Below are positions 1 through 64,000 of a stretch of DNA of 64,000 bases, piece by piece. This stretch comes from Parcubacteria group bacterium Gr01-1014_20. GTDB taxonomy: Bacteria > Patescibacteriota > Minisyncoccia > UBA6257 > 2-01-FULL-56-20. The notes under the pieces were generated by a model. That model was not told the origin of the DNA. It made no database searches and saw only the letters and a list, made by a program, of their open reading frames with translations. The first letter of the stretch is position 1; every line of letters begins with the position of its first letter. The position numbers were made by a program, and so were the translations under genes. The stretch spans positions 1,945 through 65,944 of the forward strand of contig VMFW01000010.1 in NCBI GenBank assembly GCA_007376265.1, read 5' to 3'.

Positions 1-855
<855 letters not shown>

Positions 856-1087
856 CAATACTGACTTTTACTTTAATGAACTCGGGATACAATTGAGTTC
901 ATTAAAGATTTTTTCTCCACCTATCAGGAATGCGTACCTGATGTGAAGTTTCTTATTCTATTATCAAAAATCTCGGAGTGACTTAAGACTAAAAAAGCCG
1001 CTTCTTTAGCGGCCGCTACTCACACCGAAAAAGGCGCTTTAGCCGCTTTGCTGTGCAAGATTTAGTGCATTTATCATTCCGGTGTTT

Positions 1088-1115
1088 ATTATAGACGGTG
1101 GACGGAGGCTGTCAA
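1088..1115 (-). promoter_or_regulatory. sigma70-like promoter upstream of the 23S rRNA (TTGACA-16 nt-TATAAT on the minus strand)
   Basis: The minus strand reads cTTGACAgcctccgtccaccgtcTATAATaaacacc. The -35 box is at 1110-1115 and the -10 box at 1088-1093, with the 23S 5' end ~220 nt downstream. No 16S rRNA lies upstream within the window. Confidence 0.5.
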
Positions 1116-1149
1116 GTCTCCACGTTTAGGGTTTGGCGACGAGTTAGTA

Positions 1150-1178
1150 TTGACAAATCCATGGATAAACTATAGAAT
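1150..1178 (+). promoter_or_regulatory. sigma70-like promoter (TTGACA-17 nt-TAGAAT), divergent from the rRNA promoter
   Basis: TTGACA at 1150-1155, a 17-nt spacer, then TAGAAT at 1173-1178. A strong RBS (AAGGAGG) and a GTG start follow ~50 nt downstream. Confidence 0.45.
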
Positions 1179-1230
1179 ATGGGCTGGAAATTTTGCTGGG
1201 AATAATGACCCGAAACCCAAGGAGGAAGAC

Positions 1231-1536
1231 GTGAGCACAGGCCAGATTGTTGTCGATCCGAAAGTTTTAATAGCTACCACAAGGCTGAATGGAGCGGTCG
1301 CTTTTCGGATTAGCGACTCGGATAGCTGCCTAAATGGTGAGAGGATAATCAATCTTCTCCGGCTGGGTGCTGCAGTGGTAAAAATCAGCTGTGGTAATTA
1401 TCCGTGGGAGAAGATGATCCAGGAGACGTGCGATTTTGTTAAACAGTTCGCAATCGAAAACGAAGAGATTGACTGCGCCATCACATCCGAAGGAAAGGTT
1501 GCTACAATCACTCGCAGAGTAAGGCCCCAGCCCTAG
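1231..1536 (+). CDS. hypothetical protein (~101 aa); the start is placed at an in-frame GTG with an AAGGAGG RBS, not at the track's TTG at 1150, which overlaps the promoter
   Basis: AAGGAGG at 1219-1225 lies 5 nt upstream of GTG 1231, in frame with track ORF 1150..1536. An intrinsic terminator follows immediately. Confidence 0.45.
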   Translation: MSTGQIVVDPKVLIATTRLNGAVAFRISDSDSCLNGERIINLLRLGAAVVKISCGNYPWEKMIQETCDFVKQFAIENEEIDCAITSEGKVATITRRVRPQP

Positions 1537-1552
1537 CGAATTGCTGTTTGGA

Positions 1553-1585
1553 TCCGCCACCTTAACGAGGGGGCGGATTTTTTTA
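1553..1585 (+). terminator. Rho-independent terminator
   Basis: Hairpin tCCGCCaccttaacgaggGGGCGGa followed by TTTTTTT. Confidence 0.6.
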
Positions 1586-1699
1586 CCAAATTAAAAACCG
1601 CTGGTCCTCACAACCAACGGCTCTTAATTTCTGTAATGTAATTGTACCAGAAACCAGACCAACTCCACAGTAAAACTGTGAATATCTTAGAACCCCAAA

Positions 1700-2386
1700 C
1701 TACATCTTGGTTTCGGTGTTTTCGCGAAGCCGACTAATAAGATGGGCCGCGTAGTCTCTACCTCCCAAGCCGAAGGCCAAACCCCCAGCTAAGGCAAGCA
1801 TGGCGATGAAACCGGTGATGACGGTGTTGATGATGCTTGGCGCGATGTTTAGCTGAACAAGCGATGCCAAGAAACCGAAAACAACAACCGACCACCAGGT
1901 TAATGAACCGAGGAAGTTGGCGCTGTGCATGCGGGCGCCCTTAACGGATGCCTTAACCACTCCGCGAAGGAAGTTGCCAAGGAAAGCGGCGGCTAGCATG
2001 ATTAAGACCGCCACGATTACGTTCGGAATGTAGAAAACAACCTGACCGAGGAAACTAGAAAAGGCGAAAAGATTAAGTTGGTCAGAGGCGGCGAGCAAGA
2101 AGCCAATTAAAATAAACCAATACGTTAACTGACCCAAGAACCTGGCGCCTCTAAGCTTTAATCCTCCCCTTTCGAAATAGGGGGCGATTTCGAGCTTGCC
2201 TAAGAAGGTATCGAGTCGGATAGCCATAAAAATCTTTTCGATCAGGGTGCCAAAGAAAGCGGCGAAGATAAGACCGATAATCAGAATAACAAGGGCGCCG
2301 ATTAAGTTTGGCAGGAAGCCTGAAAACCCCAACCAGAGATTCTGGAGCGATCCAACTATGACTGCTGATAAATCCTGAATAACCAT
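1700..2386 (-). CDS. membrane protein with two 'conserved TM helix' repeats, resembling a mechanosensitive-channel N-terminal region
   Basis: 228-aa ORF. Two tandem hydrophobic repeat units (LxxLxxxLVILIIGLIFAAFFG... and its repeat) are typical of the TM_helix repeat family. Confidence 0.55.
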   Translation of the reverse strand: MVIQDLSAVIVGSLQNLWLGFSGFLPNLIGALVILIIGLIFAAFFGTLIEKIFMAIRLDTFLGKLEIAPYFERGGLKLRGARFLGQLTYWFILIGFLLAASDQLNLFAFSSFLGQVVFYIPNVIVAVLIMLAAAFLGNFLRGVVKASVKGARMHSANFLGSLTWWSVVVFGFLASLVQLNIAPSIINTVITGFIAMLALAGGLAFGLGGRDYAAHLISRLRENTETKM

Positions 2387-2604
2387 ATTTTTTGATAAAC
2401 GCCTAAGGCTATCGAAAACTGAATTTTAGGCGTAATCGACCTTTGCCTTCATTCGAAAGACCCGAAAGTCAAAATTGCTTGGAAAATGAAGGTGTGTTTT
2501 CCTACCTTTAATTTTATCAAAGGGGGTGGGATAAAATGTGGATAACTATACCCAGAGGTTTATGGGGGTACTTACTAGGCTGAAACGGTTTTGCGGCAGC
2601 CGTT

Positions 2605-2646
2605 TGGAAAAAATAAACCTTCGGTTATAAACCGAAGGTTTTTTGT
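2605..2646 (-). terminator. Rho-independent terminator downstream of purC (the hairpin also reads as a terminator on the + strand)
   Basis: AACCTTCGGTTataaACCGAAGGTT flanked by an A-run on the + strand and a T-run on the - strand. Confidence 0.6.
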
Positions 2647-3486
2647 TTAAGCTGGTAGGAACTTCTCGGTGGCGTTGGCCACCCACATGTAATTATCGCG
2701 AACGGCGGCTAGGGCTTCGGGGGTGATGCTGTCCAGGTTACGGTAGACTTGCTTGTCTTTCATTTGGGCTTTGTCGCCACTCGGCCAAATGCGCCAAGAG
2801 TCATTGTCGATCACATCAGCCACGATAATAGTGTCGCGGTACGGTGGTTGGCAGCCAAGGCCACACTCAATCTTTAGATCAACAAGGGTAACCCCCTGTT
2901 TCTCCCAGGCTTCTTCAGCGGCGATAAAACAAATCCTGGCGAGAAAACTCATGTCATCAAAATCGGTGGGGAAGATGGCTGGACTCTCAAATAATTCGGA
3001 TAAAACCTGGGTGGGACCGACCGACAGAGGTTTGCGTGGGTCAAAGAGCTGGTATTCGGACTTATCTTGATCCCAAAAAATCATGGGATCGTGATGCGCG
3101 TCGTCCTTAAGGAAAAACTCAATGATGAGACTGTCGAAACGGGTTCCCTCCGCGACTTCCGGATTTCTTTTTAAGTAGGAGCCGGTCGCGATGCGGCGAG
3201 TGACGATTTCAATGGGAATCATCTGAACCCGTTGGGCGGCGAAGGTTGTCGAATCGACTCGATGAAGAAAGTGGGTGGGGATGCCTTTGGATCTTAGGAG
3301 TCGAAAGGCGTTGCAGGTGACAGTGGTTGAAAGAGCACCCTTGCTTGAGATGAGGTTTCTTCGCTCGCCATCACCGGCGGTAATATCATCCTTGCTTTCA
3401 ATCAGAACTTCGTCTTTGGAGCAAGGATCGGCCCAGATGATCTTGGTTTTGCCTTCAGCCAGTTTCTGCTTGTTCCCCTGATTCAC
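2647..3486 (-). CDS. purC: phosphoribosylaminoimidazole-succinocarboxamide (SAICAR) synthase
   Basis: N-terminal GKTKIIW...ITAGDGERR...KGIPTHF matches the PurC signature GKAKTVY...SAGDG...AGIPT. Confidence 0.9.
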   Translation of the reverse strand: MNQGNKQKLAEGKTKIIWADPCSKDEVLIESKDDITAGDGERRNLISSKGALSTTVTCNAFRLLRSKGIPTHFLHRVDSTTFAAQRVQMIPIEIVTRRIATGSYLKRNPEVAEGTRFDSLIIEFFLKDDAHHDPMIFWDQDKSEYQLFDPRKPLSVGPTQVLSELFESPAIFPTDFDDMSFLARICFIAAEEAWEKQGVTLVDLKIECGLGCQPPYRDTIIVADVIDNDSWRIWPSGDKAQMKDKQVYRNLDSITPEALAAVRDNYMWVANATEKFLPA

Positions 3487-3554
3487 GAATACCTCCCTTT
3501 TTAGCGGTTAAGTGACTAGAGAAATAGTAGACAAAAGCTGACCTCGAGTCAAAG

Positions 3555-5021
3555 TTATAGGTTAAAGATTTTGTCCGTGTTGACTGGTTCTAGATTTCTA
3601 AATTTACGGTGAGCAAACTCGTTAGTTTTTGAGTTGTAGCCGTAGTCTCCGGACCAAGCTCTACCTTTTCGAGCGACTTCCTTTAGTGCCTTTATGATAA
3701 CCGAAATTTCTTGGCTCGACATTATAGGGTTAATGGAAAGGCGGACGAAACCAGGTTTTGAGGAGTAATCGCCATGACCAAGCTGGTCAGTGATTTTTTT
3801 AGAGATTTTTTTATCAATATTAAAAAGATGGTGACCGTAAGTGCCGGCGCAAGCGCAACCCCCGCGAGTTTGGATACCAAAGCGGTCGTTTAACAACTTG
3901 GAAACTAGGTTGTAGTGGAGGCCTTCTATGTTAAAAGAGATGACGCCGAGGCGATGTCCATGCTCCCCCGCTAGAATATGGAGGTTGCTTATTTTTTTCA
4001 TCGCTCTGAAAAGTAGGGTCAAAATTTCTTTTTCACGGGCTAAAATGTTTTTTATACCCATTTTTTCCTTGAGTTTAATGGCTAGAGCGACCTTAATGGT
4101 GCCCAAGAAAGGCGGAGTCCCACCGTCTTCACGAGCCTCAATGTTTTCGAAATAATGATGTTCGCCCCAAGGATTAGTCCAAAGAACGGTGCCACCGCCA
4201 GGATGGTCGGGGACCTTATTAGAATAGAGGTTGGAGTCGAAAATCAGAATACCGGGTGTTCCCGGGCCGCCTAGAAATTTGTGGGGTGAAAAATAGATGG
4301 CGTCCAATTTTTCCCGTGGATCCCGAGGGTGCATATTTATTTTCACGTAAGGAGCGGCGCAGGCGTAGTCAACAAAACAGAGCCCTCCGTTTTGGTGGAT
4401 GAGTTTAGCAATTTTGTGAATGGGCGGCTCTAGGCCGGTTACGTTTGAAGCGGCGCTCACAGCGGCGATTTTCCGCTTTCGGTTTTTGTATTTTTTTAGA
4501 AGTTTTTTAAAATTATCTAAACTCACTAAACCATCACGCCCAGGTGGAACAATCTCTACGTCACAAATGGTTTCTAGCCAAGAAGTTTGGTTAGAGTGGT
4601 GCTCCATATGCGTAATAAAAACAACTGGTCGGAGGCCAGCTGGCGGTTTGACGAATTTATTTAGTTTTTCTGGAACCCTTAAGCCCAGGATGCGCTGCAA
4701 TTTATTTACAGCGCCAGTCATACCAGAACCAGCCGCAATTAAAATGTCGCTATCGTTAGCGCCGGCGTGGTGCTTAATAATTCTTTGGGCTTCGTGATAG
4801 CTTCTTGTCATGGCGGTCCCGGTGACCGTGACCTCGGTGTGAGTGTTGCCCACAAAGGGCCCAAAATCTTTGACGAGTTTTTTTTCGATGGGTCCGTAAA
4901 GCCGGCCGCTCGCCGTCCAGTCAGCGTAGATGATTTTCTTTTGGCCGTAAGGGGTTTCAAAGCGCTGGTTATAACCCACGGTATTTTTTCTGAATTGGTC
5001 GAAGCGTTTCTCGAGAGACAT
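3555..5021 (-). CDS. class V aminotransferase-fold PLP-dependent enzyme (cysteine desulfurase / selenocysteine lyase-like)
   Basis: 488 aa, with YADWTASGR, HMEHHSN and FSPHKFLGGPGTPG (PLP-lysine context) motifs. Confidence 0.7.
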   Translation of the reverse strand: MSLEKRFDQFRKNTVGYNQRFETPYGQKKIIYADWTASGRLYGPIEKKLVKDFGPFVGNTHTEVTVTGTAMTRSYHEAQRIIKHHAGANDSDILIAAGSGMTGAVNKLQRILGLRVPEKLNKFVKPPAGLRPVVFITHMEHHSNQTSWLETICDVEIVPPGRDGLVSLDNFKKLLKKYKNRKRKIAAVSAASNVTGLEPPIHKIAKLIHQNGGLCFVDYACAAPYVKINMHPRDPREKLDAIYFSPHKFLGGPGTPGILIFDSNLYSNKVPDHPGGGTVLWTNPWGEHHYFENIEAREDGGTPPFLGTIKVALAIKLKEKMGIKNILAREKEILTLLFRAMKKISNLHILAGEHGHRLGVISFNIEGLHYNLVSKLLNDRFGIQTRGGCACAGTYGHHLFNIDKKISKKITDQLGHGDYSSKPGFVRLSINPIMSSQEISVIIKALKEVARKGRAWSGDYGYNSKTNEFAHRKFRNLEPVNTDKIFNL

Positions 5022-5137
5022 TATTTAATAATGCTATGCCAAAAGGATTTGAAAGGCTAACTAGTGGAGGTGATTGACAAAAATCATTAAAAATACTAAT
5101 ATGTATCGGTAAACTGCAACTTAACAAAGGAGGAGTA

Positions 5138-5563
5138 GTGTCGACGGCGAACGTTCTCGTTTCTGGCAGTTCTGGCCAAGAACTCCTGGACCCCACATGG
5201 GAAGTAACTAAAGATACTGAAGACACATCGCTTCAAGATGGCAGTAACCTCACGCTGGAGGCGGTGCCGTTTCTGAAAACAGGAGAAGATTGCATCGACG
5301 GTGAAAAGCTCGAGATCCGCGCGGCTGATCTCGGAACACCTCATGGAAAGAAGCTGGTCAAAACTCTTTTCGACAATCGGGATAAGATCGATCCGAGCTG
5401 GCGAGCCTTCTGTCTCGTCTTTCTCGGGACCGTGGGCAAAGATAAGGCTAGCAACCGAAGAGTCCTTAGCCTCAGTTGGAACGGCAAAGACTGGTACGTC
5501 GGCTTCAGATGGCTGGACCGGAAATGGGGAAGTCGCGCTCGACTCATAAGAATTGCAAATTAA
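5138..5563 (+). CDS. hypothetical protein (141 aa)
   Basis: AAGGAGG RBS 5 nt upstream of GTG 5138, and an intrinsic terminator directly downstream. No recognisable motif. Confidence 0.5.
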   Translation: MSTANVLVSGSSGQELLDPTWEVTKDTEDTSLQDGSNLTLEAVPFLKTGEDCIDGEKLEIRAADLGTPHGKKLVKTLFDNRDKIDPSWRAFCLVFLGTVGKDKASNRRVLSLSWNGKDWYVGFRWLDRKWGSRARLIRIAN

Positions 5564-5571
5564 TTTGGGAC

Positions 5572-5610
5572 TAAAAACCGCCTCGATCGTAGTGGCGGTT
5601 TTGTTTTTTC
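5572..5610 (+). terminator. Rho-independent terminator
   Basis: AAAACCGCCtcgatcgtagtGGCGGTTTTgtttttt. Confidence 0.65.
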
Positions 5611-5680
5611 AAGATTGACCACCGGCTTTATCGGTGATACTTATAAACTAGACTAATTAGGTAACTTGAAAGGAGAGGAC

Positions 5681-6091
5681 GTGGATGACTATCGAATTTC
5701 GATAAAAGGGGTGGTTGCGGCCGGTGAGAAGTTTTTGGTACTGGCGCAGAATTCATCAATTGGCCTCATTTGGACTCTGCCCGGAGGTAGAGTAGAGCCA
5801 GGAGAAACACCAGAAGAAACTCTGAACCGAGAAGTGCTCGAAGAGATCGCCTGCAAGATCAAAATAATCCGCCCGATGGGATACTACTGGGCGGTTGGAA
5901 CAAACAGCAAGCGTTGGGTTTGCTGTATAACTTACCTTTGCGAGATTTCTTTGGGCGAGATCGACATCACCAAGAACCCGGATGGTGGAAAAATCATTGA
6001 GTACCGATGGGTGACGAAAGAAGAGTTTCTGGCGGATGAATATAGGGTGGCGGATGGGACTATCAAGGATTTCATTCGGCGAGAAATATGA
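5681..6091 (+). CDS. NUDIX hydrolase
   Basis: Nudix box LPGGRVEPGETPEETLNREVLEEI. An RBS (GAAAGGAGAGG) sits before an in-frame GTG at 5681; the track start is the TTG at 5666. Confidence 0.85.
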   Translation: MDDYRISIKGVVAAGEKFLVLAQNSSIGLIWTLPGGRVEPGETPEETLNREVLEEIACKIKIIRPMGYYWAVGTNSKRWVCCITYLCEISLGEIDITKNPDGGKIIEYRWVTKEEFLADEYRVADGTIKDFIRREI

Positions 6092-6133
6092 AAAAAGATA
6101 AAGCCGTACGAGGTTACTCGCACGGCTTTTTGT

Positions 6134-7015
6134 TTACTTTTTGAGCTGTTTCTTGGCGGAGACAAGACGTTTATCGCCTCCGACGCTAAGGGTCGGATAC
6201 TTGAGTTTCATAGACTCAAGCGCAGAGACAATGACAGTTGAGATCAAAGCGGCGGTGAACCACTTGTTGTCAGATGGGACAATGTACCAGGGAGAGGCCT
6301 TCGTGCTCGTTGCGGAGATCGCTTCCTCATAGGAACGCATATACTCACTCCAGAGGGCGCGCTTGGCGATGTCGTCGAGTGAGAACTTCCAACGCTTTTC
6401 GGGAGTGTCGATTCTTTCGAGGAAACGTCTCCCCTGTTTTTTCTTTGAGACGTTCAGGAAGAACTTGAGAACGACGGTGCCGTTATCGGTCAAGTATCTT
6501 TCGAAATTGACGATTTCTCGGAAACGGCGAGTCCAGATATCCTTGTCTTTCAGATCGTCGGGTAAGCGTTGCGCCTTCAGGATCTCGGGATGAACTCTCA
6601 CCACAACTGTTTCTTCATAGTAGGAGCGGTTGTGGACGCCAATTTTGCCACGCTCAGGAAGGCCCTTCACGCACCGCCACAAGTAATCGTGAGCCAGTTC
6701 TTCCGCCGAGGGAGACTTGAAGCTGTGGACCTGGATGCCCATGGGATTGATACAGTCCATGACCCGGCGAATAGTGCTGTCTTTGCCGGCGGCGTCCATG
6801 CCTTGAAAAATCGCCAGCACCGAACGAGTGCCATCTGCGTAAAGAATTTCTTGGAGCTCAGCGATTCTTCGTGAATTGACCTCGAGGATCTTCAGGGCAG
6901 CAGCCTTGGTAAGACCACCAGTGGAGCCAGGATCGTAGTCTTTGATCGACACTCGTTTTCCGGGTGGTGCCAAAAACGGTTTCGCATTGATCTTCTTTTG
7001 CTTCTTTTTTGCCAC
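6134..7015 (-). CDS. ppk2: polyphosphate kinase 2 family (polyphosphate:nucleotide phosphotransferase)
   Basis: Walker A GMDAAGKD and overall PPK2 architecture, 293 aa. Confidence 0.9.
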   Translation of the reverse strand: MAKKKQKKINAKPFLAPPGKRVSIKDYDPGSTGGLTKAAALKILEVNSRRIAELQEILYADGTRSVLAIFQGMDAAGKDSTIRRVMDCINPMGIQVHSFKSPSAEELAHDYLWRCVKGLPERGKIGVHNRSYYEETVVVRVHPEILKAQRLPDDLKDKDIWTRRFREIVNFERYLTDNGTVVLKFFLNVSKKKQGRRFLERIDTPEKRWKFSLDDIAKRALWSEYMRSYEEAISATSTKASPWYIVPSDNKWFTAALISTVIVSALESMKLKYPTLSVGGDKRLVSAKKQLKK

Positions 7016-7115
7016 TCGTACTCCCTCCGTGAAAAGTTATGAATTAAGAGATTGTGAGCCAAAAAACTGCCTTAGATTCTAAACTAAAACTTGTTCTTTG
7101 TCAACTAGGAAGAAC

Positions 7116-9194
7116 TTACTCAAGCTTTAGCTCTTTTATGGTTTCCCAGCTCTTTTCGTTTAGAACTACTACTCGATCATCACCTACAACATAGAGATAG
7201 TCGTTAAGATAAAGCGCGCGGCGAGAGCGAATTTGGCTCACCGCTTTTTTAAGCGAGAGAGTGTTGCCTTCATAAGAGAAGACGTATCCCCCTTCGCCGC
7301 CAGGTAAGAAGAAAATGTTGTGAGCGGCGTCACTTAGAAACGCGTGATGGGTGCTTTGAACTTCGGTCCAGTAGTCTTTCAAGGAGTATTTGGAAATTTC
7401 GGTGGGGTTCGAGGGATTTGAAACATTAAATAGAGAGAGCTTGACACTGCCACCTTCTTGGCCTACCCCTAAGATCAAGTTTTTCTCGAGCGGGTGGAGG
7501 TAGGAAGAGAAGCCGGGGATTTTAAGTTCGCCTTTCATTTCGGGCTTCCTGGGATTCGAGAGGTCTAAAACGTAGAATGGGTCGGTTTGGCGAAAGGTCA
7601 CAAGATAGCCCCGATCCTCAACGAAGCGAGCCGAGTAGATTCTTTCGGTAAGCCCCAGATCGCGCACGGAGCCAATAATGTTTAGCCCGCCGTCTAAGAC
7701 GTAAACATCGTTCGCGCTCTCCGCGTTCCCACCACCAAAACCCCAGAAGAAGCCACCCTCTATAGTTGAAGCCAAACGGAGATTGTTGTTCCACTCATCC
7801 ATCGAGAATTGGTTTAAGAGAGTACCGGGAATGTTGCCGGTCGCGGCAATTTGTAAATTGTTTAGAGAAATCTTAGTAAGACCAGTTTTAGAAAGTTCGC
7901 GGATGTGACTCTTCATATAATCCTTCAGACGATTTTGGATTTCGTTTTCAAATTTCAACCGATCGTCTTTTTCCAAGGAATTTAGATGGCGATCTAAAAT
8001 CATCTGAAACTCATTCATTTTGGAAGACTGACTAATGTCGTAGCCTTCTAACTTTTCGAGTTGGGTCAAGACTGAAGATGAAACAAGGTCGCGAGCTTTT
8101 TCCTTAAAAAAACCGAGGAAAATTTTCACGTAATCGCCGGGATAGGAGTAGGCCACATAAAGCGCATTCGGGGACATGTAGATGACAGACGAACCAGAAG
8201 TGCCAACGAAAGAAAGGTGGTTTTTAACCGAACCAGTTTCCGGATCCAAAATCATGGCGGTGTAAGTGACGTCTGCCGGGGTCTCGGCGCGGGGGTGGTA
8301 AATTTCAGTACAAGGAATAGAGAGGGCGCTCCCTTTTACGGTCACCGGTATAAAAGGACAGGGATGGCCGGAATTGACCCAGGTTTGAGTAACTAAATAG
8401 ATTTTTCCATCATGGAGCCGAGAGGTTGAGAGGTAAGAGTTATCTTTCAAATCGACACGCCATTTTTCTGTGGGCGAGTCGGGATTTGATACATCGTAGC
8501 CGAATACAGACTGGCCTTCAAAAATAACGAGGATTTTACCGCTCAGCAATAGGTTGCCGGATTTTTGAATTTTGGTCCTTAGGGCCAAGGATTCCGGCGG
8601 GAAAGCTTTTAAAACTTTGGTTTCGCCGCGATTTTGGGGATAGTAATCTGGAGCGATTCTCTTATCTTCGCCTATGGCTGGCTCCATCATCGGCATAGGA
8701 CGACCATAGTAATAGAAAGATTCGAGGGAAAGATAGATTTCTTTGCCGTTGGTTTTCAAAATGTCGGGTTCGTCGATACCAGAAACTTGAACGTTAGTAC
8801 CCGAGACGCGATCAGGCGAAGCGGTAGATTTATTATCAGCGCCGGCGATCGGAGAGGGCGCGCCGGGCATGGCGTCTGATTCCATCATCGGAGCCATCTG
8901 CCTCAAGGCCACGCCGCTAAAACCGAAGCCGCCCAGATTCTCGGCGTTCGAGAGATATTCTTTAAATTCGACTTCAGATTTAAATTTAACGAAAGTGCTT
9001 AGGGTTTTATCCGACTTCAGATCTTCTGGTACTTTGCCTTGAGGATCTGAACCGGGGTTTTTAGGAAACCAGTCATTAATAACGGGGAAACCAGCCTCTG
9101 GGTTATTCAGCCATGAGGTGACAAACAGGGCACAAAGAGTGCCGAAAACGACAATCACTGCTAGCGCAGTCTTGGTACTAATTTTTTTGTGCAT
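7116..9194 (-). CDS. secreted beta-propeller domain protein (Beta_propel family-like)
   Basis: N-terminal signal/TM segment. C-terminal blocks (YVLDLSNPRKPEMKGELKIPGFSSYLHPL, YLYVVGDDRVVVL) are characteristic of the secreted beta-propeller family. Confidence 0.55.
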   Translation of the reverse strand: MHKKISTKTALAVIVVFGTLCALFVTSWLNNPEAGFPVINDWFPKNPGSDPQGKVPEDLKSDKTLSTFVKFKSEVEFKEYLSNAENLGGFGFSGVALRQMAPMMESDAMPGAPSPIAGADNKSTASPDRVSGTNVQVSGIDEPDILKTNGKEIYLSLESFYYYGRPMPMMEPAIGEDKRIAPDYYPQNRGETKVLKAFPPESLALRTKIQKSGNLLLSGKILVIFEGQSVFGYDVSNPDSPTEKWRVDLKDNSYLSTSRLHDGKIYLVTQTWVNSGHPCPFIPVTVKGSALSIPCTEIYHPRAETPADVTYTAMILDPETGSVKNHLSFVGTSGSSVIYMSPNALYVAYSYPGDYVKIFLGFFKEKARDLVSSSVLTQLEKLEGYDISQSSKMNEFQMILDRHLNSLEKDDRLKFENEIQNRLKDYMKSHIRELSKTGLTKISLNNLQIAATGNIPGTLLNQFSMDEWNNNLRLASTIEGGFFWGFGGGNAESANDVYVLDGGLNIIGSVRDLGLTERIYSARFVEDRGYLVTFRQTDPFYVLDLSNPRKPEMKGELKIPGFSSYLHPLEKNLILGVGQEGGSVKLSLFNVSNPSNPTEISKYSLKDYWTEVQSTHHAFLSDAAHNIFFLPGGEGGYVFSYEGNTLSLKKAVSQIRSRRALYLNDYLYVVGDDRVVVLNEKSWETIKELKLE

Positions 9195-9351
9195 ACCTTA
9201 ATTATACGCCAACAAAGAGGGGTTGTTACATTTGTGGACCTAGGCGGAATCGGACCGCCGTCTCAGCAATGCGAATGCTGCGTTCTGCCACTGAACCATA
9301 GGCCCTCCGGGGGAAACTATATCAGAAATAGTTCCGACCGCAAACGCAAAA

Positions 9352-9795
9352 CTACTTGGCTTTCTTCTTTATTTTCTTGGCTCTACTCTTGCGACCGAGG
9401 GCGTGAATTTCTTTTTCGATACGGTGGATGTCTGCGTCCAACTCCTCAATCTCACCTTCTTCTTCCTCAATTTCCTTCTCGGTTTTTTCCACTAGTTTTT
9501 TTTCGCCTTTGATGCCGGAGAGAATAATCCGGTCGCCGATGAAGAAAGATACGAAAAGCCCAGTGATAAGCAGTGTGGCAACGCTAACTATTATCGAGAC
9601 TGGGCCAAAAAGAAATGGGAAAAGCTCGGCAGTTTCCCAGACGCCCTTCCAGAAAAGAACGATAGCTACTCCCCCGATCGCGGTATATAGCACCGGGTGG
9701 CGACTCAAACGCCCCCGAACTTTGTCTTCGAGTTTGTCAAAAAACCAGAAGGTTTTTTCAAAAAGATTTTTATTTTTTGGCATTTTCTTTTTCAA
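9352..9795 (-). CDS. hypothetical small membrane protein with a charged coiled C-terminus
   Basis: One or two TM segments followed by a glutamate- and lysine-rich tail. Confidence 0.45.
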   Translation of the reverse strand: MKKKMPKNKNLFEKTFWFFDKLEDKVRGRLSRHPVLYTAIGGVAIVLFWKGVWETAELFPFLFGPVSIIVSVATLLITGLFVSFFIGDRIILSGIKGEKKLVEKTEKEIEEEEGEIEELDADIHRIEKEIHALGRKSRAKKIKKKAK

Positions 9796-10174
9796 GTTTT
9801 AACGAAGCGGAGTTAATGCAAAACCTCTTACAACTTGGCCCAGGGCCGTCATCAAAAACATGCCCCAAGTGGGCGCCGCAGCGCTTGCACAGAACTTCAA
9901 CACGACTCATGCCGTGGTTCATGTCTTCTTTGAGTTCAACGCGTTCTTTGTTAGTCGGGTCGGTGAAACTTGGCCAGCCAGTGCCAGAATCAAATTTAGC
10001 GTCTGACGAAAAAAGCTCTAAGCCGCAATTAGAGCATTTATACATACCCTTGTCGTGGGTCGCATGGTATTTACCGGTAAAAGGAGCCTCGGTGCCGGCT
10101 TCACGAGTGATGTGATAGGTCTCGGCGTCGAGCTCTTTTTTCCAATCATCCTTAGATTTTTGGATTGGATCCAT
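9770..10174 (-). CDS. msrB: peptide-methionine (R)-S-oxide reductase
   Basis: CSNCG...GTGWPSF...CKRCGAHLGHVFDDGP, the classic MsrB zinc and catalytic motifs. Confidence 0.9.
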   Translation of the reverse strand: MDPIQKSKDDWKKELDAETYHITREAGTEAPFTGKYHATHDKGMYKCSNCGLELFSSDAKFDSGTGWPSFTDPTNKERVELKEDMNHGMSRVEVLCKRCGAHLGHVFDDGPGPSCKRFCINSASLKLEKENAKK

Positions 10175-10183
10175 GTCTAAATT

Positions 10184-10660
10184 CTACATGGAGCGGCGAG
10201 ATTTGAGAATAACTAAAAGACCGAGAATAAAGAGCAGGGTCGAAGTAAGCGCCGAAAACATGCAATAGATGCAGATGGCTTTGATAATAACGAGTTGGAT
10301 AAAAACAAAATAGATGGCGGCGAGCAGACCGAAAATATTTAAGTAGGAAGCGTAGAGGAAGTACTTTTCATTTTTCCGATCGAGAAATAAGATTGATAGG
10401 ACGATGATGAAAAGATAGTAGATGGAACCTAAAAGCGCGACCGGCACACCCAAAATGACCGAATACTCACTCGTAGTCACTTTTTCGCAACCCTCAACGA
10501 TGGTGCAGGGCGGAATGACGCCCCGAAAATGTTCGACGGAGAGATAGGTCGCGTCCAAAAAACCCAAAAAAGCGACCACTAGAAAAGTGATCGCTAGGGC
10601 TTTACTGACTAACGGCTTGGGGAGTAGCGCCGTTTTTGATGAGGATGGTTCTAAATTCAT
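10184..10660 (-). CDS. vitamin K epoxide reductase (VKOR) family membrane protein
   Basis: Multi-TM protein with a loop Cys pair (CTIVEGC) and a CIYC active-site-like motif. It overlaps the upstream DsbA gene by ~59 nt. Confidence 0.7.
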   Translation of the reverse strand: MNLEPSSSKTALLPKPLVSKALAITFLVVAFLGFLDATYLSVEHFRGVIPPCTIVEGCEKVTTSEYSVILGVPVALLGSIYYLFIIVLSILFLDRKNEKYFLYASYLNIFGLLAAIYFVFIQLVIIKAICIYCMFSALTSTLLFILGLLVILKSRRSM

Positions 10661-11315
10661 CGTAGCTTAGGGGGTTTTGGATGCTCTTTCCATTTACGAA
10701 AAAGGTTGGAGTGCCTTGGATTTGAGCTTTGAGGCCGCTCTGGTAATCACCTTCAATCTTGTCTTTAACGATTTGGGATTTGAGATCGACTTTAAACTGT
10801 TCAAGGTTTAGGCCAAGAGACTCGGCGTAGCCAATAACGATTTCTTCAGCGTTCGAAGCGTTTTCCCAAGACTTCTGGTTTTTATAGAGCAGGTCGTGCA
10901 TTTCCCAAAACTTTGCTTGCTTACCAGCGGCTTCGGCGGCCTGGGCCGTGATGTCAGCATTTTTGTGGATACTTCGGAGCGGGAAATATCTGTAGACAAA
11001 AGCAATGCTGTCGCCAAATTCTCGAACTATTTCTTTGGTGAACGGATGATAGGCGGCACAGGCGGGGCATTGGTAGTCGCCGTATTCAACTAAAACCACT
11101 TTGGCGTCGTTTTTGCCCAAAAACCAGTCGGTCTGGGAGATGCTATCGGTTAAGATGGCCGTTTGATTACCGGTAGGGTTGCCACCACCCACAAAGAGCA
11201 TGGAACCGACGGAACCAGCAATTACCGCGATCACGATCACCCAGGTGATAATCGACTTAACGTTCCCCTCTCGGGATTTTTTATTATTTTTTGAGAACCC
11301 AGATTGGTTATTCAT
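10602..11315 (-). CDS. DsbA-family thiol:disulfide oxidoreductase with an N-terminal membrane anchor
   Basis: CPAC thioredoxin active site within a DsbA-like fold, with a TM anchor at the N-terminus. Confidence 0.8.
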   Translation of the reverse strand: MNNQSGFSKNNKKSREGNVKSIITWVIVIAVIAGSVGSMLFVGGGNPTGNQTAILTDSISQTDWFLGKNDAKVVLVEYGDYQCPACAAYHPFTKEIVREFGDSIAFVYRYFPLRSIHKNADITAQAAEAAGKQAKFWEMHDLLYKNQKSWENASNAEEIVIGYAESLGLNLEQFKVDLKSQIVKDKIEGDYQSGLKAQIQGTPTFFVNGKSIQNPLSYDEFRTILIKNGATPQAVSQ

Positions 11316-11469
11316 AGTTGGAACATCCTATCACTATTCGGGTAAAAATGCAAGCAGCGGCTTCAGGACTCGGTTAGGAATCTGAAATACCAAATTTGAA
11401 ATAAAATTAAGCTCAAAGAAACCGCGATAGCCCAAAGAAGATATCGCAGAAAGGAACGGCCAAAATTTT

Positions 11470-11787
11470 TCATGACTGTTTTCTCTTATCCAGCTTATCG
11501 AGGCCAATGAGTTTCACTCCAAAATAGACAACGAGGGCGATGACGACAAAGTCGATCACGGTGGCCACGAAACTGCCCCAGAGGATTTTAATGGGGCCGA
11601 CAACCAAGGCAGCGTCTTTTAGCTCCCCGGCTGATCCCAAGATGACACCGAGGAGTGGGTTGATAATATCGCTGACTAATGAAGCCACCATCTTTGAAAC
11701 GGCGCCGCCAAGAATAAAACCAACGGCCAAGCCCACCACGCCCTGCTCGCGGATGAAATCTAAAAATCCGTGAATTTTTTCCTTCAT
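11470..11787 (-). CDS. mscL: large-conductance mechanosensitive channel
   Basis: FIREQGVVGLAVGFILGGAVSKMVASLVSDIINP is an MscL signature; 105 aa. Confidence 0.9.
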   Translation of the reverse strand: MKEKIHGFLDFIREQGVVGLAVGFILGGAVSKMVASLVSDIINPLLGVILGSAGELKDAALVVGPIKILWGSFVATVIDFVVIALVVYFGVKLIGLDKLDKRKQS

Positions 11788-11958
11788 GTTGGAGGTTAGC
11801 GATAGCGGATAGAGATATTTTTCCCGCTATTTTTCCGGTGTTTCTTTTTAGCCACTTTTTTCTTTTTGTTCATAACTAAAGTATATAACACAGCCGTACC
11901 GGACCAAAGTTTTTTACAATGGAATGGTCACGCTGGTCGGTTTTCTAATTAGCCCGAC

Positions 11959-12258
11959 CTAACGCAGGAAATGCCAAATGAAGAAGATGAAGAGAGCCAG
12001 TCCGCCGAGGATGGTATTTAGTAAAACAAAGTTGATACTTTTCTTGATGTTTGTGGATTCCTTGGTTTTAAGGAATACGAAGTATAGGAGAAAAAATAGG
12101 ATAACCGCGAAGATACTCTTGGTGGTCCAGTGATGGCCAGTGACGGCTTTGAGCGAATTTTTGAACGGTTCGGAAAACTCGGCCCAAATGGTAACCAGGA
12201 CTGTAAACCAAATGGTGCCTAACGTTGCATAAATAAGGGCGGTGATATTTTTGGTCAT
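11959..12258 (-). CDS. hypothetical membrane protein
   Basis: Three hydrophobic helices; no motif. Confidence 0.4.
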   Translation of the reverse strand: MTKNITALIYATLGTIWFTVLVTIWAEFSEPFKNSLKAVTGHHWTTKSIFAVILFFLLYFVFLKTKESTNIKKSINFVLLNTILGGLALFIFFIWHFLR

Positions 12259-12737
12259 TAAAGTGGTGGGGTAAGGTTAGTTTCGATGGCGCCGCGGAAG
12301 CCACTTGAGATAAGGTAGCCCATGCCAGCCATAGAGAAGGCGAGGAGAACGATAAGCCCGCAGAGCAAAATTATAGAAACTTTTAAGCCTTGGTCGCTAA
12401 TTATCATGTTGCCGTATTTTTTGATTAGTGACCAAGCAAGGATGGCCAGGAATGGGAGGAAGAGGAAGAGGTGCTCTTTGGTTTCCATCATTACGCCATG
12501 AGCCCACGGAGTCGGGCCTCCTTTAATAATGGGCTTTACGTTAGTACCGTAATAGTCTACGTAGTAAAAACCGCCAACAAGCCACGCGGCGAAAAACATA
12601 ACGACACCCAAGAGGGCGGCTTTTTTCGCCCTAGAGATCCTGGCTTCGGTTGGGTTCAAAAGTTCAACCAAAGCCCATAGGAAGGCTAAGGCACCGAATT
12701 CACCTAGGGCAATGTGGATACCTACGAGTGGGCTCAT
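12258..12737 (-). CDS. hypothetical membrane protein
   Basis: Four TM helices, 159 aa. Confidence 0.45.
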   Translation of the reverse strand: MSPLVGIHIALGEFGALAFLWALVELLNPTEARISRAKKAALLGVVMFFAAWLVGGFYYVDYYGTNVKPIIKGGPTPWAHGVMMETKEHLFLFLPFLAILAWSLIKKYGNMIISDQGLKVSIILLCGLIVLLAFSMAGMGYLISSGFRGAIETNLTPPL

Positions 12738-12804
12738 GATGGAATCGTTTTTTTCTGATGGCTACGCTTGTGTATCATAGCATATCTGGCGTTAAATTTT
12801 AGGA

Positions 12805-13356
12805 TCAGGCAGGTTTTTTCGAAATTTTTTGCCTGGTGCCGGCGGTGAGGGTGGGGGTGAAATATTTTTCAACTAGAGTTTCGAACTTTCTAATTAGGGG
12901 GTCGGAAATATTAAAAGGCTTGAAAACGGTAAGGGGCAGTAGAATTATCTCTTTATTGGGTTTTATAAAAGGCGGATGACTAAAACGGAAGTAGGGTTTT
13001 TCGACACAGTTTACAAAAATAATATTGGCTTCTTCCCAGTATTTGCGGATAATTGAAAGTTTTTGCAAGTCTTCGGCGTGACCCTTGGGGCTCCACCGGA
13101 ATTTTACCTCAACCAGATGCGGAAGATTTGTTTTATCGATCACGAAAAAGTCGGGTATGGCACGCATTTTTTCCGCCACTCTTGCATGTTTCTCGAAAGC
13201 CCCTGAAAGATTACTGCCGCCGTGCAAGATGGTTTCGTAACCAATTTTATAAACTGAATTGCCAGACTCTTTTAACAAATCGAAAACCAACGACTCGGCC
13301 ATGCGGCCTTTTAGATTAGTTTCCCGAGGTTCTTGTTCGACTTTAATTTTAGACAT
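12805..13356 (-). CDS. PD-(D/E)xK nuclease superfamily protein (Hjc/YraN-like fold)
   Basis: GRMAESLVFDLLKESG...PDFFVID...LVEVKFR matches the G..E...L...G...PD...D/ExK arrangement. Confidence 0.45.
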   Translation of the reverse strand: MSKIKVEQEPRETNLKGRMAESLVFDLLKESGNSVYKIGYETILHGGSNLSGAFEKHARVAEKMRAIPDFFVIDKTNLPHLVEVKFRWSPKGHAEDLQKLSIIRKYWEEANIIFVNCVEKPYFRFSHPPFIKPNKEIILLPLTVFKPFNISDPLIRKFETLVEKYFTPTLTAGTRQKISKKPA

Positions 13357-13366
13357 GTCCTTATAA

Positions 13367-13855
13367 TCAATACTCTAGTTTATTTACCCAGTCAGGAACT
13401 TTGACATCCACTGCACTGTCGTATTGCGGAGTATAGGGTTTCAAATCGAGGATGGGCGTATCTTTAATCACATCAAGCCCTCTTACGGTTACAACGCTAC
13501 CTTTAATACTCATGATTTTTGCTAAAGATAGGCCAATAGGATTGGGACGCCCTGGACAGCGACAAGCGAAAATACCGACCTCGGGCACCTCGCCGACTTT
13601 TCCCTGTGGCACGTGACGGATATCGCAGGTTTTCACATTGTGCATCCAGTAGATTACGAAAATATGGGAGTAATCGTCGAGTCCAGTCAATGCATCCTGA
13701 TATTCATCGTTGATGACAAGTTCGGTGACAACCTTATCCCACCCACCGAAGTGATCAATTTCCTGATTTCTAGCAAAACCGATGGTCTTGAGATTAATTT
13801 CCACAGTCAAATTATACGACAACAACCTCCTCTCAAGGAAGACCAGGTTTGCCAA
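13367..13855 (-). CDS. trmO: tRNA (N6-threonylcarbamoyladenosine(37)-N6)-methyltransferase TrmO (TsaA/YaeB family)
   Basis: GIFACRCPGRPNPIGLSLAKI...GLDVIKDTPILDLKPY is the YaeB signature. Confidence 0.85.
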   Translation of the reverse strand: MANLVFLERRLLSYNLTVEINLKTIGFARNQEIDHFGGWDKVVTELVINDEYQDALTGLDDYSHIFVIYWMHNVKTCDIRHVPQGKVGEVPEVGIFACRCPGRPNPIGLSLAKIMSIKGSVVTVRGLDVIKDTPILDLKPYTPQYDSAVDVKVPDWVNKLEY

Positions 13856-13897
13856 AATAGTCTAGGGGACGGTTTGGAAACAGACGGGTTTCCCGCC

Positions 13898-14386
13898 CTA
13901 CTCCAGAATTGGATTTTTTTGAACAAGCGGAGTTCTGGCCCACGCGCTACCAAAACCTAAGTACTTACCAGCGTTAGCTGTGGTAAACAGCAGGAGTAGG
14001 AGGCCGTAGATAATATGGTCGTCGAGTAATGGGTTATTCTCTGGCTGTATGCTCGCCAGATACATAAAGAGCATTAGAAGCGCGCCCGAGTAGCCCCCGA
14101 TGCGAACTCCAATCCCGAGTAGCAACGCCAACCCAATGAGTAAGAGACCCAACATAAAAAGCCAGTCAACGATCGGATTACCGGCCATCGCGTGAAAAGT
14201 TTCTACAAAAGGACCTTTGGCGGCGAACTTTAGAAATCCCAGGGTTGGGGAGCCTCCAGCCAACCAGGATTTTTCGGGCGCGGTGGCAAAACCAAGCCCT
14301 AAAAGTTTATCGACGAACGCCCACAAGAAAATCCAACCCATACCAATCCTCAATAGGCCGAGGATGGTTTTTGATTTGTTTTCCAT
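13898..14386 (-). CDS. DoxX family membrane protein
   Basis: Four-TM DoxX-like topology (LLRIGMGWIFLWAFVDKL...). Confidence 0.65.
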   Translation of the reverse strand: MENKSKTILGLLRIGMGWIFLWAFVDKLLGLGFATAPEKSWLAGGSPTLGFLKFAAKGPFVETFHAMAGNPIVDWLFMLGLLLIGLALLLGIGVRIGGYSGALLMLFMYLASIQPENNPLLDDHIIYGLLLLLFTTANAGKYLGFGSAWARTPLVQKNPILE

Positions 14387-14403
14387 ACACTAATTCTAGC
14401 AAA

Positions 14404-15459
14404 TTAGATGTTTTCGATTGATTCCCAGGGAAGACCGGGTTTGCCAAAGTGGCCATAGGCGGCCGTTTGCAGATAGATCGACTTCCGAAGATCGAGGCGC
14501 TCAATAATGGCTTTGGGCCGAAAATCGAATTTCTGATTGACCAGACTCGCAATGCTCTCGCCTTTTTCGTTCAGCGCTTCAACCATTAAGGGTTCGGCTC
14601 GGCCGATGGCGTAGGCGACGGAAACTAAACACTTTTCGGCGTGGCCGTTCGTCACTAAATTTTTAGCCACAAAACGCGCCATGTAGGCGGCCGAACGATC
14701 AACTTTGGTTGGATCCTTACCGGAGAAAGCGCCGCCGCCGTGAGGAACGAGACCACAATAGGTGTCCACCATGATTTTACGACCGGTTAGGCCAGCATCG
14801 CCAGCGAAGCCACCGATCACAAATTTGCCTGTAGGGTTAACGAGGATTTCAATGTCGTCTATGTGGCCAATAACTGGCCTTATAAGATTATGGATTAAAG
14901 CCTGCTTGATTTCGGCTTGAGAAACATTTTCGGCGTGCTGACAACTGACCAGAACAGTTTTGATTTTATCGCCGTGAACGGTGAGTTGAGCTTTGCCATC
15001 AGACCCTAGCCAATCAAATTTCCCACTCTTTCTCATTTTTTCTAAACCTTTGGTTAGGGCGTGCACCAGGAAAACACTTTTGGGCATAAACTCACTTCCA
15101 GGATTATTTTCGGCGTAACCGTACATAATGCCTTGATCCCCTGCCCCACCAGTATCGACGCCTTGCGCAATGTCGGGCGATTGTTTAACGAGGTGAGAGA
15201 TGATTTTGAGCTCGTCGGTGTAGCCGAGATTTTTATAAACATTTTTGGCGATTTCTTCAGCCTCAAATTTGGCGCTCGTGGTCACTTCACCGCCTATAAC
15301 TAGGAGCCCATGGGAACCCATGACTTCGACGGCGACGCGGCTTTTGGGATCTTGTCTTAGACATTCATCTAAAATCGCATCGGAGATTTGGTCGCAAACT
15401 TTGTCGGGATGACCAGAGGTAACGCTTTCAACGGTAAAAATACTTGGTTTGTAGAACAT
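14404..15459 (-). CDS. metK: S-adenosylmethionine synthetase
   Basis: ESVTSGHPDKVCDQISDAILD, GAGDQG and DTYGG motifs; 351 aa. Confidence 0.95.
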   Translation of the reverse strand: MFYKPSIFTVESVTSGHPDKVCDQISDAILDECLRQDPKSRVAVEVMGSHGLLVIGGEVTTSAKFEAEEIAKNVYKNLGYTDELKIISHLVKQSPDIAQGVDTGGAGDQGIMYGYAENNPGSEFMPKSVFLVHALTKGLEKMRKSGKFDWLGSDGKAQLTVHGDKIKTVLVSCQHAENVSQAEIKQALIHNLIRPVIGHIDDIEILVNPTGKFVIGGFAGDAGLTGRKIMVDTYCGLVPHGGGAFSGKDPTKVDRSAAYMARFVAKNLVTNGHAEKCLVSVAYAIGRAEPLMVEALNEKGESIASLVNQKFDFRPKAIIERLDLRKSIYLQTAAYGHFGKPGLPWESIENI

Positions 15460-15529
15460 GGGTTTATAAATATTGTTTGTAATCCTTCGACTGGCTCAGG
15501 ATATTTTCGCCTCAGAAAAAAATATTATG

Positions 15530-15700
15530 GGGGCGAAAATAAAAATCTTCCACGAGGAAGATATAAGTTTCGACGACTTTATCTTTCCTCGGAGTCCTTT
15601 CGGACCGAGGCTGGATTTAGCACCTTCTCTTTTTTACAAAGAGCGGTTGCTGGCGGGTCATCGAGCCAGAACTCTCGCCGCGCTCAAGATAAGCTATTAA
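15530..15700 (-). promoter_or_regulatory. SAM-I (S-box) riboswitch with its terminator in the metK leader
   Basis: The minus strand reads GCTTATCTTGAGCGCGGCGAGAG..CTGGCTCGATGACCCGCCAGCAACC...GGTGCTAAATCCAGC...GAAAGATAAAG. These are the S-box conserved blocks (P1 5' strand, kink-turn/P2 region and GGTGCTAAnTCC) with P1 closure. A terminator hairpin (CGAGGAAAGATAAAG...CTTATATCTTCCTCG plus a T-run) follows. Track ORF 15473..15700 is therefore spurious. Confidence 0.8.
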
Positions 15701-15832
15701 TATTAAGTTGTAATCTAATGATAGTTAAGTATCCCGGGTTGTCAATTAAACTTGTTGATAGCTCTACTGAATCTTAGAAACAAAAAACCGCCCCCAGGTT
15801 TTGCCAAAGGACGGTTTTTCGAAAATAGTGTT

Positions 15833-16030
15833 TTAGGCTCGCGCGACGTTTGTAGCGGCTGGGCCCTTTTCACCGTTGACGATTTCAAAGGTGACGGTAT
15901 CGCCAACTTTCAATTCATCGAAGGTTACACCATTAAGCTCCTTGGAGTGGAAGAAAAGGTCCTTTTCCTCGCCTTCGCGAGAAATGAATCCAAAGCCTCT
16001 ATCCGTGAGCGTTTTGATTGTTCCTGTCAT
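15833..16030 (-). CDS. cspA: cold-shock protein (CspA family)
   Basis: GTIKTLTDRGFGFI...FFHSKEL, the RNP1 and RNP2 motifs. Confidence 0.9.
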   Translation of the reverse strand: MTGTIKTLTDRGFGFISREGEEKDLFFHSKELNGVTFDELKVGDTVTFEIVNGEKGPAATNVARA

Positions 16031-16082
16031 TAATTTGTCTTGTTATGCTAGAAATTCGACCACATCTCTTAGTTTAAGTTCC

Positions 16083-16111
16083 ATTATAATACTTGGTTTT
16101 GATTCTGTCAA
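16083..16111 (-). promoter_or_regulatory. consensus sigma70 promoter for cspA (TTGACA-17-TATAAT)
   Basis: The minus strand reads TTGACAgaatcaaaaccaagtatTATAAT, ~50 nt upstream of the csp ATG. Confidence 0.55.
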
Positions 16112-16176
16112 TACACGCATAAATCCCCACCTTAGCGGGGATTTATGGGCTATTTTCTTGGTTTTTGGGGGTTTCG

Positions 16177-17745
16177 CTATGGGGTGGTCGTGAAGCTCGC
16201 TTCTACCGAGGTTCCAGCATTCATAGCAACATCTTTGGATTCAACTATGTAGTGGTAGGTGGTCGAGGCGACAAGACCGGTGAGATTGACGAGGTGAGTC
16301 ATGAAAGTGCCGGATGAAGAGACAAACGCGGCTACTCCCAGATTCAGCGGCGAGGTGGTGCCGTAGTAAACTTTGCTTGTGGCAAGTTCGTTGGTAGTCC
16401 AGCCAATCGATGCGCTAGTTGAAGAAAGGCTAGAAACGTTCACAGCTGAAACTATGGGGGCGGTTATGTCGGGTGTGGCGGTGGTAAGGACATTCTCACC
16501 GGATGTAGTTTTGTTGCCGGCCGCATCTTCAGTTTCAATCAGAAAATAGTAATTGGTGAATTGATTCAGACCGGTCAGGGCGACCGAGTGGCTGGTGACA
16601 AACGCAGTCATGGCGACGGAGGTGGCGGTAGTTAAACCAACCGGGGTGCTGGTCGCAAAGTAGACTTTGCTTTTGGCTGGCTCGTTAGTTGTCCAGTTTA
16701 CGGTTGCGCCGGAGACGGTAATGTTGGTGACGCCAATCGAAGAAATGGTGGCTGGCAAAGTGTCGGCCGCGGGGGTGGCGGTGGTAAACGAACCCTGGTT
16801 TGAAGTCACTTTATTCATAACGGCATCTTTGGATTCAACCATGTAGTAATAGGTGGTCGAGGCAATGAGGCCGGTTAGACTCATTGAGTGACCAGTTACC
16901 AGTAAAGAACTTTCGGTTGCAGTAGAAGAGGTGGTGACTGGTGAGGAGGTTGAGTAGTAAACCTTGGTTGTAGCGGCTTCGTTTGTGGTCCAACTGATTG
17001 TGGCACCAGAGATCGTGATCGATGTTGCAGCCAGCGAAGAGATGGTTGGAGCGACAGTATCTGGGGTTGAGCTGGGTTGGGGCCCGATTTTCTTAAGAAT
17101 GCCGGGCGGTAAAACCTGACAGATTGGAACGATGGGCTTGTCGTTTTTCTTCAACCAGCCTTTGGCGATTAAGTGGCCGGGTGGGACGATAATACAGAAT
17201 CCAGCCTTCCTGATGGCTCGAGTTGAATTATCGTTATCATCTCCATCGTCATTATCTTCATCATCGTCGTCATCTTCGTGCTGGGCTTTTTCGGCTTTGG
17301 TTAACCGATTTTCCTTAAGAAACTCATTGAGCTTCTTGAGGGTTTTGGGACCAACGATGCCAAGCTGGTCAATGCCGTGCTTAGCCTGAAATTTCATCAC
17401 GGCTTTGGATGTCAAAAGACCGTAATAACCCGTCACTAAACCTTCGGGATAGATATTCGGATCGGCGGCTAAAAGTACCTGGAGAACGGTAACATCGTCG
17501 CCCGAAGATCCCTGTCTTAAGCTTTTTAACAATTCCAGAACTTGGCCTTGCTGCTCAACTTGAAGTTCGACTGATTTTTTTTGGAGAGCTTTGATCTGGT
17601 TCTGCAGATCAAGGATCTGCTGGGTCAGCTGGTTAATCATTTGCAACTGAGTCTGGGCGGTCGAGGTTTGGGCCGACACACCAGCTGGAGCGATTGCCCC
17701 AAAACCTAGAGTTAAGACTAGAAACGAAACTATGTATTTTTGCAT
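16177..17745 (-). CDS. secreted protein with an N-terminal coiled coil, a peptidoglycan-binding domain, an acidic linker and four Fn3-like repeats
   Basis: Signal peptide; PG_binding_1-like block DDVTVLQVLLAADPNIY...GYYGLLTSKAVMKFQAKHGI; a poly-D/E linker; four ~95-aa repeats ending in ...TTYYYMVESKD... Confidence 0.65.
   Translation of the reverse strand: MQKYIVSFLVLTLGFGAIAPAGVSAQTSTAQTQLQMINQLTQQILDLQNQIKALQKKSVELQVEQQGQVLELLKSLRQGSSGDDVTVLQVLLAADPNIYPEGLVTGYYGLLTSKAVMKFQAKHGIDQLGIVGPKTLKKLNEFLKENRLTKAEKAQHEDDDDDEDNDDGDDNDNSTRAIRKAGFCIIVPPGHLIAKGWLKKNDKPIVPICQVLPPGILKKIGPQPSSTPDTVAPTISSLAATSITISGATISWTTNEAATTKVYYSTSSPVTTSSTATESSLLVTGHSMSLTGLIASTTYYYMVESKDAVMNKVTSNQGSFTTATPAADTLPATISSIGVTNITVSGATVNWTTNEPAKSKVYFATSTPVGLTTATSVAMTAFVTSHSVALTGLNQFTNYYFLIETEDAAGNKTTSGENVLTTATPDITAPIVSAVNVSSLSSTSASIGWTTNELATSKVYYGTTSPLNLGVAAFVSSSGTFMTHLVNLTGLVASTTYHYIVESKDVAMNAGTSVEASFTTTP
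16200..17060. repeat. tandem intragenic DNA repeats (~290 bp, roughly three units) encoding the Fn3-like modules
   Basis: Near-identical nucleotide blocks (e.g. gtagtaataggtggtcgaggc...) recur in phase with the protein repeats. Confidence 0.55.
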
Positions 17746-17867
17746 TTTTTTATTATTTTTATTTGTTTTTGATGTTTTTGACCTTTTTTCTCGATTTAGC
17801 GCGAGATTTCGCTTTATACTAAGGTGTTACGGGTTCCTTTTAGGAAAGTTACAGGCTACTGTAGATT

Positions 17868-18272
17868 CTACTTGATAAATAACACAGTGAGTAGGAGCAG
17901 GGTGAATTCGATGGCGGATACAACACACCAAGTGCAAAAGGCGCGGAGGATAAAGGCTTGGATAAAGGTGAAATAAATAGAAAAGACAAACCCGATCCAG
18001 ATAATGGTTGAAATGGGCGCAAAACTTGTGAGGCTACCAGATGAAAAAAGGAGGCTTAAAATCAAAATCACGAAGTACATTCCTAGGCCGGCATAAGGAT
18101 TGGGAATCCCAAGTGTGCGACTAAATTTGCTCTCCTGAACTTTTTGGCACCACTCGGGCGGGAAAAATAAGCATTTGACTGGGGTTTTTCTGTAGGCGTG
18201 ATAGCTTAGGTAGCTCGTGTTAACGATGCCGATAACTGACAAGACGATGATTATTAAAACATTCAAATCCAT
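17868..18272 (-). CDS. second VKOR-like membrane protein, stand-alone
   Basis: Four TM helices with a CTWC active-site-like motif and a loop Cys pair (CLFFPPEWC). Confidence 0.55.
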   Translation of the reverse strand: MDLNVLIIIVLSVIGIVNTSYLSYHAYRKTPVKCLFFPPEWCQKVQESKFSRTLGIPNPYAGLGMYFVILILSLLFSSGSLTSFAPISTIIWIGFVFSIYFTFIQAFILRAFCTWCVVSAIEFTLLLLTVLFIK

Positions 18273-18297
18273 AGATTTATTATACTCCTTTGGTTAT

Positions 18298-18371
18298 GGT
18301 CGGGCTGCCGGGAATCGAACCCGGTCTTCACGAACCCGAATCGCGCGTACTACCGGTATACTACAGCCCGT
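18298..18371 (-). tRNA. tRNA-Pro (anticodon CGG), CCA encoded
   Basis: Cloverleaf CGGGCTG...anticodon loop UUCGGGU...GGTTCGATTCCCGG-CAGCCCG-A-CCA, with the C1:G72 pair typical of tRNA-Pro. Confidence 0.85.
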
Positions 18372-18400
18372 TACGATATACAGATTATAGGAAAGTTGTT

Positions 18401-18829
18401 TTATTTGCCAGTCGTGCCAAAACCACCACGGGTTTTGTTGCCCATGACTTTAGTTTCTTGCCAGTCGGCTCTTTCAATTTTTACGAAAGTGCCTTGGGCA
18501 ATGCGCTCACCACGCTCAACTAAAACGGGTTTGCTGGTGAAGTTGTAGTAGGCGGCTTTCAGCTCATCTTCATCCCCGGAGTAGTCGGGATCAACGATGC
18601 CAATACCGTTCGCTAAAAGCAAGCCTTTTTTGTGCGTGGAACTCCTAGCGGCCACCAAGAGAAAATACCCTTCGGGAGTTTCGATGGCATTGTTAAGCGG
18701 GATGTAGGCAACGCTACTGGGCTGGATTTCCGTAGTCTCCCGTGCGTACAAATCAAAAGCGGCGGCTTTTTCGGTCTTGTGCTCGGGCAAGGGCAGATCC
18801 GGGTGGAATCTTTTAATGCGAACTTTCAT
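18401..18829 (-). CDS. dut: dUTP diphosphatase (trimeric dUTPase)
   Basis: dUTPase motifs AAFDLYA, ARSS, GIVDPDYSGDE and RGGFGTTG. Confidence 0.9.
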   Translation of the reverse strand: MKVRIKRFHPDLPLPEHKTEKAAAFDLYARETTEIQPSSVAYIPLNNAIETPEGYFLLVAARSSTHKKGLLLANGIGIVDPDYSGDEDELKAAYYNFTSKPVLVERGERIAQGTFVKIERADWQETKVMGNKTRGGFGTTGK

Positions 18830-18876
18830 TGAGCTTAGTTTACTAGAGTTTTAGAAAATAAAAAGAGCCCTATTCA

Positions 18877-19230
18877 TTAGGGCTCTTTGGGCCAGTTTTT
18901 GCAAGACCTCTGAATATTTTCAATCCAGGATTTTGTGGCATGGTGCCAAAACTTGTCGAAACACTTTTGACACTCAACAACGACTATACCAATTTTCCAA
19001 TAATCAGAGTCTTTGGGCAGGGGAAGTTTTGACTGAAGTTCAAATCCAACTATGCAATCATTCCTCTGTTCAAGCTCTTTAATGTTCTTAAGATCTTCAT
19101 ACATTCTCCAGCCGCATTTAACACAACACAATGCTGACGAATAGGTGGCGATATGATAATCAACGCCCCAAGACCGAAGAACCGGCTTAGTCATTTGATG
19201 CTTCTCCTTTATTTCTCTCTTCCGCTTCAA
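18877..19230 (-). CDS. Cys-rich hypothetical protein, 'SWGVDY' family paralog 1
   Basis: 117 aa. It shares SWGVDY...C.C..G...DCIVGF...IECxKCF..FWxH with the adjacent paralog. A terminator follows downstream. Confidence 0.5.
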   Translation of the reverse strand: MKRKREIKEKHQMTKPVLRSWGVDYHIATYSSALCCVKCGWRMYEDLKNIKELEQRNDCIVGFELQSKLPLPKDSDYWKIGIVVVECQKCFDKFWHHATKSWIENIQRSCKNWPKEP

Positions 19231-19537
19231 TCACATCAGGAATCATCTGCTCCCAGACATGAAACCAGAAATTGGCGAAGCACTTGGGGCATTCTATGAC
19301 AATGATGCCTTTTTTCCCGGGATTAGCGGGATCTTCCGGATTAGAAGTTGAAAATCCAACAATGCAATCTCGCCAGTCTTTGAACCTATGGGACATATAT
19401 CCAAACATAAACCAATCGCCATTAGGACAGGCACATGAGGGCGAATAGGAGCACCCTTGATAATCTACACCCCAAGACTTTGAGACTTTGGTCACACCCC
19501 CTCCTTTTCTGCTTTCAGCAATATACCCAGTCAACAA
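19187..19537 (-). CDS. Cys-rich hypothetical protein, 'SWGVDY' family paralog 2
   Basis: 116 aa; the same motif set as paralog 1. It overlaps the 5' end of paralog 1. Confidence 0.5.
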   Translation of the reverse strand: MLTGYIAESRKGGGVTKVSKSWGVDYQGCSYSPSCACPNGDWFMFGYMSHRFKDWRDCIVGFSTSNPEDPANPGKKGIIVIECPKCFANFWFHVWEQMIPDVIEAEERNKGEASND

Positions 19538-19548
19538 GAAATCGTCAA

Positions 19549-20864
19549 CTACTTTACGTGGTGTTTGGATTTTATTTTGTCTTCTTCTTCGGATTCGTAC
19601 TCGAGTTTGGTTTCTTTGGCTTTTTCGGACATGGCTTTTAATTCTTTTTCGGAGAGCTTACTTAACTCTTTGACGCGAGATTCGAGGTGTTCGCGAGTGT
19701 TTTTTTCGGGATCGTCTAAAACTTCTTCTAGCAAGATGGATAGAATGTAGCCAACTTTGGGACCAGGATCAAGTTTGGCGATCTGCATCACGTCAGCTCC
19801 GTTGACTCTTAACATCTTCGGGGAGATGGGATCGCTTTTGACCTTATCAATCATGAAGAGCAAGTGGCGGAGCTTGTAGGGTACAGCTTTCGGGACGCCG
19901 GAGCCGATGCGATCGGCTTCACGGACTTTGATTAAATCGTCGATATTTTCCGGACTGACGCGGGCGAGAAAACGGCGGACGCCAGCGGCGGTGACTTCGC
20001 CCACGTTGTAGTAGAAGAGATGGTGGCGAACCAAGTGAATTACTTTTTCACCGAAGTCCTTTGGAAAACGTAGGCGATCAACGATTTGGGCAGCAATACG
20101 ACCGCCAACAACTTCGTGGCCATGGAAGGTGGAATCTGGGCCGTCCCCTCTTTTGGTGGCGGGCTTGCCAACATCGTGCAGAAGTGAGGCAAGGCGGACT
20201 AACAATGAATAGTTTTGTTTGGCGGTGTAGGCGAGCGCCCGGACGTTGTGTTCGAAGACGGTGTAGATGTGATGCTTATTTTGCCCGCAACCCAAACCAT
20301 CACGAAGTTCGGGAACTATATTCTTAAGAAGATTGAGTTCCTCGAGAAGAATAATGCCTTCTGCCGCGCCGTCGGCCATCAAGATTTTTATAAATTCATC
20401 GCGGATGCGCTCTTTGGCGATAGTCTCCAAAAGGCCGGCATTTTTTTCGATGGATCGGCGAGTGTTCAGATCGATCTGGAAATTGAGCTCGGTGGCCAAT
20501 CGAACGGCACGCATTAAGCGGAGCGCATCTTCCCCAAATCTCTCATCGGGGATGCCGACGGTTTTGATTATATTTTCTTTTAAATCTTTCTCGCCGCCGT
20601 AAGGATCAATGATTTTGTCGAACTTGCCTTTAGCAAAATTGATGGCCATGGCATTCACGGTAAAATCTCGGCGAGATAAATCTTCTTCAATGCGAAAATT
20701 TTTTGGATTTCTTCTGGCTTAGCGTTAGTGGCAACATCCCAATCCTTTGGATCGCGATTTAATAAAAGATCGCGAACACAACCACCCACCAGATAAGCCT
20801 GGTAACCAGCTTTTTCGAGAGTCTCGGCAACAGATTTTACTTCGTCGGGAACCTCTAGTTTCAT
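19549..20864 (-). pseudogene. cca: CCA-adding enzyme (tRNA nucleotidyltransferase) split into two frames; the head-domain segment between GGxVRD/DxD and RRDFTxNAMA is missing
   Basis: ORF 20655..20864 encodes ...YLVGGCVRDLLL...DWDVATNAKPEEIQKIF and then runs into a stop. One frame over, the sequence reads NFRIEEDLSRRDFTVNAMAI and continues through the HD domain (19549..20658). About 45 aa, equivalent to Bst CCA residues PKTIDVG...VTFVRS, are absent, and the junction sits at an A6T4 run. Confidence 0.6.
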
Positions 20865-20968
20865 TTATTGCTTAATTGAATTCTAGCGGAAATACCCGTG
20901 AAAATAAACTTGCTTTGAGTTATTGTGGTGATAGACTTTAAGCGGCACTTTAAAAAAAAGGGGGGGGT

Positions 20969-21220
20969 ATGTCATCAAGATGGTTAATGACGGATAGTAC
21001 AAAGCGTTATCTTGACGGCTTAGCGCGTAGCCTTAAAGTGGCTGGAATGGACGAGTTGGCCGTAGAGCTTGGATTTGAAAATGCCCAGGATATGGCGGAT
21101 CGAAACGGATTCGTCAATATCTATGCCTATTTTTCGGCACCCGGGAATGCCGAGCGCTATATCGAAATTGAGTGTGTGTTGATCGAAAAGAGGAAGGGCG
21201 CAGAAGTAGTCCCGATATGA
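20969..21220 (+). CDS. hypothetical small protein (83 aa)
   Basis: ORF followed by a strong terminator; no motif. Confidence 0.35.
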   Translation: MSSRWLMTDSTKRYLDGLARSLKVAGMDELAVELGFENAQDMADRNGFVNIYAYFSAPGNAERYIEIECVLIEKRKGAEVVPI

Positions 21221-21236
21221 AAAATTACAAACGAGC

Positions 21237-21267
21237 GAGGCCGTTCCAATGGAACGGCCTTTTTGTT
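21237..21267 (+). terminator. Rho-independent terminator
   Basis: GGCCGTTCCaatGGAACGGCC followed by TTTTTGTTT. Confidence 0.65.
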
Positions 21268-21322
21268 TGCAAAATCCTTGGAGGGTGGTAAATTTTGAGT
21301 AGAAACTCAACAAGGGAGGAAT

Positions 21323-21520
21323 ATGGGTGACGTTCACTATCCGAATATCAAAGAGTGCCCTTGCTGTTACAGGAGGCGCGGAAGAATACGCAGTATCTTA
21401 GGGATGCTCTGGTGGAAGGCTGGTTTTGTGGTTTCGGATCCAAACCGAAGAACCGAAATGGATCGACTGGCTGAGGACAAGCTCGCGCGGATCAACCGGG
21501 GAGAAATTCCCTATTCTTGA
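21323..21520 (+). CDS. hypothetical small protein (65 aa, Cys-containing, Arg-rich)
   Basis: AGGGAGGAAT RBS before the ATG; first gene of a three-gene mini-operon. Confidence 0.35.
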   Translation: MGDVHYPNIKECPCCYRRRGRIRSILGMLWWKAGFVVSDPNRRTEMDRLAEDKLARINRGEIPYS

Positions 21521-21536
21521 AAACTGGAGGAGGAGT

Positions 21537-21705
21537 GATGCCGACTAAGAAGGCCAAGAAAAAACCGAGAAAAAGCAGGCGGCGAAAATCTAAAGTGCAG
21601 GAAGCGCTTACAGAGCTTGCGGACGCAACTCGGAAAAGCGGTGCCAAGTCGATGTTTATCAAAAAACCAACCATCAGGAAGAAGGATCAGGGAACCAGAG
21701 AGTAG
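21537..21705 (+). CDS. hypothetical very basic small protein (~56 aa)
   Basis: GGAGGAGGAGTG RBS before ATG 21537; Lys/Arg-rich N-terminus. Confidence 0.35.
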
Positions 21706-21727
21706 TGGAAAGTGAGGTGAGTTCATT

Positions 21728-21910
21728 ATGCCTTTTGTGACTGCAATTGCCTCGAGCCAAAGGGGTGAGCTAGCGGTTTTCACACTGCCGGATGATGAGG
21801 CGCGTGACCTAGCTAATCTTCTCGGAGTGAAGTGGGCGGAAGACGAAATGTCATCCAGCTTGAGCATCATGAAGATCAGCATGAAGAGGTGTGACCTCAA
21901 GAAATCATAG
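21728..21910 (+). CDS. hypothetical small protein (60 aa)
   Basis: AAGTGAGGTGA RBS before the ATG; a terminator follows. Confidence 0.35.
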   Translation: MPFVTAIASSQRGELAVFTLPDDEARDLANLLGVKWAEDEMSSSLSIMKISMKRCDLKKS

Positions 21911-21916
21911 TCACCG

Positions 21917-21951
21917 ACAAGCCGGTCTGCGGAAACCGGCTTTTTGTTTGC
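21917..21951 (+). terminator. Rho-independent terminator
   Basis: AAGCCGGTctgcggaaACCGGCTT followed by TTTTGTTT. Confidence 0.65.
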
Positions 21952-21975
21952 CGATTCAAGCGATACAATTTACCT

Positions 21976-22855
21976 GATGGCACTTTTGGGGATCTTCTTT
22001 GCGGTCGCAGCACTTGTTTCCTGGGGATTTGGGGATTTTTTTATTCAGCGAGCGACCCGTCAGATTGGGGTTTGGCGAACTTTGTTTTTTATAGATTTCG
22101 CGGCGGCTCTCTTTTTTCTTCCTTTTATATATGAAGAGATCGGGCCAACGTTTTCTAACGGGCGCGGAATGTTTCTTCTCACTGCCGCGGGGTTAGTGAT
22201 TTTTTTAGCGGCGCTCCTGATTTTTAAGTCATACAAAGACGGAAAGTTGGCGATAGTTGAACCCATACTAGCGTTCGAGTTGCCCGTGGTGGTGGCTTTA
22301 GGAATTTTCACGTGGGGTGAAAAACTAAGCGTGATAGAAATTCTTTTGATTGGGTCGGTTTTTCTTGGAATAGTGCTCGCGATTACAAAACACCACACTC
22401 ATCTGCATTACCATAAACGAATTTTTGAGCGTGGTGTGGTGTGGGCGGTTTTGGGAGCAATCGTGATGGGGCTCGGGAGTTTTTTGCTAGGAGTTTCGAG
22501 CCAAGAAACATCTCCCCTCTTTACCATGTGGTATACGAGCTTAATCAGTGTGATTCTTTGCCTTTTCTACATGGTTCCCAAAGGCGAAGTTAAAAAATTG
22601 ATAAACGACTTAAGAGCGCACAAAAAATCAGTGATTAGTCAGGTGATTTTAGACAACGCGGCATGGACTTTTTACGCATTTTCAATGACTTTAATTCCGA
22701 TCTCGATTGCGACCACCATTTCTGAAAGCTACATTGCGCTCTCGGTTGTGCTTGGAATTGTGGTGAATCATGAGAAAATCCAGAGGCATCAAAAAATTGG
22801 AGTGGCCCTCGCGATAGCGGGGGTTATTTTCTTAGGGATGGTGACGGGTAAATAA
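21976..22855 (+). CDS. DMT-superfamily (EamA-like) transporter
   Basis: About ten TM helices with two EamA-like halves. The start is placed at MALLGIFF, downstream of the terminator. Confidence 0.7.
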
Positions 22856-22905
22856 AAAGCTCCGATCGAGGTGATCGGAGCCGATATTGAATCTAAACCA
22901 CAGAA

Positions 22906-23520
22906 TCAGCCTCCATCCCCTAGCCCACCCAATCTTCCGGTGCGGGTTTTTTTTATTGAAGGGGGCGGGGTTGATTTTTTACAGACTCTTTCGATAATTT
23001 CAATCTCAGCGGCTGGCTTGGTAACGGTCGTAACAACTAAGACTTCAGCGCTTTCGGAGTAGTGAAAATCTCCTCGGGAGTAGATGACGGCTTTGATCAT
23101 ATAAAAACCGGCGAAATCGCAGTCGGGCGGGCCAAGGTCGCTGTTCCAAATAACACTAGGATTTGAGTCGTGGAGAAGTTCGAGATGCGTTTGCAGCTCG
23201 ATTCTTCCATGTCGGGGACAGGGGTCATCGATATAGAAGTAACTTACACAACCAGCGTCTTCGGATGCCTCAAAGACCCAAACCACGGAATCAATGCCGA
23301 ATTTCTTTTCGATCTCGCGCACATCGCTTGGAGCTAGAGAAATTTCGATAGTTCCCATTACAACCGTGATATCTCCGTTGGGACAGTCGAAAGTGGTACT
23401 GGGAGCCACAATCGGATGATAGGGAATAACGTTCGCATACTCCATTCGAGAGTCCGATGACTGATTAACCACCAGCGCCGAGATGATTGCAATAAACGCA
23501 ATCAAGACGATTCTTTTCAT
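22906..23520 (-). CDS. secreted hypothetical protein
   Basis: N-terminal signal peptide; several Cys residues; no motif. Confidence 0.45.
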   Translation of the reverse strand: MKRIVLIAFIAIISALVVNQSSDSRMEYANVIPYHPIVAPSTTFDCPNGDITVVMGTIEISLAPSDVREIEKKFGIDSVVWVFEASEDAGCVSYFYIDDPCPRHGRIELQTHLELLHDSNPSVIWNSDLGPPDCDFAGFYMIKAVIYSRGDFHYSESAEVLVVTTVTKPAAEIEIIERVCKKSTPPPSIKKTRTGRLGGLGDGG

Positions 23521-23610
23521 GCACCCTCCTTGGGCTAAGAGTGAGATGTTGTTTCAGACAGAAATCTTAATCTACTACGGATATACTAGTTTTTTGGAGG
23601 GAGAAGTCAA

Positions 23611-24753
23611 TTACCTTACGTCGGCGTCAAATTGCTTTTTAGTTTCTTCGATAACTTTATCCTGAACGGGTTCGATTTCGTCGATGGTGAGGGTACGTTC
23701 GTTAGAGCGATAGATGATTCGATAAGTGTAGCTGATTTTATCCCCGCCGAATTTTTCGGCGTTTTCATATTTATCTAAAAGAGAAACTTCCTCGACGAGG
23801 TTGCCGCCGAGGTCGCGGATTAAATCGAAGTAGTCGTTGGGCGCGAAATCATTTTTAACCACAAAAGAAATATCGCGGGTGATGGGCGGGAATTTGCTGA
23901 CTTCTTTGAAGTGGGTCCCAAGTTTCAATTGGCGTTTGACGCGATCGTCTTCAGACCACAGCAAACGAATATCAGGCAGGTTCATACTTAAAATCGCCAA
24001 GCGTTCTAAACCGAAACCGAAAGCCCAGCCGTTATAGATCTTGGAGTCCACGCCTAGGTTATCTAAGACGCTAGAGTGAGCCACGCCGCTCCCCAAAACT
24101 TCAACCCAGCGGCCATCGATTTCAATTTCCATCTCTAAACTGGGATCGGTGTACGGGAAGGTGTCTTTATTGAAACGATACTTGATATTAGAACCGAAAA
24201 TGGACTGGGCGATTTTAATTAAAATGTCTTGTAGTTCTTTGACGCCAAGCTCTTGCTCGCTACGCTTACAGATATAGAGGCCGTCCATCTGATGAAAGAC
24301 GTTCATGTGATTGCGGTCAATTTCGTCCTTGCGATAGACCTTGCCATATGAAAGAAGACCGAGGGTTTCGCCTTTTTTCACCCTTCCTCTAATTTCGGGA
24401 AGGGTGAGGTAGTAGTACCACATGATGGTGGTGTGAGTGCGAAGAATGTAGTTATCGTTTAAGTAGTAGGTATCGGAATGACTGCGGGCTGGGTGATCGG
24501 CGGGGAAATTGAAAAGATCGAAACTTTCTTTAACTGGGACGATTTCGGGGTCTTTGATGACGTCAAAATCCTGGAAATCGGGAATGGCTAAGATTCTCTT
24601 TACAAGTTCGTGAATGGGGCTCTCCTCTTTGCGCGAGAGGTCCGGCATTTTCAAAAATCTTTTTAGTCGTTCGGACTCTGGGTCGGTGCGTTTTTCGAGC
24701 CCGGAGAGAAGTTCTTTTTCTTCCTTAGACTCAACGATTATTTCTTGGCGCAT
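23611..24753 (-). CDS. pheS: phenylalanine--tRNA ligase alpha subunit
   Basis: Class II aaRS motifs FNFPADHPARSHSDTYYL...LRTHTT...GFGLERLAIL. Confidence 0.9.
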   Translation of the reverse strand: MRQEIIVESKEEKELLSGLEKRTDPESERLKRFLKMPDLSRKEESPIHELVKRILAIPDFQDFDVIKDPEIVPVKESFDLFNFPADHPARSHSDTYYLNDNYILRTHTTIMWYYYLTLPEIRGRVKKGETLGLLSYGKVYRKDEIDRNHMNVFHQMDGLYICKRSEQELGVKELQDILIKIAQSIFGSNIKYRFNKDTFPYTDPSLEMEIEIDGRWVEVLGSGVAHSSVLDNLGVDSKIYNGWAFGFGLERLAILSMNLPDIRLLWSEDDRVKRQLKLGTHFKEVSKFPPITRDISFVVKNDFAPNDYFDLIRDLGGNLVEEVSLLDKYENAEKFGGDKISYTYRIIYRSNERTLTIDEIEPVQDKVIEETKKQFDADVR

Positions 24754-24799
24754 AGTAAAGGTATCTTAACTAAGTGACCAAAAAAAATCAAAAAGCCGC

Positions 24800-25297
24800 T
24801 TACGAGATTTTCTCGTAAGCGGCTTGGGGAACTTTACTTTCTGGGCTGGGAGCCAAGAGGAGGCGGGCCCGATCTAGGATCCAGCCGTAAATCCAACCAG
24901 TGGCCATACTCCAGATTAAAAACATGAGCGATGCGGCTCCAATTTGGCGCCCGGAAACCTGGAAGATGATAGCGCAGAGGATGTAGATCGGAATTTTGTA
25001 GAGCGAGAGGGAGAGGCCTTCGGCAATGGATTTGCGAACAATGTGTTCGGATGTGCCGAGAAGAAAGGCTCTCAATTGATTGGTGAGCTTCCCGCAAATT
25101 CTCGCCCCAGGAACAGCCAGGAGAATATAGAGAAGGCGAACCTTCCAGAACTGTTCGATCTTAACATCGAGGATCCAGACTTCACTCACGAGAGTGACGA
25201 TGCCACCAATGATGATGCCGTAGACAACAAAAGCAATCGTGTCGGCGGCGATGTACTTCAAGGCCATCCTCCTTAGTTCGCGGACTGTTTCTATCAA
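24800..25297 (-). CDS. hypothetical membrane protein
   Basis: Four TM helices, 165 aa. Confidence 0.45.
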   Translation of the reverse strand: MIETVRELRRMALKYIAADTIAFVVYGIIIGGIVTLVSEVWILDVKIEQFWKVRLLYILLAVPGARICGKLTNQLRAFLLGTSEHIVRKSIAEGLSLSLYKIPIYILCAIIFQVSGRQIGAASLMFLIWSMATGWIYGWILDRARLLLAPSPESKVPQAAYEKIS

Positions 25298-25397
25298 GTG
25301 ACCCTCCTTGGAAATTCACTGGTACCAAAAGACAATGAGCTCCTGCGATGTTACAGGAAAATGGTCTATAAAGCAATCTAAGATTCTTGAATCTTAA

Positions 25398-26087
25398 CTA
25401 GGGGTTAATTAGCTCGTAGGCAACGATTTTTAGATTGTTTTTGTAACTAGTATCGTAGGTCCCGTCGAATTTATAATCTTTGGGAATTTGGATTGAAAAC
25501 CTGTAATTTAGTCCCCTGGTCAGTTCTTTGGGGTTGTGGATAAAAGCAACGAGTTGGTTATCGTTGATCTGATAACTCTTGGCGGTGGGGATGTTTTTGC
25601 CCTGCATTAAAAAAACGTGAGGTTCCAGACAGGTGGCGCAGAACTTGCCGGTTGGGCATGGTGGACATTCGTAGATACTGCGAACCTGGGCTTCGGTGTT
25701 GTAGGTTCCTTCTAGCAAGCTGATGGTGTTGATTTGCCGAATGGTATAGAGAGGCAAGCTGGCTTGGGGTTTTGGGAGTGAAAGAACACAGATGCCCGAA
25801 AGGCACTTGGGGTTCGGTGTTTCACAAGATGAGGTTTTCGCGTAGTCTGGGCAAAATTTTATCGCTCCCTTTTCATATCTAGGTAGAGAGAATTTATTGA
25901 GAGCGGTTCCACAGTGGTCGCAGTTTTTAGCGATAACGACACAATCAATATCTGAGAGACACGCCTGGTCGTCCGGATTGATGCTCACGATTTCTTCAGG
26001 GAAGATCTTTTCCTTGGATAAAAAAATAAAACCAGATGTACCCGCGAGGACACATACAACAGAGATAAACAAAATTCTTTTTTTCAC
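25398..26087 (-). CDS. secreted Cys-rich hypothetical protein
   Basis: Signal peptide and ~16 Cys, including CPPCPTGKFCATC. Confidence 0.45.
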   Translation of the reverse strand: MKKRILFISVVCVLAGTSGFIFLSKEKIFPEEIVSINPDDQACLSDIDCVVIAKNCDHCGTALNKFSLPRYEKGAIKFCPDYAKTSSCETPNPKCLSGICVLSLPKPQASLPLYTIRQINTISLLEGTYNTEAQVRSIYECPPCPTGKFCATCLEPHVFLMQGKNIPTAKSYQINDNQLVAFIHNPKELTRGLNYRFSIQIPKDYKFDGTYDTSYKNNLKIVAYELINP

Positions 26088-26100
26088 GATTTTTATTTTT

Positions 26101-26265
26101 GTATGTGGCTGGGGTGGGGAATCTCACGTCGCCTCGCATTCGCGAGACTCTTTCAAAACCCTCGGTTTTGAATTATTTCCGACACGGGGAAAACTTTCCT
26201 TTTCCCCGACCCCCTTTTGCGTTCGATCCTCAGCCAATAAAGTTTTTTTGGGGGGGATGGTCTTG
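26101..26265 (-). mobile_element. tRNA-Met-associated miniature element (copy A), bounded by a second copy of the tRNA 3' end
   Basis: A 23-nt direct repeat of the tRNA-Met 3' end (GATTCCCCACCCCAGCCACATAC) sits at 26101-26123, against the original at 26266-26291. Internally there is an antisense T-arm fragment (GGCTGAGGATCGAAC), the hairpin GGGGAAAAggaaagTTTTCCCC and GCGAGGCGACGT. The element is homologous to copy B at 56881-57036. Confidence 0.45.
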
Positions 26266-26270
26266 GTATG

Positions 26271-26344
26271 TGGCTGGGGTGGGGATCGAACCCACGACCT
26301 TAGCGTTATGAGTGCTACGCTCTAACCAACTGAGCTACCCAGCC
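26271..26344 (-). tRNA. tRNA-Met (anticodon CAT; elongator type, G1:C72), CCA not encoded
   Basis: GGCTGGGTAGCTCAGTTGGTTAGAGCGTAGCACTCATAACGCTAAGGTCGTGGGTTCGATCCCCACCCCAGCCA; no C4/C5 lysidine-type acceptor determinants. Confidence 0.85.
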
Positions 26345-26384
26345 GTCAGATAAATTTTTATCATTAAAAGGCGTTTTTGACAAT

Positions 26385-26645
26385 TCAGACTCTAAAAACT
26401 ATAATTCGCACGCGGGTTGGTGGAAGAGTTACCATAGGAGCCCCATAAGCTTCAGGAGTCGGTGCGAGTCCGGCACCCGCAACACGCTTCGGTTTTCTCT
26501 TTTTAAGGGACGGCTCGCACTTTTCCGGCGAAAGTGCGGCCTGTATCTCACCGCTATGGTCCCGATCTATTATCGGGACACCAAGCCATAGCGCTTCCGA
26601 TAACCCCTTAAAAAGAGAAAGCCTCCGCTATCCAATTGGAATTTA
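26385..26645. ncRNA. candidate structured RNA or miniature inverted-repeat element: a perfect 16-bp long-range inverted repeat enclosing two strong hairpins (class unknown)
   Basis: TTTCTCTTTTTAAGGG (26473-88) pairs perfectly with CCCTTAAAAAGAGAAA (26584-99). Inside are a 12-bp hairpin (26491-26520) and a nested 8+7-bp hairpin (26531-26572). The ~260 nt has no ORF and lies between a terminator and tRNA-Met. Confidence 0.3.
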
Positions 26646-26677
26646 TAAAAAAGCCCCAGACTCGTGTCGGGGCTTTT
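26645..26677. terminator. Rho-independent terminator downstream of the NYN-domain gene (the hairpin also reads as a terminator on the + strand)
   Basis: AGCCCCagactcgtgtcGGGGCT flanked by an A-run upstream and a T-run downstream. Confidence 0.6.
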
Positions 26678-26683
26678 GGAAAT

Positions 26684-27640
26684 TTAGCTTTCTGAAGTGA
26701 CTCTCTTCACAGGCATAAGATTGATGGCCGCGGGATGGGCTCGGTTAGGGCGATAATATTTAAAGACGGTGACTCCGCCAATCACGACGGCTTTTTTCTC
26801 GATGAGCCCCTTGTCAGCAATAGCTCCCATAGCGGCTTCTAAATCTTCCTTGGTGTATATCTCTCCCCACTGATCAATGATGCCTTTCCAGGCTAAGTTG
26901 ATAATGTGACGAAAAGGATATTGGTTTCTTTCGGGCGTGGTGAGTTCAAAGACTTTCCGAACGACAACCTTGATGAAAGCAATGGCTTGTCTGGTCTCCT
27001 CATGAAGACTGGTTTCACCCCTTGCGACTAGTTCGAGAATCCTAGAAAATTCCCGTTTGCGGGAATCGAACAAGAGGGTCTCTCCACCGCCGTCCTTATC
27101 GTTTATTTTATCTCCCAGATCAGATGGGCGAAGAATAATAACTTCTTTATCCATGTCCTCGATGGGGTGGATAAAGTTGGGATCTTTAAAATCACTGTCG
27201 TCGCTAACCACAATAATCTTTTTTACCAGGGAATTTCTGGCAAGAGATAACCCAGACGATTTGAGATAGGAATCAACCTGATCGCGATCCTTTAGCCCTC
27301 TCGGACAAATCACCACTTTGAAACCAGCGTTATTGAGAGAGTTTATCAACCGAACTTTTCCCTCAAATTCGGGATGAGCTTCCTCGTCGAAAAGTTGGGC
27401 AGACAAGAAAACCTCAGCGAAAGCTACCGTCCCAAAGCTTCGACAATAATCCCTTAGCTTCGTGAAGGAAACTTTATAGCTGGCTTCGCTAGCACACAGA
27501 ACGACGTTGTCGAAGTCCACCAGGATTGCGACTAAATTGTTACTATCGGTACCGTTTTCGGTCTTTGAATCGCCGGGGGTTCCGATCTTAGCGACTTTAG
27601 GAAAAAGCCAGGCGACAAATCTATCAGCAATATTGCTCAC
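26684..27640 (-). CDS. NYN-domain (LabA-like) predicted RNase with a C-terminal OST-HTH/LOTUS-like region
   Basis: N-terminal LVAILVDFDNVV is the NYN start-strand motif; the ~90-aa C-terminal helical domain resembles OST-HTH. Confidence 0.5.
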   Translation of the reverse strand: MSNIADRFVAWLFPKVAKIGTPGDSKTENGTDSNNLVAILVDFDNVVLCASEASYKVSFTKLRDYCRSFGTVAFAEVFLSAQLFDEEAHPEFEGKVRLINSLNNAGFKVVICPRGLKDRDQVDSYLKSSGLSLARNSLVKKIIVVSDDSDFKDPNFIHPIEDMDKEVIILRPSDLGDKINDKDGGGETLLFDSRKREFSRILELVARGETSLHEETRQAIAFIKVVVRKVFELTTPERNQYPFRHIINLAWKGIIDQWGEIYTKEDLEAAMGAIADKGLIEKKAVVIGGVTVFKYYRPNRAHPAAINLMPVKRVTSES

Positions 27641-27760
27641 ACTCGAGCCTCCTTTTTGATTTTCCAGTTGTATAAGAACCGTAGGGAAGAATAAATTTTT
27701 TTCTTTCTTTTGTCAATTCGAGGTTTAATTATATGAGGATTTGTGTTAGAAAAAACATAG

Positions 27761-29005
27761 ATGAAGAGAAAACTAGCAATTTTGGGTTTTGGCCAGGAGG
27801 GAAAATCTTTACTCAAGTTTTTGAGGAGGTCACCAAAATTCAAGGGCTCAAAAATTCATATCCTAGACAAAAAAGATGGTAAGGATTACTTGTCTCAAGT
27901 GTTCTCTTTCGACCTGATCTTTCGATCACCAGGAGTACCCTATAACCTACCTGAGCTCAAGTCGGCCCGAAGGAGAGGGGTGGAGTTTTCGAGTGGAACG
28001 AAAATATTTTTTGAAGAGTACGGAGGTAAAATTATTGGCATAACGGGGACGAAAGGGAAGGGAACCACTTCAACCCTGCTTTGCAAAATTCTTCAGGCGG
28101 CTGGGAAAAAAGTCTTACTAGCCGGAAACATCGGAAAGCCAGCGATTGATTTTTTAAAGAACGGAAAAAAATATGATTGGGCAATCCTAGAACTCTCCAG
28201 CTTCCAACTTCAAGATTTGAACATCTCACCCACGATAGCAGTAGTTTTAGACGTCTTTCCCGATCACCAAGATGCTCACTTAAATCTAAAAGAGTACTAC
28301 GAAGCTAAGGCGAATATCGGGAAGTATCAAGGGAAATCTGGCCGGGTTTTCTTTTTTTTGGACGATAAAAATTCGGGAAAAATCGCTTCAAAAAGTCCAG
28401 CTCGAAGAATAGGGGTGAATTACAGAAAATTTAAACTTTTTAATCCGCAGGAGTTAAAAATACCAGGACTGCACAACTTCAGAAACGCGGTGATGGCGGC
28501 AAATGTGGCTTTTTCTTTGGGGATAGCTGCCAAGACTATCAAAAATGTCGTTACGAGATTTAGAGGATTGGAACACAGGCTTGAATTCGTTAAAAGGATT
28601 GGAAGACTCAATTTCTTTAATGATTCGGCCTCAACTAATCCCCACACTACAGCGGCGGCGATTGGATCGTTCCCTGGTGTGAAAAAAATTTTAATCGCGG
28701 GCGGAAGAGACAAAGTCGATGACTACTCTCCCATCCAACGAGCTTTAAAAAAACATGGGATTCACGCAGTAATTCTTTTTGGAGAGAATAAACATAGGCT
28801 CCAGAGGGTGGCGAGAGACTTAAGCAAAGTGAAGTTGGCCGGAAATTTAAAAACGGCAGTAAGAATGGCTGTCGGGGAAGCGAAGATGGCGGGAGGAGAG
28901 GTGTGCGTAGTTTTTTCGCCAGGATCCGCGAGCTTCGATATGTTCCGAAATTACGCTCATCGAGGAGAGGAATTTAAGAAGTTGGTCAAAAAAATAAGAT
29001 TTTAG
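27761..29005 (+). CDS. murD: Mur ligase, probably UDP-N-acetylmuramoylalanine--D-glutamate ligase
   Basis: ITGTKGKGTT P-loop, Mur ligase middle and C-terminal domains; MurD-like size (414 aa). Confidence 0.7.
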   Translation: MKRKLAILGFGQEGKSLLKFLRRSPKFKGSKIHILDKKDGKDYLSQVFSFDLIFRSPGVPYNLPELKSARRRGVEFSSGTKIFFEEYGGKIIGITGTKGKGTTSTLLCKILQAAGKKVLLAGNIGKPAIDFLKNGKKYDWAILELSSFQLQDLNISPTIAVVLDVFPDHQDAHLNLKEYYEAKANIGKYQGKSGRVFFFLDDKNSGKIASKSPARRIGVNYRKFKLFNPQELKIPGLHNFRNAVMAANVAFSLGIAAKTIKNVVTRFRGLEHRLEFVKRIGRLNFFNDSASTNPHTTAAAIGSFPGVKKILIAGGRDKVDDYSPIQRALKKHGIHAVILFGENKHRLQRVARDLSKVKLAGNLKTAVRMAVGEAKMAGGEVCVVFSPGSASFDMFRNYAHRGEEFKKLVKKIRF

Positions 29006-29056
29006 AACTAGCGGCGTTTTGCATTTAGGGCGACTAGCGATTACAATCAGTTTACG

Positions 29057-29359
29057 ATGGCTTCACCGATAAACAAAAAAACTCTTAAACACTTAGCGGA
29101 ACTGGCGCGGGTTGAGCTCTTAGGAAAGGAGGAGGAGCGAATTTTTAAAGATCTCCAAAAGATACTGGATCACTTCGAGGAACTCAAAGAGCTTGATACG
29201 GAGAATGTGAGTCCGATGACAGGTGGAACTTCACTCAGCAATATTTTCCGCGGAGACGAAAAAAGAGGCACTACAAATCTTGGAGCGGGGGCTCACGCTT
29301 TTCCAAAAGAAAAAAAGGGATTTTTAGAGATACCGCCGGTATTCGAAAGCGACGAATAA
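29057..29359 (+). CDS. gatC: Asp-tRNA(Asn)/Glu-tRNA(Gln) amidotransferase subunit C
   Basis: 100 aa; the LAELARVEL...E.....L..IL..F motif pattern of GatC. Confidence 0.85.
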   Translation: MASPINKKTLKHLAELARVELLGKEEERIFKDLQKILDHFEELKELDTENVSPMTGGTSLSNIFRGDEKRGTTNLGAGAHAFPKEKKGFLEIPPVFESDE

Positions 29360-29393
29360 ATCGTAACTTACGACTTCTAAATTAAGAACTTAA

Positions 29394-30881
29394 ATGCATC
29401 CTTTAAGGAATTTAACGATTAAGAGTTTTCACGAGGGACTGATGACTAAAAAGTTTTCGGCGCTTGAAGCAACTCAAGCCTTTTTTGAGCACATAAAAGA
29501 AAGCGACAAAAGCATCGGGGCGTATTTAAGCCTGAACGAAGAAAACGCTATTAAAGAATCAGAAAAAGTTGACCTGGCTTTAGCAAAAGGAGAGAACCTG
29601 GGACTTTTAGCGGGGGTGCCCTTGGCAATTAAAGACAACATCTTGATCAAAAATCTTCCCGCCACGGCCGGATCGCGATCACTTGAAGGATACTTAGCTA
29701 GTTATGATGCGGGAGTAATCAAAAAATTAAAGAGCGAGAAGGCGATATTTTTAGGTAAGGCAAACTTGGATGAATTCGCAATGGGGTCATCCACCGAGAA
29801 CTCTGGCTTCCATTTAACTCGAAACCCACATGATAGAGAGCGAGTACCGGGAGGATCGTCTGGCGGATCAGTAGCGGCCGTTGCCTCCGACCAGGCGGTG
29901 GCAGCCCTAGGGTCGGACACAGGAGGATCGGTTCGGCAACCGGCAGGATTTTGCGGAGTGGTGGGTCTAAAAGCGACCTACGGATCGGTTTCAAGATCAG
30001 GACTCATCGCGATGGCTTCTTCCTTGGATCAAATTGGCCCAATTACCAAAACAGTTGGGGACGCGGCTGTATTATTTAAAGCGATAGCCGGGGGTGATCA
30101 GATGGATTCGACGAATGCCGGGTTTAACTACGGAGATGAGCTTTTGTCTTTGGATCTTCAGAAAATAAGAAATCTTAGGGTGGGGGTGCCGGATGAATAC
30201 TTTGCCGACGGCCTCGAAGAGGAAGTGAAGGTAGCGCTTCAGAGAACTATCGAGGATTTGAAGGGTCTAAAAATAACTTTCAAAAAAATATCTCTGCCGC
30301 ACACCAAATACGCTCTTTCCGTTTACTATGTGATTATGCCAGCGGAGGTGAGTTCGAATCTGGCTCGATTTGATGGTATTCGATACTCACGAATTAAAGG
30401 CAGTGACGTTGGTGTTTCGAATGTGAAAGATATTTATTTTAAACATCGGGGAGATGGTTTTGGCGCTGAGACAAAAAGGAGAGTTATCCTGGGGACGTTC
30501 GTTCTTTCTTCTGGATACTACGATGCGTATTACGAAAAGGCTCAAAGGGTGAGGTCTCTAATAAAAAGAGATTTCGATGAGGCCTTCAAGCAAGTGGATG
30601 TAATTTTGACGCCCGTGAGCCCCACAAGAGCTTTTAAGATTGGGGAGAAGGTTTCAGATCCCCTTTCAATGTATCTTTCAGATATTCTCACGATTCCAGC
30701 CAATTTAGCGGGACTGCCAGCCATTTCTATTCCCGTAAGAACGGGTGAACCGTACAGTAGGGACAATTTGCCGATTGGATTTCAACTGATCGGCAGGCAC
30801 TTCCGAGAGGCAGATATTTTGGGGTTGGGGCAGATGTATGAAAAAATGAATGAGGGTAACATTAAGACCAAGCCAGGGTAA
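29394..30881 (+). CDS. gatA: Asp-tRNA(Asn)/Glu-tRNA(Gln) amidotransferase subunit A (amidase)
   Basis: Amidase signature GGSSGGSVAAVAS with a Ser-cisSer-Lys triad context. gatB is not adjacent. Confidence 0.9.
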   Translation: MHPLRNLTIKSFHEGLMTKKFSALEATQAFFEHIKESDKSIGAYLSLNEENAIKESEKVDLALAKGENLGLLAGVPLAIKDNILIKNLPATAGSRSLEGYLASYDAGVIKKLKSEKAIFLGKANLDEFAMGSSTENSGFHLTRNPHDRERVPGGSSGGSVAAVASDQAVAALGSDTGGSVRQPAGFCGVVGLKATYGSVSRSGLIAMASSLDQIGPITKTVGDAAVLFKAIAGGDQMDSTNAGFNYGDELLSLDLQKIRNLRVGVPDEYFADGLEEEVKVALQRTIEDLKGLKITFKKISLPHTKYALSVYYVIMPAEVSSNLARFDGIRYSRIKGSDVGVSNVKDIYFKHRGDGFGAETKRRVILGTFVLSSGYYDAYYEKAQRVRSLIKRDFDEAFKQVDVILTPVSPTRAFKIGEKVSDPLSMYLSDILTIPANLAGLPAISIPVRTGEPYSRDNLPIGFQLIGRHFREADILGLGQMYEKMNEGNIKTKPG

Positions 30882-30889
30882 TAACTAAC

Positions 30890-31456
30890 ATGACTACGCC
30901 AGAGGAAGTAATGCCAAAAGTAGCCGCTGAATCTTTCGGTGATCCGCGAGTTGAGTTGGCTTTTGCCCAAGTTTCGGATTTTTTTGGCAGGAACTTGGGA
31001 CTTTTGAAGGCGCTTTCAATTCTCCTGACTTTAACTTTTATATCATTCGGAGTTTGGTTTATGGTCAAAACTGGATGGCTCCAACTTAGGGCGGATAGAA
31101 TTCAAAATGTGATCCTAAAAAAAGATACGGCTAGAAAACGATCAGTAAAGGGTTGGAAAAATATCCAGAAACACTTCTTTGCCGGAAGCGATAGTGAGTT
31201 AAAGGTGGCGATTATTGAAGCTGATAATTTACTGGATGAAGCCCTTAGGACTCTTGGATTTAGAGGGCTCAATCTCGGTGATCGGCTGAAACAGATAACC
31301 GCTGACGATTTAGAAAACATTGACGAGGTTTGGGAAGCCCACAAGCTTCGAAACAAAATTGCTCATGAGGCGGATTTTAAAATGAACCGCGATATGGCGG
31401 AACGGGGGCTCGGAGTTTACGAGAGAACTTTTAGGAATTTGGGGGTGTTGGATTAA
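30890..31456 (+). CDS. hypothetical membrane-anchored protein with a C-terminal Rx4H (HEPN-like) motif
   Basis: One TM helix (LLKALSILLTLTFISFGVWFMV); the C-terminal helical region contains LRNKIAHE. Confidence 0.45.
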   Translation: MTTPEEVMPKVAAESFGDPRVELAFAQVSDFFGRNLGLLKALSILLTLTFISFGVWFMVKTGWLQLRADRIQNVILKKDTARKRSVKGWKNIQKHFFAGSDSELKVAIIEADNLLDEALRTLGFRGLNLGDRLKQITADDLENIDEVWEAHKLRNKIAHEADFKMNRDMAERGLGVYERTFRNLGVLD

Positions 31457-32017
31457 ATAAAAAACCCCCGGCTTGCAAGCAAGCGCGGGGGGTGCCAATT
31501 ACTAATTCCGGATTAGGCACATTGGGCCGGAACCGCCTCTGTTTTTCCTCGCAAAGAGCCGAAGGCGCTTCAATCGCGAGGCCAACTGTTTTTCCATCCA
31601 GTGTCCGTCGGGACGACATCCGGATGACCATAGCTGTCCGCGAAACTACTTTCCAAGTTGTCCGCTAGGCGACTCCTTGGCGCGTTTTTCCGAACGAAGA
31701 TTTTTAGATCCCGACCACACGGTGGCCGAGAAATTGCTACACGCGAGATCTCCGAACTCTTTGATTTAACTCGCGACCTCATCGCCTCCCGAGAACAACG
31801 ACTTTTGAATCTCATATATGGACTCGGGACCAATGCGCGTGGATTACGTCCTCTGGACGCAAGGGCAAACTTAGATTTACGGGAACTTAGAGCGCCCGCC
31901 GGATGGATTGCCAGTCACCATCCTTCGCCCGAATCCTCTTCACTCTTAGGGTTCCTAGTTTCCTAGTGTTTTCCTAATCGTTAGGGTTAAGGGTTCACTA
32001 ACCCGCAGCCAGCATGG

Positions 32018-32467
32018 CTAGCTAGCTTCGGGCAACGACTCGTTCTCTTCGGTTCGGGTATGGATGCCATAATAAACAGCAACCACAATGAGAGTCAAGG
32101 CCGTGACCGCGTAGAGAATCACTGCCAGCGGATAGTCGCTTTTGCGCGGCTTCAAAATCGCATCGCTCCCGAGGGTGAGGCCATTCGCGCGGACAGCACC
32201 GATCATTGCACTCCAGTCACCGTCATTCAAAACGGTGGTGGACGCGAATGCCGAACTTCCGTCACCAACGAAAGCCGCAAATGGCATTTGGGCGTTCCAG
32301 GCCGAGGCGGCAAGCTTCGTGTCGACTGGGGTCCACGTGACCGCTCCAGCTTTGGGCTGAGGTTGAGAAAGAAGGAAGAATAATTCAGAACCAGCGCTGG
32401 CTGTTGACGAAACGAACAGCAATGCGACAAAACAGATACCAATGAGGACCATGATCTTACCGGACAT
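32018..32467 (-). CDS. hypothetical exported protein with a C-terminal TM anchor (GC-rich gene)
   Basis: Signal peptide plus a C-terminal hydrophobic helix; GC content visibly higher than its neighbours. Confidence 0.4.
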   Translation of the reverse strand: MSGKIMVLIGICFVALLFVSSTASAGSELFFLLSQPQPKAGAVTWTPVDTKLAASAWNAQMPFAAFVGDGSSAFASTTVLNDGDWSAMIGAVRANGLTLGSDAILKPRKSDYPLAVILYAVTALTLIVVAVYYGIHTRTEENESLPEAS

Positions 32468-32715
32468 AGTGGCTCCCTTCCCTATCTATATGGATCCGTT
32501 TGAAAACGTTAATTCAAGTAGCTAAACAAAGCCGAATTTAGCCTTGTCCGAGTATTATAGCATACTCACTAAATTTGTCAAGTATCGTTTAATAGGCGCC
32601 TTGAAAGCCTGATTTTGGCTGTATTGACTTTTTATGTGTATAATGCTATAATCACAAGGTCAAGCTTTGGCTTGTAGTTCTTTAACTTAGGGGATAGCAA
32701 ACTCGGAGGAGACAG

Positions 32716-33147
32716 ATGACAATACTGAAAGAGATCGGGGAGACGATCGTGTGGATGCTCAAAGATTGGCCGATGGGAACCATCATCGGGATCTTGTTGA
32801 TTGGAGTTTCGTTGTTTGTATTAGCTCTCGTTGGCTGGGTGATATTCACCGGCCTCGATTTCATTGGACGAGAGAACCAGACGGGCATTGGTCGGGTGAT
32901 AAGCAAGGAATTTATTCCAGCGCACACGACGACATCGACGATGATGATTGGCAGAGTGTCTGTTCCGACCACACATCATCATCCTGACGCCTGGGTAATC
33001 CAGGTAGAGATTGATGGATCCGGAACGGACTCGGTCTCGGTGGATGAAAAATTCTACGACGCTGTCACGGAAGGCACCCAGTTGAGCGTTGAATACTCCA
33101 CTGGTCGTTTTACCGGCAACCCGAGCATCGCTGCTGTCTCGATGTAA
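32716..33147 (+). CDS. hypothetical membrane protein
   Basis: AGGAGGAGACAG RBS before the ATG; one TM helix; terminator downstream. Confidence 0.5.
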   Translation: MTILKEIGETIVWMLKDWPMGTIIGILLIGVSLFVLALVGWVIFTGLDFIGRENQTGIGRVISKEFIPAHTTTSTMMIGRVSVPTTHHHPDAWVIQVEIDGSGTDSVSVDEKFYDAVTEGTQLSVEYSTGRFTGNPSIAAVSM

Positions 33148-33153
33148 GTTTTT

Positions 33154-33186
33154 GCGGGCCCGAAATTTTCGGGCCCTTTTTGTTTG
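33154..33186 (+). terminator. Rho-independent terminator
   Basis: GGGCCCGAAattTTCGGGCCC followed by TTTTTGTTT. Confidence 0.7.
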
Positions 33187-33188
33187 CA

Positions 33189-33221
33189 ACAAAAAACCGC
33201 TCCAGGTTATGGAACGGTTTT
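33189..33221 (-). terminator. Rho-independent terminator for the convergent minus-strand gene
   Basis: On the minus strand, AAAACCGTTCCataaccTGGAGCGGTTTTTT. Confidence 0.55.
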
Positions 33222-33242
33222 AAATTTTTTGATCGTTATTTT

Positions 33243-33509
33243 TCAAGAGGCGGGTTTGGGCGCCTCAGTCTTTGGGACGCTCGTCCTTCTCCTTAAAGCT
33301 TTTTTTCTAGACATCTCAACAACTTGAACCGAGAGCATCCATTTTCGGCCACAGCGACTGCACTCGTGGTTTTTGTGCGGATGGATAAAAACAATTGGCT
33401 TGCCACAAACACAAACTGACTTTGGGATTGGAATAAATTGAGTTCTAATCTCAACTTCTAAATCCGCGGCCAGCCTGTTTACGAGCGCGCTGATTTCATC
33501 TACCTTCAC
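33243..33509 (-). CDS. small zinc-ribbon-like protein
   Basis: CVCGKP...HECSRCG Cys/His pairs; 88 aa. Confidence 0.4.
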   Translation of the reverse strand: MKVDEISALVNRLAADLEVEIRTQFIPIPKSVCVCGKPIVFIHPHKNHECSRCGRKWMLSVQVVEMSRKKALRRRTSVPKTEAPKPAS

Positions 33510-33567
33510 AATATTCCTCCTTTTTTGCTGGCTAAAGATTACTAATTTTAGGCCAATAAAGTCAAGG

Positions 33568-35067
33568 TTAAAACTTTCTTAAAAACTGGGCGAGAAGGCC
33601 CATGGGAGCGCCGGTAGAACCCTTAGCTAGAAATTCAGATTCAGTTGGAGTCATGCGGGGAGCCATATCGATGTGAACCCAGGGAATTTGAGGTGAATTA
33701 GCTGAAGAGTCGGACTTAATGAACTGCCACAAGAAAACCGCGGCGGTAATGACTCCGCCGTAGCGAGTCTTGCCGGAGTTCGCCACATCACCAAAGGTAC
33801 CTTTGATTTCTTCTTCGTACTCTTCCCAAAGCGGTAGGGCCCAGGCATAATCCCCCACCATCTCGCCGCTTTCGATGATTTTTTGTTCCGCGCGAGCGTT
33901 GTTCGAAAAAACCGCGGAGGCTCTTTGGCCGAGTGCCGACATCGCGGAACCGGTCAAGGTAGCAATATCAACCACCAAGCGGGGTTTGTATTTTTTAGCG
34001 TATTCGAGAGCGTCAGCTAAAATGACCCGGCCTTCGGCGTCGGTGTTTAAGACTTCAATAGTTTTGCCATTCATGGTTTTTAGAACATCGCCGGGGTGAT
34101 AACTAGAACCGGAAGGCATATTTTCCACGGCCGGCACAAGCGCCACGATATTTTTTTTGATTTTAAGTCGGGCCATGGCAGCGATGGAATGGAGGGCGAC
34201 AGAACCACCGGACATATCCATGTGCATTTCATACATATAGTCATCGGGTTTGATGTTCAAGCCACCGGTGTCGAAGGTGACGCCCTTGCCGACTAAGACC
34301 ACCGGTTTTTCACCACGTTTGCCCTTCAGATACTCCATGATGATAAATTTGGGTCTTTCGGACGATCCACGCGCCACACCCAAGACGCCGCCCATGCCCA
34401 GCATTTCGATTTCTTTTTCTTCCAGGATCTGAACTTTGATGCCCCACTTTTTGCCAAGGTCTTCGGCTTCTTTGGCGAGAACTTTCGGAGTCATGTCGCT
34501 TCCAGGAGTGTTCGAGAGGTTTCGTGCGTTATTGATTTCTTCGCCGATAATCTGACCAGTAGTCACCGCTTCCGCGAAAGACGGATTGGGTTTTTGGGAG
34601 AGAAAATTAACCTCCTGCGTAAAAAACCAGCCACTCGGCTCGGGGGTTTTGTATTTGATAAATTCGAAGTTGGCCAACTCCATTTGAGTGGCTAGAACTT
34701 CAGCTAAGGCTTTTTGGTTATCTTTATTTTCCTTGGCTAGAAAATCGTCGAGATAAATGGCGAGGTTTTTAACCTTTTCTTTTTTAGCGACCACAATCAC
34801 TCGCCGAGCGGCCAAAATGGCTTTGCGGTGATTAAATTTAGTTTTTTCGCCCAAACCAATGAGTAAAACTTTGAGTCCGCTTGGAAGAACGATGGGGTGG
34901 TTGTGTTCTTTTTTGACTGGGAAGTTCTTTTGGAATTTGACCAGGTATTCCTGATCCGGTTTTTCTAGGGTTTTGTAGAATGGGTGGCGCTCGATTTTAT
35001 CCTCGTCTTTTATGAGGAAAACGGGGCTAGCGCCTTTCGGGAGGGTTTTTTGATAGGCGATTTTCAT
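33568..35067 (-). CDS. pepA: leucyl aminopeptidase (M17 family)
   Basis: NTDAEGRVILADAL M17 signature and the metal-binding region. Confidence 0.9.
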   Translation of the reverse strand: MKIAYQKTLPKGASPVFLIKDEDKIERHPFYKTLEKPDQEYLVKFQKNFPVKKEHNHPIVLPSGLKVLLIGLGEKTKFNHRKAILAARRVIVVAKKEKVKNLAIYLDDFLAKENKDNQKALAEVLATQMELANFEFIKYKTPEPSGWFFTQEVNFLSQKPNPSFAEAVTTGQIIGEEINNARNLSNTPGSDMTPKVLAKEAEDLGKKWGIKVQILEEKEIEMLGMGGVLGVARGSSERPKFIIMEYLKGKRGEKPVVLVGKGVTFDTGGLNIKPDDYMYEMHMDMSGGSVALHSIAAMARLKIKKNIVALVPAVENMPSGSSYHPGDVLKTMNGKTIEVLNTDAEGRVILADALEYAKKYKPRLVVDIATLTGSAMSALGQRASAVFSNNARAEQKIIESGEMVGDYAWALPLWEEYEEEIKGTFGDVANSGKTRYGGVITAAVFLWQFIKSDSSANSPQIPWVHIDMAPRMTPTESEFLAKGSTGAPMGLLAQFLRKF

Positions 35068-35142
35068 GGCCTGTTTTTACCACTTTAGGGACTGGATTGC
35101 AAGAAATAAAAAGCGCCCTGATTGAAGAGCGCTTGGTTTTTG

Positions 35143-35883
35143 CTACTGACTAGCTTCGGGTTGTTTAAGGAGCTCAAGATCGGCCGAGAACTCGTTGCCA
35201 CTTCCGAGTTCAAATGGCTCTTGCCCTCTCAAGAAAATCTTGGCACCGCCGTCCCCTCGAAGAGAAACTTTGTCGCCTTCAACTCGAAGCCACGATCCTT
35301 CTCGAAGACCAATCACGGGAGTGACGTTTTCTTCGTGGAACTCTTTGATGCGAGTTTCTCGGGTCTCTCCCATGTGACGAGAATTGGGATCGGCGTCCAC
35401 AAAATGAGGGTTAATTTGGAACGGCACAAGCTTTAACGCTTCGAAGGTGGAGACGTGCCTAATGGGCATGTCATTGGTCGTGCAAATCGTGGGGCAAGCG
35501 AGATTGGATCCGGCACTTGAGCCCATATAAAGCATACCGCTCGAGACTCTTTCACGAATCAAATGAGTGAGGCCATGCGCATGCACAGCTTCAAGTAGCC
35601 GAAAGGTATTACCGCCGCCGACGAAGATGGCATCGGCCGACGACACCGCAAGTATGGGGTGGTCAGCGGCCTCATGAATTGAGACAAGTTCCACCCCTAA
35701 GCCATTTAAACGCTTTCGAGCTTTTTCGGCATAGTCGTCCCAGTCCTTGAGGGCGTAAGGGATGAATAGTACCTGGTTTATACCGGCGAGAAACGCTGAA
35801 ACAGCTTCAGCGCAGTGATCGAGATAATCGCGACCGTACGCCCGTGAATTGCTGATAAGCAGAAGATTTTTTTTCGCACCCAA
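35143..35883 (-). CDS. pepE: peptidase E / S51 family dipeptidase
   Basis: FVGGGNTFRLL...YMGSSAGSNLA, the S51 catalytic Ser context. Confidence 0.8.
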   Translation of the reverse strand: MGAKKNLLLISNSRAYGRDYLDHCAEAVSAFLAGINQVLFIPYALKDWDDYAEKARKRLNGLGVELVSIHEAADHPILAVSSADAIFVGGGNTFRLLEAVHAHGLTHLIRERVSSGMLYMGSSAGSNLACPTICTTNDMPIRHVSTFEALKLVPFQINPHFVDADPNSRHMGETRETRIKEFHEENVTPVIGLREGSWLRVEGDKVSLRGDGGAKIFLRGQEPFELGSGNEFSADLELLKQPEASQ

Positions 35884-36088
35884 AATGCCTTCTCCTTTCG
35901 AATAAGTAACGGTTTATAGAATTACTAAAATACCTACTAGAAGTTATATACGGTTTCAAGGATATTGCAAGAAATAAAAAGCCGCCACTTTTGCAAGTGG
36001 CGACCGTGGCTAGAACCGAGGTTTCAGTTGTACTGGGCGCTCCTCGCGGGATGGTTTTCGGGCACTTCCGCGCTGTCAAAATCCGGAA

Positions 36089-36307
36089 TCATGGCATCCA
36101 TCCAGAAAGATTCTTCCCAATTGTCGATTTCAGCCGAATCGGTGTTGGTAATAAAGCTGGCCTTACCACTTCCCTTCTCGGTATCAATCTCGGCACTTTT
36201 TCCTTGCCAGTTTTAAGCATGGTGCGCGAAACATGGAAGAGCATATTACGAATACGATCATCGATCGGTATGCCACTTCCCATAAGGCAGTAGATTTTGT
36301 AGATCAA
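36089..36307 (-). CDS. hypothetical small basic protein (72 aa), low confidence
   Basis: GGGGAGGGTG precedes the ATG; an intrinsic terminator (GCCACTTgcaaAAGTGGC plus T-run on the minus strand) lies ~80 nt downstream; it sits in an otherwise ORF-poor 570-nt gap. Confidence 0.25.
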   Translation of the reverse strand: MIYKIYCLMGSGIPIDDRIRNMLFHVSRTMLKTGKEKVPRLIPRREVVRPALLPTPIRLKSTIGKNLSGWMP

Positions 36308-36410
36308 GACACCCTCCCCGCGTTAATAGTGAAAATCAGCTCGCTCAAGCATACCCTAAGCGGGTTATTTAGTCAATAATCGCAGTGTGCCATCTTCTGG
36401 TTTTATAAGT

Positions 36411-36441
36411 GGTAAAAAAATAAGTCCGATGGGACTTATTT
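36411..36441 (-). terminator. Rho-independent terminator downstream of dut2
   Basis: On the minus strand, AATAAGTCCcatcGGACTTATTTTTTT. Confidence 0.65.
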
Positions 36442-36455
36442 TGAAGAGTTTTATT

Positions 36456-37046
36456 TTACTGAAGACCGGTGGATCCGAAGCCGCCTGAACCACGAGAGGT
36501 GGTCGGGAGGTCTTCTGGGGAATTAACAATGGCAATCTCGGGCATGAGGGCCCACTGAAAAATTATCTGAGCGATGCGCATGCCACGCCTTAGGTCAAAG
36601 GTGGTTTCATTCCGATTGTAGACGAGGACACCAGCTTCACCTCGATAGTCCGGATCCACGGTGCCGGGGGCGTTCGTAACGGTGATGCCCCACTTTGAGG
36701 CCAAGCCACTTCGAGGAGCAACCCAATAGAACATCGGGAAAGACATGGCGGTAATAAAACCGATTCCAACCAGGACGGACTCACCCGGATCCATGATATA
36801 GATAGGTTCTTTGCCGTTTCCATCGTTGAAATCTTTTTTAGAAACGTGCCGAGCCACATCTGGGTTTGGGGGGAGGTTGGTGAAGTCAAACAGAGTTTGC
36901 CGAAGATTGGGGTTCTTTGGATCCATCGTGTGAGCAGAAACTACCGCCCGAGCATAAACATCGTAGCCAATAGCGCCGTCGGTTTGGCGTTCCGGCATTC
37001 TTCCGCCGGGAAGAACATTTAGTAAGACCTTAGGGATTTCGATCAT
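36456..37046 (-). CDS. second dUTPase-family protein, with a ~40-aa insertion between motifs I and II
   Basis: Motifs GAIGYDVYA, APRSGLASKWG, GTVDPDYRGE, RIAQ and RGSGGFGSTG (motif V present, so a dUTPase and not a dCTP deaminase). An SD (GAAGGAGAGAGGAG) is present. Confidence 0.75.
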   Translation of the reverse strand: MIEIPKVLLNVLPGGRMPERQTDGAIGYDVYARAVVSAHTMDPKNPNLRQTLFDFTNLPPNPDVARHVSKKDFNDGNGKEPIYIMDPGESVLVGIGFITAMSFPMFYWVAPRSGLASKWGITVTNAPGTVDPDYRGEAGVLVYNRNETTFDLRRGMRIAQIIFQWALMPEIAIVNSPEDLPTTSRGSGGFGSTGLQ

Positions 37047-37176
37047 TTATCTCCTCTCTCCTTCTATTCTGTAGCTCCAGGTATTTCAAGAAATCTATGG
37101 TTAGTTTAGGGGTTTTAGTTGATTTGTCAAAAGAAAAAGCCCCGAATTCGAGAATGATTTGGGGCTCTGTTTTCAA

Positions 37177-37371
37177 TTAAATTTTGTCGCTGTTCACTTC
37201 GCGACGACTGATTTGCGCCTCACTTAGGAAGGTAGCGCCACATTCCCAACAGAAATTAGCGCAGGAACCAGCTAGAGCACCGCAGAGAGAACATTTGCCG
37301 TCAGCTAGATGGGATTTTGTTTGCTTAGCGGCTGACTCGATGATTTGATCCTTAAAGCTTCCGCTTTCCAT
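37177..37371 (-). CDS. small zinc-ribbon protein
   Basis: CSLCG...CANFCWECG, two CxxC pairs. Confidence 0.4.
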   Translation of the reverse strand: MESGSFKDQIIESAAKQTKSHLADGKCSLCGALAGSCANFCWECGATFLSEAQISRREVNSDKI

Positions 37372-37518
37372 GGCGGCCTCCTTTTGAGAAATTGAGAAGA
37401 GCTATTCTTTTAATAACTCAAAATTAGCGGGAAGTAAATGGTGCAACGTACTGGACGCTGTTGGAACTAGGATTCGAGCAAACCAAGATACAACTTTCAT
37501 TCCACACTTACTTGAAAG

Positions 37519-38259
37519 CTATTCGTAACCACCATCAATTACTAGTGTTGAACCTGTTATAAAACTTGCGTCTTCTGAACACAAAAATAGAACGGCTTTG
37601 GCTACTTCTTCTGGCTGGCCCCATCTTCTCAGTGCAATTTTATCTGTTTCGCTTTTAATAAAATCTTTCGGTAAATCTTTGTTTATTTCTGTATCAATCC
37701 AGCCTGGAGCTATAGAGTTGACTCTGATGTTTGGCGCTAAGGACTGAGAAAGATTTTTTGTGAGACTCATTACTCCCGCCTTAGAAGTGTCATAGTCAGC
37801 CGACTCCGGACTTAAAGAATCAATACCATTAGTCGAAGAAATGTTAAGGATAGATGCACCCTTCCTATTCTTCATATGAGGCACAGCATATTTTGTACAT
37901 AAAAAAGCTCCTATCAAATTTACCTTAAGTGTCCGTTCCCACTGCTCAACGGTCTTCTCAAAGATAGGAACGTCAAAAACAATGCCAGCATTATTAACAA
38001 GAACATCAATCCCTCCGAAATGTTTAACGGTCTCGTTTATCATTCTTTGAACTTCGTTCTCATTGGCCACATCCGCCTGAATTGCAATGGCATCCGCGCC
38101 TAATTTTTTAATTTCAGCTACAACTTTATCCCCTGCTGGTTTGTTTTTTACGTAATTCACCACGACATTCGCACCTTCCTGTGCAAAAGCGATTGCTGTT
38201 GCCCTACCTATACCACGACTAGAGCCTGTAACTAAGATGATTTTGTCCTTGAATTTCAT
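37519..38259 (-). CDS. SDR-family oxidoreductase (3-oxoacyl-ACP reductase FabG-like)
   Basis: TGSSRGIGRA Rossmann motif, NNAG, and a YxxxK catalytic context. The gene is markedly AT-rich. Confidence 0.85.
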   Translation of the reverse strand: MKFKDKIILVTGSSRGIGRATAIAFAQEGANVVVNYVKNKPAGDKVVAEIKKLGADAIAIQADVANENEVQRMINETVKHFGGIDVLVNNAGIVFDVPIFEKTVEQWERTLKVNLIGAFLCTKYAVPHMKNRKGASILNISSTNGIDSLSPESADYDTSKAGVMSLTKNLSQSLAPNIRVNSIAPGWIDTEINKDLPKDFIKSETDKIALRRWGQPEEVAKAVLFLCSEDASFITGSTLVIDGGYE

Positions 38260-38351
38260 AACAAAAGCATACCAGTTTAAGCGTTGTATATAAACAATGC
38301 TTTGAACCGACCTACGGTTATTTTGCGCGGGCGACCGGCAATCGAACGTCG

Positions 38352-38591
38352 CTAAATTAAGTGCTTGTTTCTAAACGCCATACCTGAACCAGCTTTTAGA
38401 TATTTCTCAAAGTCATATGCCTTTTTCTTGTCCAGAAACCCACAAAACCATATTAGATTAAATGGTTTTTTGTGCGATGTAGATTTTGTTGAACCTTCGT
38501 TATGCTCTTTTAGTCTTTCTTCTACGTCTGCAGTTACCCCAGTATAATAGCTATCGTCTTTGATACTCTGCAAGATGTAGACGAAATACAT
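38352..38591 (-). CDS. GIY-YIG nuclease family protein (stand-alone, 79 aa)
   Basis: YFVYILQS...YYTGVT.D...RL.EHN is the GIY-YIG core. Confidence 0.7.
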   Translation of the reverse strand: MYFVYILQSIKDDSYYTGVTADVEERLKEHNEGSTKSTSHKKPFNLIWFCGFLDKKKAYDFEKYLKAGSGMAFRNKHLI

Positions 38592-38721
38592 AAGAACATT
38601 GTAAAAGAACGCCCTCCGTCGCGTAAAGCTATGGAGGGCACTCCTTCTTGGGCTTCTATTATTTGCACTCTTTCGCTTCCGCTACAAGGTGCGTGCACTA
38701 CGAAGCCTTGGCGAAGTAGTG

Positions 38722-38795
38722 CGCGGGCGACCGGATTCGAACCGGCGGTCTCTACCGTGACAGGGTAGCGCTTTAAGCCGCTAAGCTACGCCCGC
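38722..38795 (-). tRNA. tRNA-Asp (anticodon GTC), CCA not encoded
   Basis: GCGGGCGTAGCTTAGCGG...CUGUCAC anticodon loop...GGTTCGAATCCGG...CGCCCGC-G (discriminator G). Confidence 0.85.
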
Positions 38796-38896
38796 AACAA
38801 GCTAAAATCTACACTTTATTGGCTTCAAAATCAAACTTTTCCTCGTAAATCGGATGTGGATAAAGCTATAACCTAAATAACAGGTAGCAGTATATA

Positions 38897-41812
38897 ATGA
38901 AGGGAGTCGGGGGAATGTTTAAAAAATCAAAAAACATGAAGGTAATTTTTAAAAATCTGGTTGCGGTCGGTTTGTTTTTAGTTTCTATATCAACGGCGGG
39001 TTTGGTCTTGGCGCAAGAAGCGGCGCCAGCGCCGGAAGCCTTGGTTCCGGTTAGTTGCTTCGACTTTTATAAATTCGGGAGTGTGGGCGTGGAGGTGGTG
39101 CCAAGCCTGACCGAGATTGCGAACGGAGGCGAGCTGGATTTTGTTTTGAACGTTACGAATGAGAACGATTATCCGGTGGTGGAGGGTTCGATTTACATGA
39201 AGATTTACCGAAAGCAGACGGACGCGGCGAACGCGCAAAAGAATGGCAGCCATTTAATCGACTATACCCTGGTAAAAGAGAAGGTGAATCTTGACGCCAA
39301 GGCGACTAGGAAATTCGAGTTCACCTGGAGGGTGCCAACGGGGGCGCCAAGCGGAGAGTATGAGGCGGTAACTTATTTTTTGTCGGACGAGAGGATGAAC
39401 CTTTTGGGTTTACCTTTTACGGATGATGTTTCGGGAGGAAGGAATTCTTTTAAGATTGTGAGCGATACACAAGGAACGGTTCAGCTCGACAAAAACAAGG
39501 TGACCCTAAACAATAAGGCCTACCGTTTTGTTGGAAATACATCTCCCTTCTCAAAAGACGAAAAAGTGATCGTGCGCTTTCCGATAACCAACACCACGAA
39601 GACTAGCCAAGCTGCAGAGGTAAGTTACGATTTGTATTTCTGGGATGGGACTTTGGATAGCCAAAGACTGAAAGCCAAAAGAGAGGTCGTGACGCTTAAG
39701 GCTGGGGAGACAAAAACCCTGTCTTATGAAATTGATAACACGAGTTATCCGGTCTATTACTTGGTAGCGAAATCGAAGTGGCAAGATTCCTCTTCGATAC
39801 TGAATGTGAGGTTTGCGAGAAACGGCGTTAGTCGTGGAAGAATAAACTTTGTGGGACTTAGTAAGTTTCCTCTCGCGAGCGGCGAGGCAAATACCGTTTT
39901 CGCTTGTATTCACAACGCCTCCCTAGAACCAAAGACGACCGGAAAATTTGAACTGGAGTTGGTTGATAGTGAATATAACGTGATTAAAAAGTACACCTAC
40001 ACCGGGGACATCACGGGAAACATGATGGGTTTTAAAGGAGATTTCACCGCCCCGGCGAGCTACGGCGCTCTAACTTTGCGGGCCAATGTATTTGATGGAG
40101 GAGAAAAGCTGGTGGATCAAGTTGATTTGACCTATGACTGTCGGGAAATTGATCCGCAAAAATGTCCGACGGGAGCGACGGCACCAACTGATACCAAATC
40201 GGGATTTCCAAAACTAGATATGGTCTGGATGGTAGTTGGAGGGGTAGTCGTTATATTCATTGTGGTGCTGACAATAATCATGGCTAAGAAGAAAAAAGTA
40301 AATCTGCCGCCACCAGGCGCGACTGGTTCCCCTATTCAAAGGGGTCCGAGCGCAGGGGCGATGAAGATATTAATTGGCTTGCTGGTTTTAGGGTCAGTTT
40401 TTCTGCCAGGTGGTCTGGCCGAGGCAAGACGAAGTGTTACCTTTTTTAACAATGATACCAGCATAACCGATATTTTCTTTCCAGATCTTGGCCAACCACT
40501 CATATCCGGAGTGCAAAATGCGAAAATGAATGGGCTCACGATAAATTACGACGTTACCTACTGGGCAAGCGCCTACGAAGAAGGGAGTATGCGGGTAATC
40601 GACCAGGCTGATGGCAGAGAAGCCGTCCAATCTGGTTCTTTTATCAACGTTTCCTACGACAATAACGATTTCACGAGGCCGGCGGCCAACATTAACTGGC
40701 TCGAGACTGGTAACATTCAGGGCACGCCGACTGGCATTTGGGATACCAACAATAATGGACAGATCGATTACCCTTATCCAGTTGCTCAGCGGTGCAACGC
40801 GCTCGATAACATGACAACCCCGGTGATGAAGGACGGTGATGAGTTGCAGATGACGATTTCCGCGCCTTTTGTGGTCCAAAAGCCGAGGATTACATTTAGC
40901 AGTTCGGACTCTTTTATAAGCTGTAACAGTCAACCCGGAACAACTTTTGCCCAGTGCGCAGTGACCGGGGGAGTGGGAAGTGTGGGTCACATCGAAGTAA
41001 AGTTTGATGAAACGCCCAGTAAGCACTTCGCGGACGTGAGGGGCTCTGCAAATGAATGCTACTCTGGAGCGGGAGCTGCGGTTATAAATGATTTTGTGGT
41101 GTGGCCGAGCAATGGGGCGAGTATAATGTTCGAATTTGACGTGGTGGGCCAAGCGCCTGTAGGTCTTGCGGCACCGGTTTTAACGGGACCAACGGCGGCG
41201 GTAAAGTTGGACTCAAAAACTTATAGCGCCCTCGTGGGAACTAACCCACCGGCCGTTTCGCTAAAATATACTTTCCAAAGAAAGTATGGCTTAAATGGGA
41301 GCTGGGTGGATGTGGGCACTTCGAATGCGACCCCGCCAACCGCTGGGACAAGTAATATTATTTTTGCAAACACGGGAACTTATTACGTTAGAGCTAAAGC
41401 GGAAAACTTGTCGAACGCCCTTGTCTCTGGTTGGAGCAACGAGATTGCGGTTACCGTGAGTAATACGCCAGCGGGTAATGCGCAGTGTTCGAACGGAATT
41501 GATGATGACAGCGATACCTTTATTGATGCGGCTGACCCTGGGTGCCACACCGATGGAGATGCTACCAACCCTGGTTCATACGATCCGAGTGATACCGATG
41601 AGACAAATCAGGGCGGAGCGGGAGTGTGCGTTTTGGGCGACCCACCAAGACAAATTGGCACTTGTAGCGCCAGTTGTGGCCCAGGCGTCCAGCGCTGGGA
41701 AAGATACGTCGATGTTAACGGATCTTGTGAGATCGAGTACTATACGGAACCGTGCAATCTTAGGGCCTGTGGATATAGAATTAGAGAAGGAAATCCTGGG
41801 GGGGGAGGATAA
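38897..41812 (+). CDS. large surface protein (971 aa) with a signal peptide, an internal double-TM hairpin and a Cys-rich C-terminus carrying a thrombospondin-type-1-like motif
   Basis: N-terminal signal peptide. Mid-protein segment MVWMVVGGVVVIFIVVLTII-KKKK-...-ILIGLLVLGSVFL. C-terminal CSASCGPGVQRWERYVDVNGSCE...EPCNLRAC. Confidence 0.55.
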   Translation: MKGVGGMFKKSKNMKVIFKNLVAVGLFLVSISTAGLVLAQEAAPAPEALVPVSCFDFYKFGSVGVEVVPSLTEIANGGELDFVLNVTNENDYPVVEGSIYMKIYRKQTDAANAQKNGSHLIDYTLVKEKVNLDAKATRKFEFTWRVPTGAPSGEYEAVTYFLSDERMNLLGLPFTDDVSGGRNSFKIVSDTQGTVQLDKNKVTLNNKAYRFVGNTSPFSKDEKVIVRFPITNTTKTSQAAEVSYDLYFWDGTLDSQRLKAKREVVTLKAGETKTLSYEIDNTSYPVYYLVAKSKWQDSSSILNVRFARNGVSRGRINFVGLSKFPLASGEANTVFACIHNASLEPKTTGKFELELVDSEYNVIKKYTYTGDITGNMMGFKGDFTAPASYGALTLRANVFDGGEKLVDQVDLTYDCREIDPQKCPTGATAPTDTKSGFPKLDMVWMVVGGVVVIFIVVLTIIMAKKKKVNLPPPGATGSPIQRGPSAGAMKILIGLLVLGSVFLPGGLAEARRSVTFFNNDTSITDIFFPDLGQPLISGVQNAKMNGLTINYDVTYWASAYEEGSMRVIDQADGREAVQSGSFINVSYDNNDFTRPAANINWLETGNIQGTPTGIWDTNNNGQIDYPYPVAQRCNALDNMTTPVMKDGDELQMTISAPFVVQKPRITFSSSDSFISCNSQPGTTFAQCAVTGGVGSVGHIEVKFDETPSKHFADVRGSANECYSGAGAAVINDFVVWPSNGASIMFEFDVVGQAPVGLAAPVLTGPTAAVKLDSKTYSALVGTNPPAVSLKYTFQRKYGLNGSWVDVGTSNATPPTAGTSNIIFANTGTYYVRAKAENLSNALVSGWSNEIAVTVSNTPAGNAQCSNGIDDDSDTFIDAADPGCHTDGDATNPGSYDPSDTDETNQGGAGVCVLGDPPRQIGTCSASCGPGVQRWERYVDVNGSCEIEYYTEPCNLRACGYRIREGNPGGGG

Positions 41813-41879
41813 GCGGCAAGGCGTGGTACGTGAAACATGCATCACGAGACCAAGTAAAAAACCGTCTGATGGCGGTTTT

Positions 41880-43937
41880 TTACTTTATTATGTTTCGGAA
41901 TTCATGCTCGTCTAATATTTTTACCCCTAGTTTTTTAGCTCTTTCAAATTTTGATCCAGGGTCAGAACCGACAATCACAAAACTGGTTTTAGAACTCACG
42001 GCTTCAGAGATTTCGCCGCCTAAGTTCCTAATTTTTTCTTTGGCTTCGTCTCGAGACATGGACGAGAGAGAGCCAGTTAGGACAAAAGTCTTGCCGACCA
42101 ACTTGTCGCTCTTAGCCAAAGACCCCTCTTTCTTAATAACAACACCCACCTCTTCTAATTTTTTGAGGAAAGACGTATTTCGTTTTTCCCGAAACCAGCC
42201 ATATATGCTTTCGGCGACTTTGGGCCCGATATCCTGAATTTTTTGGAGGTCTTCGAGTGATAGCTTGGAAAACGTCTCGAGTAGATCACCAATGCTCTTA
42301 GAGGGAAATCTCTTAGCAAGAGCGATGGCGGTTTCTTCGCCAACATGAAAGATGCCGAGACTGTAAATTAGTTTTTCAAGGAGAATTTTTTTGCGTGACT
42401 CAACTTCGTTCACGATGTTTTCGGCTGATTTTTCTCCGAAATGCGGAAGGGTGGCGATCTCGCCGATTTCTTTTTTCAGTTCAAAAATATCGGCGGCATC
42501 AGAGATTAATCCTTCATCCAAAAATCGGTCGATGATTTTTGGCCCCAAACCTTCGATATTGAAAGCTTGGCGGGAAACAAAGTGATAGATGGCTTCCCTT
42601 AGCTTTGCGGCGCAGTTTTGATTGGAACAACGATAGGCCACGCCGTCGCGAACAACTGGTGAACCGTCGACAGGACATCTGGGCGGCATCGAGAAGGACT
42701 TTTCTCTACCGGTTCTTAGCTCTTTCAAAACTTTGGTGATTTTAGGGATAACATCCCCAGCCCGACTAATGATAACGGTGTCTCCAATTTTCAAGCCTAG
42801 TCGATCGATTTCATCGGCATTGTGAAGACTAGCGTGCGTAATGGTAATCCCTCCAACGGAAACCGGCTTCATAACGGCGACTGGGGTTAGAACGCCGGTG
42901 CGACCGACCTGGATGTTTACGCCGAGCACAATAGTGGTTGCTTCGCGGGGGGAAAATTTATAGGCAATAGCGGCCCGGGGGGCCTTGCCAATAATGCCGG
43001 CGCTCGAAAAAATTTGATTGTCGTTTATAAAAACCACCACGCCATCAATCTCATAGGGCAATTTTTCGCGGGCTTTTTCCCACTTCTTTTGGAAAACAAA
43101 GACTTCTTCGAGATTTTTTACCGTCTGGCCGTTCGGGTTGGTTTTGAATCCAAGTTCCCTGAGAGTTTTAAACTCGCTCGTGTGGGTTTTATAAATCTCG
43201 GGAGCGGCCACAATGCCATAGGCGTAAAAATCAAGTTTTCTCGAGGCGGTGACACGGGGATCAAGTTGACGGATGGCACCGGCGGCGACGTTTCGAGGGT
43301 TGGCATAAATTTTTTCTCCCTTTTTTTCTTGTTCTCGATTGATTCTTGAAAACTCTTTTTTGGTTAAAAAAACCTCACCCCGCACAATGATCCTTTTGGG
43401 GGGGTTGTCCGTGCCAAGCTTGAGGGGGATGGCTTCAATGGTTTTGAGATTTTGCGTGACATCCTCCCCTATCAAACCATCTCCACGAGTGGATCCACTC
43501 ATCAAAGTGTCATTTTCATAGATGAGCTCTACCGCGAGACCGTCCATCTTCAGGTCACAATAAAATGGCTCCGCAGATGCAAGGTGGTAGCCGAGGTAGT
43601 TTTCTAATCGAGTAATCCAATCCTCAACATCTTTCTTACTAAAGGCATCGTTTAGCGAATTCATTCGCATTTCGTGAGTGATCTTTTTGAATTCTTTAAG
43701 GGGCGCTCCGCCAACTCTTTGCGTGGGAGAGTCGGGAGTGACAAGTTCCGGAAATTTTTGCTCGAGGTCAAAAAGCTCTTTTTTTAAAGAGTCGAGGCTC
43801 TCGTCTGAAATTTCCTGCCGATCTAAGACGTGATAGAGGTAGCGATAACGGTTTATTTCTTCTCGTAACTTTTTTGTTCTTAATTCAATTTCTTTATTCA
43901 TTGATGAAACCGATCTGTTAATAAAAACGTTTTGCAA
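41880..43937 (-). CDS. ligA: NAD-dependent DNA ligase
   Basis: Adenylation-site motifs (KxDG: CDLKMDGLA), a CxxC zinc finger, and HhH and BRCT regions; 685 aa. Confidence 0.95.
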   Translation of the reverse strand: MQNVFINRSVSSMNKEIELRTKKLREEINRYRYLYHVLDRQEISDESLDSLKKELFDLEQKFPELVTPDSPTQRVGGAPLKEFKKITHEMRMNSLNDAFSKKDVEDWITRLENYLGYHLASAEPFYCDLKMDGLAVELIYENDTLMSGSTRGDGLIGEDVTQNLKTIEAIPLKLGTDNPPKRIIVRGEVFLTKKEFSRINREQEKKGEKIYANPRNVAAGAIRQLDPRVTASRKLDFYAYGIVAAPEIYKTHTSEFKTLRELGFKTNPNGQTVKNLEEVFVFQKKWEKAREKLPYEIDGVVVFINDNQIFSSAGIIGKAPRAAIAYKFSPREATTIVLGVNIQVGRTGVLTPVAVMKPVSVGGITITHASLHNADEIDRLGLKIGDTVIISRAGDVIPKITKVLKELRTGREKSFSMPPRCPVDGSPVVRDGVAYRCSNQNCAAKLREAIYHFVSRQAFNIEGLGPKIIDRFLDEGLISDAADIFELKKEIGEIATLPHFGEKSAENIVNEVESRKKILLEKLIYSLGIFHVGEETAIALAKRFPSKSIGDLLETFSKLSLEDLQKIQDIGPKVAESIYGWFREKRNTSFLKKLEEVGVVIKKEGSLAKSDKLVGKTFVLTGSLSSMSRDEAKEKIRNLGGEISEAVSSKTSFVIVGSDPGSKFERAKKLGVKILDEHEFRNIIK

Positions 43938-43997
43938 CTTAACCCGACCGCTTACCTATTTGGCTCAATTTATTCAACGATTTTACCTCAAAACTTC

Positions 43998-45566
43998 TTA
44001 AGGACAAAGGAGGAGTTCGTCGGTTAAAAGATCATCTAAGTCGCTGTAGTCCGTGTCGTCAAAACATCTGGCGGGATGGCCGGCGACGCCTCGATAGTAA
44101 CTGGCATCGTCAAGACAATCGGTGGATCCGAGCGCGGCGACATAAGTGGTAATACCAGCGTCTCTCGCAAGCTGGGCGGCGGCCGAGACACCACCCTTGT
44201 CACCAGCAGTTGGCATGGAGTCGGTAACGATGAGCATAAAGTCGTTTATAGCTGGATCTCCGGGACGGTTGTTTAGGATGGCGCTTGCTCCACCATTAAT
44301 GGCGTCGTCAAAGGCACTGATGTTATTTGGGCCAAATGTGACGAGTTGGCTGATGGCGTTCAAAACAGAGGCTAATGATCCCCTGAAGGTGCTCGGGTCA
44401 TTGTAACCATAGTAGGTGTCGGTGTAACCGATTTGACCGACCATGGTTTGGTTTGGATTTGGGGGAAGTGCGAAATTAAGCCTGTTAACAAAGGCGTTTA
44501 GGCCAGTTCTTACGGACCCCATTGATCCAATCGTGGTGTCGACAAGAAGCATGACGTCTGCGTTTTGATCCTGGCATTGTAGATAGTGCAACTGACAAAG
44601 TGAGTCAGAAGTCCCAAGCATGGCGGGCGAAAGATTAGCTTGGGTGGTTTCATAGGCGTAGGTAGGGTGGCTGGCCATTTGACTGTAGTAGGCAGATGTA
44701 ACGGCGCCTGGCGAGTCGATTAGGATAGTGACAATTGAAATTGGATCGGTATCGTTTTTGGCGGAGGTGGCTTGGTTTTGGGCAAGAGCTTCTGCGCCGG
44801 GGGCTGTAGTCGGGACATTTGGTCGTTGGCCGGTGAGGATAATGATAACATCTCTCACCCCTAGTCGATCGCTTGCCTCGGAGAGAGCAGTGTGGGCGCC
44901 GAGTATGCCGGCAGCAAGATTAAAATCATCTCCAACAATTGGATTAGGGATGTTGTCGATGGCCGAATTTATCTGGGTTAGATCATCCATGAGGGTAACC
45001 GGAGGGGCTGCATCATCGACGCCTATTGCGCCAATGTGGGTCCCTTGAGGACTAGGGCTTAAGTCGCTCGCAAAACCTTTGGCGGCGAGTTTGATGGCAT
45101 TTAAGTCTGACCCGCCATCGAAAGAAGCGTCGATGAGTAGTACGATGTCCATTGGCTCGCAGGAGGCAGACCCGGGCAGAACGGCGAGCGACTCTACGAG
45201 AAGGGCTCTTTTGGAATTACCGGCTTGGCCAACGATTTTGGCTGTGCCGTTGGGCAATTCAACGATTTCGAAACTGGCCCCGTTGCCAAAAGCGCCGTTG
45301 ATACTTGAGGAGTTGTAGGCAGGATTATAGGAGGGTGTCTGGCTGAAAAACCACCAGCCGACTCCGGTGTCGGCGGCGAAGATGGCTTTGGCGGAGTTGG
45401 TGAAATTACCGGCTTGACGGATTTGATAAATCATTAAGATGCCAGCGACCAAACTGATGCTCAGGACAACGCCGCTTATCATCATGACAACCAGAAGCAT
45501 AGTCTGGCCGGCGCTGGAGGAAGTTTTAAGTTTTGATTTAGGCGTCATGGATCTGTGCTTACTCAT
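43998..45566 (-). CDS. membrane-anchored protein with two von Willebrand factor A domains (pilus-associated; PilY1/TadG-like role possible)
   Basis: N-terminal TM helix; two vWA-like blocks (DIVLLIDAS..., DVMLLVDTT...). It is the last gene of the type IV pilus operon. Confidence 0.6.
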   Translation of the reverse strand: MSKHRSMTPKSKLKTSSSAGQTMLLVVMMISGVVLSISLVAGILMIYQIRQAGNFTNSAKAIFAADTGVGWWFFSQTPSYNPAYNSSSINGAFGNGASFEIVELPNGTAKIVGQAGNSKRALLVESLAVLPGSASCEPMDIVLLIDASFDGGSDLNAIKLAAKGFASDLSPSPQGTHIGAIGVDDAAPPVTLMDDLTQINSAIDNIPNPIVGDDFNLAAGILGAHTALSEASDRLGVRDVIIILTGQRPNVPTTAPGAEALAQNQATSAKNDTDPISIVTILIDSPGAVTSAYYSQMASHPTYAYETTQANLSPAMLGTSDSLCQLHYLQCQDQNADVMLLVDTTIGSMGSVRTGLNAFVNRLNFALPPNPNQTMVGQIGYTDTYYGYNDPSTFRGSLASVLNAISQLVTFGPNNISAFDDAINGGASAILNNRPGDPAINDFMLIVTDSMPTAGDKGGVSAAAQLARDAGITTYVAALGSTDCLDDASYYRGVAGHPARCFDDTDYSDLDDLLTDELLLCP

Positions 45567-46068
45567 TTCTTGTGCTCACGCTGGTTTGGATGTCGATATT
45601 TTTTACGCTTGTCTTAATATCTTTTGGAACCACACCGATATTGATGACGATTCGCGACGGGTAATTGACCAGGGGGAGGGTGCCATTCATAATTCTGAAG
45701 CTTAGGTAATTGACCAAAACGTTTTCATCGGTAATCTTTTGGGCTGGGCCGTTGTTTTCGCTTCTTACGAGAATTTCACCCGAGAGGTCGTAGGTAACGT
45801 TATTGCCATCGGCGTTCTCGAACGAAAGGTTTGGGCCGCTCGCGGTAAAACTTTTGCCGGTTCTGATTTCTCTTGCAATCTGTTCAATGGCGGCGCTCGT
45901 ATTGCTGTTTGCAGTCATCAAAGCCATGGCGTTCCGATGAGTGCGGAGAGCACTCACAAAACCGCCCATCGCGATTGTAGTCACAACCGCAAAGACGCCG
46001 GCCGAAACAATGAGCTCAACCAAGGTGAACCCCCCATTTTTTATTGATTTGGGAAAAAAATTTTTCAT
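45559..46068 (-). CDS. prepilin-type minor pilin / pseudopilin
   Basis: Class III signal KNGGFTLVELIVSAGVF (the G/F cleavage site with Glu at +5). The start is set at the internal Met (MKNFF). Confidence 0.7.
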   Translation of the reverse strand: MKNFFPKSIKNGGFTLVELIVSAGVFAVVTTIAMGGFVSALRTHRNAMALMTANSNTSAAIEQIAREIRTGKSFTASGPNLSFENADGNNVTYDLSGEILVRSENNGPAQKITDENVLVNYLSFRIMNGTLPLVNYPSRIVINIGVVPKDIKTSVKNIDIQTSVSTRNE

Positions 46069-46070
46069 GC

Positions 46071-46628
46071 TTAGTTGTTTGTGAAGAAGAAGTCCTCGAG
46101 CTGGACGGATCCTCGGCCGCCACCTTTTTGATTCCACTGAACGATGGAAACAATCTGCATCCGCCTAGCAGGAGGAGCGGGGGGCAAGATTCTGACGGTA
46201 CGAAAAAACTTAGTTGGTGTTCCCGATAGGTCATAGGAGTAGCCTAGGGCTGGGCTAAATCGTAGCGGGGTGGAACTGAAATCATTTTGATTACCAACCC
46301 TGAGCCCAGGGTTGTCGCCATCTTCAGGATTATCACTTTCAAGTTCAGTGAGGTAAGAAACCTCGTAGCTACCGACATTAAAATCCTCATCGTAAGAAAA
46401 ACCCTTTCTGATGTTGGCATCACTCAAGTTTTTTACGATCTCAATACCCTCCGCGGCCAGATAGGTGGCAATGTTTTGGTCGCTCACCACCTGGGTGATC
46501 GAAAGAGAACGATTTAGGAGGGTGAGAACTGCCATGTAACCGATGGTGAGGATTGCTAAAGCAACGATGGCCTCGGCGATGGCTTGGCCGCTACGATCAT
46601 GGAATGTAAACCTTGGACCTTGGATCAT
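46071..46628 (-). CDS. prepilin-type minor pilin / pseudopilin
   Basis: N-terminal RSGQAIAEAIVALAILTIG, a type IV pilin-like hydrophobic alpha1 segment. Confidence 0.55.
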   Translation of the reverse strand: MIQGPRFTFHDRSGQAIAEAIVALAILTIGYMAVLTLLNRSLSITQVVSDQNIATYLAAEGIEIVKNLSDANIRKGFSYDEDFNVGSYEVSYLTELESDNPEDGDNPGLRVGNQNDFSSTPLRFSPALGYSYDLSGTPTKFFRTVRILPPAPPARRMQIVSIVQWNQKGGGRGSVQLEDFFFTNN

Positions 46629-46636
46629 AAAATTGG

Positions 46637-47971
46637 CTAGGAGCTTGGGAAACTCAATTGGGCGGTCACGTTATTAATTCGGATGATGGCTCCGGTTGGA
46701 CTCACTGGGTCGTCGGTTTTGACGTAGATATTCATCGGAGTGTTTTGAACGATATTCCCGCCTTCGTCAAAGAGGAGGACTTTGGGGTCGGGAGGAACAA
46801 AAAGTAGATAGCCCAATCGGTTTGGGCCAGTATCAAAATCCAGCTTAGAACTTAAGGTGTTGCTTTCGGTTTCGCGGTAACTGGGTGGGTTTGGGGCGAT
46901 GCTGGTTATGGTCAGGATTTGGTCGCAGGTGGTTGGGGCGGGAGGGATGTATTCGAAGAGGGAGTAGATTTTATTCGTGTAATCGATCCTGAAGCCATAA
47001 GAACATGGGGGTGGATTTGAGATGGGCTTGGTGTATCCGGCTAGGGTTAATTCTTTCGCGCGTAGAACGGTTTGGGTGATTTTGGCTTTTTCAACGTTAA
47101 GCAGGATTTGCTTCTCGCTCCGGCGACTGTAAACGATGCCCCAGAAGAAAACGACACAACTCGCCATAGCTATAAAAGGACCAAAAGGGAGGAAACTTTT
47201 AAGGCCTTTCTTTTTAGACAAAAGTCCGGGGAGACTGAAGAGCGAGCCAATAATAAAGGAAAGACCAGTAATGATAACGATATCCGGCCAGCCGAAAACG
47301 ACGCCTAGCGCGGCCGTGAGTTTCAAATCCCCCATTCCCATGCCCCGGCCTTTGGTGATTAGAATTAGCAGGCCATAAAAAACAATGCCAAAAGCTAAGG
47401 CGATAACTCGATTCAACCAAAGAATGTCTCGGAGGCCAAAAAGAGCGGCGTAAGGACCCAAGAAGGAGCCGCTCACGGGCCCGAATTCTTTGGCGGCAAA
47501 AATGGCAATCACAACACCCAGGATTATTAAAAAAATATTGGCTTCGTCGGGGATGATTTTGACGCGGATGTCGATAAGTGAAATTAAAAGAAGAGTCAGG
47601 AAAATTAAAACCCATGAAAAGTGGAGCGCGGAACAGGAAACATCCGACGACAGGCAAATGCTCTTGAATCCGAAATTGGAAGATAGGAGCGCTGGAACGA
47701 AAACGAAAATCGAGCCGCTAATTAATTCTACTAACGGATATTGAAAACTTATTTTTTTCTTACAGTTTCGGCAGCGCGCGCGCAGAAAGATAAAGCTTAA
47801 CAAAGGAACAAGCTCAAACCAGTTGAGCTTGTTCCCGCACTTAGGACAGGCAGAACGCCCACCCAAGGTTTTTTTATTAAGTATGAACTTTTCCGGATTG
47901 TATCTGACCGCAATCACATTCAGGAAACTGCCAATGGCAAGACCGAAAATAAACAACCAGATCTGCATCAT
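46637..47971 (-). CDS. pilD: prepilin peptidase (A24 family) with a ~170-aa C-terminal extension
   Basis: N-terminal CPKCG...CRNC zinc-binding motifs; a multi-TM A24 core with GMGDLK; an additional non-membrane C-terminal region (residues ~275-444). Confidence 0.8.
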   Translation of the reverse strand: MMQIWLFIFGLAIGSFLNVIAVRYNPEKFILNKKTLGGRSACPKCGNKLNWFELVPLLSFIFLRARCRNCKKKISFQYPLVELISGSIFVFVPALLSSNFGFKSICLSSDVSCSALHFSWVLIFLTLLLISLIDIRVKIIPDEANIFLIILGVVIAIFAAKEFGPVSGSFLGPYAALFGLRDILWLNRVIALAFGIVFYGLLILITKGRGMGMGDLKLTAALGVVFGWPDIVIITGLSFIIGSLFSLPGLLSKKKGLKSFLPFGPFIAMASCVVFFWGIVYSRRSEKQILLNVEKAKITQTVLRAKELTLAGYTKPISNPPPCSYGFRIDYTNKIYSLFEYIPPAPTTCDQILTITSIAPNPPSYRETESNTLSSKLDFDTGPNRLGYLLFVPPDPKVLLFDEGGNIVQNTPMNIYVKTDDPVSPTGAIIRINNVTAQLSFPSS

Positions 47972-48017
47972 TTTTAACTAATGCCTATTAACTAGTGACC
48001 GATAACAGGTACCTTTT

Positions 48018-48536
48018 TTAAAGCTGAACGCAGTAAAAAGGAGCGGCGGCGGTATCGGTGCAATCAAGCGTTAGCGGTGCAGCGACGGTATCAACATCGC
48101 CTTGAAGAGCCCGGTTATTTGCATCGTCTAGTTGGGCCCTTAGAACGTACACGGTGCCATCGGACTGATACTGGTATTCACGGCTGGCGTTTGGATCTTC
48201 GGGCATGTTGCTAACACCAAGAGCACTACCGATAATGATGCCACCAAGATCGGCAGCTGCGATAGTGACCGGAAGGGTAACGAGGCCCGCTGCTCGAGCA
48301 CCACAGGCGGGAGTGGCTTGCGCGGCACCGGGATAATAACCACACTTCGTGTAGTAAAGTTCCAGGCCGGTCTGGATTTGCTTAATGTCAGAAATTCTTC
48401 TCGCGTCCCTACCCTGCCTCTGAAGAGGCCCTAAACCGACTAGAACCACCGAAGCTAAAATACCGATAATGGCTACAACGATGAGAATTTCGATAAGCGT
48501 AAAACCTTTTTTGTTATACATTAAATTTTTCAGCAA
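48018..48536 (-). CDS. pilA: type IV pilin (probable major pilin)
   Basis: KKGFTLIEILIVVAIIGILA prepilin leader and alpha1-N; a C-terminal Cys pair. Confidence 0.8.
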   Translation of the reverse strand: MLKNLMYNKKGFTLIEILIVVAIIGILASVVLVGLGPLQRQGRDARRISDIKQIQTGLELYYTKCGYYPGAAQATPACGARAAGLVTLPVTIAAADLGGIIIGSALGVSNMPEDPNASREYQYQSDGTVYVLRAQLDDANNRALQGDVDTVAAPLTLDCTDTAAAPFYCVQL

Positions 48537-48631
48537 TAATCGACCTTTCCGTCCCCCTACCGACTAGGCAAGGGGGTATTGGTTAATTCTATCATAACTC
48601 ATATGACTTCAAGCCTAAATGTGTTGATTAC

Positions 48632-49849
48632 TTAACTACTGCCAAAGGTGGCGGTTAATTTGTAAATTGGGAGAAGAACCGCCGCAAAGAGGAAAGCGAC
48701 CATCACGCCGATACCAATCATTAGGATAGGTTGAATCAAATCGACGACGTTGTTGATAACATTATCCGCTTCTCGGTTATAGAAGGTGGAAATCCTCATG
48801 AACATCTTGTCGAGCTGACCGGTGGACTCCCCCACTACCAACATTTGGGAGACGAGCGGCGGGAAATAGTCGGGATATTTTGAAATGGCCTCGGAAAGCG
48901 GCACGCCTTGACGGATTTCTTCGGCGACCTCACGCAAAATATCCTGGTAGAGAACGTTGTCGATGGTTTGGCTTACGATCTCAATCGATTGAGCGAGCGG
49001 CACGCCGCCTTTTAAAAGGATAGCCGCGGCGTTTGAAAATCGGGTGATCGTAACCGGAACGTGGACTTTGCTCACAATTGGCAAACGAGTTTTGAGTTCG
49101 TCCCAAAAAGCCCGACCCTCCGGGGACTTAACGTAGTCGACAATGATAATGAAAAAAATGCAGACAACGAGAGCGATGGCTGGCCACCAGCGGCCAGCGA
49201 TGTCACCGGAGTTGATCAAAAGTTTTGTGAGAAAGGGCAAATCTGCGCCGCTTTGCTCGAAAACGGGCTTCAGCTGGGGAAAAACCACCGTGACTAAAAT
49301 CGTGGCGACAACAAGAAAAAGACCAATGACGATGGCGGGGTAAATCATGGCGCTCCTGGCTTTGGTTATCAGTAGATCTTCTTTTTCAGTATAGTCGGCG
49401 AGAAAGCCCGCCACTTCGTTTAGGTTGCCGGTAACCTCCGAAGAGCGGACCATGCTAATAAAGAAGTTTGAGAAAACGGCCGGATGCCGTTCAAGGGCTT
49501 GGGAAAAAGCTAAACCAGCGTCGATGTCCTCGGAGATTTGGTAGACGGTTTCTTTGAGTGTAGGCTGGTTGGTTTGGTCGTAGAGGGTTTTGAGGGCGGT
49601 GTTTAATGGTAGGCGCGCTTCAAGGAGCACGGCCAGTTGGCGCGTAAAGATAACCATATCTTTCCGTTTCACACGCTCGAAATAACTGGCCAGTCCTTCA
49701 TACCAGCGACGCTTCTCGGCTGATTCTAGATAAAGGATAAAAAGATCGTGGCTTGCCAAGATGCTCGCGGCGCTGTCTTTATCAATGGCATCGACAAAGC
49801 CAACTTGCATCTCGCCGGTTTTGTTTTTGGCTTGGTATTTATACTTCAT
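48632..49849 (-). CDS. pilC: type IV pilus inner-membrane platform protein (GspF/PilC family)
   Basis: Two GspF repeats and three TM helices; 405 aa. Confidence 0.9.
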   Translation of the reverse strand: MKYKYQAKNKTGEMQVGFVDAIDKDSAASILASHDLFILYLESAEKRRWYEGLASYFERVKRKDMVIFTRQLAVLLEARLPLNTALKTLYDQTNQPTLKETVYQISEDIDAGLAFSQALERHPAVFSNFFISMVRSSEVTGNLNEVAGFLADYTEKEDLLITKARSAMIYPAIVIGLFLVVATILVTVVFPQLKPVFEQSGADLPFLTKLLINSGDIAGRWWPAIALVVCIFFIIIVDYVKSPEGRAFWDELKTRLPIVSKVHVPVTITRFSNAAAILLKGGVPLAQSIEIVSQTIDNVLYQDILREVAEEIRQGVPLSEAISKYPDYFPPLVSQMLVVGESTGQLDKMFMRISTFYNREADNVINNVVDLIQPILMIGIGVMVAFLFAAVLLPIYKLTATFGSS

Positions 49850-49926
49850 GAATCATAAAGCATGAAACTGGGATCGTGGGCTCAAAATGTTGGTGATTCA
49901 TGGTTTAAAATCCATGAACCACGATT

Positions 49927-51000
49927 CTAAATCCTCTCTAATAGAATGCGGAGTTCTGATGGATTTAAAGAATAGGTCTCCGCAGTTTCGAGAGAAATCT
50001 CTTTTCCTTTCACAAGTTTAGCAAGGGAACGGTTTAAGCTGATCATCCCCTCTTGTAGACTGGTTTCGATGACGAGATCAATCTGATAAACCTTTTTCTC
50101 CCGAATTAAGTTTCGGACGGCAGGATTCACAATCATGATTTCAGCGGCTGGCACTCGCCCGCCCCCTAATCTCGGGAGTAGTCGGAGAGAAACGATGGCG
50201 ACGAGGGTGGCAGATAGCTGAGAGATAACTTGGCCTTGTTGTTCCGGAGGAAAGGAGTCAATGATGCGGTCAACAGTTTGAGAGGCGGAATTCGTATGAA
50301 GCGTGGATAAAACCAGGTGGCCAGTTTCTGAAGCGGTCATGGCAGTCGCGATCGAGGCTGAATCACGCATTTCGCCGACCATGAGAACATCGGGGTCTTG
50401 TCGGAGGATGGTTCGGAGACCGGAAGAAAAACTTTCGGTGTCGTTGCCAACTTCACGCTGGGAAATGATGCACTTATCTTGAGTGAAAAGGTATTCGATT
50501 GGATCTTCGACAGTGATGATGTGTTCGTTTCTTGCGTGATTGATCTCGTCTAAAATGGCGGCCATGGTGGTTGATTTCCCGTGACCGGCGGGACCGACAA
50601 TTAAAATGAAACCTTGAGACAACCTCGCGAAATCGTGAAGAATGGGTGGGAGGTTTAACTCTTCGAGGGTGCGGATGCGAGTGGGAATGAGCCGTAGGGC
50701 GGCAGCCATAAACCCTTTTTGGAAGTAGACGTTAACCCTAAACCTAGCTTTGTCTTCAAGGCTGTAGGCAAAATCGAGCTGTTTTTCTTTTAAGAATCTC
50801 TCCTTTTGAGTAGGGGTAAGAAGCGCCATCACTAATCCTTCTGCTTCCTCAGGCGTGATAATGTTTTCTTTCTGGATGGGAACTAGAGAGCCATCAACCC
50901 GGATGATGGGCCTGCGACCGACCCCAATGTGGAGGTCGGAGGCGCTTTGTTTGGCAGTTGTAACGAGAAGATCTTTTAACTTGTCTTGGTAGTTTTCCAC
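49927..51000 (-). CDS. pilT: twitching-motility retraction ATPase
   Basis: Walker A GPAGHGKST plus Asp box and His box; PilT-like size (357 aa). Confidence 0.9.
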   Translation of the reverse strand: MENYQDKLKDLLVTTAKQSASDLHIGVGRRPIIRVDGSLVPIQKENIITPEEAEGLVMALLTPTQKERFLKEKQLDFAYSLEDKARFRVNVYFQKGFMAAALRLIPTRIRTLEELNLPPILHDFARLSQGFILIVGPAGHGKSTTMAAILDEINHARNEHIITVEDPIEYLFTQDKCIISQREVGNDTESFSSGLRTILRQDPDVLMVGEMRDSASIATAMTASETGHLVLSTLHTNSASQTVDRIIDSFPPEQQGQVISQLSATLVAIVSLRLLPRLGGGRVPAAEIMIVNPAVRNLIREKKVYQIDLVIETSLQEGMISLNRSLAKLVKGKEISLETAETYSLNPSELRILLERI

Positions 51001-51056
51001 GAAGTTATAAATGGCTAATTCTTACTAAGTATACGAATTGATTTACTTGAATTGTA

Positions 51057-52781
51057 TCACACTTCCTCGGTCTCGCGGATAACGTCTTCTATCGAAATAA
51101 GACCAGCGAGGGCTTTCAAGATTCCATCTTGCCTCAGGGTTATCATGCCCTGCCGCTTAGACTCCGCGAGAAGTTTTTCGGCATTGGGACCGCTTGTAAC
51201 AATCGAAGCGACGCCGGGGGTCATCTCAAAGACCTCGAAGATGGCCATCCTACCAGTGAAGCCTTTATTTTTACAGCGGGCACAGCCTGGGGCGTGATAG
51301 ATTTTGTAGGGCTCTTTATATTTGGCGCCGAGATCACCAGAGACACCCGTGATGGCGGTCTTGATTATTTTTTGGATAGGAGCAGAAGCCTCTTCCGATT
51401 TTTTGCAATCGTTGCAAAGCAAGGAAACCAGGCGTTGGGCGATCATAAGGTTTACCGCTGATGGCAGGAGGAAGGGCTCGACTTTCATGTCGATTAACCT
51501 CGGTATGACGCCCACGGAATTATTGGTGTGGATGGTAGAGAGGACAATGTGTCCGGTTAGGGCGGCGTGGACAGCCAGGCCAGCCGTTTCGTTGTCGCGG
51601 ATTTCTCCAACCATGATGATGTCGGGGTCTTGGCGCAAAATCTGGCGCAGACCCGAGGCAAAATCGTAGCCGATTTCTGGCCTGACTTGGGATTGGTTGA
51701 CGCCGGTCACAAAATACTCAACTGGGTCTTCGAGGCTCACGATGTTTACGGATTGGTCATTTAAGGTCTGGAGGAGAGAGTATAGAGTAGTGCTTTTTCC
51801 AGAGCCGGTCGGCCCGCTCACGAGAACCATGCCGTAGGGCTTATCGAGACCGGACTTAACGGCGTCAAGATTTCTACCAACGAGGCCAAGTTGGTCGAAA
51901 GTTTTTAGACCCACGGATTGATCTAGGATTCTGATGGCAACTTTTTCGCCAAGGGGGGTGGGGAAAGTGGAGACTCTGAAATCGATGGGACGATCGTTCA
52001 CCTTACTTCGGAAGCGGCCGTCCTGGGGAATACGAGTTTCATCAATTTTTAAATTCGAGATGACTTTAACCCTTGAGATTACGAGTTGAGACATCTCAAC
52101 AGGAAGGCTGGCTGTTTCCGCAAGCTCACCATCAATTCTAAAGCGAATTCTTAGGTAGGTGTCTTGGGGTTCGATGTGAATATCGGAAGCCTTGTTTTCT
52201 ACAGCCTCTTTGATGGTATCAGCAACAATCCGAATGATGGGAGCTTCTTCAGCTCCCCCGGCCGCTTCGTCAAGCCTTACAAACTTTCGCATGCCATCAC
52301 CGGTTTTCAAGTTTAGGGATTGGACGGCGGCTTCGATCTCGCTCTTGAAAGGAGAGTATCTTTTTAAGACAGCTTGCCAGTCGCTGTGGGAGATGAGATA
52401 AATGCCCAAACTTAGGCGATGCCGGCGGGCAATAAATTTAAGCGCTTCCTGAGCTTTCTGATCATCGGGGCTAACCATTCCGACCACAAGCAGGTTGTCG
52501 GTTTTTGAGATGGGGGCGACACCGTAGGTTCTCACGGTTTCCTCGGGAATGATTTCAAGTATTTTTATATCGATCGAATCGGCGTTCAGTTTTTGATAGG
52601 GAATTTTAAGGATTCGGCTCTTAAGTTCGGCGATTTTCACGTCGTCGATCAGCTTTCGTTCGCTAATCAAACCCTCAATTTTCTTGCCTGACAAAAAGGC
52701 TTCTCTTTTTATTTTGGTTAGAGAAACCTCATCGATCAAACCGGCTTTGATCAGTTCAGTTAAAAATTGGTCGTCGGTCAT
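51057..52781 (-). CDS. pilB: type IV pilus assembly ATPase (GspE/PilB family)
   Basis: N-terminal GSPII domain; Walker A GPTGSGKST; a CxxC...CxxC tetracysteine; 574 aa. Confidence 0.9.
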   Translation of the reverse strand: MTDDQFLTELIKAGLIDEVSLTKIKREAFLSGKKIEGLISERKLIDDVKIAELKSRILKIPYQKLNADSIDIKILEIIPEETVRTYGVAPISKTDNLLVVGMVSPDDQKAQEALKFIARRHRLSLGIYLISHSDWQAVLKRYSPFKSEIEAAVQSLNLKTGDGMRKFVRLDEAAGGAEEAPIIRIVADTIKEAVENKASDIHIEPQDTYLRIRFRIDGELAETASLPVEMSQLVISRVKVISNLKIDETRIPQDGRFRSKVNDRPIDFRVSTFPTPLGEKVAIRILDQSVGLKTFDQLGLVGRNLDAVKSGLDKPYGMVLVSGPTGSGKSTTLYSLLQTLNDQSVNIVSLEDPVEYFVTGVNQSQVRPEIGYDFASGLRQILRQDPDIIMVGEIRDNETAGLAVHAALTGHIVLSTIHTNNSVGVIPRLIDMKVEPFLLPSAVNLMIAQRLVSLLCNDCKKSEEASAPIQKIIKTAITGVSGDLGAKYKEPYKIYHAPGCARCKNKGFTGRMAIFEVFEMTPGVASIVTSGPNAEKLLAESKRQGMITLRQDGILKALAGLISIEDVIRETEEV

Positions 52782-52878
52782 TTTGGTTTACAGGTCTAGA
52801 AATATGCCAAAAAATGGGGCTACCTTCTACTCCCCTAAATTATACAACAGTCTAAAACCGATTTATAAATGGAGTCCT

Positions 52879-53169
52879 CTAGAAGGGCAGGAAAGGGTTC
52901 AAGCGACCCGTTCGCGCCTCGGACGGCGGAGTGATGCGGGGCTCGAGGGTGCCGAAGATAGGGTCGTTGTCGATTAACGCTCGGTTCAGCTTGATGGTTG
53001 AAAGTTCTGTGGTATCTTGGAATTCGTTAGGGATGACAAAGTCGACGGTCGCGGGTTTCGTGAAAAAAATGTAATAAGAAGCCGCCACGATCACGCTGAT
53101 GATAACGATCCAAGTGAAAATCGATACAAAGCTTGTCCTCCGTCTTGTTTCTTCGATAACTATAGCCAT
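52879..53169 (-). CDS. hypothetical single-TM protein within the pilus operon
   Basis: 96 aa, one TM helix, position between pilO and pilB. Confidence 0.4.
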   Translation of the reverse strand: MAIVIEETRRRTSFVSIFTWIVIISVIVAASYYIFFTKPATVDFVIPNEFQDTTELSTIKLNRALIDNDPIFGTLEPRITPPSEARTGRLNPFLPF

Positions 53170-53175
53170 TGATTT

Positions 53176-53778
53176 TTATTTATTACTACCCTGATAGTAG
53201 GTAGTGACCTCTACGCTGGCGCTAAAAACGTTAACATTGCTTTTAGCGGCGGGCCGGATGTCGGCTGAACTGATATCGAAGAGACGAATGTTGGTTTCAA
53301 TGTGACCAAGAAAACTTTTGATATCTTCGTAAGTGCCGATGAGCTGGAGGCGAAAAGTGATGGTGCCATAGGGACGAATAAGGCTGGTGCGTTTCGAAGA
53401 ATTCGGATCACCGCCCGAAATTTGCAATTCTTGAGCCTTGGTTTCGGTTACCGAAAAGGATTGAAGAGTTAGACTGTCGAGAGAAACAAGGCCACCTATT
53501 TGGGCGACGGCGCTGTAGATATCTTGATCGCCGGGGAAAGAGGCGGAGACGAGCGTCTGGAAGTCAAGACTATCCTCATACTCGGCAATGAGTTTTTTGA
53601 CTTGGGTGATTGCAGATTGCTGTTTTTCAACGAAATCTCGCCTAGCAAACTCTTCACCTCTCACTACTTGGATGTCTTCGTACTCGGGTTGGGTAAACTG
53701 GAAAAAAACGATAAAAGCCGCCACAACGAGAAAGAGGACCAAGACCATACTGACCAACCTTTTTAAAGACTGTTTCAT
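53176..53778 (-). CDS. pilO: PilO-like pilus assembly protein
   Basis: N-terminal TM helix, a coiled coil and a ferredoxin-like periplasmic domain; operon position after pilM/pilN. Confidence 0.5.
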   Translation of the reverse strand: MKQSLKRLVSMVLVLFLVVAAFIVFFQFTQPEYEDIQVVRGEEFARRDFVEKQQSAITQVKKLIAEYEDSLDFQTLVSASFPGDQDIYSAVAQIGGLVSLDSLTLQSFSVTETKAQELQISGGDPNSSKRTSLIRPYGTITFRLQLIGTYEDIKSFLGHIETNIRLFDISSADIRPAAKSNVNVFSASVEVTTYYQGSNK

Positions 53779-53789
53779 TATTTAGAAAT

Positions 53790-54362
53790 TTATTCGCTCG
53801 GAGGCTCTTCTACCGGCGTAACAATGGATTTGAAATCGACGACAAGGTTTAAATTAAAGCGCCAAAATTTATTTTCCTGCTGAGAGACGCTTGATATTTT
53901 GACTTCTTTAACCTCGGGAATTTTTTCGAATACCAGAAGTTGTTCAGAAACATCTTCGAGGGTTTTTGAAACAGCGTCAACGGAAATTTGATTATTTTTT
54001 TGGTTAATACTCACTCCACCGAATGAGGTATTGATCTGGGTGTTAGCCTCTATCCAAGCAAAAATTGGAGAAAAAACGACGTGTTTACCAAGAAGAGATT
54101 TCAAGTTAACGATCTGGGAGTAGAAGTGGACAAGCTTGGCTTGGTCCGCCGGAGGAACACTTTTTGTAAAAGACGCGATTTGGTTATTGAGGCGACTAAT
54201 TTCGCTTTCTAGGTAGGGGCGGTAGCCAAAAGCGAGTCCCAGATAAACCGCCAGGCTTACGGCGAAAAGGATTGTGCCAAGCATTAAAAGCTGGCCTAAA
54301 GCACCCTGGGTTCTAGCTGGAGAACGAGATAGTTGATCAACGACTTTTTGAGGGAGGGCCAT
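53790..54362 (-). CDS. pilN: PilN-like pilus assembly protein
   Basis: Single TM helix following a short cytoplasmic N-terminus, a coiled coil; immediately downstream of pilM. Confidence 0.5.
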   Translation of the reverse strand: MALPQKVVDQLSRSPARTQGALGQLLMLGTILFAVSLAVYLGLAFGYRPYLESEISRLNNQIASFTKSVPPADQAKLVHFYSQIVNLKSLLGKHVVFSPIFAWIEANTQINTSFGGVSINQKNNQISVDAVSKTLEDVSEQLLVFEKIPEVKEVKISSVSQQENKFWRFNLNLVVDFKSIVTPVEEPPSE

Positions 54363-54452
54363 TTTTAGGTTCTAGATTGTAGGTTATAGGTTCGAGATAC
54401 CACTTATCACTTCCGACCCTAAAACCTAAAAGCTGTAACCCAAAATCTTAGT

Positions 54453-55541
54453 TTACGAAAACTCTCGAAGCGTTAAGCCAAGGGCCACGCTAAAGACAGG
54501 ATTAATCTCACCGAGTAAGGGTTCGATCATTCCTGGATACTCGAATCTTAAGAATGGGGAGGCTTTGACGATGGGAATGCCAAACTCTTTTTCAAAATAA
54601 CCGGTAATGCCAGCTAAGTTCGCCCCGCCGCCACTTAGAATGATTCTTTCAACGCGAGCTGACCCAGGAAATTGGGTTTGATAGTTATACTCCGCCTTCT
54701 TAACCTCACTTATTATAACATCGACATAGGGCAACATTATTGTGGATAATTCGTAATTTGGGCCAGCATTTACGATACCGTGTTCCTTTTTAAGCTCGTC
54801 AGCCCGTAACGGGTTGATATTCAGGCTCGTGGCGAGGGCTTGAGTAAGGGAAGCGCCGGCATAGTCGCTCTGGCTGTTGAATTTTAGCTGGCCTTTATCG
54901 ACGAAAATGATGTTAGTGGAACGGCTGCCGATATCGATAATAATGGTGGGGGTTTTATCCCCGCCAACGAGAGCACGGGCGAGACTTAGGCTTTCGATTT
55001 CTAGGGCTTTTAAGCTCAAACCGGCGCTTTTAAAAATTTGCTGATATTTTTTAATTAGTTCTTGGGGGACAGAAATTAAGAGAACTTGCTCGTATTTGAA
55101 CCCTTTATCATCGGTACGCTCCCCTACTTTCATCCAGTCTAGAGCAACCTCGGAGATGGGCTGGGGAATGTATTGTCGAGCTTGATAGGTTAAACTTTTC
55201 TTAAGTTCACCCTCGGACATTTCTGGGAATTCAAAAACGCTGGTAAAAACCGAAAAAACTGGCAAGGAGGCGAGGACCTCATTCGCACTCGGTTTCATGT
55301 GCTTTAGGGCGACTTTCAGAAGATCGATGACCTCTTCTTCAAATATTTTCATATTCGCGGTCTGGAGGACATCATTTGATCTGACTAGATGACCGCTTGA
55401 CTGTAGGAAGGTGTAGTTAGTCACCATGGGAAGTTGCCGGCCCTGTTTTACTTCAACGAGTTTTATCGAGGTGGTGCCAATATCAATACCCAAGAAGTTC
55501 GGGGAGATCTTCTGGCTTAGCGACTTGAAGGGATTAAACAT
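54453..55541 (-). CDS. pilM: type IV pilus assembly protein PilM (actin-like ATPase fold)
   Basis: LGIDIGTTSIKLVEV phosphate-1 motif and an FtsA/actin-like fold; 362 aa. Confidence 0.85.
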   Translation of the reverse strand: MFNPFKSLSQKISPNFLGIDIGTTSIKLVEVKQGRQLPMVTNYTFLQSSGHLVRSNDVLQTANMKIFEEEVIDLLKVALKHMKPSANEVLASLPVFSVFTSVFEFPEMSEGELKKSLTYQARQYIPQPISEVALDWMKVGERTDDKGFKYEQVLLISVPQELIKKYQQIFKSAGLSLKALEIESLSLARALVGGDKTPTIIIDIGSRSTNIIFVDKGQLKFNSQSDYAGASLTQALATSLNINPLRADELKKEHGIVNAGPNYELSTIMLPYVDVIISEVKKAEYNYQTQFPGSARVERIILSGGGANLAGITGYFEKEFGIPIVKASPFLRFEYPGMIEPLLGEINPVFSVALGLTLREFS

Positions 55542-55595
55542 TTATCCAATAATTATAGCTGATTAGTCGAACTCCTTTAAGTCCAATATATTAGA

Positions 55596-56294
55596 ATGGC
55601 CGATTTCAGTTTTTTCTCTAAATTCTTGTTTCCGGAACTTTGCTTTGGGTGCCGAGCTGACTTGGACGACTCTCGCGTTTTATGCTCGGATTGTTTCGCG
55701 CGAATTGGTAAATTTAGGACGTTGTTTTGCGGGAAATGCCGCGCGCGCCTGCCTCTGGCCAGGAAAATATGCCATCGAGACTTTCCCTACATTCTTGGAG
55801 CGGCGACAAGCTATGGCAACGAGGTCGTAAAGAAGCTGATCTATAGCCTAAAGTTCAAATCTTTAAGTTCGGCGGCGGAACCACTCACCAAAATTTTGTG
55901 CGATTACTCGGAAGGTATTTTTTCTGATATAAATATAAAAAAGTTCACTGTCGTCCCTGTTCCGCTCGCGCCGAGCAGACTCAAAGAGCGTGGTTTTAAC
56001 CAGTCGGAAATTATCGCAGGCGGGCTTGCCAGACATTTTAAACTTGAACTCAACAAAAACGTCTTGATCAGAACGCGGGAAACAAAGCCGCAGAGCGAAC
56101 AGAACCACTTCGAATCGCGGTTTGAAAATGTGAGGGGATGTTTCTTGGCAAAAAAAGAGATGCTCACTGGAACCAAGGGCATAGTTTTGATTGATGATGT
56201 CACAACTTCCGGGGCAACATTTCTCGAGGCCAGCACAGCTTTAAAGGAGGCAGGGGTAAGAAGAATAATCGCTCTCTCGGTTGCTATGGCGTGA
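55596..56294 (+). CDS. comF: ComF family phosphoribosyltransferase-domain competence protein
   Basis: N-terminal double zinc ribbon (CFGC...CSDC...CGKC) and a C-terminal PRTase motif VLIDDVTTSGAT. Confidence 0.75.
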   Translation: MADFSFFSKFLFPELCFGCRADLDDSRVLCSDCFARIGKFRTLFCGKCRARLPLARKICHRDFPYILGAATSYGNEVVKKLIYSLKFKSLSSAAEPLTKILCDYSEGIFSDINIKKFTVVPVPLAPSRLKERGFNQSEIIAGGLARHFKLELNKNVLIRTRETKPQSEQNHFESRFENVRGCFLAKKEMLTGTKGIVLIDDVTTSGATFLEASTALKEAGVRRIIALSVAMA

Positions 56295-56306
56295 GGAGTC
56301 GGTTAA

Positions 56307-56801
56307 GTGGTCTGTGATAGAATTATGGAGATGGAAAACTTCGAGTTAACTTGGCAGGCGCCGGAGTTTGAGTACCGCGAAAAAGGCATAGCTTGGTATT
56401 GGGCCAGCATCGGAGTGGCGGTGGCCCTCCTCGCTCTCGCGGTTTGGCAGAGAAACTTTCTACTGGGAGTTTTTATTGTGCTTGCAGAAATTATGGTGAT
56501 GATTTGGGGTAATCAAGAACCGAGGATGATTGAGTTTCGACTGGACGGAGAGGGGTTGACGGTGGCCAATAGTAAGTCGTATGCTTACGCCGATGTTGAA
56601 AATTTTGCAATAGATAATGATACTAACGAGGAATGGGCAGAGGTAGTATTGAGTTTCAAAAAAAGACTTCGAGCGCCGCTTAAAGTTATTTTTTCACAAG
56701 AGGATCGGGAGGAGGTTAGAACAATTCTTTCTCGTTTTTTGGTTGAGGTGGAGCATGAAAGATCTCTAGTTGATGCGCTTGAGAAGTTTATAAGATTTTA
56801 A
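56307..56801 (+). CDS. hypothetical membrane protein
   Basis: Two TM helices, 164 aa. Confidence 0.45.
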   Translation: MVCDRIMEMENFELTWQAPEFEYREKGIAWYWASIGVAVALLALAVWQRNFLLGVFIVLAEIMVMIWGNQEPRMIEFRLDGEGLTVANSKSYAYADVENFAIDNDTNEEWAEVVLSFKKRLRAPLKVIFSQEDREEVRTILSRFLVEVEHERSLVDALEKFIRF

Positions 56802-56802
56802 T

Positions 56803-56874
56803 GTCCCTGTAGCTCAATGGATAGAGCGTAGCCCTGCGAAGGCTGAGATCGAGGTTCGATTCCTCGTAGGGACA
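56803..56874 (+). tRNA. tRNA-Arg with the unusual genomic anticodon GCG, CCA not encoded
   Basis: GTCCCTG-TA-GCTCAATGGATAGAGC-G-TAGCC-CTGCGAA-GGCTG-AGAT-CGAGGTTCGATTCCTCG-TAGGGAC-A; resembles Arg(ACG) tRNAs but with G34. Confidence 0.7.
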
Positions 56875-56880
56875 CAAGTT

Positions 56881-57036
56881 TTTAAATTTATGCTTAAAAT
56901 CTTTACGAGGAATCGAACAGGGAAAGGGGTCGAGAAAACGAGAGTTTTCCTGTGGCGGAGCTCACGAACCGATGGGTTTGTGGGAGCCTCGAACAAAGCG
57001 AGAGGCGACGTTCGCTTCCTCGTAGGGACACAAGTT
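56881..57036 (+). mobile_element. tRNA-Arg-associated miniature element (copy B), bounded by a 27-nt direct repeat of the tRNA 3' end
   Basis: DR1 GTTCGATTCCTCGTAGGGACACAAGTT sits at 56854-56880 (inside the tRNA) and DR2 GTTCGCTTCCTCGTAGGGACACAAGTT at 57010-57036. Internally there is an antisense T-arm piece (CGAGGAATCGAAC at 56906-18), the conserved block AAAGGGGTCGAGAAAACGAGAGTTTTCC, and GCGAGAGGCGACGTT. Confidence 0.45.
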
Positions 57037-57107
57037 TTCGGGATCCATATTAAACTAACTTGAAAATAGATGAAGCTCTAATGTAATATTAAGCCCAAGT
57101 AAATTCT

Positions 57108-57181
57108 GCGGGTATCGTATAGTGGTAATATGCGACCTTGCCAAGGTCGAGCCAGGGGTCCGATTCCCCTTACCCGCTCCA
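57108..57181 (+). tRNA. tRNA-Gly (anticodon GCC), CCA encoded
   Basis: GCGGGTA...CGACC-TTGCCAA-GGTCG...GGGGTCCGATTCCCC-TACCCGC-T-CCA. Confidence 0.85.
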
Positions 57182-57229
57182 AATTCTGAATAAAAAAACT
57201 AGCGCTTACACGCTAGTTCTAAGTGGCTA

Positions 57230-57343
57230 TTAGTTGATCTTTTTACCGCACCGCCGACAGCGGTTGAGTTTTTGGGCGCACTTCTCGCAATACTTGTTGC
57301 CGCTCTCGCCCGTTTTGTGGCCACATTTCTTGGCCGTGCTCAT
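57230..57343 (-). CDS. candidate 37-aa zinc-ribbon peptide (below the ORF-track cutoff)
   Basis: Minus strand ATG...TAA encodes MSTAKKCGHKTGESGNKYCEKCAQKLNRCRRCGKKIN (CxxC...CxxC). It is antisense to spurious track ORF 57234..57479. Confidence 0.25.
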   Translation of the reverse strand: MSTAKKCGHKTGESGNKYCEKCAQKLNRCRRCGKKIN

Positions 57344-57629
57344 CGTCGGCAAGCCCCTAAGTGGCTTGCATTTGCTACACAGGTGCATTTGCTACCTCCA
57401 TAATGGGTTAAATGCTGCCGTAACAGTATCACTGGTAATTATTGCTGTAAAGAATCGTCCCAAGCTTGTTTTTGACTAAAAGGCCTGAAAATCTTACAAT
57501 CAGGGCACGATTTCTAAGATTTTTGGTAACCAATTCAATAGTTCTTCGTTACCCATAGCGGATGGCGAGGAAAACTTAATTCAAGGCGCCGCCAGGGGTG
57601 AGTCCTCGGCTTTTGGTCAACTTTATGAT

Positions 57630-58094
57630 TTGTACCAACCAAGGATTTATCGGTTTGTGCTGATCAAGGTTGGTCAGCGTGAGGAAGCCGAGGATCTCAC
57701 TCATCAAGTATTTTTAAATGCCTGGCAGAATATGAAGAGTTACAAGAGTCGGGGTTTCCCCTTCTCGAGCTGGCTCTACAGAATTGCCAGAAATAAAGTG
57801 ATTGATTTTTACCGGACGAAAAGGGAATCCATCTCGATAGACCAGGTTGACCCAGAAGTATTCTTGGCGCCGGCAATTCAGCAGTTTAGCTTCGATAAAG
57901 ACATCGAGGCCGAAAGACTAGCGCAAGCAATCCAGGAGCTTGAGCCAAACTATCAAGACGTGGTCATTATGAGATTTGTGGAGGACCTCACGGTGGCAGA
58001 GACAGCAGCGGCTCTAAAAAAGAGTCAGGGATCGGTAAAAGTCATTCAGCATAGGGCCATAAAAAAACTAAAGGAAATTTTAAGGACTGACTAA
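57630..58094 (+). CDS. ECF-family RNA polymerase sigma factor
   Basis: Sigma region 2 (EDLTHQVFLNAW...WLYRIARNKVIDFYR) and region 4 (DVVIMRFVEDLTVAETAAAL). The track start is TTG; the frame stays open upstream to 57489 with no ATG. Confidence 0.8.
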   Translation: MYQPRIYRFVLIKVGQREEAEDLTHQVFLNAWQNMKSYKSRGFPFSSWLYRIARNKVIDFYRTKRESISIDQVDPEVFLAPAIQQFSFDKDIEAERLAQAIQELEPNYQDVVIMRFVEDLTVAETAAALKKSQGSVKVIQHRAIKKLKEILRTD

Positions 58095-58579
58095 TGGACT
58101 TACTTAAAAGTTTAAGAAAACTAAATAGGATTCAACCGGACCAGGAATACTCTAGAAAATCAAAGCTGGTTGTTTTGAATACCCAACAACTTGACCCGAC
58201 ACCGAGTGTCTTTAGACTCCTTGCGATATCAAGCGCTAGGTTTACCACGGCGCTGGGAATTGTGGCTGTTTTCATTCTGGTGGTGGTGGGTGGTTTTTCA
58301 GTCAATAAAACAGGTGATGAAATTATAAGTGGACTAGATTTAAGAGGCCTTCGAGCGGAGGCTCAGGCAATTGATATCCAGATCGAACTCACGCGTGTGG
58401 TTTATGAGGAGGGAGATGAGACCGGGAAAACTATTATAGTCGCCAAGAAGATATCGCCATCGACCAAGGAAGAAGATGGGGCAATTATGGATGCGGAGAA
58501 AATCCTTGAGGAGATAAACGAATCAACTTCAACTGAAGTAACGACGATAGATGCTATTCTCGAAAAAATTGCTGATTAG
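58094..58579 (+). CDS. putative anti-sigma factor (single-pass membrane protein)
   Basis: Start overlaps the sigma-factor stop (ATGA); a cytoplasmic N-terminus, one TM helix and an acidic extracytoplasmic tail. Confidence 0.45.
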   Translation: MDLLKSLRKLNRIQPDQEYSRKSKLVVLNTQQLDPTPSVFRLLAISSARFTTALGIVAVFILVVVGGFSVNKTGDEIISGLDLRGLRAEAQAIDIQIELTRVVYEEGDETGKTIIVAKKISPSTKEEDGAIMDAEKILEEINESTSTEVTTIDAILEKIAD

Positions 58580-59351
58580 GCGCCATAGAAATATTGGGCT
58601 TTCGACGGTGTTTTTTGCTGTGGCGGCTTTTTTGATTTTGGGACTATATGCGCATACAGTCGCGGCTGAAGTAGGGGGGTGTGACTTGAAGGAAGAGAGC
58701 GCTCAACTCGATGCCCTTCAGAAGAGCGAGGCTGATTACATAGAAAAATCAAGGGGGGAACTTCAAGTTAAAAAGCAGATACTCACAAAAGTGATTGGTT
58801 GCGGTGTAAAGGAAACTGAAGATCTAACGGAGAAGATAGAGGAAATAACTTATAACGAACCGAACATACAGCGGCTGAAGCAGAAGATACTCAGAGAGCT
58901 CTCAAGCGCAAAGAATTATTATCAAATCCAGGGAGGTGGGATTTCGGATCTAGATTTAGTAGGAAGTAGAAATTTGTCTAAGAGAATTCTTGAATGGCGA
59001 CAAAACGACTATAACCTCCTTTCGAAAAAGGTGGTGGGTTTTCTCGCGCTCTCTAAGAACCAGGAGCTCATGAATATAGCTGAAAAGAGAATCGGACAGG
59101 CCGAGAGATTAATCGCGGCTTTCAAACTTTACGATAATAAAGATTTGGTTAGGTTGGCGTTCGAATCGTCGAATTATTTTAAACTCGCTAAAGAAAACGG
59201 ACTCAAAGCAGAGCAGGCATTTTCCGGTAGTTTTTATCAGCCCGATGAATCTATCGGTCTTATAAAGAACTCACTGGAATCGCTGGCGGTGGTTTACAAA
59301 AATCTCTTTGATTTCAACGCGACATTTAGGGGGCTACTACCGAAGCTATAA
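58551..59351 (+). CDS. hypothetical exported protein in the sigma/anti-sigma operon
   Basis: N-terminal signal/TM; 266 aa; a terminator follows. Confidence 0.45.
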   Translation: MLFSKKLLIRRHRNIGLSTVFFAVAAFLILGLYAHTVAAEVGGCDLKEESAQLDALQKSEADYIEKSRGELQVKKQILTKVIGCGVKETEDLTEKIEEITYNEPNIQRLKQKILRELSSAKNYYQIQGGGISDLDLVGSRNLSKRILEWRQNDYNLLSKKVVGFLALSKNQELMNIAEKRIGQAERLIAAFKLYDNKDLVRLAFESSNYFKLAKENGLKAEQAFSGSFYQPDESIGLIKNSLESLAVVYKNLFDFNATFRGLLPKL

Positions 59352-59366
59352 AGCCTATAAGAACAC

Positions 59367-59402
59367 TTATCCCTCACCATGAATGGTGAGGGATAAATTT
59401 TA
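59367..59402 (+). terminator. Rho-independent terminator
   Basis: ATCCCTCACCatgaaTGGTGAGGGAT followed by AAATTTT. Confidence 0.55.
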
Positions 59403-59441
59403 AAAAGAGATCTCTTTTTAAGATCGACTGCGAGAGGAGGT

Positions 59442-59717
59442 CTATAGAACCGCCTCTTTAAGCGTCTTGCCGGCCCGGAATTTTGGCTTAACAGCGGCGG
59501 CAATGTGGATTTTTTCACCGGTTTTTGGATTGCGCCCCTCTCGAGCGGCTCTTTTGGCTACTCTGAAAGTGCCGAAGCCAGTGATGGCAACGTCCTCGCC
59601 GCGGCTCATGGTTTTAACGATGGTGTCGAAAACAGCTTCAACAATTCGCTCGGATTGAGCTTTCGTTTCGATGTTAGCCGCCTTCATAACGGCCTCGATT
59701 AAACCTGCTTTTGTCAT
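59442..59717 (-). CDS. hup: HU-family DNA-binding protein
   Basis: GFGTF...R.GRNP.TG arm motif; 91 aa. Confidence 0.9.
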   Translation of the reverse strand: MTKAGLIEAVMKAANIETKAQSERIVEAVFDTIVKTMSRGEDVAITGFGTFRVAKRAAREGRNPKTGEKIHIAAAVKPKFRAGKTLKEAVL

Positions 59718-59977
59718 TTTAAATAATGTCTTCTTTAACTCGACCTTTGCCTTTTGTGTTGTTTATTATAGCAAAATCAAGGGTTCACGCCTAATGGTCA
59801 CTCAACTTTTTCTTTGGAGAGCCGGTGTCGCCAAAACTCCTGCGGTTTTGTCGCACCTGCATCTCGGCTGATTCATCCCTTCCGCCAACTGGCGGAGGAA
59901 CCAAGCTGAATCAGCCTCCGATAGCCTCTGCAAAGAAAAAGTCTCGCTCTGGGTTAAATAAAAACATCTTATTTCGC

Positions 59978-60607
59978 TTAAGTTATAAAAACACCGGCGG
60001 CGATCACGGTGGTCCAAAGGCCCTCTTTGTTGCCGATGGCGGACTGGGTCATGTTCATGGTTTTGACGATCTTGCCGCTCATCTTGTAAAGCTGCTCACG
60101 CTCGCTCCAGGCGGTGTTGGGGTCAAATTCAATACCTAAGGTGGTGGCAAGCATACTTGCGGCCAGATCTTCGGCATACTCCCCCGCTTTTTCTTCAGTT
60201 TCACCAAAGGCGTGATGTTCGGAGAGATATCCGTATTGGGTTTCATCCGCTGGGATAGCGGCGCCGACGGAGGCGGCAATGAGGCGGTTGGGTTCGTTGG
60301 TCTGGAGGCGATCGTAAACGCAAAATATAACTTCGCCGGGCTGAACGAGTTTAACACCTTCTTCTTTGCTGATCTTTTTGCAACCGGGCGGGAAAATGCT
60401 CGAAACCAGAATTAGGTTCAGAAACTCAATGCCGGCCATGCGAAGGGCCATCTCAAAAGAACCGAGACGTTCTTTATGGACGCCAACCCCTTTGGTGAAG
60501 AAGATTTTCTTCGGCAGGATTACAACGTTGCGACCGGGTAAAACGATGCCGCCCGGAGTACTGGCTGGAGCGGCGTTTTGGGGCGGAAGGCTTTGTTCGT
60601 CAGGCAT
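59978..60607 (-). CDS. pdaD: pyruvoyl-dependent arginine decarboxylase (archaeal PdaD type)
   Basis: FFTKGVGVH...[12 protein letters not shown], with the Ser-Ser self-cleavage site and PdaD-like blocks. Confidence 0.65.
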
Positions 60608-60775
60608 TTAGGTTTTCTAATTGTATGGGAAATAAAAAGGCGACGCAAGATTCGCTCATATTTCATTTCAGACGAGAGCTTCTCTGAAATAAAATACTCG
60701 CTTGAGGATGGGGGAGATAAAAAACACCCGCTCAATTCGAACGGGTGCTGTTTTCATGATTCATCCCGGGGTCAT

Positions 60776-61177
60776 TCATCGATAATGCGTAAAGCCGAAA
60801 CTATCGAGAAACTCCTGAAAAACACTTGAGGGGTTTTCTCCAAAGGTGGCGGCGAACATCCGGGCATTTAGATACTGACCAAAATGCCTGGCAAAGCTCA
60901 CCATTCCCTGAATGAGAACGGGCTCCTCGGTCCTCGGGTTCAGGAAGATGCTCACCGTGATACTGCTTTGAATCGATATCACGAGCTCGCCGATGCATTG
61001 GTATGTGCCTGACTGTTCGGCATCAAGCCAGAAATGCATGGAGCTTTGTTCCTTGTCCACCCCAATAACAGCGTGGCTGGCAAGACGAATAAACTCCTGA
61101 TGCCCACTGGCGCATTCGGACGACGCAAGGTTAATTGGGTCGCCAAGATCGGTTAAACAACTAATGGTCTTCAACAC
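60776..61177 (-). CDS. hypothetical protein (133 aa) downstream of pdaD
   Basis: ORF only. No ESH pyruvoyl motif, so not called as AdoMet decarboxylase. Confidence 0.4.
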   Translation of the reverse strand: MLKTISCLTDLGDPINLASSECASGHQEFIRLASHAVIGVDKEQSSMHFWLDAEQSGTYQCIGELVISIQSSITVSIFLNPRTEEPVLIQGMVSFARHFGQYLNARMFAATFGENPSSVFQEFLDSFGFTHYR

Positions 61178-61260
61178 AACCCTCCTTGTGTACGTTTATC
61201 AGAGCCTTAGATCTCGTATTCTGCTTTCTCTATTATAACTAATCTGTTTAGAAAGTCAAG

Positions 61261-62265
61261 TTATATGATCTGATGCTGGTTGGAGGCGAAGGTGACGGCT
61301 TTTTTGATGTCGTCCTTGCCACCAATCCAGCGCAAGATGCGAGACATGCCGAAACCGCAGCCGGCGTGAGGCACCATGTTTTCTTTGGATTTCTCGATGT
61401 ACCAGGCAAAGTCGTCGAGGCTGCCACCCATATCTAAGAGACGCTTATACATCTTGGAATTCGTTAGGCGGTAAACGAGAGTCTCGGGGTCATCGACTCG
61501 AGCGGCGGAGCCAACCGCCTCCCCGGCTCCGGGCAGAATAAGGTCAGCGGAGAGGACGAGTCCGGGGGTGGCTTTGTCGGGCAACATGTTGAAAAACTTT
61601 TCGACTTCGATTTCTTTTTTGTGATCCCAGAGTGGGTCGGGGTAGCGAGTGATGAAGATGGGGTGGTTGTCGTGCATAGCGACCAGCTCGGCTTCTTTTT
61701 TAGAATTGATGTCATCGCCCCAATTCAAACCTAATTTTTGGATGGCTTCGGTGTAGGTGATTTTTGGAAAAACTGGTTTAACGTTGGCGAGATGGGCAAC
61801 GGCCATTTCGTTCAAGCCCATTTCTTTTTGTTTTTGAATGGGGAGTTTCACGATGTCATGGGCGATCGCATAAACAAAACTTTCAATGTGGTGGAGGAGT
61901 TTGTCAAAGTCGCCGGCAAATTCGATTTCCATCATTTGGAATTCAGTCAGGTGGCGATCGTCAGACCCGGGCTCAGCGCGGAAAGAGGGGCCAACGCAAT
62001 AAACTTTGCTTAGATATGGCACGAAAGCCTCGAGGTAAAGCTGGCCGGTTTGAGCGAGGTAGGCCTGGTGTCTTTTTGGATGGCCAAACCAGTTGAAGTC
62101 TTTATTCGAGCTCACTTCGAAAAGCGTGTTGACGTTTTCGCAGGCGCCGGAGGCGCGGACGACTCGAGGAGGAAAAATTTCGACGAAGCCTTCGCGCTCG
62201 AGATAGTTACGACCAGATTTGAAAACTTGCGCTTCTAAGAGCGCGGTGGAAAGTTTATCCTTCAT
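61261..62265 (-). CDS. class II aaRS catalytic-domain protein without an anticodon-binding domain (AsnA-type aspartate--ammonia ligase / AsxRS paralog)
   Basis: Motif 1 region, motif 2 (GPSFRAE...HLTEFQMMEIE), motif 3 (GCGFGMSRIL); 334 aa with no N-terminal OB domain. Confidence 0.55.
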   Translation of the reverse strand: MKDKLSTALLEAQVFKSGRNYLEREGFVEIFPPRVVRASGACENVNTLFEVSSNKDFNWFGHPKRHQAYLAQTGQLYLEAFVPYLSKVYCVGPSFRAEPGSDDRHLTEFQMMEIEFAGDFDKLLHHIESFVYAIAHDIVKLPIQKQKEMGLNEMAVAHLANVKPVFPKITYTEAIQKLGLNWGDDINSKKEAELVAMHDNHPIFITRYPDPLWDHKKEIEVEKFFNMLPDKATPGLVLSADLILPGAGEAVGSAARVDDPETLVYRLTNSKMYKRLLDMGGSLDDFAWYIEKSKENMVPHAGCGFGMSRILRWIGGKDDIKKAVTFASNQHQII

Positions 62266-62468
62266 TTTTTATATTGTTTGTAATTTGTCCGGGCGACAAC
62301 CGGACTCTTTGACCTAAAAAAATTCCCCGCTTAACGGGGAATTTCAAAGTCAAAATTCAAATTCTGGCAGGCCCTTTGTGGGCCATCTCCTTTTCGGACC
62401 TTTTTATTCCGAATTGCCATTGGAGTTAATAGTACTCTACGGCTAGACGGGGTCAATGTGGAAAACTT

Positions 62469-63404
62469 CTAAGGCTGAAGAATATCCCCGGTTCTCCCTT
62501 CGACCGATATTTGCACGCTTTTTACCGTGGGGAATTCAAGGAGGGTTTGCTCAATTTGGCTCCTTAGCGCCGTCATGTGGCAGGATCCCCCACCCTCTTC
62601 GAGTTTTTTACTGAAGTCAACGTAAGCCACGCTATCTTCAACTCTGATGGAGTTTAACCAAACGCCCTTGGGGATGTTGGTCGTATAACCGGCGTCAATT
62701 TCGTTTTGATACAACCCATTTAAAAGAGAGAGTATAGCAAACGTGGCCACTTGCGAGGTCTTGGTGTAGTAGCGTTCGACCGGAACCACTTCGGTGCAGT
62801 TTTTCACGGGTTTTATTTTATCGTTCGTGAAATAAACTTTCAATACGGCCTGCTCGGGCATCGTGTTGGTCATTCTGGTGCTCACCGTTAGGCTGGGCAG
62901 GATTTTTTTGACCTCCGTGTCTGGCTTAGGGATACGCATCACCACAAAACCTGGATCGTGAGCAAAAATGTACCAGCTTTCTTTTTCACTTTCGAAAGCC
63001 AGGATGTCGCTCGCGTTTTTAAAGTTAATGTCTACTGTTTTTGGAGCACAGGTGTCACAGTAATGCATCTCTTCAAAGGCTTGCTTTGGGGAAGAGAAGC
63101 CTGGGCCATCGTTGCTTATCACCCTTATGCTTCCGATCTGATCGGTGTTTTTATTGTGAAGGAGAATCTCGGCGCCAAAAGATCGTAGGTCGATTACTTT
63201 GGGGTCGTAATCTAATTTCACAGTCACTTCGGGATAGACTCCTTCGTAACCGGTTACGAAAACGTGAGTGAAGGTCTCGGTTTCTCTAGAAATATATCCG
63301 TTATCTTCTTGTTGGGGTGGTTTTTGGAAAACAGTGTAAATAATAAGGCCGGCTAACATTACAGCAAGAACTATAGTTAATATTTTGAAAAACTTAGGTG
63401 ACAT
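62469..63404 (-). CDS. membrane-anchored GerMN-domain protein
   Basis: N-terminal TM helix; the C-terminal ~90 aa matches the GerMN (sporulation/germination-like) domain pattern. Confidence 0.55.
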   Translation of the reverse strand: MSPKFFKILTIVLAVMLAGLIIYTVFQKPPQQEDNGYISRETETFTHVFVTGYEGVYPEVTVKLDYDPKVIDLRSFGAEILLHNKNTDQIGSIRVISNDGPGFSSPKQAFEEMHYCDTCAPKTVDINFKNASDILAFESEKESWYIFAHDPGFVVMRIPKPDTEVKKILPSLTVSTRMTNTMPEQAVLKVYFTNDKIKPVKNCTEVVPVERYYTKTSQVATFAILSLLNGLYQNEIDAGYTTNIPKGVWLNSIRVEDSVAYVDFSKKLEEGGGSCHMTALRSQIEQTLLEFPTVKSVQISVEGRTGDILQP

Positions 63405-63463
63405 CAGCTTAGTATACGTTAAAACACCGGAAATGTTAGTTGAACTTTTGGTTCTTAGCTTTT

Positions 63464-63538
63464 TTAGATGTCCTCCTCCTTGAAACTAAACCCAAGGAGC
63501 CAAAGAGCTAACAAGATTATGATAACTGTCCAGAGCAT
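63464..63538 (-). CDS. candidate 24-aa hydrophobic peptide between the ECF sigma gene and the GerMN gene
   Basis: The minus strand encodes MLWTVIIILLALWLLGFSFKEEDI. There is no SD; very speculative. Confidence 0.15.
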   Translation of the reverse strand: MLWTVIIILLALWLLGFSFKEEDI

Positions 63539-63577
63539 GATTTTTTTCTAGGACATTGTACCTAAAACAATCGTTGC

Positions 63578-64000
63578 TTACGCAGGGTTGTATAAGAGTT
63601 TGAGTTTCTCTAGTCCTCGATGCGCTTGTACCGCCATCGCGTTTTTTGTCTCTCCAGTGATGAGCGACATCTCTTTGAGTGATAAATCCTGAACATACCG
63701 CATCCGCATCACTCTTTGATACTTCTCTGGGAGACGCTGAATCAAGACAAGCGCTGACTTTCCATCTAATAAATTAAGCACACGCCCGGAGTCAGCGTTT
63801 GCCGGCTCAAAGCCTTTTTCCATCATCACATCGAGTGATGCCGTTTTGCGTTTTCGGTATTCATCTACAATTAAGTTATTTAGGATGTGGTAAAGAAAAG
63901 CTTTCATCACATCAATTTTTCCTCCCTTCACCAAATAGCTCCATGTTTTAGCAAATGTATCTTGGACCATGTCTTCTCCGGTCTCGTGATTGTTTACCTT
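63578..64000 (-). CDS. ECF-family sigma factor, partial (N-terminus beyond the window end)
   Basis: Sigma regions 2.3-2.4 and region 4 (YQRVMRMRYVQDLSLKEMSLITGETKNAM). The frame stays open to the window edge. Confidence 0.75.
   Translation of the reverse strand, partial: KVNNHETGEDMVQDTFAKTWSYLVKGGKIDVMKAFLYHILNNLIVDEYRKRKTASLDVMMEKGFEPANADSGRVLNLLDGKSALVLIQRLPEKYQRVMRMRYVQDLSLKEMSLITGETKNAMAVQAHRGLEKLKLLYNPA

Follow-up and report, generated by a model that had tools for sequence, protein, structure and literature searches.

In the window analysed here (the whole stretch of 64,000 nt from Parcubacteria group bacterium Gr01-1014_20), the cca gene lies on the minus strand and is divided between two open reading frames (ORFs), an N-terminal ORF of 69 aa (20655..20864) and a C-terminal part (19549..20692) that is read in a different frame. 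The N-terminal ORF, read from 20864 to 20655, begins with MKLEV and proceeds to DWDVATNAKPEEIQKIF, after which come 12 out-of-frame residues and a stop; its in-frame portion, counted from the ATG at 20864, is MKLEVPDEVKSVAETLEKAGYQAYLVGGCVRDLLLNRDPKDWDVATNAKPEEIQKIF. One frame over, the gene restarts at (KNF)RIEEDLSRRDFTVNAMAI, also written (KNF)RIEEDLSRRDFTVNAMAINFAKG..., and stays open across the HD domain until a stop at 19549. The change of frame falls within CAAAAAATTTTCGCATTG. The original prediction had described a split gene with its junction in this very sequence and with the palm segment between the DxD motif and RRDFT missing, and all of these points were borne out by the ORFs and by Pfam: in the PolyA_pol head model (PF01743, 126 positions), the N-terminal fragment corresponds to positions 1-39 and the C-terminal fragment to positions 86-125, and positions 40-85 are absent.

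The 5' part of the gene (20693..20864, minus strand) consists of codons 1-57, starting with the ATG at 20864..20862, together with base 1 of codon 58. Motif A is located here, including both metal-binding carboxylates of the GGxVRD...DxD pattern (LVGGCVRDLLLNRDPKDWDVAT, here GGCVRD...KDWDVAT). The 3' part (19549..20692, minus strand) extends from the third base of codon 108 to the TAG stop at 19551..19549. It carries motif B (RRDFT, following the RRD pattern, in EEDLSRRDFTVNA) and motif D (EDALRLMRAVR, following EDxxR...R, in GEDALRLMRAVRLA), and Pfam placed 3' of the head portion the PolyA_pol_RNAbd neck, the HD domain (LLHDVGK) and the tRNA_NucTran2_2 tail. No further lesion was found in either fragment. 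What is incomplete in the window is the head: the beta-strands that follow motif A, among them the IEVTTFR strand, are lost, as is the flexible loop preceding motif B.

The out-of-frame tail of the 69-aa ORF (20655..20692, minus strand) reads ALKKIYLAEILP before its stop, where the true frame is IEEDLSRRDFTV and includes motif B. In GenBank, the 3' part is annotated as a protein of only 366 aa (TSC81922.1), which appears in nr as 'Uncharacterized protein' and matched the window ORF with 100% identity over 366 aa in a protein search. The 69-aa ORF (TSC81923.1) is named 'putative domain HDIG' in nr; this name is wrong, as the fragment holds nucleotidyltransferase motif A alone. Both entries come from a contig of 73,096 nt of Parcubacteria group bacterium Gr01-1014_20.

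Intact alleles of the same gene

The 90%-identity protein cluster that includes the fragment from this metagenome-assembled genome (MAG) has a second member, a protein of 488 aa (P0121) from an ENA assembly. Its gene is located on contig ERZ27284378:k139_253711 (L004), a MEGAHIT-style contig of 59,843 nt. When this contig was aligned to positions 9549..30864 of the window, there were no mismatches and no other gaps in 21,316 aligned nt, with the sole exception of 151 extra nt (10173-10323 of the contig; AAGACAGTG...GCGGAAAT, the 3' end of which is also written GTTTGCGGAAAT). These bases are lacking in the window exactly between positions 20693 and 20692. The 5' part of cca (172 nt) is 100% identical to positions 10001-10172 of the contig, and the 3' part (1144 nt) to positions 10324-11467. 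Re-insertion of the 151 nt into the window gives the 1467-nt coding sequence of the ENA contig base for base, with 488 uninterrupted residues.

The same allele was found in a Logan contig of 2973 nt, SRR8863434_15376 (L006), which is 100% identical to the ENA contig, the 151 nt included, and 100% identical to the window, the 5' part of cca among it, on either side. It passes both breakpoints without branching, and its reading frame for the enzyme is open over the N-terminal 343 residues. Three further Logan contigs of run SRR8863434 are 100% identical to the window at 797..13239 (L005), 18308..19932 (L007) and 26158..36001 (L008). Taken together, the identity of these five contigs means that the 151 nt are the only difference across window positions 797..36001 (35.2 kb). 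Within cca, contigs L006 and L007 do not overlap and leave a gap of 52 nt (19933..19984), far from the 151-nt site. This gap may be due to low coverage or to a local variant in SRR8863434.

At the breakpoint (20692..20693, minus strand), the left flank ends with ...CAAAAAATTTTCG and the right flank begins with CATTGAAGAAG, so that the deposited sequence reads TTTTCG joined directly to CATTGAAG. The junction is blunt: microhomology at the breakpoints amounts to 0 nt, and the 6-mers shared within 40 nt are all out of register. Deletions by slippage do not typically leave such a junction, and slippage between direct repeats was rejected. There are no N characters in the window, hence no scaffold gap is visible. 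Since 151 equals 50 x 3 + 1 (50 codons and one nucleotide), a single gap explains both the lost residues (58-108) and the change of frame. In these respects the original prediction has to be corrected, because it had estimated about 45 missing residues instead of about 50, and had placed a separate frameshift at an A6T4 run. This run (20695..20704, minus strand) ends 2 nt upstream of the breakpoint and is of identical length and sequence in the intact allele, and a homopolymer slip is thereby ruled out as the lesion.

Exact look-ups were also carried out for the broken form and for its neighbours. In an incomplete gene index of ENA, Logan and NCBI sequences, no record existed for the 69-aa ORF or for the 366-aa fragment (P0009); as the GenBank MAG itself is missing from this gene-position index, absence of the deletion allele there is weak evidence. 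The exact 40-mer of the left flank gave 0 matches in JGI metagenome contigs and 0 in GTDB representative genomes. Look-ups of the 495-aa GatA ORF and of a 574-aa ORF (51057..52781) returned no record, probably because the called start codons differ.

Judged from its sequence, the restored gene (1467 nt, 488 aa) would encode an ordinary class II CCA-adding enzyme with a nucleotidyltransferase head and neck and an HD domain. In Pfam, the restored protein matched PF01743 over positions 1-125 of 126 (131.8 bits), as expected of a complete head and as seen in the two alleles with identical flanks, together with PF12627, PF01966 and PF13735. The HD pattern (H...HD...D) is present, with scores of 39-41 bits for PF01966 and 29.9-30.6 bits for TIGR00277 (HDIG), both above the cut-offs. 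Its best matches among solved structures are CCA-adding enzymes (6ibp, E = 2.9e-52; 1miv, E = 4.4e-48), and the match with E of about 3e-52 spans residues 11-225 and thereby the segment that the window lacks, with an exact IEVTTFR. The closest known proteins are class II CCA-adding enzymes with a C-terminal HD domain, for example the CCA enzymes of Planococcus halocryophilus (6ibp) and Geobacillus stearothermophilus (1miv) and the E. coli multifunctional CCA protein. The restored protein shares with class II CCA enzymes the PolyA_pol head, the PolyA_pol_RNAbd neck, the HD domain and the tRNA_NucTran2_2 tail as well as the motifs GGxVRD, DxD, IEVTTFR, RRDFT, EDxxR and HD. Unlike these enzymes, the gene as deposited lacks residues 58-108 and is frameshifted. 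The NCBIfam equivalogs NF009814 (272.5, cut-off 290) and TIGR02692 (272.7, cut-off 438.8) are the top-scoring families for the restored protein even though both scores are below the curated cut-offs, so that its CCA-adding rather than CC-adding, A-adding or poly(A) specificity is assigned by similarity only.

Relatives, gene neighbourhood and tRNA genes

The segment is retained in each of the nine closest full-length homologues (488-509 aa, 81-90% identical in aligned columns); it comprises about 51 residues between ...QKIF and IEEDLSRRDF with the consensus PDSVYENDFGTVGVKT...KLKVIEVTTFREEGKYTDRRHPDEVKFAKT. Similarly, PF01743 was found in 119 of the 120 best database matches (464-594 aa), the sole exception being the MAG's own fragment. 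CPR bacteria have reduced genomes, and in other phyla CC addition and A addition can be divided between two enzymes; nevertheless, the naturally minimised head domain that had been considered for this lineage is excluded by these two surveys. That this CPR lineage characteristically has a minimised or split CCA enzyme, or uses programmed recoding, is scarcely credible; no frameshift could make good the 50 missing catalytic residues.

The gene neighbourhood is syntenic with that of the relatives, in the order EamA transporter, small ORFs, cca, small ORFs and dUTPase. Directly downstream of cca in the window, two tandem overlapping paralogous ORFs of 117 and 116 aa (18877..19537, minus strand) share the motif SWGVDY...C..C...DCIVGF...EC.KCF..FW. 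The motif is cysteine-rich and zinc-ribbon-like in appearance, and neither ORF had a Pfam match. The relatives have other small genes at this place (PhdYeFM-antitoxin-like in loci L001 and L003), which indicates that the slot between cca and dUTPase is variable. On the other side, the stretch that separates cca from the EamA transporter contains a cluster of small ORFs of 83, 65, 62 and 60 aa (20944..21910, plus strand), with an A8G8 homopolymer pair ahead of them (aaaaaaaagggggggg, about 20944..20959). Here, too, the related loci L001, L002 and L003 differ in their ORFs.

By use of ARAGORN, seven tRNA genes were identified in the window. After the acceptor stem and discriminator base had been located for each of them, encoded CCA was found in those for Pro and Gly and was missing in the other five (Ala, 2 x Met, Asp and Arg). 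The counts thus differ from the four of five tRNAs originally proposed to lack CCA. Template-independent addition of CCA to tRNA 3' ends is the predicted activity of the restored protein, and a need for it is implied by these five tRNAs. A hidden Markov model built from the alignment of the relatives, when used in a six-frame search of the 64-kb window, matched the two cca fragments only and revealed no second cca. Loss of the enzyme should be lethal, given that five of seven tRNAs lack encoded CCA and that the window offers no other cca. The two tRNA-Met(CAT) genes are divergent and 66 nt apart (26270..26344, minus strand; 26411..26483, plus strand), both without encoded CCA. As their acceptor stems are not alike, the pair probably comprises an initiator and an elongator, or else includes an Ile-lysidine tRNA.

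Origin of the 151-nt gap

The surprise which the original prediction had voiced at a true null allele, and its suspicion of mis-assembly, proved well founded, as both the ENA contig and the Logan contig, otherwise 100.000% identical to the window, carry the 151 nt and an intact frame. We consider it likely that the 151 nt were lost through a local error of assembly or scaffolding when the deposited scaffold, probably an idba_ud product, was built, and that the cca gene of the organism is ordinary and intact. In favour of such an artefact are the bluntness of the junction, the lack of any other change in the gene, the fact that the Logan contig does not branch at either breakpoint, and the expectation that the enzyme is essential. 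In the proposed course of events, idba_ud assembly or scaffolding would have abutted two sequence ends and dropped the 151 intervening bases. The loss would have removed residues 58-108, and with them the IEVTTFR strand and the loop leading to motif B, and would have shifted the frame by one base, and the annotation pipeline would consequently have called two fragments of 69 and 366 aa.

What has been reported about the probable source of the scaffold is consistent with this explanation. In project PRJNA512237, reads were assembled with idba_ud under default parameters into contigs and scaffolds and bins were deposited, with no curation step described (PMC6730927). Run SRR8863434, a Greene County run, is one of three PRJNA512237 runs from Ohio groundwater behind an endosymbiont named after Greene County (PMC11549363). 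The MAG probably comes from the same project, considering that Gr01-1014 in its name may stand for Greene County, a 0.1 um filter and October 2014, and that exact matches to this run were found. In exact-protein look-ups, matches for this organism came from the ENA contig and the SRR8863434 contigs only. Another public source run should also have yielded the organism in Logan, which points to SRR8863434 as the MAG's own sample. The three assemblies therefore appear to be views of one set of reads, and we infer that the gap arose in the assembly and not in the cell.

Local assembly errors of this kind have been documented for IDBA-UD, with 13 in one CPR genome of 1.13 Mb (Chen et al., 2020, Genome Res., PMC7111523). 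This corresponds to about one per 87 kb, and one error would thus be expected in the 73-kb scaffold. The present case is an isolated discrepancy (1 in 35 kb) which would likewise yield an incorrect protein-coding gene. We also examined the overlapping or adjacent pairs of same-strand ORFs at 45559-46628, 53176-54362 and 57630-59351 for further split genes as signs of assembly error and found none; according to Pfam, these regions contain distinct genes. Among them are an N_methyl pseudopilin (45559..46137), PilO (53176..53778) and PilN (53790..54362), which are type IV pilus or pseudopilin markers in a long run of same-strand ORFs at about 43998..55541 (minus strand), and a sigma-70/ECF-type sigma factor at 57630..58094.

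An unlikely alternative is that the 151-nt deletion is a real allele, present in part of the population or dominant in one sample, and that it gives either a null or a headless protein of 366 aa. In this case, idba_ud would have taken the deletion path, and MEGAHIT and Logan the intact path. De Bruijn (k-mer) assemblers normally need reads that span a junction, and different assemblers may pick different arms of an indel bubble. Moreover, the three assemblies are presumed to share a sample; were the ENA and Logan data from different samples of Greene County, a genuine allelic difference between samples could lie behind the 151 nt. On the other hand, the Logan contig spans both breakpoints unbroken, the two products that the deletion creates (69 and 366 aa) are on record in none of the ENA and Logan assemblies covered by the incomplete index, the junction is without microhomology, and five of seven tRNAs need CCA addition in a window without a second cca. 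As there is not one SNP in 35.2 kb, any deletion allele would have to be extremely recent. Because the deleted segment includes the conserved IEVTTFR, which aligns to the IEVTTFR of 6ibp, such an allele would be predicted to be catalytically dead. We regard as rather improbable the fuller version of this idea, in which a very recent deletion in a subpopulation leaves cells without CCA-adding activity and reliant on a host, a neighbour or an unlinked enzyme, with a headless neck and HD protein of 366 aa perhaps made from the ATG at 20649..20647.

It is very improbable that cca carries two lesions, an in-frame loss of about 45 aa and a slip at A6T4, as a decaying pseudogene tolerated through a second cca: the junction does adjoin the run, but the length of the run is unchanged in the intact allele, a single 151-nt gap suffices, the rest of the gene equals the intact allele base for base, unlike decay, and the 64-kb window has no second cca.

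Taken together, the evidence favours an assembly artefact, and reading this organism as a cca null is most likely wrong. A real deletion would amount to a null allele that is either lethal or complemented, and its general interest would be limited. The case calls for caution, since a scaffold that was probably built by idba_ud without curation has placed two most likely spurious proteins in nr (TSC81923.1 and TSC81922.1), and the deposited gene could suggest, wrongly, that a CPR bacterium has lost an essential enzyme of tRNA maturation. Conclusions about gene loss in reduced CPR genomes, whether metabolic or translational, need independent assemblies or reads.

Follow-up and report, generated by a model that had tools for sequence, protein, structure and literature searches.

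The systems closest to the unit described here are the rtT repeats of Escherichia coli and the integrative elements that use tRNA genes as their targets. The tyrT operon of E. coli continues with 178-bp rtT repeats, each of which ends in the last 19 nt of tRNA-Tyr, and the RttR RNA is processed out of the tyrT transcript. To our knowledge, the rtT repeats have been unexplained since 1978, and the origin and function of RtT are still obscure. Tyrosine integrases of the T-loop class leave repeats that extend from the T-loop to the tRNA 3′ end. In the Patescibacteria (CPR), whose genomes are tiny and have little spare DNA, group I introns are common in tRNA genes. We know of no direct precedent among integrative elements for a mobile unit of ~150 nt.

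Here, we report on a window of 64 kb (the whole stretch of DNA that was analysed, from a Parcubacteria group bacterium), which has a G+C content of 46.5% and seven tRNA genes. Two of these genes are followed by units, called copy A and copy B, that an initial annotation had read as copies of one miniature element. We will show that the two belong to a family of gene-less units in which a folded core is flanked by arms that match the host tRNA. The best explanation, to which we assign a probability of roughly 0.45, is a non-autonomous, gene-less integrative element that is specific for the tRNA T-loop in CPR bacteria. Literature searches returned no description of a CPR tRNA-linked element, the one relevant paper having group I introns in anticodon loops as its subject, and the family is apparently undescribed so far.

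Results

Copy A spans 26101-26285 on the minus strand and corresponds to an insertion of ~165 bases. It lies behind the gene for tRNA-Met (CAT) at 26270..26344 (minus strand; ARAGORN, and 70.3 bits with the Rfam tRNA model), which is complete and does not encode CCA. On the minus strand, the order of the parts is tRNA-Met, the trailer CATAC, a 30-nt spacer, GGCTGAGGATCGAAC, the 87-nt core, TGAGAT and TCCCCACCCCAGCCACATAC. The last of these, which consists of tRNA positions 59-73 and the 5-nt trailer CATAC, is present twice on this strand: as the proximal direct repeat at 26266..26285, found by repeat search and by local alignment to the right arm, and as an exact distal repeat at 26101..26120 (repeat search and alignment), where it forms the host-matching part of the right arm. 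The initial annotation had already recognised that the tRNA-Met 3′ end is repeated downstream, but the distance between the two repeats is 145 nt (165 nt start to start) and not 143 nt.

The spacer (26236..26265, minus strand) is not conserved in the alignment of the copies. It leads to the left arm, GGCTGAGGATCGAAC at 26221..26235 on the minus strand, whose reverse complement corresponds to tRNA positions 53-62 and 68-72, as found from the inverted repeat and the alignment with the host; relative to the full reverse complement of tRNA-Met it has an internal deletion of 5 nt. This is the antisense T-arm fragment that had been reported from the sequence. It is present, but it is not an incidental fragment, as it constitutes the left arm of an inverted repeat around the core.

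The core itself, GGGGTCG...CGACG, covers 87 nt at 26127..26213 (minus strand) and forms a four-way junction according to model R1, pair counts and fold. In copy A, the helix P5 (GUCG/CGAC) closes the hairpins P2 (26186-26207), P3 (26152-26172) and P4 (26132-26147), and the match to the covariance model R1 described below extends over 26114-26229 with 88.1 bits and E = 3e-22. Two segments pointed out previously are both found on the minus strand, namely the hairpin GGGGAAAAggaaagTTTTCCCC at 26186-26207, which is P2 (sequence inspection and fold), and GCGAGGCGACGT at 26126-26137 (sequence inspection). The core is followed by the right-end stub, CGACG + TGAGAT, at 26121..26131 (minus strand), which resembles a T-loop of the initiator-tRNA type and is dissimilar to the T-loop of the host, TTCGATC. 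The stub is assigned to the element on the strength of an identical stub in another genome and related ones in two more (see below).

No tRNA, tmRNA or tRNA-like gene is contained in the unit, ARAGORN and the Rfam tRNA clan detecting only the host tRNAs. Likewise, Rfam searches of the window at the gathering score, and of 25900-26700 at E-values up to 10, returned only the host tRNAs. The unit does not have the properties of a group I intron: the tRNA-Met gene is uninterrupted and complete, there is no Rfam match, and the cores, with 85-97 nt, are too short for such an intron (above ~200 nt).

Copy B, at 56850-57038, has the same order of parts. Its host is the gene for tRNA-Arg (GCG) at 56803..56875 (plus strand; ARAGORN and the Rfam tRNA model). 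The left arm, TACGAGGAATCGAAC at 56904..56918 (plus strand), is complementary to tRNA-Arg positions 53-67 at 15 of 15 bases, as obtained from inverted repeats and alignment, and the core of 85 nt is located at 56926..57010 (plus strand), with an R1 match at 56910-57023 of 122 bits. The right arm at 57006..57038 (plus strand) consists of CGACG, a T-loop with A58 changed to C, and positions 59-73 with the trailer CAAGTTTT. It is part of a direct repeat of 33 nt (56850-56882 vs 57006-57038; 94% identical, two mismatches), which is longer than had been stated in the initial annotation.

The two copies can be aligned block for block, as had been claimed, with 85-87 nt aligning between the arms and with different hosts (Met vs Arg). 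The similarity is thus not limited to the tRNA-derived repeats; the core is shared. The identity of A and B is only about two-thirds, and the mean column identity is 75% when the alignment is counted in full, with its tRNA-derived ends. Within the window, the motif ATCGAAC-N3-RAARGGGGTCG occurs only in copies A and B, at an expectation of 0.21, and both copies fold better than shuffled sequence, with z = −3.3 for A and z = −5.0 for B. The core alignment and the R1 scores confirm that A and B are members of a single family, whose interior is conserved and whose tRNA-derived ends are specific to the host. The conserved interior is real, but the label "cargo" that it had been given is less apt, since the interior is less likely to be a passenger than the working part itself, either a recombination site that folds or a structured RNA.

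We now consider the family as a whole. A covariance model, which had been proposed earlier as a check, was built on five copies (R1) and recovers further copies beyond A and B. Seven copies from six genomes are found in total, with E-values from 1e-33 to 4e-6: A (88 bits) and B (122 bits) in the window, L080 (128 bits; an unclassified MAG, behind tRNA-Pro), L150 (115 bits; a metagenome contig, behind a tRNA-Met), L191 (113 bits), L050 (64 bits; a Candidatus Saccharibacteria MAG, behind an initiator-type tRNA) and L268 (27.5 bits, E = 4e-6; a close relative, truncated at the contig start). The copies outside the window come from other Parcubacteria, one unclassified MAG and one Saccharibacteria MAG. 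At least four kinds of tRNA serve as hosts, namely elongator Met, initiator Met, Arg and Pro, with one unit per tRNA. All seven copies are gene-less and miniature, the unit having ~150-270 nt and the core 85-97 nt, and they share a common layout of host tRNA, spacer (10 to ~135 nt), left arm, core, CGAC and right arm.

This copy number is a lower bound, as both scans of large collections used strict patterns. In the genome collection, L080 and L050 were the real copies among at least 120 matches listed, the rest being GC-rich chance matches, and in the metagenomes one locus of 50 was real. R1 gave no further real copy in ~1.9 Mb of other loci, and blastn gave no match in phage and plasmid collections. 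Three scans of viral contigs yielded 0, 0 and 68 loci, and all 68 are chance matches as judged by R1. The best of these 68 loci, L201, is an ATPase coding region.

The fold of the core was tested with a model-based alignment of the six full copies, fitted to R1. Standard pairs occupy 92.4% of the pair cells, compared to 39-58% when the partners are slid. The initial annotation had raised the question of compensatory changes across genomes, and such changes are present: 8 of the 24 pairs change on both sides, and none of 500 shuffles reaches the observed values. Between copy A and L268, P3 is identical and P4 differs by compensatory changes. The four-way junction consists of the invariant closing helix P5 (GUCG/CGAC) and the hairpins P2, P3 and P4, whose tips are of variable length. 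The conserved bases lie mostly in the junction strands, with RRAARGGG before P5, GUGKCGGA joining P2 to P3, and GAG or AAAG joining P3 to P4, and unpaired junction bases are strongly conserved across distant CPR classes. As the alignment comprises only six sequences and was fitted to R1, we regard the case for the core being a conserved fold as good, though not final. On the opposite strand, eight G-U pairs would turn into A-C mismatches, and the fold is therefore assigned to the tRNA-sense strand. Together with the conservation of the junction strands, these pairs fit an RNA at least as well as a folded DNA.

The arms are an inverted repeat of the 3′ half of the host tRNA, in which the inner ends are fixed and the outer ends vary. 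The left arm is antisense to the T-loop, to the 3′ strand of the T-stem and to a part of the acceptor strand that differs in length between copies (host positions 53 to 61-73). In all copies its inner end is the complement of G53, immediately before the purine-rich joiner. It is 11 nt long in L080, 14 nt in L150 and 15 nt in B, covers positions 53-62 and 68-72 in A, and in the decayed copy L050 extends over the whole host 3′ half and the trailer. The right arm, which doubles as the direct repeat of the initial annotation, is composed of CGAC, G53, a T-loop-like pentamer, the host sequence from position 59-60 to 73, and 0-15 nt of trailer. In all copies with a known host, the exact direct repeat starts at position 59-60, and its length varies between 15 and 38 nt.

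A duplex of the two arms over at least positions 54-62 is possible in all copies, and it is always mismatched inside the T-loop (55-60): at position 58 in B, 59 in L080 and L150, 60 in L050, 55-56 in A, and 56 and 59 in L191, where the initiator tRNA of the window was used as a proxy for the host. The left arm matches the real tRNA, and the variant base sits in the right arm. An m1A58 signature of reverse transcription was considered for this mismatch and rejected, position 58 being hit in one copy only.

The right-end stub shows which part is the element's own. Copy A, hosted by the elongator tRNA-Met, has the same CGACGTGAGAT as L268, which has an initiator-type host and comes from a genome whose PheS is 87% identical to that of the window. 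In L268, CCCCCCACCGCA, an initiator-type acceptor strand, comes after the stub and is itself followed by a strong terminator, which fits a native trailer. Related stubs occur behind initiator tRNAs, TGTGAT in L191 and TGCAAT in L050. Since the same stub is found on different hosts, it is assigned to the element: the sequence up to about position 58 (the stub at 53-58) travels with the unit, while that from position 59-60 onwards is host-specific.

Next, we compare the orthologous sites, taking as a guide the 229-aa gene that lies downstream of copy A and its orthologues. In L190 (72% protein identity), tRNA-Met is followed by 18 nt and the start codon, which represents an empty site. L188 and L189 (80% identity) are decayed: only the first ~35 nt of the unit remain, i.e. 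the spacer, the left arm with one mismatch, the joiner and the start of P2, before the start codon. In L191 (69% identity), a full core is present behind a different tRNA, which is of the initiator type. No copy is found near eight tRNA genes in six distinct loci of close relatives. The site-specific element postulated in the initial annotation is borne out in so far as the unit behaves like an insertion, with the empty site in L190, the decayed one in L188 and the same subtype on another tRNA in L268. On the basis of these site comparisons, we conclude that the element is gained, lost and able to change hosts, one subtype occurring on two tRNAs in close relatives. Three metagenome contigs (L001, L191 and L268) end inside the element, which is what a repeat would lead one to expect.

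Right ends also occur by themselves. In L150, the copy is followed in tandem by a further right end, which is older, and sequence comparison reveals a solo right end in the window at 38325..38352 (minus strand), which consists of GCGACG, TTCGATTG, tRNA-Asp positions 61-73 and A, with neither left arm nor core. The stop codon of a 79-aa GIY-YIG gene overlaps it by one base, ending on its first G. The relative L173 shares tRNA-Asp, the leader and the GIY-YIG gene with the window but lacks such a right end. We also considered this gene behind tRNA-Asp as the autonomous parent of the family and rejected it, because L173 is without the distal repeat and other GIY-YIG loci show no tRNA-end repeat. 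Other partial tRNA duplications were seen as well: a 5′ fragment in L190, a pseudo tRNA-Arg in L150, and the 3′ part of a tRNA-Pro with a T-loop hairpin in L269.

The genes neighbouring the copies are housekeeping ones, including PheS, AlaE, QueA, GatA, iPGM, RNase Y and RecG. Integrases, transposases, resolvases and reverse transcriptases are absent beside the four copies checked and among the 30 ORFs of the window that were tested. There is no ORF between the repeats, none of the seven copies carries cargo genes, and neither a free circular form nor an excision junction was seen in the sequences examined.

Neither a promoter-like nor a terminator-like site separates the unit from its tRNA in copies A and B, and these copies are therefore probably co-transcribed with their host tRNA. 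For L050 and L150 this is not likely, because a terminator of the tRNA precedes the unit. In L050, a canonical terminator is located in the spacer. In L150, the tRNA is followed by the hairpin GGAAAACCGC-TTT-GCGGTTTTCC, of which only the first half is inside the proximal repeat, so that the hairpin spans the repeat end. These two arrangements favour a scenario in which the element would arrive with a matching tRNA 3′ half rather than copy its target at insertion. A plain duplication by staggered cuts is disfavoured, since the completion of the L150 hairpin would then be due to chance. The simpler reading of these loci is that the proximal stretch, comprising positions 59-73, the trailer and the terminator, may be one piece supplied by the element, and that the distal arm may be the displaced native end, in the manner of the attL and attR sites of integrase elements.

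Discussion

For the integrative element that we favour, the recombination at the T-loop, the folding as a single strand and the kind of enzyme at work are inferred, and the following course can be envisaged. The two arms would pair within a single strand, and the resulting duplex would imitate the tRNA gene near positions 54-62, with a central mismatch. A recombinase encoded elsewhere in the genome would then swap strands with the chromosomal T-loop at approximately positions 58-60. The element would bring its own positions 59-73 and trailer, in some cases also a terminator, and the tRNA would stay intact. The native 3′ half, being displaced, would become the distal repeat. Such a course would follow the principle of the folded attP of phage CTX and of attC in integrons, with a tRNA as the target. 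Several points speak against this reading. Simple integration leaves unexplained why both arms match the new host. In addition, all seven copies are miniature, no recombinase candidate was found near any copy, the phage, plasmid and viral collections gave no match, and so small a mobile unit lacks a precedent. A bolder variant, which we consider unlikely, is a self-contained, retargetable element of ~150 nt whose arms would be rewritten for each tRNA and whose core would recruit a host enzyme, rtT being a relic of the class. If it held, the family would represent a new class of programmable mobile elements specific for the tRNA T-loop, an outcome to which the same low expectation applies.

The alternative that deserves most attention is that the unit is not mobile but an RtT-like small RNA gene, in which a structured RNA is released from the trailer transcript. 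The arms would then imitate the stack of acceptor and T-stem for release and trimming by tRNA-processing enzymes, the core would act in trans, and the repeats would have arisen by local duplication. The same architecture in E. coli RttR, the fold on the tRNA-sense strand with its compensatory changes and G-U pairs, the strong conservation of unpaired junction bases across distant CPR classes, and the lack of a promoter or terminator between tRNA and unit in A and B all agree with it. However, selection on an RNA does not explain why the repeats include non-functional trailer bases, and the end of the helix varies from position 62 to 73, which gives no uniform minihelix geometry. In L050 and L150, moreover, the tRNA terminator comes before the unit, and the empty and decayed sites and the same subtype on different tRNAs still need an insertion at the DNA level. 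We consider this alternative possible, though less likely than integration. The integrative and the RtT-like readings are compatible with each other, and copies A and B may have an additional role at the RNA level.

Other explanations fare worse. The units could be scars of large tyrosine-integrase elements such as prophages or islands, with the core as an attP arm left after deletion of the cargo; the repeat from the T-loop to the tRNA end is indeed the classical signature of such elements, and the tandem right ends in L150 and the solo right end behind the GIY-YIG gene that follows tRNA-Asp are in line with them. This is nevertheless improbable in view of the seven cores, all of which lie 10-135 nt from the tRNA with no gene between and none linked to an integrase. 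Compensatory changes in three hairpins would be needless for arms that bind protein as duplex, the inverted left arm is foreign to an attP of the lambda type, and nothing was found in the viral, phage and plasmid collections. We see even less prospect for a retro-mobile, SINE-like element, whose RNA would be reverse-transcribed at a nick in the T-loop, with a variable second cut giving the duplication of 15-38 nt, and for the associated notion that solo right ends are 5′-truncated copies. Such a process would account for the fixed right and variable left junctions, for the two copies that have only a right end, and possibly, as a joining scar, for the substitution or 1-nt indel at positions 58-60. 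Yet no reverse transcriptase is near any copy, the L150 terminator hairpin across the repeat boundary would have to be a chance product of target duplication, and the host-matched antisense arm has no explanation. Models based on retro-elements are further weakened by a survey of 95 complete Patescibacteria genomes, in which no group II introns were found (PMC13011429). Finally, independent duplications of tRNA 3′ ends with a chance similarity between them might be suggested by the other partial duplications in L190, L150 and L269, but this idea is refuted, with a practically negligible probability left, by a core that occurs in seven copies in six genomes with E-values of 1e-33 to 4e-6 and covariation.

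A number of further candidates were also compared with the unit, i.e. box C/D-like guides, K-turns, group I introns, split or permuted tRNAs, retron ncRNA, IS110 bridge RNA and IS200/IS605 ends, and all of them fail on either geometry or protein partner.

A conserved, folded module of ~90 nt that is present in Parcubacteria and Saccharibacteria and always tied to a tRNA is unlikely to be junk, because the genomes of these bacteria are tiny with little DNA to spare. If it is mobile, we know of no site-specific integrative unit that is smaller, and it would show how an essential gene can be occupied without harm. If it is an RNA, it would represent a new class of small RNAs of tRNA operons and offer the first outside comparison for RtT of E. 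coli. With either reading, the shared architecture suggests a general route by which tRNA 3′ halves come to flank a folded core as direct and inverted duplicates. On the practical side, the element breaks metagenome assemblies at tRNA loci.

Comparison with known systems

With MITEs, the CPR unit has in common that it is small, gene-less and non-autonomous and has terminal inverted repeats and flanking direct repeats. In contrast to them, its inverted repeats are copies of the host tRNA that differ from site to site, its direct repeat has 15-38 nt, and it has no known parent transposon. There are two copies in 64 kb, and their identity of only about two-thirds argues against a recent burst.

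The likeness to tyrosine-integrase elements and CIMEs consists in the direct repeat from the T-loop to or past the tRNA 3′ end, the intact tRNA, the tandem ends, and the empty and filled orthologous sites. The CPR unit differs, however, in its size of 150-270 nt without an integrase or any other gene, and in its folded core, which shows compensatory changes and has an inverted copy of the target beside it.

A different kind of resemblance, judged by eye, is to attP(+) of phage CTX and attC of integrons. Inverted target-like arms ~90 nt apart that pair with an unpaired centre, and a variable, branched tip of the structure, are common to all of them. In the copies with a standard T-loop, the inner ends of the arms, ...AAC and G|TT..., are also reminiscent of the R″ and R′ boxes of attC, whereas the copies hosted by initiator tRNAs read ...GCAC and GTGC.... 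The target of the CPR unit is the tRNA T-loop and not dif or attI, and no candidate enzyme near any copy links it to Xer or IntI.

The closest correspondence is to RtT (RF00391). In the tyrV-rttR locus of E. coli, the repeat begins at position 58 of the tRNA-Tyr T-loop (AATCCTTCCCCCACCACCA), and the rtT unit contains GGGGAAGGAT, which is the reverse complement of tRNA-Tyr positions 59-68. In the predicted fold of RttR, these two segments pair and close a three-hairpin core of ~90 nt, and the tRNA-like tail is left free, the RNA ending at the pseudo-CCA. The location in a tRNA trailer, the copy of the 3′ end starting in the T-loop, the antisense segment that pairs with it, the three-hairpin core, and right ends in tandem as in L150 are thus all shared. 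There is, however, no similarity in sequence or model, the CPR units having no match to RF00391 and R1 missing the E. coli locus. Furthermore, rtT is known at tRNA-Tyr only, in enterobacteria and in tandem, whereas the CPR units are single, are associated with at least four kinds of tRNA and have arms adapted to each of them. Through the constant CGACG stub, the right arm of the CPR unit extends inwards to position 53, and where rtT carries CCA, the CPR copies carry trailer instead. As neither model detects the other family, we regard the CPR family as an analogue of RtT rather than as a member of it.

We now turn our attention to the gene that stands behind the tRNA-Asp in the window. The tRNA is followed by a gene for a protein of 79 amino acids that consists of a GIY-YIG domain only (38352-38591, minus strand; Pfam E = 1e-18), and the gene has a conserved leader rich in hairpins (38592-38720), which begins with GCACTACTTCGCCAAGGCTTCGTAGTGC. 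Related cases occur at four comparison loci (L172, L173, L178 and L269). Homologues of the protein form about 100 clusters, nearly all of them from Patescibacteria. At L172, a degenerate 3′ fragment of tRNA-Asp stands ahead of the leader, without the tRNA itself, which suggests that the GIY-YIG gene itself belongs to a tRNA-linked mobile unit.

Partial duplications of tRNA genes were also observed at other loci. At L190, the empty site orthologous to that of copy A of the tRNA-linked element, a partial 5′ copy of tRNA-Met (positions 1-14 and about 19-30) lies upstream of the intact tRNA-Met (L190 1-110), and its D-loop holds an inserted 16-nt palindrome, TCCGCCAGCCGGCGGA. This is the mirror-image case of the duplication of a tRNA part. 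At L269 (8990-9190, minus strand), a pseudo 3′ part starting from about position 44 is found 89 nt downstream of tRNA-Pro, with a 24-nt hairpin in place of CGA in the T-loop. This looks like another, different T-loop-targeted event; its neighbourhood holds a GIY-YIG gene along with fragments of a resolvase and a transposase. L150, a metagenome contig with a copy of the element behind tRNA-Met, has, downstream of tRNA-Arg(TCG), a fragment similar to two parts of tRNA-Arg, the anticodon arm and the 3′ end (5240-5345, minus strand). In addition, the spacer of its element contains a small palindrome, GTTGCGG-AAA-CCGCAAC, built from the 3′ end of tRNA-Met and the complement of that end; this palindrome may be what remains of an earlier unit, without the core.

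The window also encodes an initiator-type tRNA with a C1-A72 mismatch (26411-26483, plus strand), and the promoter upstream of it (26377-26405, plus strand) matches the sigma-70 consensus perfectly (12/12). Its T-loop, TGCGAGT, is non-canonical, and the gene was called by ARAGORN and missed by the Rfam tRNA model at the gathering score. An odd T-loop, TGCAATT, is also present in the initiator tRNA of a Candidatus Saccharibacteria MAG (L050).

The gene for the CCA-adding enzyme (19672-20864, minus strand) is apparently disrupted. Relative to a 488-residue orthologue (L193), residues 1-57 and 97-448 occupy separate reading frames, and the catalytic head lacks about 40 residues. The gene is either a pseudogene or the product of an assembly error. 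The disruption is worth pointing out because most tRNA genes in the window have no encoded CCA.

Positions 1-854 (minus strand) hold the 5′ portion of a 23S rRNA gene, which extends beyond the window start. Finally, the S-adenosylmethionine synthetase gene (14404-15459) is immediately preceded by a SAM riboswitch (15576-15695, minus strand; 66.5 bits), an ordinary layout.

Follow-up and report, generated by a model that had tools for sequence, protein, structure and literature searches.

A large family of small structured elements without protein genes, apparently previously undescribed, that carry copies of the 3′ end of the tRNA or tmRNA gene upstream

Why does the 3′ end of a tRNA-Arg gene recur shortly downstream of the gene itself, and what is the DNA that lies between the two copies? 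The question is raised by a 64,000 nt stretch of the genome of Parcubacteria group bacterium Gr01-1014_20 (the window, i.e., the whole stretch of DNA that was analyzed). One protein encoded in the window is 100% identical to an NCBI protein of this MAG. An original prediction, made from the letters alone, had described a direct repeat of 27 nt at this locus. The repeat is present, but that length was too short. It spans 33 nt with 94% identity, its two copies are 156 nt apart from start to start, and it overshoots the end of the tRNA by 8 nt (Table 1). Here the first copy is called X and the second X″. An antisense copy of the T-arm had also been claimed to lie between the repeats, and it does. 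This segment, X′ (TACGAGGAATCGAAC), is complementary to the tRNA at 15/15 positions and to X″ at 14/15. In the computed fold, X′ is the 5′ strand and X″ the 3′ strand of a closing helix, P0, which can be extended back to position 56900 with G-U pairs. Enclosed by these antisense and sense arms are ~90 nt that fold into hairpins. The genes flanking the element encode a ComF-like protein, a membrane protein and a sigma factor.

The element behind tRNA-Arg (copy B) has a counterpart behind a tRNA-Met in the same window (copy A), where the same architecture had been noticed. The direct repeat of copy A is 23 nt long (26263-26285 versus 26098-26120), and the trailer of its X″ falls within 26098-26120. 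When the two loci are aligned, host tRNA included, the mean column identity is 77%. Their common layout is the tRNA, a spacer, X′, a conserved core with two to three hairpins, and X″. A three-block pattern of the core matched the window exactly twice, at tRNA-Arg and tRNA-Met, and matched none of 100 dinucleotide shuffles. Both copies fold far better than shuffled sequence (z = −4.9 for copy B and −3.5 for copy A), and 0/200 shuffles were equally stable. Chance is thereby excluded for the observation at these two tRNAs, which is real. Duplication by the assembler is ruled out as well. Each copy lies beside a different tRNA, their sequences diverge by ~25%, and homologous elements are present at the orthologous tRNA-Arg site in independent assemblies (L012-L018; L numbers denote individual loci). 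An apparent third copy by tRNA-Asp, at window position 38900, is a chance resemblance and corresponds to a ribosome-binding-site region.

Table 1. Features of the two elements and their host genes (window coordinates).
Feature	Position	Strand	Basis or remarks
Host tRNA-Arg(GCG), intact	56803..56875	+	ARAGORN; Rfam tRNA 56803-56874, 67.6 bits; discriminator A = 56874
Copy B, direct repeat copy 1 (X): T-arm, acceptor 3′ strand, 8 nt of trailer	56850..56882	+	Repeat search
Copy B, spacer, imperfect AT-rich hairpin (AAGTTTTTAA / TTAAAATCTT)	56877..56903	+	Sequence; inverted arms aligned
Copy B, X′, antisense to tRNA positions 53-67 (T-loop, T-stem 3′ strand, acceptor start)	56904..56918	+	Inverted repeats; fold
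Copy B, J1, conserved purine-rich joiner (AGGGAAAGGGGT)	56919..56930	+	Alignment of 119 cores
Copy B, hairpin 1 (CGAGAAAAC...GTTTTCCTG)	56931..56952	+	Fold; covariation
Copy B, J2, conserved joiner (TGGCGGAG; family consensus GTGGNGGAA)	56953..56960	+	Alignment
Copy B, hairpin 2 (CTCACGAACC GATG GGTTTGTGGG)	56961..56984	+	Fold; family stems
Copy B, variable 3′ segment (optional hairpin 3), ending in ...GCGAC	56985..57009	+	Alignment
Copy B, direct repeat copy 2 (X″): T-loop-like GTTCGC, exact tRNA positions 59-73, 8 nt of trailer	57006..57038	+	Repeat search; fold
Host tRNA-Met(CAT) of copy A	26270..26344	−	ARAGORN; Rfam
Copy A	26098..26237	−	X′ 26221-26235; core 26126-26220; X″ 26104-26125

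A scan of metagenomes with a pattern built from the blocks common to all variants yielded at least 120 loci. They make up a large family of ~120-200 nt structured elements without protein genes, apparently previously undescribed, whose sources so far are one Parcubacteria genome and groundwater, sediment, lake and soil metagenomes. Many of the loci come from Parcubacteria-rich groundwater, e.g., from Hainich or Rifle. Some 125 of the matches listed contain genuine cores, and only L034, L087 and L138 look like chance. A same-strand tRNA lies 10-130 nt upstream of the core in 72/129 matches listed, and 32 anticodons are represented. The reading as an element family and not a random duplication had called for further copies at other tRNA 3′ ends, each with a duplicate of its own host's 3′ end, and this is what the scan returned: among the matches listed, the core is directly followed by a copy of the host's last 17 nt (at least 14/17) in 48 of the 65 unique tRNA-linked cases. 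With an nhmmer profile, nine additional copies were found in the fetched loci, some of them second copies behind neighboring tRNAs. The tRNA-Arg locus itself has a homologous element at the orthologous position in a relative whose neighboring protein is only 51% identical (L013-L018), and both its hairpin 1 (GGGGAACC...GGTTCCCC) and its closing helix have changed in a compensatory way. A pattern that required the block GAGGCGACGT retrieved from a genome collection six chance matches (histidine-kinase paralogs, etc.), none with a tRNA; that block is not conserved in the relatives. Viral contigs searched with both core patterns gave no match.

Two assumptions about the hosts did not hold. The elements had been tied to tRNA genes lacking CCA, a link that is incidental, as CCA is encoded by 9/48 host tRNAs among the matches listed. 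Nor are tRNA genes the only hosts. Among the matches to which ARAGORN assigned no tRNA, the host is tmRNA in L119 and L063, and a tRNA with a group I intron in L052 and L033. In others, e.g., L037, L046, L090, L101 and L130, the host is not a tRNA at all. In these loci an upstream hairpin of the form X-loop-X′ is followed by the core and by an X″ that repeats X. The hairpin sequence is unrelated to any T-loop, and the topology is identical.

The consensus order of the parts is a spacer (usually a hairpin), X′, J1, hairpin 1, J2, hairpin 2, an optional hairpin 3, GTKMGA, and X″. J1 reads NGGRAAG GGGUC and J2 reads GU GGNGGAA; hairpin 1 is GGGAAAAC-loop-GUUUUCCC and hairpin 2 is ...AAACC-loop-GGUUU.... 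The conserved core is ~75-100 nt long, ends with the T-loop-like GTKMGA and is always enclosed by the host-derived P0. Minimal members do without the segment 3′ of hairpin 2, which in others is long. In X″, ~18 nt of the upstream gene are repeated in sense orientation, usually from tRNA position 59/60 up to ~76. X′ is an antisense copy of 10-24 nt of the host that starts from G53 and takes in the T-loop, the 3′ strand of the T-stem and sometimes part of the acceptor. It is an exact antisense and tracks host-specific variants of the T-loop, e.g., GTTCAAAT and GTCCGATT. The host tRNA or tmRNA is left intact by the element.

The edges of the identity between X and X″ define a unit of ~17-18 nt, tRNA positions 59-76, and a minority run longer. 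The left edge is at position 59-60 in 29/48 cases among the matches listed. The right edge is at +3 after the discriminator where the host encodes CCA; where it does not, the edge is mostly at 0 to +5, with a mode of +1 to +3. Among the matches listed, the direct repeat is 12-64 nt long with a median of 19. Repeats extend 8-49 nt into the non-functional trailer or terminator at L039, L062, L103, L058 and in the window, which points to recent duplication at the level of DNA. The spacer is 1-80 nt long and not conserved, and the right end is always ...GTKMGA abutting X″. The sequence right after the first repeat copy is not conserved either, and there is no terminal inverted repeat. Outside copy B, the usual spacer is a hairpin that is longer and perfectly paired, and AT-rich palindromes are free of mismatches over as much as 28 nt. 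This hairpin often continues the inverted repeat of X′, so that G53 through the trailer is mirrored. The mirror copy lacks 7-9 nt of the acceptor 3′ strand in most members. The spacer palindrome fits the trailer of the first copy, not that of the second.

Some loci depart from this scheme. L039, with a 64 nt repeat that is identical at 63/64 positions, is one of the two youngest-looking members, and its X′ matches the tRNA at only ~14/17 positions. X′ is therefore not always freshly templated. L105 has an X′ that fits its X″ and not the tRNA now present. In L062, X″ is followed by another X′ that stands alone. L062, L133 and L141 look like tandem or nested copies. L062 and L103 both have a canonical terminator, made up of a GC stem and a T-run, behind the tRNA and ahead of the core.

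The core shows covariation. In hairpin 1 it is found at stem positions 4, 7 and 8 (120 unique cores). At position 4, 52 cores have GC, 64 have AT and 4 have GT; at position 7, 82 have AT and 34 have CG. RNAalifold on the MAFFT alignment recovered hairpin 1 only. Hairpin 2 was analyzed sequence by sequence, since variation in loop length misaligns it; the family has 35 distinct stem sequences here, and all are complementary. The joiners are conserved, in part more apparently than truly: some of the core is fixed by the pattern used for sampling, which inflates the conservation seen. In J1, A7, G9 and other positions reach 90% conservation or more in 119 cores, and GGGTC is invariant partly because the pattern required it. 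In J2, G40, G41 and A42 are nearly invariant even though they lie outside the pattern. Only 16 of the ~1,900 stem pairs are G-U. Loops are often GNRA-like (GGGA, GGAA, GCAA, GAAA, GAGA), and where X″ reads GTGAGA, tandem G-A pairs are predicted within P0. The covariation of the hairpins, the conservation of the joiners outside the pattern and the rarity of G-U pairs argue for a folded single strand under selection, either RNA or ssDNA.

The family also turns over. At the tRNA-Met locus, L148 (72% protein identity) has an empty site, in which the tRNA-Met and a short trailer are followed by the gene, and L146 (80% protein identity) has a decayed remnant consisting of X′, J1 and half of hairpin 1. 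At the tRNA-Arg locus, L008 is without the core (neighboring protein 87% identical), and L012 and L013 have an identical neighboring protein (P0009) with strongly different cassettes. Related cores sit at different tRNAs. Where the nearest neighbor of a tRNA-linked core is at least 90% identical and likewise tRNA-linked, its anticodon is different in 15/15 cases. Near-identical pairs are, e.g., Gly-CCC and Lys-CTT (95%) and the tRNA-Met copy of the window and Val-CAC (92%).

The original prediction had left two main readings, a miniature element mobilized in trans and a tRNA-linked RNA module. Both still lead, and the evidence leans to the mobile element. The explanation that we favor, with a probability of roughly 0.45, is a non-autonomous mobile element that would be moved in trans and would insert behind RNA genes bearing a T-loop via a folded single-stranded intermediate. 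The point of insertion would be just 3′ of the gene carrying the T-loop, leaving the host gene unharmed. Insertion would duplicate the host gene from its T-loop to its end, giving a long target-site duplication with a precise right-hand junction and a variable left-hand part. The antisense arm may pair with host sequence and so select the target, or it may form a hairpin that mimics the target. What moves would be single-stranded and folded, as ssDNA or as RNA, and the enzyme would be supplied in trans and not encoded nearby. Since no transposase, integrase or reverse transcriptase partner was found, mobility in trans is something that we can only infer. Explicit mechanisms, namely cDNA snap-back, twin priming and the opening of a hairpin at a break, were considered, and none reproduces all of the junctions, e.g., the spacer palindrome. 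A further-reaching form of the explanation is doubtful. Here the core would be the working part of a new, self-retargeting class of mobile elements, a structured RNA or ssDNA that finds the universal T-loop by antisense pairing and inserts with copying of the host's 3′ end, by means of an enzyme acting in trans or its own catalysis.

Several features sit uneasily with movement. At its left end, the insert shows neither a conserved terminus nor a terminal inverted repeat, and the extra solo X′ of L062 is not predicted by a simple insertion model. The conserved J1 and J2 and the GNRA-like loops would suit a functional RNA. The imperfect X′ of L039 and the old, persistent Arg(GCG) copy belong here too.

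Patescibacteria have tiny genomes and are thought to be poor in mobile DNA. If an element without genes is widespread at the 3′ flanks of many of their tRNA and tmRNA genes, a major part of their genome dynamics has gone unrecognized. A conserved core closed by a helix of sense and antisense host sequence fits none of the insertion mechanisms with which we compared it. Such an architecture may mean that targets are chosen through base pairing to the universal T-loop. If the element is mobile, its enzyme could provide a new site-specific or guide-directed insertion system.

In integrative mobile elements of the CTX-phi type (IMEX) and in integron attC sites, inverted copies resembling the target lie ~90 nt apart and fold to mimic a double-stranded target. 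After integration, the order in an IMEX is a hybrid site, the rest of the element, an inverted copy, ~90 nt and a hybrid site. The order X, spacer, X′, core, X″ matches this, and X′ and X″ form P0 both in the folds of the two window copies and across the family. The differences are in the target, the recombinase, the center and the size. The known systems rely on XerCD at dif or on IntI at attI, whereas no recombinase was identified for the tRNA-linked element, whose target is the T-loop region in any tRNA or tmRNA. Their centers are not conserved, whereas the central core here is the most conserved part. The arms ATCGAAC/GTTCGAT do not fit RYYYAAC/GTTRRRY, and the element is only ~150 nt long.

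Like integrative elements at tRNA 3′ ends and casposons, the insert is flanked by a direct repeat of the tRNA 3′ end and the tRNA remains functional. Here, too, the repeat is ~15-18 bp with an anchoring motif upstream, much as in integration by casposases at tRNA ends, and several members adjoin the EF-G gene. Unlike either, the element lacks cargo, a gene for an integrase or Cas1, and terminal inverted repeats of its own. Unlike tRNA-end integrative elements, for which one lineage goes with one site, one family uses many tRNAs. The element resembles MITEs and SINEs in being short and non-coding, with more than one copy per genome (two in the 64-kb window) and with presence or absence between relatives. 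The inverted repeat of a MITE is a fixed terminal repeat, whereas here it is derived from the target (X′/X″), and MITE duplications are typically 2-10 bp, not 12-64 nt with a median of 19. An A-tail, a promoter head derived from tRNA, and a transposase or reverse transcriptase partner were not found here. A precise 3′ junction, a variable 5′ part and a variable target duplication are shared with target-primed retroelements. An origin of X″ from mature tRNA was rejected. CCA follows X″ only in L057 and L088 among the ~39 hosts that lack CCA, which is about what chance would give. X″ therefore does not come from mature tRNA, since CCA is not added where the gene lacks it.

The main rival to the mobile element is a structured non-coding RNA module that would act as RNA, either co-transcribed with the tRNA or tmRNA or on its own. 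We consider it unlikely. P0 would enclose a three-way junction that binds a protein or ligand, and the antisense arm would pair with the host 3′ end or with X″ as a decoy. The module could serve as a device for processing, stability or switching, with its spread between loci being secondary. The compensatory changes in hairpins 1 and 2 and the conservation of the single-stranded J1 and J2, including positions outside the search pattern, are what such a module would be expected to show. The frequent GNRA-type loops, the predicted tandem G-A pairs of P0 and the stability of both window copies against shuffles are in line with it as well. The X′ of L105, which fits X″ in preference to the present tRNA, and the long persistence at the orthologous tRNA-Arg locus also speak for a module. 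Weighing against it, the element is dispensable, given the empty site and the decayed remnant in close relatives. The near-absence of G-U pairs is unusual for a functional RNA, and in L062 and L103 the canonical terminator stands ahead of the core. The repeats that span trailers and the perfect AT-rich spacer palindromes point to events at the level of DNA. A coherent downstream gene set, by which riboswitches and cis-regulatory leaders are judged, was not found; the neighbors are heterogeneous. The two readings are not exclusive, as a mobile element could move through, or make, a structured RNA. If the element does act as RNA, it would be a new and abundant RNA class tied to tRNA biology.

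Plant mitochondrial t-elements and mascRNA offer a likeness on the RNA side. They, too, lie directly downstream of a gene, and the terminal helix of the element reproduces part of the stack of acceptor and T-stem, so that tRNA-processing enzymes could cut it. Unlike them, the element has no cloverleaf, ARAGORN and the Rfam tRNA model find genuine tRNAs only, and most members are without the acceptor part of the helix. A coding function was discarded, as the ORFs of the element are short and the indels in the hairpins would break any frame. With Rfam 15, the whole window gave only tRNAs, rRNA and a SAM riboswitch at the gathering threshold. A scan of the tRNA-Arg locus up to E = 10 returned only noise, and a scan of eight consensus-like loci up to E = 1 gave no match on the core. 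Our literature searches turned up no description of a tRNA-linked element family. A paper on tRNA introns in Patescibacteria makes no mention of these repeats (PMC13011429).

That the elements are by-products of replication or repair is improbable. In this case, template switching or microhomology-mediated repair between T-loops would have acted with no dedicated enzyme. The near-palindromic T-loop box GGTTCGAACC is common to all tRNAs, and an existing core would have been copied along with inverted and direct host segments. The core is in fact bracketed by the halves of a T-loop (...TCGAAC, core, GTTCGA...), and the combination of an inverted and a direct duplication may resemble the products of fold-back or template switching. 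Variable repeat lengths and the lack of a partner enzyme near the elements agree with this. Such an origin leaves unexplained the conservation and covariation of the core, the tight clustering of the repeat boundaries at 59/60 and ~76, and the flanking helices of L037, L046, L090, L101 and L130, which have nothing to do with the T-loop.

The classical footprint that the repeat first calls to mind is that of a tyrosine integrase. The T-loop is a classical sublocation of integrase sites. The direct repeat of the tRNA or tmRNA 3′ end begins in the T-loop, tmRNA is among the hosts, and a large serine recombinase lies beside X″ in L127. That the elements are attL/attR scars of genomic islands or prophages that lost their cargo is nonetheless very improbable and largely refuted, as no integrase is linked to the ~125 loci among the matches listed, one core occurs at 32 anticodons with near-identical cores at different tRNAs, independent deletions would not each leave the same 90 nt remnant, and neither an antisense arm nor repeats of up to 64 nt are features of att sites.

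The neighborhoods of the elements were surveyed for an enzyme. When the ORFs within 2.5 kb of the ~125 elements among the matches listed were clustered, no recurrent linked protein family emerged, and no cluster of integrases, recombinases, transposases or reverse transcriptases. The largest cluster is EF-G (7 loci), and the remainder is housekeeping. Small GIY-YIG and helix-turn-helix ORFs, each near the elements at 6 loci, look like selfish elements in their own right that occupy tRNA flanks. No autonomous insertion sequence sharing the ends of the element was seen in ~1 Mb of fetched loci. L127 was considered as an autonomous copy and dismissed, as its 13 nt repeat 3.7 kb upstream lies within the ORF of a type I restriction-modification methylase.

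The contigs of relatives tend to stop at the element, which appears to break assemblies at its insertion site. The Arg(GCG) copy has been kept at the orthologous site across a deep divergence (neighboring protein 51% identical). In the window, the X′ of copy B is still perfect, and two substitutions, G52>C and A58>C, are all that separates its X″ from the tRNA. The hairpin 2 of copy B is unusual, and the same hairpin is found in the Arg(GCG) copy of L105. Given this persistence and the shared hairpin 2, copy B is an old, stable and fixed member of the family and did not jump recently.

The heptamer GCGAAGC recurs in the element, both in hairpin 3 of the core and directly before X'', the second sense copy of the host gene's 3' end (...ATAGCGAAGCG...). 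It is found in this way at many loci of relatives or metagenomes, e.g., L049, L057, L071, and L134. GCGAAGC is the sequence of a DNA mini-hairpin of unusual stability, and its recurrence would fit a single-stranded DNA form of the element.

The arrangement of the element varies among loci. In L062, the direct repeat takes in X', the antisense copy of the host 3' end, and thus leaves a solo X' behind X''. Two cores lie ~100 nt apart in L133, and in L141 and L121 the elements are found behind two tRNAs adjacent to each other. Host genes can themselves be interrupted, as in L052 and L033, where the element is located behind the 3' exon of a tRNA gene split by a group I intron. A subfamily (L080, L101, L066, and L046) has no tRNA hosts, and its members have similar flanking arms (GCTCATATTGAC...). 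The repeat in this subfamily takes in the apparent start of a downstream ORF (ATGAGCAATAATGAC...), and the L080 element adjoins an EF-G gene.

Several proteins are encoded beside tRNAs or elements. The helix-turn-helix protein of L008, a relative without the core at tRNA-Arg, has Pfam matches to HTH_23 and HTH_SB, both weak, and looks like a homing endonuclease. Members of a related family are encoded near tRNAs in six loci. The serine recombinase of L127 abuts X'' of an element for which no tRNA was found in the 6.5 kb upstream. Genes of a type I restriction-modification system are located upstream in this locus, and the L127 element may thus lie at an island border.

The 5' ends of tRNA genes in relatives (L008, L013, and L148, the last with an empty tRNA-Met site) hold a second kind of insert, unrelated to the element. 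The leader of the GIY-YIG ORF in L013 resembles the L008 insert. In the close relatives L007, L146, L147, L148, and L149, all contigs end within ~100–300 nt upstream of the gene adjoining the tRNA-Met element, where assemblies thus seem prone to break.

Coordinates of features in the window and in loci of relatives or metagenomes
Feature	Location	Strand	Remarks
Insert at tRNA-Arg 5' end	L008:10479-10621		133 nt, rich in hairpins; 9-nt repeat of tRNA-Arg 5' end on flanks
tRNA-Met partial 5' copy	L148:~44-100		D-loop altered
GIY-YIG ORF, 93 aa	L013:4627-4950		15-nt repeat of tRNA-Arg 5' end on flanks
Helix-turn-helix protein, 217 aa	L008:10804-11457		Between tRNA-Arg and tRNA-Gly, the element's place in the window
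Large serine recombinase	L127:6579-8210	minus	Resolvase, Recombinase, and Zn_ribbon_recom domains
tRNA genes split by group I introns	L052:11083-11320; L033:1508-1703		Missed by ARAGORN
Complex arrangement	L062:7868-8080	minus (orientation)	64-nt repeat comprising tRNA end, terminator, and X'
SAM riboswitch	window 15576-15695	minus	66.5 bits
23S rRNA, 5' part	window 1-854	minus	Cut off by window edge
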